Part shown: one piece after another, positions 1 to 27,780 of the stretch | How positions within the stretch are numbered: position 1 is the first letter of the stretch | Layout: each line of letters begins with the position of its first letter | Assembly (NCBI GenBank): GCA_031972375.1 | Contig: DALYEU010000017.1 | Coordinates: 9,476-37,255, forward strand | Reading direction: 5' to 3' | DNA from: a bacterium | GTDB taxonomy: Bacteria; UBA10199; DSSB01 | Length of the DNA stretch: 27,780 nt | Notes under the pieces: generated by a model | Told to the model about the DNA's origin: nothing | Seen by the model: the letters and a program-made list of their open reading frames with translations, nothing else | The model's database searches: none | Position numbers and translations under genes: made by a program

Positions 1-5
1 TTTGG

Positions 6-401
6 GTGCTGCTAGGTATTATGCTGGTCCTGCTTTGTGTGCTTAGCTTATTTTTTTATTCAATTTTACTCAATGCAACTATTACCCGCTCTTATCTCAC
101 CTTAGATTTGGGAGATACCTTGAAGTTGGGGGCCATTGGGGACTACTCCAAAGCCACCTGGAAAAACTGGTTGATCGTCGCCTTGGCCCTGATCCCTTTT
201 TCTTTCATCGTCATGGCGGTGGGCTCTATTTTGCTATTCGTCGGCACCTACCTATCGACGGTGGTCTTGGGAGTTGCCAGCACCCATTTGAGTTGGCAGG
301 TATACAATATTTATCTTTCCCAAGGCGGTGTGCCCATCCCCAGGGCGGAGATCAAGCCCCTGCCTTCGGAGTTGGCGGTACCCCCCGCTCAACCTTCGTG
401 A
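6..401 (+). CDS. Hypothetical integral membrane protein. The reading frame is open to the window edge, so it may be 5'-truncated. Strongly hydrophobic; about 3-4 predicted TM helices
   Basis: ORF track 131 aa with hydrophobic stretches (LLGIMLVLLCVLSLFF, LIVALALIPFSFIVMAVGSILLFVGTYL). The first in-frame codon is GTG at 6 and there is no upstream in-frame stop inside the window. No recognisable family motif. Confidence 0.4.
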   Translation: MLLGIMLVLLCVLSLFFYSILLNATITRSYLTLDLGDTLKLGAIGDYSKATWKNWLIVALALIPFSFIVMAVGSILLFVGTYLSTVVLGVASTHLSWQVYNIYLSQGGVPIPRAEIKPLPSELAVPPAQPS

Positions 402-435
402 TTTTTAGGATACACCACGCCAGGGGATAGACCGA

Positions 436-1839
436 TCAAGGATGGGTCATCTTGGTGGGGTCCACCCATTGGTCAAATTCTTCGGAACTTAAAAATCCCA
501 GACGCACAGCGGTTTCTTTCAAAGTTGAATCATGATGCAGGGCCTCGTGGGCGATTTTAGCGGCATTGTCATAGCCGATCTTGGGAGCCAGAGCCGTGAC
601 CAGCATCAGTGATTGGTTGAGGAAGAATTCAATGCGTTTTTCGTTGGCGGAGAGATCTTTCACGCAATAGCGCGTAAACAGTTCACAGCTGTCGGCCAGT
701 AGGGATTTAGAATGCAGAAAATTAAAGATCATGACGGGTTTGAAGACGTTGAGTTCGAAATTTCCTTGGGATCCCGCAAAACCGATGGCGGCGTCATTCC
801 CCATCACCTGTACGGCGACCATGGTCATGGCTTCGGCCTGGGTGGGATTTACTTTGCCGGGCATGATGGAAGAGCCCGGTTCATTTTCGGGAAGATGCAA
901 TTCTCCTAAACCACAGCGGGGTCCCGATCCCAACCAACGCAAGTCGTTGGCAATCTTCATCAGAGAGCAGGCTAAGGTTTTTAGGGCGCCATGGGCAAAG
1001 ACCAAGGCGTCATGGGCCGCTAGGGCAGCAAATTTATTCGGGGCGGAGATAAAGGGTAATCCCGTTAGTTCGGCGATGTAGGCGGCTGATTTTTCCGCAA
1101 ACTGGGGATGGGTATTGAGTCCCGTGCCGACGGCGGTACCACCCAAGGCGAGTTCGTAGAGTCCGGGGAGTGTGCTTTCGATGCGTTCCATATCTGCATC
1201 TAGTTGTGCAACATATCCGGAAAATTCCTGTTCCAAGGTGAGGGGAACGGCATCCTGTAAATGGGTGCGACCTATTTTTACGATATGTCGAAAGCCGAGG
1301 GCTTTTTCCTGTAGGGCATCGCGTAGTATACGAACTCGGGGTAGCAAGGTGTGGCGTAGTTCGTAGGCTGCGGCAATATGCATGGCCGTGGGAAAGGTGT
1401 CGTTGGAGGATTGCGACATATTCACATGGTCATTGGGGTGGATCGGATTTTTACTTCCCAATTTTCCTCCAGCTAATTCGATGGCTCGATTGGAAATCAC
1501 CTCATTGACATTCATGTTGCTTTGGGTTCCCGAACCGGTTTGCCAAACGTGCAAGGGAAAGTGATCGTGGAGTTGGCCGGAGATGACTTCTTCTGCTGCT
1601 CTTACGATGAGCTGGGTTTTTTCTTCAGAGAGTTTTCCCAGGGATTGATTAGTAAGAGCGGCTGCCTTTTTGAGAACGCCGAAGGCCCAGACCACTTCTT
1701 GAGGCATGAGATCACGGCCAATCTTGAAATGGGTGAGGGAGCGTTGGGTTTGGGCGCCCCAATAACGATCGGCGGGAACATCGATGGCTCCCATGCTATC
1801 GGTTTCGGAACGGGTGGATTGGGTCAGGCTTTCTTTCAT
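436..1839 (-). CDS. fumC: Fumarate hydratase class II (iron-independent fumarase)
   Basis: [13 protein letters not shown] fumarase/aspartase signature. N-terminus [35 protein letters not shown] aligns with E. coli FumC ([25 protein letters not shown]). Start moved from track's 1899 to ATG 1839..1837, which has the SD GAGGA 7 nt upstream. Confidence 0.9.
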
Positions 1840-1973
1840 GGCGTTTTCCTCTGTTAAAGGCCGTGAGGTTTGGCTGAAAAAAAGACGGGCCCCTAGCATT
1901 TCCGAGGGGAAATTGACAACCAGTGAATCGTATGGAGCGAGAGAGTTGTTTAAGGGGGGGACTGGCGACAGTT

Positions 1974-2351
1974 TTAGCGCAGGGTGTAGTCCCGAATTGT
2001 GTTGATGAGCTCTTTTTGGTTGATGGCTTTGGTTAGATAGCCCACGGCCCCAAGTTGTAGGCTTTCGTTGGCGATTTCTCCGTCGGACAAAGAAGACAAA
2101 ATAACCACAGGTGTTTTGCGCAATTGGGGGGTGCTTTTGAGTTGGCGAATAAAACCAAAGCCACTCATGCCCGGAAGCATGAGATCTAATAGGATGAGTT
2201 GGGGTTGGACCTGTTGGGCTTTTTCTAGTCCTTCCGCAGCGGTCGAGGCCGTCTCACAAAGAAAATAATTATCTTCGAGGGTGTCCTTGATGAGACGAAG
2301 CGTGTCGGCATCGTCTTCGACGATGAGGATGGTTTTTTTCGCTTTGATCAT
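1974..2351 (-). CDS. Single-domain response regulator (CheY-like receiver, no output domain)
   Basis: ILIVEDD acidic pocket, [13 protein letters not shown] phospho-acceptor Asp, VVILSS conserved Thr/Ser, YLTKA conserved Lys; 125 aa. AGGAGGAGGA just upstream of the ATG. Confidence 0.8.
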
Positions 2352-2435
2352 TCCTCCTCCTGGGGGAAATCTGGAGTGTGAAAATTTTAGGAAGATATCC
2401 CCAACGAATATTTTGCCCTACAATGTTAGAGTTCT

Positions 2436-2471
2436 TATCCATTCCTCGCAAGTGGATAGCTGTGTTTTTTG
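2436..2471 (+). terminator. Weak stem-loop (TATCCA-N11-TGGATA) followed by TGTGTTTTTT in the divergent RR/HK intergenic region. Possibly a leader or attenuator structure
   Basis: Read directly from the sequence: 6-bp stem 2436-2441/2453-2458, then a T-run 2463-2470. The stem is AT-rich and weak. Confidence 0.2.
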
Positions 2472-2509
2472 AATTCTATTATTTTCTTTAGTATTTTTAT
2501 GGAGATAGC

Positions 2510-4204
2510 ATGGCAAATTCGGATTTTTCCCAGGAGCGATTTTGGATTCAGGAAAGTATTTTTTCCCATCCCATGCCGGTCGTCTTTTGGAAGACCGATC
2601 AGAATTTGAAATTTATGCTTTCCCTCGGTGCGGGTTTGCAAGATTTGGGTTTGGTTTCCAACGAGGTCGTGGGAATGAGTCTCTACGATTTCTTTTCCAC
2701 TCGGGACGATAATTTTCCTCCCATCGCGATACATCGGAGGGCGTCTCAAGGTATTGCGTCCACCTATGAATTTGAATGGCGAGGCAGAATTTTTTACTGT
2801 CATGTCATGCCGTGTCTCGAGCCTTCTCGAGAAATTTCAGGAGTGCTCGGAGTTGCTTTTGACATCACCGAACGTAAAAAAAACGAAGAAGAACTCAAGC
2901 AACGCGCTGAACAGGTGATTCGATTTCAGAGCGTCTTATTGCAATTAGCTAAACAGGATGTGTTTGATTTGTATGCCGCTTTGCGAAAGATCACCCAAGT
3001 CAGTGCTGAGGCCATGGGTGTCGATCGGGTGAGTGTGTGGCGGTTTTCACAAAACCGCGACGCGATTGTTTGCAGTGCCTTGTACCAAGGTTCTCGGGGA
3101 AGTCACGAGGCGGGAATGGAGCTTCGTGCCCAGGACTACCCAGCGTATTTTAGCGCTTTGGAAGCGAGTCGTACCTTGGCCGCCCATGAGGCACAACACG
3201 ATCCGCGTACCATCGAATTTGCCAAAGAGTATTTGATTCCCCAGGGTATCACTTCCATGCTCGATGTTCCCATTCGTATCGAGGGACAAGTGGTCGGGGT
3301 TTTATGTCACGAACACGTTGGGTCTGCCCGAGTTTGGACTCCGGAGGAGCAAGAATTCAGTGCTTCTATCGCCGATTGGGTTTCCCTGGCGATGGAATCC
3401 TCAGAACGGCGCAATATGCAGGAAGCTTTGCAGTTGGCGACCGAGGAGCTTAAGCGTTCTAACCAAGAACTGGAACAATTCGCCTACGTGGCTTCCCATG
3501 ATTTGCAGGAGCCACTCCATAAAATCGTCGCCTTTGTGGATCGTTTGCAGAGCCTGCCAAAAGAGGATCCGCGTCGAGAGGAGTATTTCGCCAGTATCGG
3601 ACGAGCGGCCCATCACATGCGTTTGTTGATTTCCGATCTTTTGCAATTTGCTCGGGTGACGACCCAGGCCAAGCCATTCGAGTTAGTGGATTTGAAATCT
3701 CTCATCGGCGAAATTTTAAGTGATTTAGAAGTGAGAATTACCGATTATCATGCGGAGTTTTCCGTAGAGCCCTTGCCTGTGGTTTTGGGGGATCGCTCCC
3801 AACTTCGACAGTTATTTCAAAATTTATTTTCCAACGCCTTAAAGTTTCGTAAGCCAGATCTTGCTCCGAAGATCCGGGTGTTTTCCGAAGTGCCTGAACC
3901 GGGTTGGATTCGAGTGGTCGTCGAAGATAATGGAATCGGTTTTGATAACCGTTACCGAAAGAAAATTTTTCAACCTTTTCAGCGTTTGCATTCTCGCAGT
4001 CTTTACGAGGGTTCTGGAATGGGTTTGACCTTATGCCAGAAAATTGCGCAGCGTCATCAGGGTAGACTGTTTGCTGAGGGAGAGGAAGGTCAAGGCTCCA
4101 AGTTTTTTTTAGACCTTCCCCATACGGAAGAAAAGAGTATGGAGAATTTTTCGGGCGAATCGTTTAGAATGGAGTCGCTCGATCCAGCTCAGGAAAAAAA
4201 TTAA
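2510..4204 (+). CDS. Cytoplasmic sensor histidine kinase: PAS - GAF - HisKA - HATPase_c (no TM segments)
   Basis: H-box FAYVASHDLQEPLHKI (the Cph1/phytochrome-type HDLQEPL variant). N-box NLFSNALKF, G1 DNGIGF, G2 GSGMGL. N-terminal PAS-like fold, then a GAF-like block (VDRVSVWRF...MLDVPIRIEGQVVGVLCHEH). SD GGAG 5 nt before ATG 2510. Confidence 0.85.
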   Translation: MANSDFSQERFWIQESIFSHPMPVVFWKTDQNLKFMLSLGAGLQDLGLVSNEVVGMSLYDFFSTRDDNFPPIAIHRRASQGIASTYEFEWRGRIFYCHVMPCLEPSREISGVLGVAFDITERKKNEEELKQRAEQVIRFQSVLLQLAKQDVFDLYAALRKITQVSAEAMGVDRVSVWRFSQNRDAIVCSALYQGSRGSHEAGMELRAQDYPAYFSALEASRTLAAHEAQHDPRTIEFAKEYLIPQGITSMLDVPIRIEGQVVGVLCHEHVGSARVWTPEEQEFSASIADWVSLAMESSERRNMQEALQLATEELKRSNQELEQFAYVASHDLQEPLHKIVAFVDRLQSLPKEDPRREEYFASIGRAAHHMRLLISDLLQFARVTTQAKPFELVDLKSLIGEILSDLEVRITDYHAEFSVEPLPVVLGDRSQLRQLFQNLFSNALKFRKPDLAPKIRVFSEVPEPGWIRVVVEDNGIGFDNRYRKKIFQPFQRLHSRSLYEGSGMGLTLCQKIAQRHQGRLFAEGEEGQGSKFFLDLPHTEEKSMENFSGESFRMESLDPAQEKN

Positions 4205-4220
4205 TTTTACCGGTGTTTCG

Positions 4221-4640
4221 ATGTTAGAGGCTATCACAACAGACGAGAGATTTTTTCTTATCGCCGAAGACGATCCCGATCATTATTTCTTGCTGCACGA
4301 TGCGGTGGAGGCGGCAGGTTTGGGCGTGGAGGTGAAGTGGGTTGATGATGGCGAGCGGCTTTTGACTTTTTTAGACGAGTGTTTAGAACGGCACCATTTG
4401 CCAAAACTCTTGTTGTTGGATCTCAATATGCCCCGCAAGGATGGTCGTGAGGCTTTGGTTCGTTTGCGGGGGGATCATCGTTTTGCGGATTTGCCGGTCG
4501 TGGTGCTGACAACCTCAACCAGCGAGGAAGACAGTCAGTTGGCTAAAAGTTTGGGGGTTCAGGATTTTTTTCATAAACCCCTGCGTTTTCATGATTACGT
4601 CGAGTTGATGGGACAAGTGGGAAAACGCTTTCTTGAATAG
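4221..4640 (+). CDS. Single-domain response regulator, Rcp1-like (phytochrome-associated type)
   Basis: LIAEDDPDHYF, LLLLDLNMPRKDGREAL, VVVLTTSTSEED, FFHKPL. It closely parallels Synechocystis Rcp1 (LILLDLNLPKKDGREVL...VVVLTTSHNEDD). It starts 17 nt after the HK stop. Confidence 0.8.
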   Translation: MLEAITTDERFFLIAEDDPDHYFLLHDAVEAAGLGVEVKWVDDGERLLTFLDECLERHHLPKLLLLDLNMPRKDGREALVRLRGDHRFADLPVVVLTTSTSEEDSQLAKSLGVQDFFHKPLRFHDYVELMGQVGKRFLE

Positions 4641-4808
4641 CTCTCTCTCCTTCGAGCTACCCATCACTTGAGGATTACCTACCTAAAATTTCTTCCCCCA
4701 GATCTATGGGTTCGGTTTTAAGAGGCTTGCCGGGTTTTTCCAAAACAACTTCTTTTTTTCTGCTTCGATAAGGTTCACCCGTATTTATTTCATGAGTGGA
4801 ACCGGGTG

Positions 4809-7800
4809 ATGTCCTTGAAAATTTTATCGTCTTCACAATTTCAGTTTTTTTCCGACTCAGGCCAATCTGTTTCCAAAACCGTTTCAGGGACTAAGTCCAA
4901 ATCCTCTGCCACCAGCCTATACCGACAGGCCCGTCAGCTAGAGCAAATTCATGATAGGGAAGCGTCTGAAATCATTTATAGAACCTTGATTAAGGATCAT
5001 CCCGATACTCCCCAGGCGGATCGGGCACGCCGTCGCTTGGAGGTGTTGGCGGGTCGTGGGTCTTGGGTAGATCGGGTGGAGCACTCCGTTCCTGTTTTCA
5101 TGACTGAAATGCTCTCTCCTGGTTCGATGGGGCCCATGATGGTGTCTGGTCTGGGATTTCGTCTCACCCGTTTGGGTTTGGGGTCTTGGATGACCCATCG
5201 GGGGTCTTGGTCGAGCATGGTCGGACAATTCGGAGTTCGAGGCTTGTCCTCATTGGGGGCCTTGGGAGCCGAAGGGATGGTGTTTAGTACGGCACACCGC
5301 TTTTCTGCCGCTGCTTTGGGTCAGACGGTCGACTGGAGCGGGTCCGCTTGGCTGAAAGACTGTTCTCATTCGTGGTTGATGATGGGAGGGATGCGATTCG
5401 TTGGAAGCGCGGCTCAAGGGCTCTATAGCCTGGGGCATCGAGTGTCTTCCGTCACTGGAAAAGTGGAGCGCTGGAGCGCTTTAGCTCCCGTAAGTCGTCG
5501 TTTGGCCACTGAAGGCGGCGCTGTGGGGGGGCTGTTGCTTGGCTCTTGGTTGGCGGCGGGAGCTTCTTGGAAAGATTTGGGTGAGTCCCCGCTGCTCCAG
5601 GCTTTAATGACGCATCTGCAATTTAAGATCACAGGTTCTTTGATTCATGAGGTCTTCCCTCGTCTAGGCCAATGGGAATGTATCCTAGAGCGAGGCTTTC
5701 AGCGTTTAGGTGAAAGACCCTTGAGTTCTTGGATGCCGCTGGTGTTCGAACGTTTTTTTTCGGATTTTGCACCCCAATTGTTGCGGCCAGCTTGGCAAGG
5801 GGCCTCGGTAGTACCGGGGCGTGATGGATCGAAGGCTCTGCCTTTGCAGTTGCAAATGGGAGTCCATGGGCCTCAGGCCCGTAGTTCTGGTCAGCGGCCA
5901 CTTTTCAAAGGGCGAGAAATTTCTACGATTGATAAGTTTTTTAACAGCAACATGTTGGAGCGTGGGACCCTGTTTTTAAAGGCGCTCCTTCTTTGGGAGG
6001 GGTTGAGTCCCGTCGAAAGAAAGGTGGATCAGGGGGCTTGGGTACGGATCTATCAACAACAAAGTGCTTCGTGGCGTCGTCGGATTAAAGAAAATTCGCC
6101 CGATGCCTTGTTGCCTTCGCCATTGAGCGAAAAACAGTTGTATGATTTTTTAGATACCTTTTCGGTTCTCTGGAAGGAGAGCGTCGTTTCAGGACAACGC
6201 TCTCCTGTATCTGCTGTTTTTTCTTGGCTAAAACCCCGCGATGCTTTGCTTTGGAAGAATTTTTTTACCACGGTTTTTCTCATCGGTGACAAAGGAAAGG
6301 TTCGCGATTCAAGTGTGCTGCTCCCCTGGATGGTGCAGGGCATGGACAGTCTCGAAGGGCTCCTCTGGGAGTACTTAGACTATCCACAAGTTAAAGAGTC
6401 TCGTCGATTGGAGGTTTTGGCGTTTTTAGAAGCGGAGATGGAATACTTGCCCGTGTCCAAGCGTGGGGAGCGTTTTTATAAAATTCTGCAATGGGCACAG
6501 GGTGCTCAAGACCCTCTTTTGGCCCAAAGGGCTCAGAAAGTGGTAGACCGTTGGGTTTACAAGCTTCCCAAAGAAGATTTGGCTAGAGCCCTGTTTGAGT
6601 TGTCCACCGATTTTGTGCGCTACTACGATCGTAGCCAAGGCAATGTCTCCGGATTGGTTTTGAATTGGGGAACTTTATTAGAGCGTTTAACTGCAACCCC
6701 TCGAAAAGAAGTTGTGTCGCAGGTCGTTAAGTTCTCCCGTGATCCTGATGCTCGGGTTCGAGAAAATGCACGAGTTTGGCTGCGACAAGTTGAAGCATTT
6801 TTTAAAAATAATTCCCAATACAGAACGATGGTCGAGGGTATCAGACAGGAGTTGCTCCGATCCGAAGAGTTAGAGCGGCAAGCCGATTATGTCGCTTTGT
6901 CGCGTTTGGATAAGAAAATGCGGCAATTGATCCCGGTTTCCAGAGCAAGGCGCGGCAGTGGTTTTTCTGAGGATATTGGAAAATTATGGAAGAGCGCATT
7001 GCGGATTCAAGACCCGGCGTTGCTAAGCGATGCCTTAAGGCGGCTTGTTTCGACTTTGCCCTGGTTGACGGCCTCGGAGCGAGTGGCCCATGTAATGCCT
7101 GCTATCGAGTTATATTTTTCATCTCCAAGACAGATGACTTCCCAAAACCAACAATATTTTTATGAGATCAACCGCTCTTGGATGCGGGTGTTTGGCTATT
7201 TTTCTCCCAGGGTGCTCCAGAAAATTTTTAGGAGTATTGAAATAGGCCTAGAGGATGCTCAGCCCGCAAATCAAGCTTTGTGGGAAAGCTGGATACGGGT
7301 TACCGCTTCTGTGGGTTTGGATAGGTTTCCGGAAGAGCTACAGTTGCATCTTTGGTCGTTGGGATCACGGGATCGGGAGACTAGCGAATGGGCTGTGGAT
7401 GGCCTCGTTTCTCTTTATCCACGCTTGCAACCAAAATATAAAATCGATTTTTGGCGTTATGTGAGTCGTGGTTCTTTTCCCGAGGCCCCACATTTTTTTG
7501 AGAGCTATTTTTCCACCTTATACTCTCGAGGTATCGAGCCTCTTTTAGTGTCGACCGATGGACAATGGTTACGGCCTATTCTGTGGAAGCTCTGGCAAGT
7601 TTTTCCGCACGGAAAGGTTTCTTCACCCCCCACAGATTGGAAAGCAGTTTTATTGGGCGGTAAAAAGTCAGGCCTCACTAAGGCGCAACTGGAAAAGCTC
7701 GATCAATTTTTGAAAATATTACATGACGAAGCCCAAGGCCCAGAATTGGAAGCTTCGCGTCGTGTTTTGCAAGGTTTGTGGGAGGAGGTCCGACGCCAAC

Positions 7801-7811
7801 AGTCGGAATAG
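4809..7811 (+). CDS. Large (1000 aa) hypothetical protein of unknown function. It has an N-terminal TPR-like helix pair, a Gly/Ser/Trp/Met-rich low-complexity region, and a long Trp-rich predicted alpha-helical body with at least one HEAT/PBS-like repeat
   Basis: Uninterrupted 3-kb ORF on the same strand and immediately downstream of the HK-RR pair. First ATG at 4809 (track starts at GTG 4806). No catalytic or nucleotide-binding motif was recognised. RDPDARVRENARVWL resembles a HEAT-like repeat. Degenerate GSW-containing repeats occur across aa ~95-260. Confidence 0.75.
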   Translation: MSLKILSSSQFQFFSDSGQSVSKTVSGTKSKSSATSLYRQARQLEQIHDREASEIIYRTLIKDHPDTPQADRARRRLEVLAGRGSWVDRVEHSVPVFMTEMLSPGSMGPMMVSGLGFRLTRLGLGSWMTHRGSWSSMVGQFGVRGLSSLGALGAEGMVFSTAHRFSAAALGQTVDWSGSAWLKDCSHSWLMMGGMRFVGSAAQGLYSLGHRVSSVTGKVERWSALAPVSRRLATEGGAVGGLLLGSWLAAGASWKDLGESPLLQALMTHLQFKITGSLIHEVFPRLGQWECILERGFQRLGERPLSSWMPLVFERFFSDFAPQLLRPAWQGASVVPGRDGSKALPLQLQMGVHGPQARSSGQRPLFKGREISTIDKFFNSNMLERGTLFLKALLLWEGLSPVERKVDQGAWVRIYQQQSASWRRRIKENSPDALLPSPLSEKQLYDFLDTFSVLWKESVVSGQRSPVSAVFSWLKPRDALLWKNFFTTVFLIGDKGKVRDSSVLLPWMVQGMDSLEGLLWEYLDYPQVKESRRLEVLAFLEAEMEYLPVSKRGERFYKILQWAQGAQDPLLAQRAQKVVDRWVYKLPKEDLARALFELSTDFVRYYDRSQGNVSGLVLNWGTLLERLTATPRKEVVSQVVKFSRDPDARVRENARVWLRQVEAFFKNNSQYRTMVEGIRQELLRSEELERQADYVALSRLDKKMRQLIPVSRARRGSGFSEDIGKLWKSALRIQDPALLSDALRRLVSTLPWLTASERVAHVMPAIELYFSSPRQMTSQNQQYFYEINRSWMRVFGYFSPRVLQKIFRSIEIGLEDAQPANQALWESWIRVTASVGLDRFPEELQLHLWSLGSRDRETSEWAVDGLVSLYPRLQPKYKIDFWRYVSRGSFPEAPHFFESYFSTLYSRGIEPLLVSTDGQWLRPILWKLWQVFPHGKVSSPPTDWKAVLLGGKKSGLTKAQLEKLDQFLKILHDEAQGPELEASRRVLQGLWEEVRRQQSE

Positions 7812-7891
7812 CTTTTTCTTATTTATCTCCCCGACAACTTGCGTTTGCTTTGCCCTCTACCTGTTAATGGTGTGCGTGGAAAAAGAAATGA

Positions 7892-8599
7892 CTAATGACT
7901 TTCTTCGCATTGTTTCTTCACTGGGGCAGTAATTTGCAAATCGACTTCGGTCCAAGTTTTGGAAACTCCGTCTTTGCCCGTGTGTTGGACTTCACAAGCT
8001 TTATGGAGAGAGTCAAAAGCGCCTTGCGCCCCAAATTGGAGCAAGTCGATCTTTCCTTGGGCAATGAAGCTGCCTTCAGGAGTGGACTGATAAGTGAAAG
8101 GGATTTTTTGGGTATTGCCGTTCAGAGTAATGTTCAGAGTGAGTTGACCGCTTTGCTCATCTCCTTGTAGATCGGCCAAAGTACCATGCAGTTTAAAGGG
8201 AGGCGTGAGCTTTTCGAAAAAGAATTGTCGAACTGTAGCGTTGCGACCGGGATCGCCAGACTCGAAGGAATTGCCGTCGATCTCCATTTGCATACCTTGA
8301 ACCAGGGCCTTTAGGCTGGTTGCGGAACGAGGTCCCGAAAGCGTTGTCTGGTTGAAGCCCCCTTTGACCGCCGCTTTTTCGTTGAATTTGTAAGCGGTCC
8401 ACTGCACTTTTACGTCTTGTGGCTCCAAAGAATAAGTGCAGGATTTATTTTCCGGTGTGTTGGCCTGGACATTTTCTGTCGTTTGGGCCGGTTTATTGGT
8501 GGGGCTTGTGTCTGAACTTTGGTTTTTGCAGGACAAGACCGTCATGGTTAAGCTGAGTGCGATTAGACTTCGGATCCATAAAGAACGAGGGGACTGCAT
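7892..8599 (-). CDS. YceI-like (polyisoprenoid-binding family) lipoprotein
   Basis: Start re-set to ATG 8599..8597; the track's start at 8662 is a TTG. Signal peptide MQSPRSLWIRSLIALSLTMTVLSC with a lipobox-like VLSC. The mature part shows a YceI-like pattern: YKFNEKAAVKGGFN, ITLNGNTQKIPF and TEVDLQI correspond to E. coli YceI blocks FKDFDGTF, LTLNGVTKPVTL and QEVDLII. Confidence 0.55.
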   Translation of the reverse strand: MQSPRSLWIRSLIALSLTMTVLSCKNQSSDTSPTNKPAQTTENVQANTPENKSCTYSLEPQDVKVQWTAYKFNEKAAVKGGFNQTTLSGPRSATSLKALVQGMQMEIDGNSFESGDPGRNATVRQFFFEKLTPPFKLHGTLADLQGDEQSGQLTLNITLNGNTQKIPFTYQSTPEGSFIAQGKIDLLQFGAQGAFDSLHKACEVQHTGKDGVSKTWTEVDLQITAPVKKQCEESH

Positions 8600-8725
8600 G
8601 ATGGGGCTTCCTCCCTTAAGAGTTTGGGGTCCTAAAGTGTTCCGAAGCCTTGTGGATTTCAACTAAAAAATCTTAGGTTTTGTTCAAGAACATTTAAGCA
8701 GAGGTCTTGCCTCGAAGGATCTAAC

Positions 8726-9082
8726 ATGAACCCCGCTTCGCTTCGGCTTATTTTATCAAGAGGTGTGCTGTGTCGTTGTCCTCGCTGTGGCGTCGGAAAA
8801 ATTTACAAGGGTTTTTATCGTTTAAAATCTCAGTGCGAGCATTGTTCGCTGTTTTTTCTCCGTGATCCCATCGATGTCTTGTCTTTCATGTATATGAGTA
8901 CGGCCTTGCTGACCGGGGTGGGGATTTTTCTTCTATTTCTTTGGAAGCCAGAGAATTTATTTTTGGGAAGATTGTTGATGGCGGCTGTTGCCTTATTGAT
9001 CATCGTGGGAACTTTACCGATACGCAAAGGTGTGGCGGTGGCTTTGGAATATTGGGTGAGAGAACGTCTTGAGGAAGATTAG
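8726..9082 (+). CDS. DUF983-family small membrane protein with an N-terminal zinc-ribbon (CPRCG...CEHC)
   Basis: 118 aa. RCPRCGVGKIYKGFYRLKSQCEHCS is followed by two hydrophobic helices, which is typical of DUF983. SD GAAGGA 6 nt before the ATG. Confidence 0.6.
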   Translation: MNPASLRLILSRGVLCRCPRCGVGKIYKGFYRLKSQCEHCSLFFLRDPIDVLSFMYMSTALLTGVGIFLLFLWKPENLFLGRLLMAAVALLIIVGTLPIRKGVAVALEYWVRERLEED

Positions 9083-9198
9083 CCTAAAATTCGATTAGAG
9101 GGGGTGAAAGCGCACGGAAGAACCTTGTCTCAAGGGGTGAGGGTCAATTCCCAGAGACCACACGGAACGACGAGCGTACGGTGAAAGTGTTGTTGGGA

Positions 9199-9792
9199 TT
9201 AGCCCTTGAAATAAGGATTGGTGCCCGAAGCGTGGTCGGTTTCATCGACGACCCCGGTAAGTTGAGGGAAGGCTTGTTTTAAGCGGGTTTCGATGCCCTG
9301 TTTCACTGTGGCATCGATCATGGAGCAGCCCTGGCATCCTCCCCCAAATTTCAGATAAACCTTGTTATTCAATACATTCAGTAGTTCGGCTCGTCCGCCG
9401 TGCATGGCGAGTCCAGGATTGATTTCTTTTTCGAGAAGTTCTTTTACTTGGGACACCAAGGGATTGCTCGCGTCTAGGGGGGGTGGTTCTACTGCCGCTT
9501 GAAATTCGAAGGAGCCGCTGAGTAAGCCTCCAGCTTTGAAGTCGAGGGTTCCGGCGTTAAGGAGTTTTTGTCCCTCTTGATCAACGATGACCATAAAACG
9601 TTCGTACTCGACAAAAAAGCCGGTGCGTTTGTCCCGCAGGGGATTTTCTTCGGGAGCCAGTTGGGTCAGATCGATCATGCTAACTTCGATTTGATTGCCC
9701 AGGACTTTGAATTTGACCCCATGGGTGTTGGAGTTTTGTCCGACAAGTAGCTTGGCAAGTTGGTTCTGAGCGTTTTCTGTAAAACGAATCAT
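9199..9792 (-). CDS. nfuA: Fe-S biogenesis protein NfuA (degenerate A-type domain plus a C-terminal Nfu domain with CxxC)
   Basis: Start re-set to MIRFTENAQNQLAKLL, as in E. coli NfuA (MIRISDAAQAHFAKLL); SD AAAGGG 6 nt upstream. The C-terminal LAMHGGRAELLNV...KFGGGCQGCSMIDATVKQGIE matches E. coli LAGHGGRVSLMEI...[21 protein letters not shown]. The track's start at 9819 is a TTG. Confidence 0.8.
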   Translation of the reverse strand: MIRFTENAQNQLAKLLVGQNSNTHGVKFKVLGNQIEVSMIDLTQLAPEENPLRDKRTGFFVEYERFMVIVDQEGQKLLNAGTLDFKAGGLLSGSFEFQAAVEPPPLDASNPLVSQVKELLEKEINPGLAMHGGRAELLNVLNNKVYLKFGGGCQGCSMIDATVKQGIETRLKQAFPQLTGVVDETDHASGTNPYFKG

Positions 9793-9939
9793 GGGCATCC
9801 CTTTGGGTATCTTATACAATGACTCACAAACTTTTTATTTGCTCTGGCAGAATCCTCGAGTCTTTTCAAGATGACAATCGGTTTTCATCACTCGAGGGTA
9901 TGCTTGCAGGGTAACGATTTCAATCTCAGGAGAATGGCC

Positions 9940-11313
9940 ATGTTTTTTGATATCGTCAATCCTACCACTGGAGAAAAACTTAAGAGCTACGCGGCGCTGT
10001 CTTTGGCTCAAGTCCATGACATTCTCGACAGCGTCCATGACACTCAACAACGCTGGAAGCAAGTGGCGATTTCCGAGCGCGTCCCCGCAATGTTGAGGCT
10101 TTCTCAGTTATTGCGGGAGAAAAAAGACGAATATGCCCGGCTTATGGCGGTGGAGATGGGGAAGGTGTTGGCCCAGGGGGTGGGCGAGATCGAAAAATGC
10201 GCTTGGGTTTGTGAATTTTATGCCAAGAATGCGGAGCAGTTTTTGGCCCCCGAGCCTGTACTGACCGAAGCGAAGAAGAGTTTTGTTAATTTTTGCCCTC
10301 TGGGAACTCTGTTGGCCATCATGCCGTGGAATTATCCCTTTTGGCAGGTGTTTCGCTTCGCGGTGCCCGCTTTAATGGCAGGAAATGGAGTTGTTCTTAA
10401 GCATGCTCCCAACGTGTTTGGAACCGCTTTGGCTATCGAGTCCTTGTTTCGTGAGGCTGGTTTTCCTCCCCAACTGTTTCGTTCTCTATTGATCGATGTG
10501 CCCCATACCACCGAGGTCATTCACGATCCCAGAATTGCGGCGGTGACCCTGACGTCTAGTGTGGAGGCGGGGCGCGCCATCGCTACGGAGGCGGGAAGGG
10601 CGTTGAAAAAATGTGTGCTTGAATTGGGAGGCTCCGATCCTTTCATCGTATTGGCCGATGCCGATGTGGATCGCGCTGTCGAAGTGGGGGTCATGGCTCG
10701 ATTTCAAAACAGTGGACAAAGCTGTATCGCCGCCAAGCGGTTTATTTTGGTGCCCGAAGTGAAAGAGGCTTTCGAGAAAAAGTTTGTGGAGCGCGCTCGG
10801 TCTCTCAGAATGGGAAATCCTTTAGATTCTAAGGTCGACATGGGGCCTATGGCGCGCTTTGATTTGCGAGACGCCTTGCATGCTCAAGTGGAGCGTACTT
10901 TGGAGGGCGGGGCTCAGTTGTTATTGGGCGGCGTGATTCCTGACCAGCCGGGGGCCTTCTATGGTCCCACTGTTTTGAGTGGAGTCAAATCGGGCATGGT
11001 GGCCTGGCACGAAGAGCTGTTTGGTCCCGTGGCTACGATGATTGCCGTGGCTCACGAAGAAGAGGCCATTGAGGTTGCGAACGCCACGTCTTTTGGTTTG
11101 GGGGCTTCGATTTGGACCCGGGATCTGAAACGTGGTGAGCGTATTGCCGCGGAGCGCATTGATTCAGGGAGTTGTTTCGTCAACGCTATGACCAAATCGG
11201 ATCCACGTTTGCCTTTTGGTGGGATCAAACATTCAGGTTATGGCCGCGAACTCTCCCAGTTTGGTATCCGTGAATTCGTTAACGTGCATTCGGTTTGGAT
11301 TCAAGAAAGTTAA
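9940..11313 (+). CDS. yneI: NAD(P)+-dependent succinate-semialdehyde dehydrogenase, YneI/Sad type (aldehyde dehydrogenase superfamily)
   Basis: [55 protein letters not shown] and [11 protein letters not shown] are near-identical to the E. coli YneI blocks [55 protein letters not shown] and TGQVCAAAKRF. SD AGGAGA 9928-9933 with a 6-nt spacer to ATG 9940. The track's start at 9871 is an upstream extension. Confidence 0.8.
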   Translation: [457 protein letters not shown]

Positions 11314-11328
11314 AAAATTTTGATTCCA

Positions 11329-11344
11329 CCAGATTTTTATCTGG
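11329..11344 (+). terminator. Small hairpin CCAGAT-TTTT-ATCTGG, 16 nt after the yneI stop. Possible weak terminator
   Basis: Perfect 6-bp stem with a 4-nt loop, read directly from the sequence. No T-tract follows. Confidence 0.2.
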
Positions 11345-11509
11345 CGCCGTTTCGGCCCTCTGATTATCCGGTAAGTTTTCGTTCTGTTTTTGAAAGTGTC
11401 GAAATGCCCCACCGTTTTTATGGCCTCATTTTTTAATTTGAGACTTTAAGACTTTTCGACTGTTTTCTCTTTTTAGTCTGCGTTGAAGGCCACTGGTTTT
11501 GAGAGAGGA

Positions 11510-12019
11510 TTAAATCCCGAGAATTTGTACGACCGCCTGACGGGTGCGTGGACCATCGAGGTCGATGAGGCAAAGACGCTGCCAGCGACCCCATACGGGT
11601 TGGCCATCTCTTACCAAAACAGTTTGTGAAGGGCCCCCGAACAAGAAGGCCTTCATATGGGCATCGGCATTGGTATCGCACTTGTGGTCGTCTTCGCAGA
11701 GGTTCTTCGTGCGCAGACCGCTATTGTGGAGATAGGACATCTTCTTAGGAATAAAATCTCGCAAGGCTTTATTGATATCGCCCAGTAGGCAGGGTTCGTC
11801 GAGTTCGTTCACACTAACGATACAAGTGGTGTGAAGGGCTTGGAGAGTCAGAAGACCATTTTGGATGCCGCTTTCCTTGACCCATTCGTAAGAAGTCTCG
11901 GTAAAATCGGTGATCGAGAAAAAATCGAAATCACCCACATGATTTAGAAGCTTGGGTTCTAGGTTGAGTAAATTGTTCTGGTCTGTTTGTATTTCGAGTT
12001 GTTTGTACCAGGTTTTCAT
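11510..12019 (-). CDS. YjbQ/UPF0047 family protein (secondary thiamine-phosphate synthase-like)
   Basis: LHTTCIVSVNELDEP and HMKAFLFGGPSQTVLVRDGQPVWGRWQRLCLIDLDGPRTRQAVVQILG match UPF0047 blocks (HTSASLTINEN...; HIKSSLLGSSLTIPV..G.L.LGTWQGIYL.EHRD....R.LVVTL). Confidence 0.75.
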   Translation of the reverse strand: MKTWYKQLEIQTDQNNLLNLEPKLLNHVGDFDFFSITDFTETSYEWVKESGIQNGLLTLQALHTTCIVSVNELDEPCLLGDINKALRDFIPKKMSYLHNSGLRTKNLCEDDHKCDTNADAHMKAFLFGGPSQTVLVRDGQPVWGRWQRLCLIDLDGPRTRQAVVQILGI

Positions 12020-12164
12020 AGTTTTTCCTTTTTGTCCTAACCGGATCCTGCGCCTATTTTGATGCGATTCGTGAGAGAGGGTTGCAAGTTAGAGCGAGGC
12101 GTTCGGGATTTTTGAATTTATTTTTTATGTGGTTTTGGGTTTGTCGTGTCTGCCGTAAATTTTA

Positions 12165-12584
12165 TTAAGGCAAATTGAGTTGTAGCTTTGCGGCCTCGCT
12201 CATTTTTTCGGCTGACCACGGGGGATCCCAGGTCAACTCAACCTTGGCGGAGAGCACGCCCTCAACACTCCGTACTTTTTGTTCCACTTCGCCGGGGAGA
12301 GACTCGGCCACGGGACACATGGGGCTGGTAAGGGTCATGAGAATATTTACCTCGTTTTTTTCAGAAAGGGTGATCTGATAGATCAGGCCCAGTTCGTAGA
12401 TATTCACCGGGATTTCTGGATCGTAGCAGGTTTTGAGCGCCGCGACCACCTTTGCTTCCAAGTCATGGTCTTTGCCATGGAAGGTTTCTTGTTCTGCTGT
12501 GGTTGTGGGAGTTTCTGATGTCGTTTTCATAAACGAGGCATGGGGGTCGTGGATGGCGGCTTTGTTAGCAAAGTAATCATTCAT
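12165..12584 (-). CDS. sufT: SufT-like DUF59 (MIP18 family) Fe-S assembly protein, last gene of the suf operon
   Basis: CYDPEIPVNIYELGLIY...LTSPMCPVAESL is the DUF59 core. SD GAGGAA 5 nt upstream. Its ATG overlaps the sufU stop (ATGA). Confidence 0.7.
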   Translation of the reverse strand: MNDYFANKAAIHDPHASFMKTTSETPTTTAEQETFHGKDHDLEAKVVAALKTCYDPEIPVNIYELGLIYQITLSEKNEVNILMTLTSPMCPVAESLPGEVEQKVRSVEGVLSAKVELTWDPPWSAEKMSEAAKLQLNLP

Positions 12585-13048
12585 GGAAGTTCCTCAGCCT
12601 CTGTGGAAATTACTTCGTCCCGTCCTTCGAGGGCACTATTGAGCGTATGCCAGGCTAGGCTGGCGCATTTTACCCTGGAAGGAAACTCGCAAACACCGGC
12701 AAAGACGGCGAGTTTTCCCAGGTCAGGATCGGCGGGACTCCCTGGAGAGCCGGTGACCATTTTATGAAATTTTTTAAAAAGGGATTGAGCTTCTTCTAGG
12801 GTCTTCCCTTTCAATCCTTCTGTCATGAGCGAAGCCGAGGCTTTGGAAATAGCGCAGCCATTTCCTTCGAAACTCAGCTGGACGATGCGGTCACCCTCCA
12901 GATGCAAATACACTGTGAGATGGTCGCCGCAAAGCGGGTTATAGCCCTCGGCGTGACGATTGGCTTCCTCCATTCGGTGGAAGTTTCGTGGGCGTTTGTT
13001 GTGATCGAGAATCACCTCTTGGTAGAGTTCACGAAGTTCGGAAGACAT
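12581..13048 (-). CDS. sufU: SufU-type (zinc-dependent) sulfur-transfer / Fe-S scaffold-like protein
   Basis: NPLCGDHLTVYL, GNGCAISKASASLM and PSRVKCASLAWHTL are the three Cys-containing blocks of SufU/IscU-like proteins. 155 aa. 1-nt overlap with the sufS stop. Confidence 0.8.
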   Translation of the reverse strand: MSSELRELYQEVILDHNKRPRNFHRMEEANRHAEGYNPLCGDHLTVYLHLEGDRIVQLSFEGNGCAISKASASLMTEGLKGKTLEEAQSLFKKFHKMVTGSPGSPADPDLGKLAVFAGVCEFPSRVKCASLAWHTLNSALEGRDEVISTEAEELP

Positions 13049-14319
13049 TAGGCGAAGACCTCCTTAGCTTTGTGTAGGGCCAACACCAAGGCATCGATTT
13101 CTTCCCGGGTATTGTAAAAGCTCATAGAAGCACGGGCGGTGGCGGGTAATCCGTAGCGTAACATGAGGGGCATGGTGCAGTGATGTCCGGTACGAATGGC
13201 GATACCCCTGGCGTCCAGCAGGGTTCCTAAGTCGTGGGGATGGATATCTTCCATGACGAAGGAAATGACACTCGCTTTTTGCGTAGCCTGACCGATGATT
13301 TTCAGTCCGGGAATTTCACTTAGGACTTGGGTTCCGTATTGAAGCAAATCGTCTTCATGGCGCTGCACTAGGGACCAGTCTAAAGTTTGTAGATAGTCAA
13401 TGGCGGCCCCCAATCCAATGGCTCCGGCGATGTGGGGTGTGCCTGCTTCGAATTTATAGGGAAGACTGTTGTAAGTGGTCTTTTCAAAGGTGACTTGGCG
13501 AATCATGTCACCCCCACCTTGATAAGGGCTCATGATTTCGAGCAGCTTTTCTTTTCCGTAGAGGACGCCGATCCCCGTGGGGCCGAATAATTTATGTCCG
13601 GAAAAGGCGTAAAAATCCACATCGAGAGCTTGGACGTCTACTTGCAGGTGGGGAATGGCCTGTGCTCCATCAAGCAGTACGGGAATCCCGCGAGCATGGG
13701 CTTTAGCGATGATAGTTTCGACGGGATTGAGGGTTCCAAGAGCGTTGGAGATATGTACGATGGAAACCAGCTTTGTTTTTTCGCTGAGGAGTTTTTCAAA
13801 GGACTCTAAATCGAGTTCTCCCGAATCGGAAATGGGAACCACCTTGAGTTCGATGCCAATCTGATCGCGTAGCAATTGCCAGGGGACGATGTTGGAGTGA
13901 TGCTCCATGTGGCTAATAATAACTTCGTCGCCCCGTTGCCAAGAACTTCGGCCCAAGGATTGGGCCACCAGATTGATGGCTTCCGTAGTGCCTCGGCAAA
14001 AGAGAATTTCCCGGGCATGGGCCGCGTTGAGAAATTTTTGAATTTTGATTCGAGCTGCTTCGTATTGCTCGGTGGCTCTCTCACTCAATAGGTGTACGCC
14101 GCGATGGATGTTGGCGTTATCTTCTCTGTAATAGTGATCGAGGGCTTCGATGACTTGCCGAGGTTTTTGCGCAGTGGCCGCGTTGTCTAAATACACCAGA
14201 GGGAAGCCGCGCACATTTTGGTGTAGGATGGGAAAATCCTCCCGTAGCCGTTCTATCGAAAAGCTCGAAGCGTTAGCCGAGTCTGCCCGGAGTGGAGTCT
14301 TGCTCAGAGTGGCACTCAT
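13048..14319 (-). CDS. sufS: Cysteine desulfurase SufS (group II)
   Basis: PLP-lysine block [17 protein letters not shown] and active-site Cys block [11 protein letters not shown] (SufS RxGHHC). 423 aa. Its ATG overlaps the sufD stop (ATGA). Confidence 0.9.
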
Positions 14320-15644
14320 AAAAACTTTTCTCCCTCCACCGAAAGTTCGGCGATCTTCAATCGGTTCAGCAAGCTGCGTTCTAGCTGTTGCTTTAATTCG
14401 ATTTCGCTCATGTTTTGCAACACTTCACTCGCGAAGGCGTAAGTAAGCAAGTGGCGAGCCAAGGCCTCGTCGATACCTCGGGAACGCAAGTAAAACACCT
14501 GGGTTTCATCAAGTCGTCCAATGGTTGCTCCATGGGAACAACGTACATCGTTGGCAAAAATTTCCAAGAGGGGTTTGGTGTCGACTACAGCATCTCGTGA
14601 GAGCAGTAGATTTTTATTACTCAAGGAGGACTGGGTTTTTTGTGCATGGGGCTGGACTAGGATCTGTCCGTTAAAAATCCCATGGGATTTTTCATCGAGG
14701 ATTCCTTTGTAGAGTTCTTGGCTCGTGCATTGGGGTACGGCGTGACGGATCAGGGTTTGATTGTCGAGATGTTGTTGTCCGTGTCCTAGGTAGAGACCGG
14801 TGAGTTGACAATGGGCTCCGGGTTCTCCCAGATGGGAGCGTATTTCTGTGCGGGCCCATTGTGCGCCGAGATTCAGGTTGAAGGAATGAAATTGGGAGTC
14901 CCTATTTTGTTTTACGTAGAGCCCCCCCAGGTGAAAGGCGCGTTCGTCTTCTTCTTGGATACGATAATGACTCAATTGCGATCCCGACTCAGTGATGATT
15001 TCGGTCAAGGCGTTGGTGAAGTAGGGATGTTGCGAGCGTTTTCCCGAGTAGTTTTCCACCACCACGCCTTGGGCTTGGGCCTGGGCTACGATGAGCGTGC
15101 GAGGGTGGCTCGCTGTGGCGGCTTCATCGGAGAGTGATAAATAAAGTAATTCGAGAGGTTTTCCTAAAACAGCCCCCGGTGCGAGGTGGACGAAGGCCCC
15201 ATCTTGTAAAAAGGCCGTATTTAGGGCGCTGAAGGTCTCCTCTTGCCAAGGCGCGATGCTTCCCAGATAGGGACGGATTTTTTCATCATGACTGGTGAAG
15301 GCCATTTTTAAGGGCAGTATCGTGACGCCTTGGGGTAAATCCTCGAGTCGGGAAAATTCTTGGGCGAAGTGTCCGTTGATGAAGGTGATCCGATAGTTTT
15401 TCTTAGAACCGATATTCAAGCAGTTGAGCGGATCGTAATTACGATGCTTGGGTTGATAGTCCTCGCTTGCTTGAAAAGCAGTATCGAGGAGTGGGCGCAC
15501 CGAGGTGTATTTCCAGTTTTCTTGTTGAGCGCTAGGGTAGCCCAAGGACTGAAACTGTTGGAATCCCTGTTTGCGAATTTCCTGCAACCAAGCTGGGCCC
15601 TTCGCATCGGTTTGGCGGTAGTGTTGTAGAAATTGGTCTTCCAT
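14316..15644 (-). CDS. sufD: Fe-S cluster assembly protein SufD
   Basis: SufB/SufD-family beta-helix body lacking the SufB Cys motifs. Start re-set to ATG 15644..15642 (MEDQFLQ...), which has SD GGGAG 6 nt upstream and lies 1 nt after the sufC stop. The track's 15770 extension runs back into sufC. Confidence 0.8.
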
Positions 15645-15645
15645 C

Positions 15646-16407
15646 TTAGGCTCCCGTTGCTTCCTGGGTAACCCAGGCATAACCTTTTTCTTCCAAGTGG
15701 AAGGCGAGGTCTTTATCTCCCGAGTGCACAATTTTTCCGTCTTGAAGCACATGAACATAATCGGGAACAATATAATTGAGCAGTCGTTGGTAGTGGGTGA
15801 CCACGATCATGGAGCGCCCCGGATTGCGCAAGGAGTTGACTCCGTCGGCCACGATCTTAAGGGAGTCGATGTCTAGGCCCGAGTCGGTCTCGTCGAGTAG
15901 GCATAGGGTGGGTTCGAGTAAAGTCATCTGTAAAATTTCGTTACGCTTTTTTTCTCCACCCGAGAAACCCTCGTTCACATTGCGCTTGAGATATTTGTCA
16001 TCCATTTTGAGCAATTGCATTTTGGCCTTAATCAGGGTGAGAAAATCTATGGCGTCTAGTTCTTCTAGTCCACGAGCCTTACGTTGGGCGTTAAGAGCCG
16101 TTTTGAGGAAGTAGGTGTTTCCCACACCGGGGATTTCCAGGGGATATTGAAAGGCAAGGAAGATGCCGGCGTGAGAACGTTCTTCGGGGGAAAGGTCCAA
16201 GAGATTTTTGCCCTGATAAATAATTTCCCCTTCGGTGATTTCATAATCTTCTCGCCCGGCCAAAATGGAAGACAGGGTGCTTTTTCCCGAACCATTAGGA
16301 CCCATGATGGCGTGGATTTCTCCGGGTTCCACTTTCAAATCGATGCCTTTGAGAATGGGTTTTCCATCCACACGGGCGTGCAGATTTTTAATTTCTAGGA
16401 GACTCAT
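15646..16407 (-). CDS. sufC: Fe-S cluster assembly ATPase SufC
   Basis: Walker A GPNGSGKST, ABC signature FSGGEKKRNEILQ, Walker B LCLLDETDSGLD; 253 aa, a typical SufC. Confidence 0.9.
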   Translation of the reverse strand: MSLLEIKNLHARVDGKPILKGIDLKVEPGEIHAIMGPNGSGKSTLSSILAGREDYEITEGEIIYQGKNLLDLSPEERSHAGIFLAFQYPLEIPGVGNTYFLKTALNAQRKARGLEELDAIDFLTLIKAKMQLLKMDDKYLKRNVNEGFSGGEKKRNEILQMTLLEPTLCLLDETDSGLDIDSLKIVADGVNSLRNPGRSMIVVTHYQRLLNYIVPDYVHVLQDGKIVHSGDKDLAFHLEEKGYAWVTQEATGA

Positions 16408-16452
16408 GCTGTTTTATCCTTTCAAGATTTTGTCCATGGCTCAGGGAAAATG

Positions 16453-17901
16453 TCAGCCCACCGATCCTTCTAAACTCACTCCAAGAAGTTTTTGGGCTTC
16501 GACGGCAAATTCCATGGGAAGCTCGCGAAAGACCTCGCGGCAGAAACCATTGACGATCATGTTAACGGCGTCTTCTTCGGAAATTCCCCTTTGTTTGCAG
16601 TAAAATAACTGGTCTTCTCCGATTTTGGAGGTAGTCGCTTCGTGCTCCATTTGGGCTGAATGATTTTTAATTTCTAAATACGGAAAGGTATGGGCTCCGC
16701 ATTCATCCCCCATCAATAGGGAGTCGCATTGGGAGTAATTGCGGGCATTCTCGGCGTTTTTCATGATCTTGACTTGGCCGCGGTAGGTGTTTTGACTTTT
16801 TCCCGCCGATATTCCCTTGGAGATAATGGTGCTTCGGGTGTTTTTTCCAAGATGGATCATTTTGGTTCCCGTATCCGCTTGCTGATAATTGTTGGTGACC
16901 GCAACCGAATAGAATTCTCCAATGGAGTAGTCTCCAGCCAAGACACAGCTGGGATATTTCCAAGTGATGGCGGAACCCGTTTCCACTTGAGTCCACGAAA
17001 TTTTAGAATGATGCCCTTTGCAAAGACCTCGCTTGGTGACGAAGTTATAGATGCCACCTTTGCCTTCTTTGTCGCCTGGATACCAATTTTGCACGGTGGA
17101 GTATTTGATTTCGGCTTTATCTAAAGCCACTAATTCTACGACCGCCGCGTGCAGTTGGTTTTCGTCTCGCATGGGGGCCGTGCAACCTTCCAGGTAAGAG
17201 ACGTAACTCGCTTCATCGGCTACGATTAAGGTGCGTTCGAATTGCCCGGTTTGAGCGGCGTTAATGCGAAAGTAGGTGCTTAATTCCATGGGGCAGCGGA
17301 CGCCCTTGGGAATATAGGCGAAGGATCCGTCGGTGAAGACTGCTGAGTTAAGTGTGGCAAAGAAATTGTCAGTGTAAGGGACTACCGATCCTAAATATTT
17401 TTTCACCAGTTCGGGATGTTCTTGTACGGCTTCGGAGAAAGAACAAAAAATGATTCCTAGTTCGGCGAGTTTTTCCTTAAAGGTGGTTCCCACGGAAACG
17501 CTGTCGAAAACTGCGTCGACGGCCACATTGCTAAGGCGTTTTTGTTCTTCCAGGGAAATACCCAATTTGTTGAATGTCTCCAAAATCTCGGGATCCACTT
17601 CGTCGAGGCTGTTAAGTTGTTTTTTCTTTTTAGGAGCCGAATAGTAATAGCTGTCCTGATAGTCGATGGGGGGGTATTGAACCTTGGCCCATTGGGGCTC
17701 TTTCAGGGTCAACCAATGTCGATAAGCTTTTAGGCGCCATTCTAATAGCCACTCAGGTTCGTTTTTTTTCTGAGAGATGATGCGGACAATATCCTCGCTC
17801 AAGCCTTTGGGAATGGTCTCCGTTTCAACGGATGTGACGAAGCCATATTGATATTCTTTGGAGGTTAATTCTTGGACAGCTGAATTATTTTGTTGGGTCA
17901 T
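16453..17901 (-). CDS. sufB: Fe-S cluster assembly protein SufB
   Basis: Blocks conserved throughout SufB: [23 protein letters not shown]..., [16 protein letters not shown]. Start re-set to ATG 17901..17899, which has SD AAGGAGAG and overlaps the rrf2 stop (ATGA). The track's upstream extension to 18057 overlaps rrf2. Confidence 0.9.
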
Positions 17902-18350
17902 GGTGCTCTCCTTTCTGAGAGGAAGTTTCCGGGTGCCAGGTCGGCTACCGTTGTCTCCGCCAAAAGATGGTAGATCCTCATGTTGAGTTCGGAGAGGGGG
18001 GTTTTGATTCGACAATCGTCCCATTGCGGACAGGTAATTTTTTCTTCCTTTAAACATTCGGTGACCGCCAGGGGACCCTCAAAAATTTCGGCCACGTCGG
18101 CTACGGTAATGGTTTCAGGGGACTTTGCCAGACGGTAACCGCCCTTGGTGCCGTGGACGGCCTTGATAAGACCTTTACTCGCCAGTTGCTGGAGTACTTT
18201 GGCCAAAAGGGGTTGGGGAATATGGTAGGCTTCGGAGATTTCCCGGGTGCTGGTGAGTAAATTCGAGGGGATAAAGTTGTTTTCACCCTTGCGCAACATA
18301 TGCTCGATGGCGATGAGAGCGTATTCAGTTTTTCGATTAAAATGCAGCAT
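17898..18350 (-). CDS. Rrf2-family transcriptional regulator with a three-Cys cluster (IscR/SufR-like putative [Fe-S] sensor), first gene of the suf operon
   Basis: N-terminal wHTH typical of Rrf2 ([19 protein letters not shown]...). The C-terminal [15 protein letters not shown] has three Cys positioned as the cluster ligands of IscR/NsrR-type regulators. Confidence 0.8.
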
Positions 18351-18360
18351 AAGTAATTTT

Positions 18361-18380
18361 TAGACTTTTCTAGTCGTATA
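18361..18380. promoter_or_regulatory. Candidate Rrf2 operator: TAGACTTTTCTAGTCGTATA containing a GACT-N5-AGTC palindrome, 11-30 nt upstream of the rrf2 start. The 10-mer TAGTCGTATA recurs inverted at 18457-18466 and as a 9-mer at 18496-18504
   Basis: Read directly from the sequence. GACT/AGTC half-sites with 5-nt spacing resemble, from memory, the E. coli IscR type-1 site core (GACTrwwwyAGTC). There are three copies within 150 bp of the operon's control region. Confidence 0.4.
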
Positions 18381-18400
18381 AAAACCAAAAATAAAAAACA

Positions 18401-18440
18401 AAAAAACCTTTAAATATTATGGTTTTTTAGTTTTTTTTCT
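18401..18440. terminator. AT-rich hairpin AAAAAACC-N12-GGTTTTTT flanked by T-runs on both strands. Possible bidirectional terminator (encapsulin operon 3' end), or an A-tract/UP-like element of the rrf2-suf promoter
   Basis: Stem 18401-18408/18421-18428 (only 2 GC pairs), followed by TTTTTTAGTTTTTTTT on the plus strand and TTTGTTTTTTATTTTTGGTTTTT on the minus strand. Confidence 0.3.
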
Positions 18441-18633
18441 CCCTAAGAATCTTAAATATACGACTATCATGGTCTTGTATAAGGCGCAACGGGCGAGTCG
18501 TATAGGGAATTTTTAAATAAATGTAAAGGTGCATTCTCGAGGTGTTTGTGGCGCGAATCGCCAGAGCTGGAGGCAAGACGGCACACACCCATATTACCGG
18601 GGGGAGGGGAATATGGTGGGGCGAAATTTGAGT

Positions 18634-19446
18634 TTAGGGGGCGGAGTGTAGCAGGGGTACTGCGGCTTGGGGGCTCAAATTTTGGAAAGTGAGACTTTCT
18701 TCCAGGTACAGCGTTACCTCTGTTTCGTTGTGATGAAGGTAGCCCACTGAAAAATCTTGACCTACGGTCAACTGAAAATCCCCACCGCGTAAACTCAAAA
18801 CGATGGCGCCTTTGAGGGCTGGGGCCCACACGATAGGGCCTTCGAGTTCTCGTTTGACGTGTTGTAGGATGGGGTAGCCCCCTTTGGAAGTGGTCTGAGA
18901 GAGTCCTTGGTAGCATTGAGGGCCCAAGGCGATGGCATAGGGCCCTTCGATACCATGGCTTCGCAAGAGGTTAGTGGCTTCGGCGACCAGGCGGGGATAT
19001 TTTTCATAGTCGTCGGAAATCTTAAGAGACTGCTTTTTGGCTGCTGTGAAAATTCCCTCAATGCCTGCCTCGGAGTTTCCCTGAAAGATAAGTTGGTCTT
19101 CTGTGAGCGCGGCGCGTTGAGCTGCCTGAACGACGGCATCAAGGTTGGGATTGGCGCAAGCTCGGTCGATGGCTTCAAGCTCGACGAGTTTTAGGGTGAA
19201 AGGAACGCGAATTTCTACGAGTGGTTGCACTTGGCGGATTCCAAGCTCCACTCCGGAGCTTGAGTTTTTTCCTAATTTTTCCACTCGCCCCAAGGGAATG
19301 GAACCGAAGGCCCAACCATGGGGTCCTGAAAAATCGACGAGGCGACGCCCAGCCAGGCCTAATTTAAGGGTCCGGGTGGCTTCTTGAGAGAGGGCGTTCC
19401 AGGCTTCGGTCGATAGGGGAGCGAGGTGGCGTTTTAAATGGCTCAT
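18634..19446 (-). CDS. Family-1 encapsulin nanocompartment shell protein (Linocin M18 / HK97-fold)
   Basis: 270 aa, alignable end to end with T. maritima and M. tuberculosis (Cfp29) encapsulins. MSHLKRHLAPLSTEAWNALSQEATRTLKLGLAGRRLVDFSGPHGWAFGSIPLGRV matches MNNLYRDLAPVTEAAWAEIELEAARTFKRHIAGRRVVDVSDPGG. LRGGDFQLTVGQDFSVGYLHHNETEVTLYLEESLTFQ matches TRGGDFDLQLGTDVAIGYASHDTDTVRLYLQETLTF. Its ATG overlaps the stop of the upstream cargo gene. Confidence 0.85.
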   Translation of the reverse strand: MSHLKRHLAPLSTEAWNALSQEATRTLKLGLAGRRLVDFSGPHGWAFGSIPLGRVEKLGKNSSSGVELGIRQVQPLVEIRVPFTLKLVELEAIDRACANPNLDAVVQAAQRAALTEDQLIFQGNSEAGIEGIFTAAKKQSLKISDDYEKYPRLVAEATNLLRSHGIEGPYAIALGPQCYQGLSQTTSKGGYPILQHVKRELEGPIVWAPALKGAIVLSLRGGDFQLTVGQDFSVGYLHHNETEVTLYLEESLTFQNLSPQAAVPLLHSAP

Positions 19447-19829
19447 GATTTAAGGTCTCCTTTGAGGCTACCGATCTTGAGGGATTCATCGTGGCTCTGT
19501 GTTTTGTCGGGGGCATCGTTTACTGAGGAGTTTCCTTCTAAGGAAAGCAGGTCTCCTTCAGTAAAGAGATAGGTGCGTAGTTGCTCATCCAGTTGGGGGT
19601 CGCGACGCCGCAACCATTCTAAGGTGATGGCGGCGTGCTCTTTTTCTTCGTCGCGGTTATGTTGCAGGATGGCCCGCAATTCTGCATCTTCGGTGGCATC
19701 GGCTCGCTGATCGTACCAGTCGGCGGCCTCGAGTTCTTCGATGATGGAAATATAAGCTCGATGGCGCTCGATGGTTTCAGGCTTGAGCTTTTCTTTTTCT
19801 TCGTGAAGTCCCATGCTGGCACCGCTCAT
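19443..19829 (-). CDS. Encapsulated ferritin-like protein (EncFtn) cargo with a C-terminal encapsulin targeting peptide
   Basis: HRAYISIIEELEAADWYDQRADATEDAELRAILQHNRDEEKEHAAITLEWLRRRD matches the EncFtn core (EExxH iron site; from memory very close to R. rubrum EncFtn). The C-terminal ...DESLKIGSLKGDLKS fits the family-1 cargo-loading peptide (..SLxIGSLKG..). True start is ATG 19829 with SD GAGGAG 6 nt upstream; the track's 19856 start is a GTG inside a palindrome. Confidence 0.8.
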   Translation of the reverse strand: MSGASMGLHEEKEKLKPETIERHRAYISIIEELEAADWYDQRADATEDAELRAILQHNRDEEKEHAAITLEWLRRRDPQLDEQLRTYLFTEGDLLSLEGNSSVNDAPDKTQSHDESLKIGSLKGDLKS

Positions 19830-19846
19830 GTTTTGCTCCTCATTGG

Positions 19847-19856
19847 GTGATATCAC
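19847..19856. promoter_or_regulatory. Perfect 10-bp palindrome GTGATATCAC just upstream of the EncFtn SD, next to an AT-rich stretch (GATGGATATTATTG). Candidate operator
   Basis: Read directly from the sequence, at -18 to -27 relative to the EncFtn ATG. Confidence 0.3.
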
Positions 19857-20055
19857 TTGATGGATATTATTGTGTGGTTTGGGAATTAGAGCAGGGAAGC
19901 GAATTATTCTTCAAGAAAAAATCCAAGTTTGATTTTATGAGGCCATGGGAGAAGTGAATGCTTTGGAGATGGCAATAGGGAGAGAGTTCAATGGATTGCT
20001 TCCCACAAATCCCTGTTGTTAATTTCATGGGTTAGGAAAAAATAAGGCCTTGTTC

Positions 20056-20919
20056 ATGCAAAAAAAGATTCTTACTCTCAACGGTTTGAAGCACCGTTAC
20101 TTTTTTTGGGGTTCCGCCAAGAATCCTCCTTTATTTTTAGTTCACGGTTGGTTGGATACGGGAGCGGCCTTTCATTTTCTCTGCAGATATTTAGAGAAAA
20201 AATATTTTTGTGTAGCTCCCGATTTGCGCGGTTATGGCAAAAGTCAGCATAATGCCAGCCCATTGGGTTATTTTTTTTATGAATATGTAGCCGACGTGGC
20301 GGCCGGTTTAGATCGCTTATTCCCTGGTCAGGCGGTTCATTTATTGGGGCACAGCTTGGGCGGGGCCATTCTTTCGGCGTACGCCGGTAGTTTTCCTGAG
20401 CGAGTGAAAAGTTTTGTCAATTTGGAGGGCTTTTTATTCAGGTCTCGCTCTAAGTTGGATCCAGCGCAGCGCTTGCGCCTGTGGTGGGAGGACTTAGATA
20501 AAAATCGATTTCGGGTATTTCGGGATCGGGATGCCTTTGCCCAACGTTTGCTCCAAAATTTTCCAAAATTAAGCTTGTCACAGGCGAAATTTTTAACACG
20601 GTATTTGACAGAGCCTGTGAAAGGGGGGGTACGCATGGCCGCTGATCCTCGGCATAAAACGCCGGAGCCTTATCCTTTTCATAAGAATAGTTTCGTTCCT
20701 TTTTGGCGAAGGATTCTCGCCCCCAGTCTTTTTGTGGTGGGAGAAAAAACCGAGTTTTCGGGTAATCGCCCCCGAAGTTTTTTTAGGCGTTTAGAATCAC
20801 GGTGTAAGGATTTTCCACCCCAGACGCGTTTTTACGTTTTGCCTGATGCGAGACATGGCATGCACTTGGAGAATGTGGAGGTTTTGGCTCCACTGTTGGG
20901 AGAGTTTTTTCCGAAATAG
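20056..20919 (+). CDS. Alpha/beta-hydrolase fold protein (esterase/lipase-like)
   Basis: HGW oxyanion region (LFLVHGWLDTG), nucleophile elbow GHSLGG, and a C-terminal DARHGMHLE providing the His of the triad. Start re-set to ATG 20056; the track's 20050 is a TTG. Confidence 0.75.
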   Translation: MQKKILTLNGLKHRYFFWGSAKNPPLFLVHGWLDTGAAFHFLCRYLEKKYFCVAPDLRGYGKSQHNASPLGYFFYEYVADVAAGLDRLFPGQAVHLLGHSLGGAILSAYAGSFPERVKSFVNLEGFLFRSRSKLDPAQRLRLWWEDLDKNRFRVFRDRDAFAQRLLQNFPKLSLSQAKFLTRYLTEPVKGGVRMAADPRHKTPEPYPFHKNSFVPFWRRILAPSLFVVGEKTEFSGNRPRSFFRRLESRCKDFPPQTRFYVLPDARHGMHLENVEVLAPLLGEFFPK

Positions 20920-21208
20920 GTCTGGTGAGTTTAAAAAATGCGATGGATTGAAGTTTAAGCAGATTGAAAATTTCTGGGTCGGTTTTAGAATCGTGGTTCG
21001 TGCTTGTTATTTTATTGAAATGGGATTTTGTTGGGGTGAGTTGTTAAACAGAAAATAAAATAGATTCGTTGCGATAGACACTTTAAGATTTTTTCGGGCT
21101 GTGGATGCTTTTGAAAGCGCCGAATCAAAACAATGGATATTGATCTTGGTAGTGCCACTTCGTGCCAAGTGCAGTCTATGAAACCAGACTCATAGATCAG
21201 GACTATTT

Positions 21209-22711
21209 TTGGATACGCTATTCCACTTTTTTCACCACTTTCATTATTACCTGTTCCTATGGGACCGTTTCGTTATTCCGCCCATTTTGCTTTTAGGGAT
21301 GGTGGCTGGCATCTGTGCGGCTTTTCACGCCCTTTTGCAAAAGCGCGATCCACGCTCCGCGTTGGGATGGACTGCGGTATGTCTTTTTTTTCCGGGGGTG
21401 GGGGCACTGCTTTATCTACTTTTTGGTATCAATCGCATTCGTGCTCGCGCTCAGGATTGGCATGCTCAAGGTCGTTGGGAAATTTCTTCCCGTCTCAAGC
21501 CTACGGCCGGTCATTGGGATTGGAAACGGCATTCTTCGACAGACCATTTGGCAGCTTTTTTTTCTCTGGTCAGAGTCTCGGAAGCGGTGAGTGGCCTTCC
21601 CTTGGTGGAGGGGTGTCGAATTGCTCCGTTGTTCAATGGAGAAGAGGCTTATCCCCCCATGCTTAGGGCTATTGCCAATGCCAAACGCAGGGTTTTTTTG
21701 AGCACTTACATTTTTGAGAGCAATGAATTGGGAAAAAAATTTGTGGAGGCTTTGGGGGAGGCTCGGGATCGTGGTGTCGATGTCCGAGTGTTAGTGGATG
21801 GAGCGGGCACCCATTATTCCCGTCCTCGTATTCAAAAATGGCTCAAACGACGTGGTATTCCCCATAGGCTTTTTTTACCCCTTACCCTCTCCCCCCGCAG
21901 TGTTCATCTCAATTTACGCACCCATCGCAAACTGCTCATCATCGACGGTGAATTGGGTTTTACAGGAGGCATGAATATTGGCGGTCGCCATTGTGTGGAA
22001 GATCCAAAAAATAATAACCCTACTCAGGATATTCATTTTCAGGTTGAGGGGCCTGTCCTAGCTCAGTTGCAAGAGGCTTTTTTGATGGACTGGTCTTTTG
22101 CTCAGGGTCACGAACCTGAGTCTGTGGAGATGGATTTGTCTTGTAGCGAGGTCCCTAAGGGCAAGGCCATGGCCCGTGGTATTATCGCTGGGCCCAATGA
22201 GGATTTCGAAAAACTTCGTTGGATCGTCAACGCCTCCATCACTTGTGCGCAGCGAAAAATTCGCATCATGACGCCCTATTTTATTCCCGATGGAGAAATG
22301 ACAGCGGCCTTGGCCACGGCAGCCTTGAGGGGGGTGGAGGTTGAAATCATTTTGCCGGAGAAAAATAATCTCCCCTACGTGAAGTGGGCGTCCCAGGCCT
22401 TATTCGAAGAGCTTTTGCATTTTGGAATCAAAATTTATTACCAGCCGCCTCCCTTCGCCCATTCCAAATTTATGGTCATTGACGATTTTTTTTCTTTGAT
22501 CGGTTCGGCCAATTTAGATCCGAGAAGTTTGATTTTGAATTTTGAGTTCAACCTAGAGGTTTATGACTGGGATTTGGCTCAGCGTTTGATGGAGCACTTT
22601 GACCGGGTGAGGCTCGATTCCAAAATCATCACGGCAACCTATTTGCAGTCTAGGCCCTTTTACAAAAAAGTCAGGGATTCCCTGTGTAAGCTCTTTTCTC
22701 CCTACCTTTAG
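21209..22711 (+). CDS. cls: Cardiolipin synthase / phospholipase-D superfamily protein (two HKD motifs, N-terminal TM helices)
   Basis: HKD-1 HRKLLIIDGELGFTGGMNIG and HKD-2 HSKFMVIDDFFSLIGSANLD. The N-terminal TM pair, with ALGWTAVCLFFPGVGALLYLLFG, is as in ClsA. Start is uncertain: 21209 is a TTG, the first in-frame ATG is at aa 31, and AGGA lies 6 nt before the TTG. Confidence 0.75.
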   Translation: MDTLFHFFHHFHYYLFLWDRFVIPPILLLGMVAGICAAFHALLQKRDPRSALGWTAVCLFFPGVGALLYLLFGINRIRARAQDWHAQGRWEISSRLKPTAGHWDWKRHSSTDHLAAFFSLVRVSEAVSGLPLVEGCRIAPLFNGEEAYPPMLRAIANAKRRVFLSTYIFESNELGKKFVEALGEARDRGVDVRVLVDGAGTHYSRPRIQKWLKRRGIPHRLFLPLTLSPRSVHLNLRTHRKLLIIDGELGFTGGMNIGGRHCVEDPKNNNPTQDIHFQVEGPVLAQLQEAFLMDWSFAQGHEPESVEMDLSCSEVPKGKAMARGIIAGPNEDFEKLRWIVNASITCAQRKIRIMTPYFIPDGEMTAALATAALRGVEVEIILPEKNNLPYVKWASQALFEELLHFGIKIYYQPPPFAHSKFMVIDDFFSLIGSANLDPRSLILNFEFNLEVYDWDLAQRLMEHFDRVRLDSKIITATYLQSRPFYKKVRDSLCKLFSPYL

Positions 22712-22842
22712 AAGAGAGTAGGCCTTATCCGTGTTTGCGAAAAAGCTTGAGGCTAGGGGTTGCCTTTCTGAGAAGGCCAGGGTAGGCCAGCTCCGCCGGA
22801 TTTTGACCGGGTGTTCATTCCAAAACTTAAGGTGAGGCTTTT

Positions 22843-24603
22843 ATGCAATATCTTTGCGACTTTGAAGACGTGCGTTTTACTCTCTTCGACTTTTTACAGG
22901 TGGGCCGTTTGTCGGCTTTTCCCCGGTTTGAAGGTCAAAGCGAAGAACTCTACCAGTCGGTACTTGAAGAAGCGCTTAAATTCGCTAAGAACGAAATTGC
23001 CCCGCTAAACGAAGCGGGGGATCGCGTAGGAGCCCAAGTAAAAAACGGTCGTGTCGTGATGCCGGACGGTTTTAAAGAGGTCCTGGCTCAGTTTGCTGCC
23101 AATGGCTTTATGGGTATGGATATCAACCCTGAGTACGGTGGCATGGGTTTGCCCTCCACCTTGAGTATCGCAGCGAGCGAATTTGTGATGGGGGCTTGTC
23201 CTTCCTTTGCCTTTTTTAATCTGCTGACCCGGGGCGATTGCGATATGTTGCAGCAGTTTTCCAGCCCTGAACAAAGAAATCTTTATATTCCGTCTATGGT
23301 TTCGGGTCGATGGACCGGCACGATGTGTCTCACCGAACCCCAGGCTGGTTCAGCGGTGGGAGACTTGACGAGTACGGCGACGCTCAATCCCGATGGTAGC
23401 TACAACATTAAGGGAACCAAGATTTTTATTACCTGTGGCGATCACTTGTTAACGGAAAATATTATTCATTTGGTATTGGCCCGAGTGGAGGGAGATCCCG
23501 CTGGTACCAAGGGTATTTCTCTATTCATCGTTCCGGCCCGTAAGGTAAATGCCGATGGTAGTTTGGGTGAAGACAACGACGTTAAGTTAGTTTCCATCGA
23601 ACACAAAATGGGCATTAAGGCCTCGCCCACTTGTTTGTTGCAGTTTGGTGATGAAAACCGTTGCGTGGGTTATCTTGTGGGAAAAACCTGCGAGGGCATG
23701 AAGTATATGTTTCATTTGATGAACGAGGCCCGTATCGCGACAGGGCAACAGGGAGTCGCCATTGGAGCGGCGGCCTACGAGTATGCCTTAAATTATTCCA
23801 AGGAGCGGGTGCAGGGGAATAAGCAACTCATTATCTCCCATCCTGATGTCCGTCGTCTATTGATGACCCAAAAGGCCTATGTGGAGGGGCTTCGCGCTTT
23901 GATGACCGAAACCGCGGTTTTTGTGGATCATGCTTGGCACCATCCCGATGCTGCTGTTCGTGAAGAATACGAGATCTACGTGGGACTGTTGACTCCCGTA
24001 TGCAAGGCCTTTGGTTCCGATATGGGATTTCGTGTCACTGAATTAGCCATCCAAACTTATGGTGGATATGGATACGTTCAAGACTATCCCGTTGAACAAT
24101 ATATGCGCGACCTTAAGATAGCGTCTCTGTACGAAGGCACCAATGGTATTCAGGCGATGGATTTGATTGGTCGAAAGTTTCTTAAGGATCAAGGTCGGGG
24201 CTTAAAGCGCTATTTAGAAAAAGTGGCGGGACAGTTGCAAGAGGTGGCCTCTTCGGAAGCGTTGAAAGACCTCGTCAATAAAACCCTCGCCGTGTTGGGT
24301 GAATTCGGTCAAGGGGCCCAAGAGATCGGAAAACGAGCGGCTTCCCAACCCGATTACGTCGGTCTGTGTGCTACCCCTTTCTTACGTGCCTTGGGTGATT
24401 TGGCCTGTGCGCAACTCCTGGTGCGTCGTGCTGCAGTGGCCTTGGAACAACTCAAGACCCATCCTTCGGAGGAGCGAACGAAGTTTCTCCAGGGTAAGGT
24501 AGAAGTGGCCAAGTTCTACGTGGAGCAATTATTGCCCGAAGTTCGTTTGAATCTGGCCCGCATTCATTCAGGGGATACCTCCGCATTGCAAGACGTGCTT
24601 TGA
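22843..24603 (+). CDS. Long-form acyl-CoA dehydrogenase (about 590 aa, with N- and C-terminal extensions)
   Basis: ACAD core blocks: CLTEPQAGSAVGDL (substrate/FAD), YGGYGYVQDYPVEQYMRDLKIASLYEGTNGIQ (C-terminal catalytic region carrying the conserved base). SD AAGGTGAGG before ATG 22843. Confidence 0.85.
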   Translation: MQYLCDFEDVRFTLFDFLQVGRLSAFPRFEGQSEELYQSVLEEALKFAKNEIAPLNEAGDRVGAQVKNGRVVMPDGFKEVLAQFAANGFMGMDINPEYGGMGLPSTLSIAASEFVMGACPSFAFFNLLTRGDCDMLQQFSSPEQRNLYIPSMVSGRWTGTMCLTEPQAGSAVGDLTSTATLNPDGSYNIKGTKIFITCGDHLLTENIIHLVLARVEGDPAGTKGISLFIVPARKVNADGSLGEDNDVKLVSIEHKMGIKASPTCLLQFGDENRCVGYLVGKTCEGMKYMFHLMNEARIATGQQGVAIGAAAYEYALNYSKERVQGNKQLIISHPDVRRLLMTQKAYVEGLRALMTETAVFVDHAWHHPDAAVREEYEIYVGLLTPVCKAFGSDMGFRVTELAIQTYGGYGYVQDYPVEQYMRDLKIASLYEGTNGIQAMDLIGRKFLKDQGRGLKRYLEKVAGQLQEVASSEALKDLVNKTLAVLGEFGQGAQEIGKRAASQPDYVGLCATPFLRALGDLACAQLLVRRAAVALEQLKTHPSEERTKFLQGKVEVAKFYVEQLLPEVRLNLARIHSGDTSALQDVL

Positions 24604-24680
24604 TGTTCTCAGATTCCATCCTGAAGCGCGGATAGTCGTGGTTTAAATGCGTGCGCTGGAGCGGTCTTAAGAAGCGTTTG

Positions 24681-24717
24681 TGCAAATCGTGGCCTGAAAC
24701 CAGAGCCACGATTTGCA
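24681..24717. repeat. Perfect 13-bp inverted repeat TGCAAATCGTGGC-N11-GCCACGATTTGCA in the convergent gap between the acyl-CoA dehydrogenase and HU genes
   Basis: Read directly from the sequence. No U-tract on either side. Confidence 0.6.
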
Positions 24718-24764
24718 CTTTGCTTGGCAAGAACGTTGGAAGTTTTTCGGTGAGCCTTCGATTT

Positions 24765-24795
24765 TAAAAAAGTGGTCTTAACGAAGGCGTGGCCA
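24765..24795 (-). terminator. Probable intrinsic terminator of the HU gene: GTGGCC(AC)..GACCAC hairpin followed by TTTTTT on the minus strand
   Basis: Plus-strand AAAAAAGTGGTCTTAACGAAGGCGTGGCCAC. Read on the minus strand this is a 5/6-bp stem followed by T6, about 35 nt after the HU stop. Confidence 0.45.
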
Positions 24796-24830
24796 CATCT
24801 CCACAAGACGGGTCTGTTTTTAAGAGTGGT

Positions 24831-25109
24831 TTAATAGTTGGAGAGCGCCTTGCGCAGTTGTTTTCCCGCTTTGAATTTTGGTACCGTGCAAGATCGGATG
24901 TTAATCAGGGCCCCGGTTTGGGGATTTCGTCCCTGTCGAGCTTGACGCTGCACCACTAAAAAGGTTCCAAAACCCGTCAGGCTGATTTTGTCTTTTTTTC
25001 TTAGACATTTTTCAACATTAGACGTCATGGAGTTGAGGGCTCGTTCCGCGGCGGATTTGGAGATTTTTGCCTCTCGAGCCATGCGTTCAATCAGTTCGGC
25101 CTTGGTCAT
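24831..25109 (-). CDS. hup: HU/IHF-family nucleoid-associated DNA-binding protein
   Basis: MTKAELIERMA...GFGTFLVVQRQARQGRNPQTGALINI is the classic HU fold signature (GFGxF...R.ARxGRNPxTGE.I.I). Start re-set to ATG 25109 with SD GGGAGG; the track's 25202 extension is unsupported. Confidence 0.85.
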   Translation of the reverse strand: MTKAELIERMAREAKISKSAAERALNSMTSNVEKCLRKKDKISLTGFGTFLVVQRQARQGRNPQTGALINIRSCTVPKFKAGKQLRKALSNY

Positions 25110-25246
25110 GGGATACCTCCCTTGAAGAAAAGTGATTTTTCCCGATGAATAATTCGGGCCAACATCAAATTTTAAGAAACTCTTTTGGGAAGTCAACGGC
25201 AAAGTCCATCAGACATTTAGGGGGGGAAAGTTCGTCTCCACTGCAA

Positions 25247-25275
25247 TTGACAAGGCTTCGGGGAAGGGCTAACCT
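25247..25275 (+). promoter_or_regulatory. Possible sigma70-type promoter for gyrA: TTGACA, 17 bp, TAACCT
   Basis: Read directly from the sequence. The -10 is a poor match. It would give a ~65-nt leader before the gyrA ATG. Confidence 0.2.
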
Positions 25276-25348
25276 CCGCCAGCCTCGACTTTCCGTTCTT
25301 GGTGAACTGAGTTTCAAATCATCCATCTGATTCAAGGAGAATCCCCCC

Positions 25349-27780
25349 ATGTCCGAGTCCGCGGAAGTGCTTCCAGTCAATATTGAAGACGAGATGCGGG
25401 ATGCTTATTTGGATTATTCGATGAGCGTTATCGTAGGCCGCGCTCTTCCCGATGTCCGCGATGGGCTCAAACCGGTGCATCGAAGAATTCTCTACGCTAT
25501 GTTTCGCGAGGGACTCCTCAGCAGTAAGCGTTTCAGTAAGTGCGCGGGTGTGGTGGGTGAGGTTCTCAAAAAATATCATCCCCATGGTGATTCTGCGGTC
25601 TACGATGCCTTAGTGCGCATGGCTCAAGGTTGGAATTTGCGCTATCCCCTCATCGAAGGTCAGGGTAATTTTGGATCTATCGATGGAGATCCTCCAGCGG
25701 CCTATCGTTATACCGAAGCGCGTCTGATGAAAGTCGCCGAAGAAATGTTGGCCGATATCGATAAAGATACCGTCGATTTTTCCCCCAACTTCGATGACTC
25801 CACTCAAGAGCCCATGGTGTTGCCCACCCGGATTCCCAACTTACTTATCAATGGTTCCGATGGAATTGCCGTGGGTATGGCCACCAAGGTACCTCCGCAT
25901 AATTTACGGGAGGTCATTCGAGCCCTTTTGACTTTGATTGAAAATCCACGTTTGTCTCTGGAAGAAGTTTTAAAAATCATTCCAGGTCCCGATTTCCCCA
26001 CGGCGGGTTTTATCAGTGGCCGTGAGGGAATTCGTCAGGCCTACACTACAGGGCGAGGCATCATTCAAATGCGGGCACGGGCTTTGGTGGAGCCCATCGC
26101 CAAGGGGGATCGTGATTCCATTGTGATTTCTGAAATTCCCTATCAAGTGAACAAGGCTAAATTGATCGAGCAAATTGCTTATTTAGTTCGCGATGGTAGG
26201 GTCGAGGGTATCGCCGACTTGCGCGACGAGTCCGATAAGGACGGAATTCGCGTCGTGGTGGAGTTGAAGAAAAATGCTAATTCCAGTGTCGTGCTCAATC
26301 AGCTCTATAAGCACACCGCCATGGCCAGTAGTTATGGGATCATCCTATTGGCCATTGTCCATGGACAGCCCCGTATTTTGAATTTGCTCGAGTTGTTGCA
26401 ACTTTTTCTCGACCATCGAAAAGAAGTCGTAACGCGGCGAACGCTGTTTGAATTGCGTAAAGCCGAAGAGCGCGCCCATCTGTTAGAAGGCTTAAAAATC
26501 GCTGTAGAAAATATCGACGAAGTTGTCGCGTTAATCAAGCGGTCCAAAACCCCTCCCGAGGCCAAAGTGGGTTTGATGGAGCGTTTTGGTTTAAGCGAGG
26601 TTCAGGCCCAGGCCATTTTGGAGATGCGTTTACAACGCTTAACAGGTTTGGAGCGCGATAAAATCATCCAAGAATATGAAGAAGTTTTGCAGTTGATTCA
26701 AAAGCTCAAGGAGATTTTGGGCAGTGAAAAATTAATCTTCAAAATCATTTCTGACGAGCTTGAGGAGATCCAAAAGAAATTTGGTGACGAACGGCGCACT
26801 GAGATTACGGGTGCGCAGCAAGAACTTAGTGTTGAAGATCTGATTCAAGAAGAAGACATGGTAGTGACGATTTCTCACCATGGTTACATTAAGCGCAATG
26901 CGGTGAGTTTATATCGTGCTCAGCGGCGCGGAGGAAGGGGCAAAACGGGCATGGTGACCCGTGACGAAGACTTCGTCGAAAATTTATTCATCGCTTCCAC
27001 CCATCATTATCTCTTGGTGTTTTCAACTTGGGGAAGGCTTTATTGGGTTAAGGTTCATGAGTTGCCCCAAGCGGGGCTTACGGCCAAAGGAAAGGCCATC
27101 GTCAATCTCTGTTCGTTTTCTCCCGAAGAGGGTGTGGCGGCGGTATTGCCCATCAGGGAATTTCAGGAGGGGAAATACGTGGTGATGTGTACCCGCAAGG
27201 GGGTCATCAAAAAGACGGAGTTAATGGCCTTCAGTAACCCCCGTGTCGGAGGCATTATCGCCCTCTCCATCGATGAAGGAGACCAGCTTATCTCCGTAGC
27301 TTTGACGGGTGGTCAAGATGATCTGTTTCTCGGTACCGCCGAAGGGCAGACCATTCGATTTCATGAAGATGGGGTTCGTGCGATGGGGCGAACCGCCCGT
27401 GGAGTTCGGGGAATTCAATTGGCCGAGGAGGACAGTGTGGTGGGAATGGAGGTTATCAATGCCGATGCCGCCATTCTTACGGTATCCGCAAAGGGTTTGG
27501 GGAAACGTACTCTGTGTGACGAGTATCGGGTTCAAGGGCGTGCGGGATCCGGGATCATCACCATGAAAGTGACCGAAAAAACCGGTCGGGTGGTGGCGCT
27601 TAAGCAAGTGACCGAAAAAGATGAGGTCATGCTCATCACCAACAGTGGAAAAATCATTCGTATGGAAGTGAAAAATATCTCCTTGATTGGGAGAAATACC
27701 CAAGGAGTCCGCCTCATCAATCTCGAAGAAGGAGAGTCGGTGAGCGCCGTCGCGAAGGTCGCGGAGGGCGAGGAGGAGGG
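25349..27780 (+). CDS. gyrA: DNA gyrase subunit A, 5' 810 codons; the ORF runs off the window's right edge
   Basis: [50 protein letters not shown], the active-site Tyr region [10 protein letters not shown], and GyrA-box-like C-terminal beta-pinwheel repeats. An acidic tail (EGEEE) begins at the window end. SD AAGGAGA with an 8-nt spacer. Absent from the ORF track only because it has no stop inside the window. Confidence 0.95.

Follow-up and report, generated by a model that had tools for sequence, protein, structure and literature searches.

A family-1 encapsulin gene pair beside an rrf2-suf operon: two probable transcription units and a slot shared with ferritin

EncFtn-encapsulin systems of the family-1 Flp type are known from Rhodospirillum rubrum and Haliangium ochraceum as T=1 iron stores (5da5, 7odw, 9ry4), and these are the nearest known systems to the one described here. 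Our system lies within the window, by which we mean the whole stretch of 27,780 nucleotides that was analysed. As in the two described species, it is a two-gene operon with the cargo gene 5' of the shell gene, the EncFtn core and the SLxIGSLKG peptide match, and the shell, of about 270 aa, aligns from end to end. Unlike the described systems, the window encapsulin adjoins rrf2-suf. The nearest database relatives of its shell share only about 60% identity with it.

Three further comparisons are relevant. The Rrf2-family Fe-S regulators (IscR with its type-1 sites, RirA and the Xanthomonas-type TIGR02944) share the winged-helix Rrf2 fold and three cysteines with the window Rrf2, which is likewise encoded by the first gene of an operon presumably repressed by its own product. 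The C-X7-C-X5-C spacing of the window protein resembles that of RirA. Family-2A encapsulins, which package a cysteine desulfurase, also bring an encapsulin near a SufS-type desulfurase; the window shell, however, belongs to family 1, and its sufS lies in an ordinary sufBCDSUT operon. Finally, in non-orthologous (analogous) gene displacement in situ, sister lineages fill one slot between the same flanking genes with unrelated solutions to one function, here a four-helix Bfr/Dps-like ferritin and EncFtn with its shell. Our case differs from plain displacement in that the orientation is reversed, MscS is lost along with the ferritin, and the direction rests on a moderately supported two-protein neighbour-joining tree.

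Gene content and identities

All components of the locus are members of known families (Table 1). The original prediction had placed EncFtn, the encapsulin, a spacer and rrf2-sufBCDSUT in this order on the minus strand, and curated models confirm these identities. EncFtn belongs to its family according to both TIGR04535 (130 bits, cut-off 125) and PF22277 (126.7 bits, cut-off 27). It matches R. rubrum EncFtn (5da5) with E = 4e-37, and in the alignment the EEKEH (ExxH) motif of the ferroxidase-centre region is identical to that of the 5da5 chain. Its C-terminal targeting peptide is SLKIGSLKGD, which corresponds in the alignment to SLGIGSLKGE in the full-length chain of the R. rubrum cargo; an adjacent cargo gene with such a peptide is characteristic of family-1 encapsulins. 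A GTG at 19856 would open a longer reading frame, but ATG 19829 is the likely start because the PDB alignment starts at it and the sister species has kept both this ATG and its Shine-Dalgarno sequence. The shell scores 306.8 bits against the curated family-1 model NF041155 (cut-off 100), covers PF04454 (HK97-fold Linocin_M18) over its full length (positions 1-253 of 253), and has the type-1 shells 9ry4 and 7odw as top PDB matches (E = 1e-79). The two genes are joined by a 4-nt ATGA overlap, read directly from the sequence and absent from the overlaps listed originally.

The Rrf2 protein is a member of its superfamily (100 bits against TIGR00738, cut-off 73.3), and its three predicted cysteine ligands, C99, C107 and C113, are invariant across 33 orthologues. 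It belongs to a distinct clade of uncultured bacteria that NCBI labels 'bacterium' or 'Deltaproteobacteria bacterium'. RirA, IscR and TIGR02944 were rejected as its specific identity, since the scores (78.8 bits versus 193, 57.1 versus 207.55 and 79.2 versus 110.65, respectively) fall below all three equivalog cut-offs. Every component of the SUF system (SufBCD, SufS/SufU and SufT) exceeds its equivalog cut-off within a single operon (12165 to 17901). The suf gene order is kept in about 20 related loci, and sufB lies directly 3' of rrf2 in every related locus whose sequence runs beyond rrf2. Direct reading of the junctions returned ATGA overlaps at rrf2/sufB, sufD/sufS and sufU/sufT, a 1-nt overlap at sufS/sufU, a 1-nt gap at sufC/sufD and a 45-nt gap at sufB/sufC. 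The suf overlaps and the gap listed originally are thus all present, and the tight translational coupling proposed inside suf is real. The best NCBIfam score of SufS is to the family-2A cargo model NF041166 (649 bits, cut-off 800). This match is confined to model positions 217-623, and SufS was therefore rejected as a family-2A cargo, being below the cut-off and devoid of the N-terminal cargo-loading domain.

A wider iron/Fe-S neighbourhood had also been proposed. YjbQ and FumC (783 bits against TIGR00979, cut-off 665) are correctly identified, whereas the supposed nfuA is only NfuA-like, a plus-strand aldehyde dehydrogenase gene intervenes, and fumC lies 17 kb off, beyond unrelated two-component genes. 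The order yjbQ, aldehyde dehydrogenase, NfuA-like gene is kept in the sister species, and a consensus scan of the window returned no Rrf2 operator upstream of any of the three.

Table 1. Coordinates of genes and candidate control elements in the window
Feature	Position	Strand	Details
NfuA-like gene	9199-9795	-	130 bits, equivalog cut-off 269
Aldehyde dehydrogenase	9871-11313	+	between yjbQ and NfuA-like gene
yjbQ	11510-12019	-	above YjbQ model cut-off
sufT	12165-12584	-	148.6 bits, cut-off 143.4
sufU	12581-13048	-	158 bits, cut-off 92.5
sufS	13048-14319	-	601 bits, cut-off 475
sufD	14316-15644	-	267 bits, cut-off 222
sufC	15646-16407	-	370 bits, cut-off 213
sufB	16453-17901	-	939 bits, cut-off 717
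rrf2 (Rrf2-family regulator)	17898-18350	-	150 aa; C99-X7-C107-X5-C113; TIGR00738
Encapsulin-rrf2 spacer	18351-18633		283 bp
Candidate Rrf2 operator O2	18358-18380	-	palindrome TATACGACT-AGAAA-AGTCTAAAA; 8-30 nt upstream of rrf2 ATG
Candidate Rrf2 operator O1	18457-18479	-	palindrome TACAAGACC-ATGAT-AGTCGTATA; one mismatch to clade consensus
Candidate suf promoter	18499-18527	-	TTTACA (18527-18522), 17-nt spacer, TATACG (18504-18499)
Encapsulin stop to suf -35 element	18528-18633	-	106 bp
Encapsulin shell, family 1	18634-19446	-	270 aa; NF041155, PF04454
EncFtn, encapsulated ferritin cargo	19443-19829	-	128 aa counted from ATG 19829
Candidate EncFtn-Enc promoter	19885-19914	-	TTGAAG (19914-19909), 18-nt spacer, TCTAAT (19890-19885)
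Alpha/beta hydrolase	20050-20919	+	divergent from EncFtn
Cardiolipin synthase	21209-22711	+
Acyl-CoA dehydrogenase	22843-24603	+

Control elements in and around the spacer

The physical link between the encapsulin and suf is real, with a spacer slightly shorter than the ~290 bp given originally. The hexamers of the candidate suf promoter and their spacing are kept in six lineages, while the sequence between them has diverged. The palindrome TATAnGACY-N5-RGTCnTATA recurs 5' of rrf2 throughout the clade, and the 27.8-kb window holds only two matches to this consensus (0.08 expected by chance), O1 and O2, both 5' of rrf2. Rrf2 control of suf is therefore plausible, with the predicted palindromic operators in the promoter region of the regulator's own gene. 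The sequence TATACGACT occurs three times, always inside the spacer. The operator core of the clade, GACY-N5-RGTC, resembles the IscR type-1 consensus ATASYYGACTRWWWYAGTCRRSTAT as quoted in PMC6599224, with shorter flanks in the window (TATA-n-GACY). The -35 and -10 elements, O1 and O2 align across the six lineages, and this unit is kept in relatives with no encapsulin upstream. Homology to these relatives extends just 8 bp beyond the suf -35 element on its upstream side: the suf contig of the sister species (L005) matches the window at about 82% identity from 18535, the blastn boundary, downstream and no further upstream, and blastn found in it no homologue of the 106-bp stretch that precedes the promoter. 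On the other side of the encapsulin genes, both hexamers of the candidate EncFtn promoter are conserved in the sister species (L051), with a diverged spacer between them, and a search upstream of EncFtn returned no Rrf2 palindrome.

The locus is probably composed of two autonomous transcription units of known type lying head-to-tail, whose juxtaposition is historical and came about through the in situ replacement of a ferritin. The first unit would be a canonical two-gene family-1 encapsulin operon, with a promoter of its own in the 220 bp between it and the divergent hydrolase gene; EncFtn, the predicted ferroxidase cargo, would oxidise Fe(II) and keep it as mineral within the shell. The second would be an autoregulated rrf2-sufBCDSUT operon with a putative promoter 106 bp 3' of the encapsulin stop codon. 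The Rrf2 protein, as an Fe-S sensor with three cysteine ligands, may bind both operators, one just past the predicted start site and the other just before the rrf2 ATG, and in this way would adjust SUF expression to Fe-S status.

The original prediction had instead proposed a coordinated iron-release/Fe-S-repair module, co-regulated by Rrf2 from a shared control region and kept adjacent by selection, which we consider very unlikely. The two units are indeed co-oriented, at close distance, and no terminator-like site was found on the minus strand between the encapsulin and the suf promoter (18633-18528). However, both encapsulin genes are upstream of the spacer, in which the suf promoter and operators form a unit complete in itself, while EncFtn has conserved -35 and -10 elements of its own and no operator match 5' of it, which argues against both a shared control region and a regulator site upstream of both units. 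The ferritin-side operon of the outgroups, described below, does share its intergenic region with rrf2, including a third Rrf2-type palindrome ('site 0'). This site is missing from the window, and its distance from the suf -35 element, fixed at 9 nt on the upstream side, suggests a role at the suf promoter.

Read-through co-transcription from the encapsulin into suf could nevertheless occur, since no canonical intrinsic terminator precedes the suf promoter. The units would then have separate regulators and be coupled passively, with transcripts from the EncFtn promoter crossing the 106 bp into rrf2-suf and providing an Rrf2-independent input to SUF so long as the encapsulin operon is active. 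This is unlikely, and compatible with the two units being autonomous. The stretch from 18633 to 18528 lacks a hairpin followed by a U-tract, and site 0 was lost exactly at the rearrangement boundary. Read-through could make up for the loss of this upstream operator in the window lineage. Against this, a moderately stable hairpin without a U-tract, CACCAUAUU...AAUAUGGGUG, follows the encapsulin stop codon (fold z-score -2.3), Rrf2 occupying O1 and O2 would stop such transcripts, and the arrangement is limited to one species and thus lacks comparative support.

The adjacency in other genomes

The order EncFtn-Enc-rrf2 is repeated in two near-identical contigs of the same species from independent samples (L001 and L002). 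We compared it with 79 EncFtn-Enc loci of other species, 66 of which have at least 2 kb of downstream sequence. None had Rrf2, SufB, SufD, SufS, SufU, SufT, NfuA or YjbQ nearby (tblastn, E = 1e-3, 1.15 Mb of flanks), and neither EncFtn nor Enc was found upstream of rrf2-suf in roughly 20 other loci of the same regulator clade. In the sister species, a 698-aa open reading frame on the opposite strand lies divergently upstream of rrf2, and the encapsulin is on another contig. The encapsulin contig ends within the shell gene and the suf contig starts within the 698-aa frame, and the two loci, though on separate contigs, could be only a few kb apart. The 2021 census of encapsulin neighbourhoods names no SUF association of Flp systems, and PF01458 occurs at least four times among the neighbour-table rows listed. 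The rrf2-suf context of EncFtn-encapsulin is unique among the loci sampled. The expectation that the adjacency would be conserved in related genomes was thus not borne out, and its confinement to the contigs of this species, the opposite-strand gene in the sister species and the lack of a shared operator all speak against a coordinated encapsulin/SUF module.

Ferritin in the same slot

The four nearest outgroups (L090, L119, L120 and L121), whose Rrf2 is 75-76% identical to that of the window, carry a (hydrolase)-ferritin-like-MscS arrangement divergent from rrf2. The ferritin-like protein is Bfr/Dps-like, with 138 aa and 58-62 bits against PF00210. The hydrolase-cardiolipin synthase-acyl-CoA dehydrogenase block (20050 to 24603) lies next to EncFtn-Enc in the sister species and next to ferritin-MscS in L090 and L121. 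Six related lineages therefore have an iron-storage gene beside rrf2-suf, either ferritin or EncFtn, which counts in favour of a coordinated module. What stands of the proposed link between iron storage and SUF is that an iron-storage gene adjoins rrf2-suf across a family-level clade; its extension to a coordinated encapsulin module is unsupported.

In a neighbour-joining tree of two proteins (Rrf2 and SufB), bootstrap support for the six-lineage clade is 96%, and the window and its sister are nested within the ferritin-bearing lineages. Monophyly of the ferritin lineages receives 2% and the position of L090 as immediate sister 61%. The tree favours ferritin-MscS as the ancestral content of the slot; two independent insertions are possible because support for L090 as sister is moderate. 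Since all four nearest outgroups have ferritin there, an iron-storage gene beside suf appears to predate the encapsulin, and the encapsulin pair probably displaced an ordinary ferritin in situ. We infer that the direction was from ferritin to EncFtn-Enc. In the common ancestor of the window species and its sister, EncFtn-Enc would have been swapped in for the resident Bfr/Dps-like ferritin and MscS. As the nearest outgroups keep both genes in the slot, which is bounded by the hydrolase gene and rrf2, the encapsulin would have inherited the place of the ferritin next to suf rather than being recruited to SUF.

Ferritin-MscS, EncFtn-Enc and the 698-aa frame might instead be independent arrivals in a recombination-prone slot flanked by two stable blocks, with a coincidental iron theme, although we regard this as quite improbable. 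Close relatives do differ in the content of the slot, L091, a member of this clade, lacks both ferritin and encapsulin, and a Y1 transposase lies near the slot in L090. Yet iron-storage genes number roughly a few per few thousand genes, and two unrelated iron-storage systems in one slot are improbable by chance. Moreover, no tRNA, flanking repeat or compositional anomaly was found around the encapsulin cassette, and the ancestral ferritin-MscS favoured by the tree points the same way.

Replacement of a ferritin, with two autonomous units side by side, remains our preferred reading. Even so, that two different iron-storage systems have occupied this one slot next to suf is itself non-random, and it could reflect selection for that position. 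It is conceivable, if rather unlikely, that the place beside rrf2-suf was itself selected in this clade because the iron store, first ferritin and then EncFtn-encapsulin, feeds SUF, and that read-through couples their expression in the window lineage. If true, this would be a natural example of a family-1 encapsulin whose iron store is tied to the assembly of Fe-S clusters.

Two known systems at the locus

A map of open reading frames (ORFs) together with curated family models bore out the minus-strand gene order of the original prediction, and direct reading of each junction confirmed its overlaps and gaps. ATGA overlaps occur at rrf2/sufB, sufD/sufS and sufU/sufT, and also at EncFtn/encapsulin; sufS and sufU overlap by 1 nt, sufC and sufD are 1 nt apart, and sufB and sufC 45 nt apart. 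Near-identical contigs from independent samples share the window's arrangement.

Features of the encapsulin-suf locus (window positions, unless a comparison locus is named)
Feature	Position	Strand	Remarks
EncFtn	19443-19829	minus	longer GTG ORF to 19856
Family-1 encapsulin shell	18634-19446	minus	curated family models
Encapsulin/rrf2 spacer	18351-18633		283 bp
Site 0 (outgroups)	L090:7800-7812, L119:1783-1795, L120:1958-1970, L121:2327-2339		compare window 18528-18560
suf candidate -35, TTTACA	18527-18522		conserved in six-lineage alignment
suf candidate -35/-10 spacing			17 nt, sequence diverged
suf candidate -10, TATAC(N)	18504-18499		conserved in six-lineage alignment
Predicted operator O1	18457-18479	minus	conserved block 3' of -10, then AT-rich variable stretch
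Predicted operator O2	18358-18380	minus	conserved block directly before rrf2 ATG in six-lineage alignment
rrf2	17898-18350	minus	curated family models
sufB	16453-17901	minus	above equivalog cut-off
sufC	15646-16407	minus	above equivalog cut-off
sufD	14316-15644	minus	above equivalog cut-off
sufS	13048-14319	minus	above equivalog cut-off
sufU	12581-13048	minus	above equivalog cut-off
sufT	12165-12584	minus	above equivalog cut-off
yjbQ	11510-12019	minus	
Aldehyde dehydrogenase	9871-11313	plus	
NfuA-like gene	9199-9795	minus	
Class II fumarase	436-1839		about 17 kb away, beyond unrelated genes

The encapsulin pair, the suf operon and the Rrf2 regulator are all of known kinds. The pair belongs with the standard family-1 Flp/EncFtn systems: EncFtn aligns with that of R. 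rubrum (PDB 5da5) at E = 4e-37, its C-terminus SLKIGSLKGD pairs in the alignment with the known localisation sequence SLGIGSLKGE, and type-1 shells are the top PDB matches of the shell protein. The suf genes likewise make up a standard SufBCD-SufSU-SufT operon, with every Suf protein above its equivalog cut-off. The best NCBIfam score of SufS, 649 bits, is to the model of the family-2A encapsulin cargo desulfurase (cut-off 800), and the match covers only the catalytic part (model positions 217-623). We rejected SufS as such a cargo, because its score misses the cut-off and the N-terminal domain is absent, and regard it as an ordinary SufS; next to an encapsulin, this score could mislead automated annotation.

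Control regions of the suf and encapsulin operons

Comparison of 25 related loci revealed a recurrent palindrome 5' of rrf2, TATAnGACY-N5-RGTCnTATA, whose core GACY-N5-RGTC is similar to the IscR type-1 consensus (PMC6599224). In the 27.8-kb window its consensus matches only O1 and O2, the two predicted Rrf2 operators, compared to a chance expectation of 0.08. When the suf upstream regions of six lineages are aligned (the window, its sister species and the four nearest outgroups, L090, L119, L120 and L121), the promoter elements and both operators stand out as conserved blocks with diverged sequence between them. From these motifs, the spacer is predicted to be a self-contained suf control region, with transcription of rrf2 predicted to start near 18492. 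All three copies of the 9-mer TATACGACT in the window lie inside the spacer; the third (18496-18504) was rejected as an operator half-site because in the six-lineage alignment it falls on the conserved -10 element. The predicted suf leader also holds, between both operators, an AT-rich inverted repeat of 16 nt and 94% complementarity (18393-18436) with a T-rich run after it; we rejected this repeat as a weak terminator because it is not kept in the sister species.

The cysteines C99-X7-C107-X5-C113 of Rrf2 are invariant among 33 orthologues, and the window protein scores under the equivalog cut-offs of RirA, IscR and TIGR02944, which together indicate an Fe-S-type regulator of a distinct clade. 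It would act like the IscR/RirA-type Fe-S sensors, yet it falls outside those equivalogs. In all related loci where sequence continues past rrf2, the next gene is sufB.

We aligned the region upstream of EncFtn with that of the sister species (contig L051) and found TTGAAG-N18-TCTAAT, a Shine-Dalgarno sequence and the ATG at 19829 to be conserved, with diverged sequence in between. The encapsulin operon has, on this comparison, its own candidate promoter, from which transcription is predicted to start near 19878. No Rrf2 palindrome or half-site was detected upstream of EncFtn, and no Rrf2 operator upstream of nfuA or yjbQ. The palindrome GTGATATCAC, just 5' of EncFtn, was rejected as a regulator site because it is not kept in the sister species. 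The suf operators, being 3' of the encapsulin genes, are unable to control initiation of the encapsulin operon. The proposal that both operons are co-regulated from a shared control region is not supported. The 106 bp from the encapsulin stop to the suf -35 element contain no canonical terminator, just a hairpin without a U-tract, and read-through from the encapsulin operon into rrf2-suf is possible.

Adjacency in other genomes

With each GTDB species represented by one genome, 80 EncFtn-encapsulin loci were found, one of them from the sister species. EncFtn lies immediately 5' of the shell gene in the other 79, and none of these has a match to Rrf2, SufB, SufD, SufS, SufU, SufT, NfuA or YjbQ in 1.15 Mb of flanks, even at E = 1e-3 (downstream sequence reaches at least 2 kb in 66 of them). 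Likewise, suf genes are absent from the context of one 60%-identical shell. A 2021 census of encapsulin neighbourhoods does not name a SUF association for Flp systems, and PF01458 occurs four times among the matches listed in its neighbour table; the papers found on encapsulins with the suf operon or SufB do not deal with such a link in title or abstract.

Other neighbours were also seen. An aldehyde dehydrogenase gene lies directly 5' of EncFtn in four of the 79 unrelated loci (L031:8330-9565, L063:8190-9554, L071:3738-5153 and L088:3321-4685), with 34-54% identity to the window enzyme, and may be a recurring EncFtn neighbour. Around one of the closest shell relatives (60% identical; L006:4419-8279), the gene two places 5' of EncFtn encodes a Cys/Met PLP enzyme and the gene directly 3' of the shell gene a cysteine-synthase-like PALP enzyme; both belong to sulfur amino-acid metabolism, not SUF.

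Conservation fails from the rrf2-suf side as well. The suf contig of the sister species (GCA_031972915.1; L005) shares about 82% DNA identity with the window from 18535 down through nfuA and beyond. Encapsulin is not present 5' of its rrf2, where a divergent ORF of at least 698 aa (L005:2-2095, minus strand) has no Pfam or NCBIfam match. A separate contig, L051, encodes the sister EncFtn, with 90% identity, and the sister shell, cut at residue 191, with 76%; to their left it has the same genes as the window, for acyl-CoA dehydrogenase, cardiolipin synthase and hydrolase. In the sister species, whose two contigs are DALYDW010000146 and DALYDW010000015, an opposite-strand gene thus parts encapsulin from rrf2, or the two are unlinked. 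Searching metagenomes for Rrf2 relatives yielded 25 loci, of which L117 and L118 were spurious. No EncFtn, shell or ferritin gene was found upstream in about 20 further clade loci (Rrf2 54-72% identical).

The sister shell fragment (L051:5542-6114) is less conserved than EncFtn or the flanking acyl-CoA dehydrogenase (94%), which may reflect either faster shell evolution or a poor-quality contig end. A 1001-aa ORF of the window without Pfam or NCBIfam match (4806-7811, plus strand) has a 1066-aa gene at the syntenic position in the sister species.

The ferritin slot

In all four nearest outgroups, whose Rrf2 is 75-76% identical to that of the window, genes for MscS and a 138-aa ferritin-like protein lie on the opposite strand directly 5' of rrf2. 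PF00210 matches the ferritin-like proteins of L090, L120 and L121, the three loci scanned, at 58-62 bits, and in the PDB the L090 protein comes closest to a DPS-like protein and bacterioferritins. In L090 and L121, the contigs that reach further, the window's alpha/beta hydrolase gene is next after the ferritin side, followed in L090 by cardiolipin synthase and acyl-CoA dehydrogenase genes. Given the same flanks, the slot between hydrolase and rrf2 holds ferritin and MscS in the outgroups and EncFtn and shell in the window lineage. The hydrolase-side block of L090 is subject to insertions, as shown by genes for a Y1-type transposase and a hypothetical protein between cardiolipin synthase and acyl-CoA dehydrogenase (L090:1659-2396).

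In a bootstrapped neighbour-joining tree of Rrf2 and SufB, the six-lineage clade is recovered at 96% and the window pairs with the sister species in every replicate (100%). Support for L090 as sister to this pair is 61%, and for monophyly of the ferritin-bearing lineages just 2%. Parsimony thus favours the ferritin-MscS pair as ancestral, with its displacement taking place in situ. The outgroups carry a third Rrf2-type palindrome, site 0 (GGACCnAAnGAGTC), exactly 9 nt 5' of the suf -35 element. It is missing in the window and the sister species, whose homology to the outgroups stops exactly there; this point marks the right-hand edge of the rearrangement, and its loss means that suf regulation may differ in the encapsulin-bearing lineage. 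The cassette bears no mark of a recent mobile insertion, with no tRNA, Rfam element, flanking repeat or GC or GC3 anomaly found around it. Pseudogene remnants of ferritin or MscS were not found in the window either (tblastn, E = 1e-3).

The best-supported reading is that both units are known and autonomous, and that the encapsulin pair owes its place next to suf to the ferritin it displaced. Such displacement in situ would not need the suf-adjacent position to be functional, and deletion of the resident ferritin would be likelier to survive if the same event brought a replacement. The occurrence of two unrelated iron-storage systems in one suf-adjacent slot is non-random, and a weak functional tie or read-through coupling between iron store and suf is possible; that selection acts on this neighbourhood seems unlikely to us. 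From the original prediction, the physical link, the Rrf2-suf relation and an iron-storage neighbourhood in the clade stand; a co-regulated encapsulin-SUF module is not supported, nor is a new system established.

These data define a previously undescribed Rrf2 clade in uncultured bacteria, whose genes come first in sufBCDSUT operons and whose operator consensus is clear. Together with the probable takeover of the ferritin slot it is useful for annotation and regulon prediction, and neither would surprise specialists. EncFtn-encapsulins are currently viewed as functional equivalents of ferritins. The locus is consistent with this view and provides a clean case from nature in which an encapsulated ferritin has probably moved into the chromosomal slot that a conventional ferritin-like gene had occupied.

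Follow-up and report, generated by a model that had tools for sequence, protein, structure and literature searches.

Candidate operators for an Rrf2-family regulator at the promoter of a suf operon in an uncultured bacterial lineage

Autorepression of an Fe-S biogenesis operon by an Rrf2 regulator is a well-established principle. The closest characterised case to the locus described here is RisR of Myxococcus xanthus (Rrf2 subgroup IS6, WP_011551272.1), whose gene comes first in risR-sufBCDSUT (Sourice et al. 2023, PMC9973013). The Fe-S-loaded form of RisR, probably carrying a [4Fe-4S] cluster, represses both suf and isc, and the DNase-mapped footprint of the holo-protein, T(t/g)GAC-N7-GTCC(t/a), overlaps the -10 and -35 elements (PMC9973013). 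The wild-type M. xanthus Psuf site, rebuilt by us from the mutagenic primers given in PMC9973013, is GGACTGAAACGGTCC. For IscR, the type-1 consensus ATASYYGACTRWWWYAGTCRRSTAT, from the E. coli and P. aeruginosa iscR promoters, has a GACT-N5-AGTC core with essential outer AT arms, and the P. aeruginosa iscR promoter combines a strong primary site with a weaker helper site (PMC6599224).

The window, by which we mean the whole 27,780-bp stretch of DNA that was analysed, contains a locus that resembles that of RisR in its gene order, regulator-sufB-C-D-S-U-T, and in the three conserved cysteines of the regulator. In both, an operator core GAC-N7-GTC with AT-rich flanks, a candidate one in the window, overlaps promoter hexamers, and Psuf (GGACTGAAACGGTCC) and the window sites share the GGACT-N5-RGTCC format. 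By analogy, the negative feedback exerted by the holo-form of RisR as repressor may also operate in the window. The two systems differ in several respects. The cysteines are arranged as CX9CX5C (Cys92/102/108) in RisR and as CX7CX5C in the window Rrf2; the type of cluster and the sensing logic could therefore differ. The cluster-binding loops do not align: a 33-residue RisR fragment derived from the primers matches over eight residues only, GPxAxTEC, and a protein search with this partial query, padded, returned no candidate. The flanks are strictly TATA in the window, whereas those of RisR are T(t/g), and the window has two full sites plus a half-site, whereas no second site at about 99 bp has been described for RisR.

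The GACT-N5-AGTC core of the IscR type-1 sites is identical to that of the window dyads; both have AT-rich arms (ATA/TAT) and several sites per promoter, located over the -35 and -10 elements. Holo-dependent binding and autorepression are known for IscR and would be expected of the window Rrf2. However, the ATA lies 3 nt from GACT in IscR sites and 1 nt from it in the window, and the type-1 25-mer ATASYYGACTRWWWYAGTCRRSTAT has no match within three mismatches anywhere in the window. Furthermore, the helper site is adjacent in the IscR promoter but 99 bp away in the window, and the window operon is suf, not isc. The regulators described by TIGR02944 (Xanthomonas-type) and RirA are also Rrf2 proteins linked to suf or iron genes. 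The RirA operator, the IRO box TGA-N9-TCA, is unlike the window dyad. We predict from these comparisons that the window Rrf2 works like RisR, or like IscR at its type-1 sites. The window circuit would join a well-known type, found here in an uncultured lineage and with an arrangement of two sites that is conserved.

The rrf2-suf locus and its repeat

All genes around the motif are located on the minus strand. In the direction of transcription they are EncFtn (137 amino acids, 19443-19856), encapsulin (270 amino acids, 18634-19446), rrf2 (17898-18350, encoding a 150-residue Rrf2-family regulator; Pfam PF02082, E = 9e-30), sufBCDSU with a SufT-like gene (12165-17901, by Pfam assignments) and, after a gap of about 145 bp, a UPF0047-family gene (169 amino acids, 11510-12019). 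The stop codon of rrf2 and the start codon of sufB overlap as ATGA (17898-17901), and a GGAG ribosome-binding sequence lies within the 3' end of rrf2, making it almost certain that the regulator and the suf genes form one transcript. The same two features imply that translation of rrf2 and sufB may be coupled. The overlap also indicates that the start at 18057 assigned to a 534-residue SufB in the list of open reading frames is probably too far upstream.

EncFtn and encapsulin are an iron-storage pair directly upstream of rrf2-suf and oriented in the same direction. The pair is present at this place in none of the 25 orthologous loci described below, including L001, whose Rrf2 is 95% identical. 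Between the pair and rrf2-suf, no intrinsic terminator was detected; a terminator scan of 18200-18800 gave a single terminator-like hairpin, inside the encapsulin gene. Apart from the two dyads described below, the operator matrix found no site of 6-9 bits or more upstream of EncFtn-encapsulin or elsewhere in the window.

The intergenic region between encapsulin and rrf2 is 283 bp long and contains three exact copies of AGTCGTATA, at 18372-18380, 18457-18465 and 18496-18504, together spanning 148 bp. A scan of the whole window found no fourth copy, even with one mismatch allowed. In 100 dinucleotide-preserving shuffles of the window, the 9-mer occurred 0.05 times on average and at most once, and no shuffle reached three copies, in agreement with the first-pass annotation, which had judged the repeat unlikely to arise by chance. 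The sequences on which that annotation was based are located where it had placed them: TAGACTTTTCTAGTCGTATA at 18361-18380, TATACGACTATCATGGTCTTGTATA at 18457-18481 and AGTCGTATA at 18496-18504. So is the palindrome near the start of rrf2, with GACT at 18363-18366, a spacer of 5 nt and AGTC at 18372-18375. The motifs are indeed upstream of rrf2, which runs on the minus strand from an ATG at 18350-18348. The suggestion that all three copies are operators holds in part: two of them are contained in full 23-bp dyads, while the third, at 18496-18504, is a lone half-site when judged with the ortholog-only matrix.

The candidate main operator, O-main, is an imperfect 23-bp dyad at 18457-18479 that reads TACAAGACC-ATGAT-AGTCGTATA on the minus strand; its position is orthologous to that of the strongest palindrome in 24 other loci. 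The candidate proximal operator, O-prox, at 18358-18380, reads TATACGACT-AGAAA-AGTCTAAAA on the same strand; its GACT-N5-AGTC core is perfect, as is one of its arms, TATAC, and it ends 7 nt from the ATG of rrf2. Both were found with the ortholog-only matrix. The isolated half-site, TATACGACT on the minus strand at 18496-18504, is an exact copy of the 9-mer and has no score as a full dyad. Together with the AGTCGTATA half of O-main, 30 bp away, it makes up an inverted repeat of 9 bp without mismatch, and it is identical in L001. We also considered TATACGACTC as the core of a T7 promoter (ATACGACTCACTATAG) and rejected it; the likeness ends after nine bases, and the conserved dyad explains the motif.

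The conserved palindrome and promoter-like elements

A genome scan with an alignment of the Rrf2 protein yielded 25 orthologous loci, each in a metagenome-assembled genome from an uncultured bacterium. Several of the isolate names contain UBA10199; other genomes are labelled 'Deltaproteobacteria', Pseudomonadota or Myxococcota. The Rrf2 proteins are 54-95% identical to that of the window, and the order rrf2-sufB-sufC-sufD is kept in every locus whose contig extends downstream. Upstream of rrf2, 24 of the 25 loci contain the 23-bp palindrome TATA[A/G/C]GACT-N5-AGTC[T/C/G]TATA, at a distance from the ATG of roughly 105-150 nt or roughly 23-45 nt; the only locus without it, L013, is on a contig that stops 70 nt upstream.

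A position weight matrix was constructed from 23 ortholog sites, leaving out the window and the near-identical L001. In the 27.8-kb window it identifies exactly two sites, 18457-18479 with a score of 21-23 bits and 18358-18380 with a score of about 14-20 bits. Thirty shuffled windows reached 15 bits at most, with a mean maximum of 7. The matrix columns reveal that the GAC and GTC bases are conserved as sequence, beyond mere pairing. In 144.5 kb of orthologous loci, all sites of at least 20 bits are located upstream of rrf2, 28-154 nt from its ATG. Within these sequences the motif is not a common repeat, an outcome that the first-pass annotation had named as one that would speak against operators.

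An alignment of the loci on the main palindrome shows TTGACA, with at most one mismatch, at a fixed offset in 14 of the 25: it precedes the palindrome by 4 nt. The background rate is 1.5% per position. The column consensus running from this element into the palindrome is cCTTGAC...tA-TATAaGACTAattTAGTCTTATA. With this offset the hexamers become TTGACA-N17-TAGTCT, so that the right half-site doubles as a -10 element (TAnnnT) and a protein bound to it would occlude the promoter. The first T of TAGTCT, at palindrome position 14, has an information content of 1.55 bits and its symmetry partner one of 0.5 bits; this asymmetric conservation supports the role of the right half-site as a -10 element. 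Farther upstream, 41-49 nt from the palindrome, a second TTGACA-like hexamer is followed 17 nt on by a TATA-like hexamer in 16 of 25 loci (P1).

In the window, candidate promoter P1 (18499-18527, minus strand) would be composed of TTTACA at 18527-18522, a 17-nt spacer and TATACG at 18504-18499, as proposed from its sequence and the ortholog pattern. Candidate promoter P2 (18461-18489, minus strand), placed by the ortholog pattern, would be composed of TTGCGC at 18489-18484, a 17-nt spacer and TAGTCG at 18466-18461; the window hexamers are degenerate, those of the orthologs strong (TTGACA-N17-TAGTCT). The -10 hexamer of P1 lies inside the extra half-site TATACGACT (18496-18504), and a transcript from P1 would begin just upstream of the main operator. 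A generic sigma-70 scan of 18200-18800 detected no promoter at its thresholds; as the window hexamers are also poor, the placement of the promoters follows from ortholog conservation. The first-pass annotation had described the sites as overlapping two -10 hexamers, TATACG and TATATT. The former stands, being the candidate -10 element of P1, the promoter farther upstream; at the main site, TAGTCG takes the place of TATATT as the conserved candidate.

The second site and the AT-rich leader

Long AT-rich leaders, of 87-131 nt, are present in 19 loci, including the window. In each, the highest-scoring match to the matrix on the downstream side of the main site was compared with shuffled leaders, and in nine of the 19 this proximal match is significant (beating at least 98% of the shuffles). 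Eight of these nine matches are located 97-99 bp centre-to-centre from the main site (in the window, L001, L003, L004, L005, L006, L009 and L011) and 1-29 nt from the start codon; the ninth, in L024, is at 77 bp. Once weaker matches are counted, 11 of the 19 leaders have a proximal match at 97-99 bp. In the window, O-prox and O-main are 99 bp apart, centre-to-centre, and the window proximal site is the strongest of the set.

The spacer between the two operators (18381-18456) consists, on the minus strand, of A-tracts followed by T-tracts. The AT-rich hairpin that the first-pass annotation had seen between the sites is present, but the leader RNA folds no better than shuffled sequences (z = -0.9), and an Rfam scan of 18250-18750 at E <= 1 gave no match. 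A box, YAANNNNTTGATW, recurs in the ortholog leaders (L002-L024) and agrees with the IHF consensus of E. coli when this is read as its reverse complement. The match is perfect in 6 of the 19 leaders (shuffle mean 0.39, maximum 3); if one mismatch is tolerated, 17 of the 19 have the box (shuffle mean 7.3). In about 12 loci its centre lies 45-47 bp downstream of that of the main dyad, roughly at the midpoint between the operators, and its orientation is constant; examples are TAACTTATTGATA in L003, TAACCTATTGATT in L004 and TAAGTATTTGATA in L006. The box YAANNNNTTGATW was not found in the spacer of the window, where the A-tracts and T-tracts occur instead.

Alternatively, the box could be the -35 element of a third promoter; with the conserved TTGAW of the AT-rich spacer as -35, no consistent -10 was found on inspection at 16-18 nt across the loci. 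The operator-box-operator layout suggests that binding may be cooperative, through a bent or looped spacer. A more far-reaching and rather unlikely proposal is that Rrf2 dimers bound cooperatively to two operators, which are kept 97-99 bp apart in divergent lineages, would form a repression loop with help from intrinsic curvature or from a protein that bends DNA, and that the same dyad would define a broad Fe-S and iron regulon across several uncultured phyla, including the 296-residue protein family mentioned below. We know of no Rrf2-family regulator for which loop-based action has been reported. Whether Rrf2 repressors loop DNA could be addressed concretely with the conserved two-site geometry.

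The loci L012, L015, L018, L019, L022 and L025 have a short-leader variant, in which two tandem dyads share one TATA and are located 23-65 nt from the ATG, without an AT-rich leader and without a proximal site. In the upstream dyad of this variant, the -35 element of P2, TTGAC, is embedded within the N5 spacer, as in L025 (TATAGGACCTTGACAGTCTTATAAGACTAATTTAGTCTTATA).

The regulator, its predicted action and the reach of the dyad

An alignment of 26 homologues shows no variation at Cys98, Cys106, Cys112 or Glu8 of the window Rrf2. Three invariant cysteines are typical of cluster-binding Rrf2 proteins. The window protein has the three cysteine ligands that characterise this subset, and we predict that it binds a cluster. 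It passes the Pfam Rrf2 model (PF02082) with 104 bits (cutoff 30) and, among the NCBIfam models, only that of the Rrf2 superfamily, TIGR00738, with 100 bits (cutoff 73.3). Of the named models, TIGR02944 (SUF regulator, Xanthomonas type) and RirA (NF008886) score best, at about 79 bits each, and remain below their cutoffs (79.2 against 110.65 bits and 78.8 against 193 bits, respectively). The same is true of IscR (TIGR02010, 57.1 against 207.55 bits; NF008110, 36.3 against 275 bits), NsrR (NF008240, 57.8 against 182 bits) and CymR (NF047409, 55.4 against 195 bits). The best relative of solved structure is the IscR of Thermincola potens (E = 2e-11). The window Rrf2 probably belongs to a distinct Rrf2 clade.

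We consider it likely, with a probability of roughly 0.8, that the repeats are autoregulatory operators of a cluster-bearing Rrf2 repressor, encoded just downstream as the first gene of a rrf2-sufBCDSU-sufT-like operon. That the sites are operators for the adjacent Rrf2 at the promoter had been put forward in the first-pass annotation, and ortholog conservation, the specificity of the matrix, the promoter geometry and the core shared with RisR and IscR all support it; we infer from these that Rrf2 occupies the sites. An Rrf2 dimer would recognise the 23-bp dyad TATA[A/G/C]GACT-N5-AGTC[T/C/G]TATA. At O-main, it would cover the spacer and the -10 element of P2, as well as positions of about +13 to +35 when counted from the start predicted for P1, while the extra half-site at 18496-18504 would overlap the -10 element of P1. 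Located in this way, the bound protein should block either the binding of RNA polymerase or its escape. O-prox would probably reinforce the repression, as a roadblock or by forming a DNA loop with O-main. Transposing what is known of RisR and IscR to the window, the holo, cluster-loaded protein would be the form that binds. With Fe-S clusters in plentiful supply the operon would be off; when iron or clusters become limiting, or under oxidative stress, the cluster would be lost and the operon derepressed.

Other readings differ from this one in the protein that binds or in the form in which it does so. The dyads could be operators for a factor encoded elsewhere, either an Rrf2 paralogue or an unrelated winged-helix dimer, with the adjacent Rrf2 binding something else. 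An adjacent rrf2 is not required, as at least 31 dyads in metagenome contigs are located directly upstream of sufB, mostly without an rrf2 next to them (e.g. L115), and the protein that binds could be a paralogous Rrf2. In addition, at least 18 metagenome dyads precede Rrf2 genes whose products are only 26-34% identical to the window protein, suggesting that several Rrf2 lineages use the dyad and that regulation in trans exists. Within the clade, however, the dyad accompanies rrf2 in 24 of 25 loci, and it is itself of the Rrf2 type (GAC-N7-GTC), so that we regard a foreign binder as distinctly unlikely. Less likely still is that Rrf2 binds in its apo form or independently of a cluster, perhaps as an activator rather than as a holo-repressor. 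A precedent exists at the E. coli suf promoter, where apo-IscR activates suf through type-2 sites (PMC9973013). Moreover, the spacing of the cluster ligands is unlike that of RisR, and the sequence is silent on the form that binds. The location of O-main, over the spacer and -10 element of one promoter and just past the start of the other, is nevertheless one for repression and not for class I or class II activation, and the dyad looks like the type-1 and RisR sites, whose binding is holo-dependent, rather than like the type-2 consensus.

Two further explanations do without a regulator bound to DNA. Hairpins formed by the palindromes in a long 5' leader could control stability or translation of the RNA, for example with GACU-N5-AGUC, 7 nt ahead of the AUG, masking the ribosome-binding region. 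The proximal dyad and the A/U tracts do pair in the predicted fold, and the leaders are long and AT-rich, many of them having no obvious Shine-Dalgarno sequence. Yet the fold is not more stable than expected (z = -0.9) and matches no Rfam family, and GAC and GTC are kept as sequence rather than only as pairs. The main dyad also contains the -10 element of P2 in the orthologs and would thus not be fully transcribed from that promoter. Together this makes action at the RNA level very improbable. The AT-rich context by itself might allow a chance repeat, or a dispersed REP- or MITE-like element, with no regulatory role. Against an expectation of 0.05 copies there are three, the 9-mer is found nowhere else in the window, and the conservation of the dyad at the orthologous position and its link to suf and rrf2 in metagenomes refute this idea, to which we give next to no credence.

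The metagenome dyads were found in a scan of contigs for the exact pattern TATARGACT-N5-AGTCYTATA, followed by clustering of the flanking genes. At least 120 contigs (L026-L145) contain the perfect dyad. Apart from the sufB and Rrf2 genes mentioned above, at least 16 dyads are located upstream of members of a 296-residue protein family without a Pfam match (e.g. L052 and L063), and, among the matches listed, single dyads precede nitroreductase-like, NIR_SIR, hemerythrin and DUF438, HD, ABM and TonB-receptor-like genes. These contexts, together with the sites in L007 and L010 described below, lead us to predict that the dyad serves widely as an operator, in association with Rrf2 regulators and with Fe-S and iron genes. 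The pattern TATARGACT-N5-AGTCYTATA is a testable operator consensus which, combined with the promoter model, addresses Fe-S homeostasis in an uncultured lineage and links that lineage (labelled UBA10199, 'Deltaproteobacteria' or Myxococcota) to the RisR paradigm. Since many environmental genomes have the dyad at suf and other iron or Fe-S related genes, metagenomes could serve for the reconstruction of regulons.

Two of the orthologous loci contain an operator-like site at a further gene. In L007, the sequence TATAAGACCGATTAAGTCTCTTA at 2074-2096 scores 15.3 bits and is located 2 nt from the ATG of a divergent gene for a cysteine-desulfurase-like protein of 396 residues, about 0.9 kb upstream of rrf2. 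The equivalent site near the divergent cysteine-desulfurase-like gene of L010 scores 10.7 bits, and in both genomes this gene is likely to be a second member of the regulon.

Follow-up and report, generated by a model that had tools for sequence, protein, structure and literature searches.

The window, a 27.8-kb stretch of bacterial DNA, very probably carries a working family 1 encapsulin operon that consists of two genes and belongs to the EncFtn/Flp type. We put the probability of this reading at about 0.92, the iron-storage function being transferred from homologs. Both genes lie on the minus strand (Table 1) and are joined by a 4-nt ATGA start/stop overlap at 19443-19446. The original prediction had reported the two open reading frames and the overlap, and both were borne out by the sequence and the list of open reading frames, in which the mechanical call for the cargo runs over 19443..19856 (minus strand) and gives 137 aa from a GTG start. 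A cargo gene directly 5' of the shell gene is the canonical layout of family 1, of which more than 2,000 operons have been catalogued (PMC8346489), and the order cargo then shell was found in about 70 of 80 reference encapsulin loci. The locus is identical in four independent metagenome assemblies; the organism occurs in samples SRR4000976 and SRR6410602 and in the ENA sewage assemblies of loci L002 and L003. Both genes are under purifying selection, with dN/dS values of 0.08 for EncFtn and about 0.085 for the shell relative to the locus of a sister species (L010). The GC content of the operon (0.50-0.53) is close to that of the flanks (0.45-0.52) and thus gives no clear sign of recent transfer. 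Its neighbours are housekeeping genes, namely suf, gyrA (25331-27780), cls and those for HU, an acyl-CoA dehydrogenase and a hydrolase, and no rRNA, tRNA or Rfam family was found in the 27.8 kb. The pair had also been described as unannotated, which is only half correct: public sources give no product name, but both genes have been called there and assigned to Pfam families, and the NCBI naming models would supply names for both proteins without manual work.

Table 1. Positions of the encapsulin operon, its signals and its downstream neighbours in the window.
Feature	Positions	Strand	Details
EncFtn cargo gene	19443..19829	minus	128 aa; start ATG 19827-19829
Family 1 encapsulin shell gene	18634..19446	minus	270 aa; ATG overlaps cargo TGA
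Metal-site codons of EncFtn	19635..19739	minus	EELEAADWY ... HNRDEEKEH; entry site E31/E34; ferroxidase centre E32, Y39, E62, H65; plus W38
Linker and cargo-loading peptide	19446..19526	minus	linker ~residues 102-114; ESLKIGSL 115-122 (nt 19464-19487); KGDLKS tail
Shine-Dalgarno GAGGAG	19836..19841	minus	6 nt 5' of EncFtn ATG
10-bp perfect palindrome GTGATATCAC	19847..19856		contains spurious GTG start
Candidate promoter	19885..19914	minus	-35 TTGAAG (19909-19914), 18-nt spacer, extended -10 TGcTCTAAT (19885-19893)
Hairpin 3' of shell stop	18589..18616	minus	CCATATTCCC-N8-GGTAATATGG, without U-tract
Rrf2-suf promoter/operator block	18351..18535	minus	TTTACA-N17-TATACG; GACYN5RGTC-core palindromes 18363-18375 and 18462-18474
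Rrf2 regulator	17898-18350	minus	profile match
SufB	16453-17901	minus	ATGA overlap with Rrf2
Downstream neighbours	11510..18350	minus	Rrf2, SufB, SufC, SufD, SufS, SufU, DUF59/FeS_assembly_P protein, YjbQ; context, outside the encapsulin operon

Profile searches, proposed earlier as a check, matched both proteins over their full length and above the curated cut-offs. The shell protein covered positions 1-253 of the 253 in PF04454 (Linocin_M18; 1.4e-86, 290.3 bits, cut-off 24.3) and positions 1-261 of the 261 in the NCBIfam model NF041155 (encap_f1, an equivalog; 306.8 bits, cut-off 100). The shell motifs quoted in the original prediction (N-terminal xLAPLSxxAW, GRRLVDFSGPHGW, RGGDFQLTVGQDFSVGY and TLYLEESLTF) are all there, as are the cargo motifs DWYDQRAD...HNRDEEKEHAAITLEWLRRRD and the ending ...DESLKIGSLKGDLKS. 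An equivalog-level match to the family 1 encapsulin model argues against the 270-aa protein being the HK97-type major capsid protein of a phage or prophage and the pair a viral remnant, a reading suggested by the HK97 fold that encapsulins share and by their frequent confusion with phage capsids (PMC8346489). Neither protein matches any PHROG family, phage genes such as those for terminase, portal or protease were not found in the 27.8-kb window, the GC content is similar to that of the flanks, and the gene directly 5' of the shell gene encodes a dedicated cargo that bears a loading peptide. On the PHROG searches, the neighbours and the equivalog match we consider a phage origin effectively excluded. 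The chance that the shell is instead a secreted bacteriocin is equally negligible: some database homologs still carry the name 'bacteriocin', but such historical labels ('Linocin M18', 'bacteriocin') predate the encapsulin structures, and the same sequences have now been solved as icosahedral shells.

The closest solved relative of the shell protein is the R. rubrum encapsulin (PDB 9ry4, E 1.5e-79), and the H. ochraceum shell 7odw matched with an E-value of 1.3e-72. Confidence in the AlphaFold (AF2) model is moderate (mean pLDDT 75.6, pTM 0.74), with residues 40-55, in the E-loop region of the HK97 fold, and 190-193 poorly modelled. The model agrees with the HK97-type shell fold that had been predicted, superimposing with TM-scores of 0.80-0.83 on the T=1 shells of H. 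ochraceum, M. tuberculosis, E. coli and K. pneumoniae. Its top 50 structure matches are nearly all natural encapsulins, the few others being engineered encapsulin-derived cages. Judged by these profiles and this model, the shell protein is a family 1 (classical) encapsulin with an HK97-type fold, the type characterised by an N-terminal helix, P-domain, E-loop and A-domain. Its most likely assembly, to go by sequence similarity, is a T=1 icosahedron: the documented T=1 shell of H. ochraceum is among the solved relatives that match best (E 1e-79 to 1e-43), whereas the T=3 and T=4 shells of the EncA and Q. thermotolerans types match far more weakly (1e-15 to 1e-19). Apart from one sister MAG, the shell shares at most 61% identity with anything else in 5.8 billion clustered proteins; it is a somewhat divergent member of a well-known kind.

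The cargo protein matched PF22277 (EncFtn-like) with 3e-37 and 126.7 bits (cut-off 27), and TIGR04535 of NCBIfam with 130.1 bits, a narrow margin over the cut-off of 125. The EncFtn of R. rubrum, Rru_A0973, is its closest solved relative (E 1.9e-40). In a 23-sequence alignment, E31, E32, E34, W38, Y39, E61, E62, E64 and H65 (R. rubrum numbering) are invariant, and judging from the alignment all the residues of the EncFtn ferroxidase centre and entry site, whose roles have been described (PMC5012862), are present. The model of the cargo has helices at residues 17-45, 49-76 and 78-89. With two long helices and about 100 structured residues it has the form of an EncFtn monomer, and it superimposes on chains of 5da5, 5l89 and 6suw with TMt 0.83-0.88 and r.m.s.d. 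1.8-2.5 Å (about 2.3 Å for R. rubrum EncFtn). The predicted EncFtn fold is thus upheld by the model, but the original prediction had sought a four-helix fold in the monomer, which was mistaken. A single EncFtn chain forms a hairpin of two helices with a short third helix, and the four-helix ferritin-like bundle and the di-iron site arise only between two chains of the decamer (PMC5012862), so that the lack of a four-helix fold is unsuited as a test of the monomer.

Two characterized systems serve for comparison. In R. rubrum, the shell Rru_A0974 (PDB 9ry4 and others) and EncFtn Rru_A0973 (5da5) are encoded in the identical order, cargo then shell; structures of the loaded complex are 9rzu, 9s05 and 9sqr. 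The shells align end to end, and the cargo proteins are 59% identical and have a common layout, in which a disordered linker is followed by a C-terminal SLxIGSLKG peptide. The linker is shorter in the window cargo, which has 128 aa as compared with 140 aa for the R. rubrum cargo chain in the PDB. The Enc:EncFtn system of H. ochraceum (7odw, 7oe2, 5n5f) has a T=1 shell of 60 subunits (PMC8791618). Sequence identity to it is only about 45% for the shells and about 57% for the cargo cores, and the model of the window shell has a TM-score of 0.81 to 7oe2_A.

The C-terminal peptide of the cargo had been claimed as a loading peptide, and it does align with the loading peptides of both systems. The window sequence ESLKIGSL aligns with SLGIGSLKGE of R. 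rubrum EncFtn, where the corresponding octapeptide is GSLGIGSL, which is also the family consensus. In H. ochraceum, the peptide 117-GSLGIGSLR-125 was seen bound to a hydrophobic site of the P-domain. The Leu, Ile and Leu anchors are kept in the window peptide together with Ser and Gly, whereas both Gly residues of the core GxLGIxxL are replaced, by Glu and Lys. A motif of the xSLxIGSL type occurs in 120 of 120 homologs, position 1 is variable (Gly in 90 of the 120), and position 4 is Gly in 108 and Lys in 2. By its sequence, ESLKIGSL therefore still belongs to the natural range, close to the limit, and the Lys and Glu substitutions could give it a binding strength different from that of the consensus peptide. 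Such a Gly-to-Lys variant may be of use in cargo-loading engineering. The linker before the peptide is predicted to be disordered, with pLDDT below 50 for cargo residues 102-126.

EncFtn starts at the ATG at 19829, as had been proposed in place of the mechanical call; the Shine-Dalgarno sequence, the comparison with the sister species and the public gene calls concur. In the sister-species locus the Shine-Dalgarno sequence is kept as AAGGAG, while the more distal upstream sequence has diverged, and the public record holds the exact 128-aa product, the 137-aa GTG form being absent there. As had been stated, the GTG at 19856 is part of a palindrome. This palindrome, GTGATATCAC, is not conserved in the sister-species locus and is statistically unremarkable, with at least one match in 25 of 100 shuffles. 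We dropped it as an operator on these grounds, and it is probably non-functional. Farther upstream, both hexamers and the TG of the candidate promoter are common to the window and the sister-species locus, although the surrounding intergenic region has diverged, and this two-species footprint suggests a promoter of EncFtn. A strict sigma-70 consensus scan gave no matches, the candidate promoter included. The best match to a Fur box upstream of EncFtn (11 of 19 positions) is at background level.

R. rubrum EncFtn is known to require Fe(II) for decamer formation, to act as a ferroxidase and to store no iron in the absence of the shell (PMC5012862). By analogy with such homologs, we infer the assembly state, ferroxidase activity, cargo loading and mineralisation of the window compartment as follows. 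Transcription would start from the candidate promoter about 50-85 nt 5' of the cargo gene, and translation of EncFtn and the shell would be coupled via the ATGA overlap. Self-assembly of the 270-aa protein would yield the shell, most likely a T=1 icosahedron with 60 subunits and a diameter of about 24 nm, and the 128-aa EncFtn would form iron-dependent decamers. Through the linker of about 13 residues and ESLKIGSL, these decamers would be anchored in the hydrophobic cleft of the shell P-domain, on its lumen-facing side. Fe(II) would be oxidised at the di-iron ferroxidase centres (E32, E62, H65 and Y39), which form between two chains, and the Fe(III) product would mineralise within the shell. 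Encapsulated oxidation and mineralisation would make the compartment a high-capacity iron store and a detoxifier of Fe(II).

The same compartment might in addition be wired to Fe-S biogenesis, since the operon lies 5' of Rrf2-sufBCDSU on a common strand, with only 283 bp between the shell stop and Rrf2. It would then be joined to Rrf2-sufBCDSU by read-through or co-regulation, act as an iron buffer or donor for SUF, and have displaced an ancestral Dps/bacterioferritin-like store. We regard this coupling as unlikely, although several observations speak for it. Independent assemblies show the same junction, and no canonical intrinsic terminator was found on the minus strand at 18351-18633, where the modest hairpin after the shell gene (z = -2.3) lacks a U-tract and differs by one base in the C-tract of its loop between assemblies. 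Among 79 further reference loci for encapsulins, none had Rrf2, SufB, SufD or SufU within 10 kb, which makes the adjacency a peculiarity of the uncultured lineage of the window. SufB is too conserved to place this lineage: its matches, with 82-85% identity, were to MAGs named 'Deltaproteobacteria bacterium', 'bacterium' and Acidobacteriota. The neighbourhood differs in this respect from that of R. rubrum, with no suf genes nearby in the locus of a Rhodospirillum MAG (L043). A literature search for a linkage between encapsulins and a suf operon or Rrf2 yielded general reviews only, and no report of such a linkage in the library searched.

The regulatory sequences point the other way. Rrf2-suf has its own promoter and operators, which are older than the encapsulin insertion: the block is conserved in three related loci (L085, L086 and L087), and its palindrome arms co-vary from GACT..AGTC to GACC..GGTC. 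Two of the three exact GACYN5RGTC matches of the window fall in this block. The Rrf2-type palindrome (GACYN5RGTC, TATACGACT) occurs only in the region upstream of Rrf2; when one mismatch was allowed, it was still not found upstream of EncFtn. With this palindrome and a Fur-box-like site both missing upstream of EncFtn, we dropped a common regulation of the two operons. Furthermore, Rrf2-suf and the encapsulin operon lie on separate contigs in the sister MAG, where an unrelated gene of 698 aa precedes Rrf2-suf, so that the adjacency is not conserved even there, and its occurrence in one lineage amounts to a single evolutionary event that could be coincidence.

Displacement of an older store is brought into play by two of these relatives, L086 and L087, which share the flanks of the window, with acyl-CoA dehydrogenase, Cls and the hydrolase on one side and Rrf2-suf on the other. 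In the slot next to Rrf2-suf they carry a gene for a 138-aa Dps-like/Bfr-like ferritin, whose closest solved structures are 8w1d, a 'Dps-like protein', and bacterioferritins. Cage ferritins of this kind do the same job as encapsulin and EncFtn, iron oxidation and storage. Unlike EncFtn, they are four-helix-bundle monomers that form their own cage, with no separate shell and no loading peptide. The window EncFtn has no detectable similarity to the ferritin of these relatives (BLASTP E = 8.2), and homology between the two was dropped on this result. That the relatives have a Dps/bacterioferritin-like gene at the syntenic position suggests that one iron store was replaced by another beside suf, but the ferritin gene of the relatives is on the opposite strand, and the 'same slot' may be just a permissive intergenic site. 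The most far-reaching version of this scenario is somewhat less likely still: an encapsulin store would have replaced a Dps/bacterioferritin-like ferritin beside the Rrf2-controlled suf operon, be coupled to it by read-through, as the 283-bp gap without a terminator would permit, and serve specifically to buffer or donate iron for SUF.

The encapsulin-EncFtn iron store that we favour is thus an otherwise ordinary operon, and mildly new are its adjacency to Rrf2-suf and the ferritin in the corresponding slot of the relatives. A 2024 review treats the release of encapsulin-stored iron as an open question (PMC11202242). With its operon directly upstream of suf, the lineage of the window could be a suitable one in which to study the exit of iron from encapsulins and its destination. 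The occurrence of a cage ferritin and an encapsulated ferritin in one chromosomal slot may support their functional equivalence and could offer a clean comparison between them.

The operon that the original prediction had read as an encapsulated ferritin (EncFtn) cargo gene followed by an encapsulin shell gene is real, and its interpretation was correct, as borne out by profiles, PDB matches, structure models, conserved residues and the loading peptide. The shell protein covers the whole Pfam Linocin_M18 profile (1.4e-86) and scores 306.8 bits (cut-off 100) against the NCBIfam equivalog "family 1 encapsulin nanocompartment shell protein". Among PDB entries it comes closest to the shells of R. 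rubrum (1.5e-79) and H. ochraceum (1.3e-72) and next to those of mycobacteria and T. maritima; shells of the M. xanthus EncA type and of the Q. thermotolerans type reached only 1e-15 to 1e-19. The AlphaFold2 model of the shell (pLDDT 75.6) gave TM scores of 0.80-0.83 to T=1 encapsulins. The shell sequence forms a singleton cluster; besides one sister MAG, GCA_031972915.1 (shell fragment 76% and EncFtn 87-90% identical), its closest relatives are 55-61% identical and come mostly from Proteobacteria, Actinomycetota and Myxococcota MAGs. With dN/dS of about 0.08 against the sister species for shell and cargo alike, the shell value being qualitative only because its dS is saturated, both genes are under purifying selection. 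A phage origin was rejected, as neither protein matched any PHROG family. Public sources hold no product name for either protein, and the Pfam assignments of both are already precomputed there.

The cargo protein matched the EncFtn-like profile (3e-37) and TIGR04535, "encapsulin-associated ferritin-like protein" (130.1 bits, cut-off 125), and its top PDB match was R. rubrum EncFtn (1.9e-40), with an alignment extending through the C-terminal peptide. The cargo model shows three helices and then a disordered tail, and it reaches TMt 0.83-0.88 to the chains of R. rubrum EncFtn (Rru_A0973). This model upholds the predicted match to EncFtn. On the four-helix fold the original prediction needs correcting: the bundle of EncFtn arises across the dimer interface, and the monomer itself is not such a bundle (PMC5012862). 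In a 23-sequence alignment including Rru_A0973, with which the cargo shares its residue numbering, E31, E32, E34, W38, Y39, E61, E62, E64 and H65 are all kept. EncFtn is a metal-dependent decamer, in which E32, E62, H65 and Y39 from two chains form the di-iron ferroxidase centre and E31 and E34 a dimer-interface metal site, and only the EncFtn-encapsulin complex yields regular iron nanoparticles (He et al. 2016, PMC5012862). The H. ochraceum EncFtn peptide 117-GSLGIGSLR-125 was resolved bound to the P-domain, and the core motif was defined as GxLGIxxL (Ross et al. 2022, PMC8791618). The window cargo carries E115-S-L-K-I-G-S-L122 and ends in KGDLKS. Position 1 varies across 120 homologs, and position 4 is Gly in 108 of them, Lys being confined to the window protein and its sister. 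Judged by its sequence, the window peptide is a recognisable, slightly unusual loading-peptide variant.

We also confirmed the proposed start of the cargo at the ATG instead of the GTG, which does lie, as claimed, inside a perfect palindrome. Three lines of evidence support this assignment: the 128-aa product is on public record in exactly this form and the 137-aa form starting at the GTG is absent from it; independent gene calls in four other assemblies give 128 aa; and in the comparison with the encapsulin locus of the sister MAG (L010), nucleotide and protein conservation starts at the Shine-Dalgarno sequence and the ATG. The palindrome and the rest of the sequence upstream of the Shine-Dalgarno sequence are unconserved in L010, and the palindrome is no rarer than expected by chance.

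Coordinates in the window, in the Rrf2-suf locus of the sister MAG (L085) and in two relatives with a ferritin gene beside Rrf2-suf (L086, L087)
Feature	Position	Strand	Details
Shell ORF	18634..19446	minus	270 aa
Mechanical cargo ORF	19856 (GTG) to 19443 (TGA)	minus	directly upstream of shell ORF
ATGA overlap, shell ATG/cargo TGA	19443-19446	minus	
In-frame cargo ATG	19829	minus	GAGGAG (19836-19841) ahead, 6-nt spacing
Perfect palindrome GTGATATCAC	19847-19856		holds cargo GTG
Rrf2, SufB, SufC, SufD, SufS, SufU, DUF59 protein, YjbQ		minus	same strand, 283 bp downstream of shell
Alpha/beta hydrolase, cardiolipin synthase, acyl-CoA dehydrogenase			divergent, upstream
Rrf2-suf upstream block	window 18351-18535; L085 ~2200-2393; L086 ~7370-7554; L087 ~3700-3875	minus (window)	~185 nt
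Palindromes with GACYN5RGTC cores	18363-18375 and 18462-18474		in Rrf2-suf block
Ferritin-superfamily gene in encapsulin slot	L086 5416-5832; L087 3234-3650	minus	138 aa
Mechanical SufB ORF	16453-18057	minus	534 aa, 160-nt Rrf2 overlap
True SufB start	17901	minus	482 aa
IS200/Y1-type transposase gene	L086 1213-1950	plus	between acyl-CoA dehydrogenase and cardiolipin synthase
698-aa ORF	L085 2-2095	minus	upstream of Rrf2, no NCBIfam match

The Enc-Rrf2 junction is identical across independent assemblies from different samples and is therefore no assembly chimera. In none of 79 other reference loci did Rrf2, SufB, SufD or SufU occur less than 10 kb from the shell gene, and weak SufC matches near reference shell genes were dismissed as generic ABC ATPases. 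The mechanical SufB ORF starts too far upstream; from its true start, with which public gene calls agree, SufB overlaps the Rrf2 stop by ATGA. The sister MAG has the two operons on separate contigs: the encapsulin genes are on contig 146, which ends within the shell gene, and Rrf2-suf is on contig 15 behind an unrelated 698-aa gene, so the suf adjacency is unconserved even there. Such a layout suggests that the sister differs from the window by a rearrangement or an insertion, or that its bin mixes strains. Iron and Fe-S functions are abundant near the operon (436-1899, 9199-9819 and 11510-18350, all minus strand), and beyond suf include an NfuA-like Fe-S carrier, a DUF59/FeS_assembly_P protein and a class II fumarate hydratase, which is the iron-independent fumarase.

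In the two relatives, whose SufB is 87-88% identical to that of the window, a ferritin gene on the opposite strand lies between the shared flanks, cardiolipin synthase and Rrf2-suf. Of these two, only L086 has the acyl-CoA dehydrogenase and hydrolase beside cardiolipin synthase, and its slot holds an extra MscS-like channel gene. The two ferritins are 82% identical to each other and Dps-like or bacterioferritin-like (PDB 8w1d, 3.7e-16; bacterioferritins, 1e-11 to 1e-8), with neither a loading peptide nor similarity to EncFtn, and this ferritin is absent from the 27.8-kb window. The simplest reading of these sequences would be the exchange of one iron-storage module for another at the same locus, an exchange predating the split between the window and its sister, given that L010 has both the operon and the left flank in common with the window. 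GC content gave no sign of recent transfer. The L086 transposase gene indicates some mobile-element traffic in the neighbourhood.

The Rrf2-suf upstream block is conserved in all four lineages (window, L085, L086 and L087) and contains a TTTACA-N17-TATAC(G) promoter-like element and two palindromes with GACYN5RGTC cores; there are three occurrences of the motif TATACGACT. Both arms of the palindromes change together, from GACT..AGTC (window and L085) to GACC..GGTC (L086 and L087), which suggests a putative dimeric Rrf2-type operator. The motif resembles the type 1 site of E. coli IscR, with shorter spacing. Homology with the relatives starts at ~18535, so 18536-18633 belongs to the encapsulin side; its one feature is a hairpin that lacks a U-tract, no canonical terminator was found in it, and read-through from the encapsulin operon into suf is possible. 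The hairpin-loop C-tract 3' of the shell gene (18599-18606) differs by one C, CCCCTCCCCCC versus CCCCTCCCCCCC, from an independent assembly of the locus (L002), otherwise identical, which is due to a length polymorphism of the homopolymer or to an error in assembly. Upstream of EncFtn, the sole non-coding elements conserved between the window and L010 are the Shine-Dalgarno sequence and TTGAAG-N18-TGnTCTAAT, the latter being the likely promoter of the encapsulin operon; neither an Rrf2-type operator nor a Fur-box-like site was found there.

Elsewhere in the window, a plus-strand frame at 25331-27780 (at least 816 codons) runs past the window end and, having no stop within it, was missed by the ORF listing, hence the apparent 2.5-kb "gene desert". 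By its motifs it reads as a putative DNA gyrase subunit A, which would be usable as a phylogenetic marker for host placement. The 1001-aa ORF at 4806-7811 (plus), coinciding with the highest local GC (0.557 at 5001-6000), and the 256-aa ORF at 7892-8662 (minus) had no NCBIfam match. Nearly every 1-kb segment shows positive GC skew and negative AT skew irrespective of gene orientation, and cumulative GC skew climbs steadily across 1-27780; this places the entire window on a single replichore with strong strand bias.

An EncFtn homolog lies immediately upstream of the shell gene in about 70 of 80 reference-genome loci, and Andreas and Giessen 2021 (PMC8346489), who catalogue 2,383 family 1 operons, usually find the cargo gene just ahead of the shell gene; by these counts the window operon is of a wholly standard type. 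The window operon is a further member of a well-characterised system, and we infer its mechanism through strong homology. The second look adds four points: confirmation of the start codon, the variation in the loading peptide, a position beside suf that is specific to this lineage, and what appears to be a swap with the cage ferritin that relatives carry.
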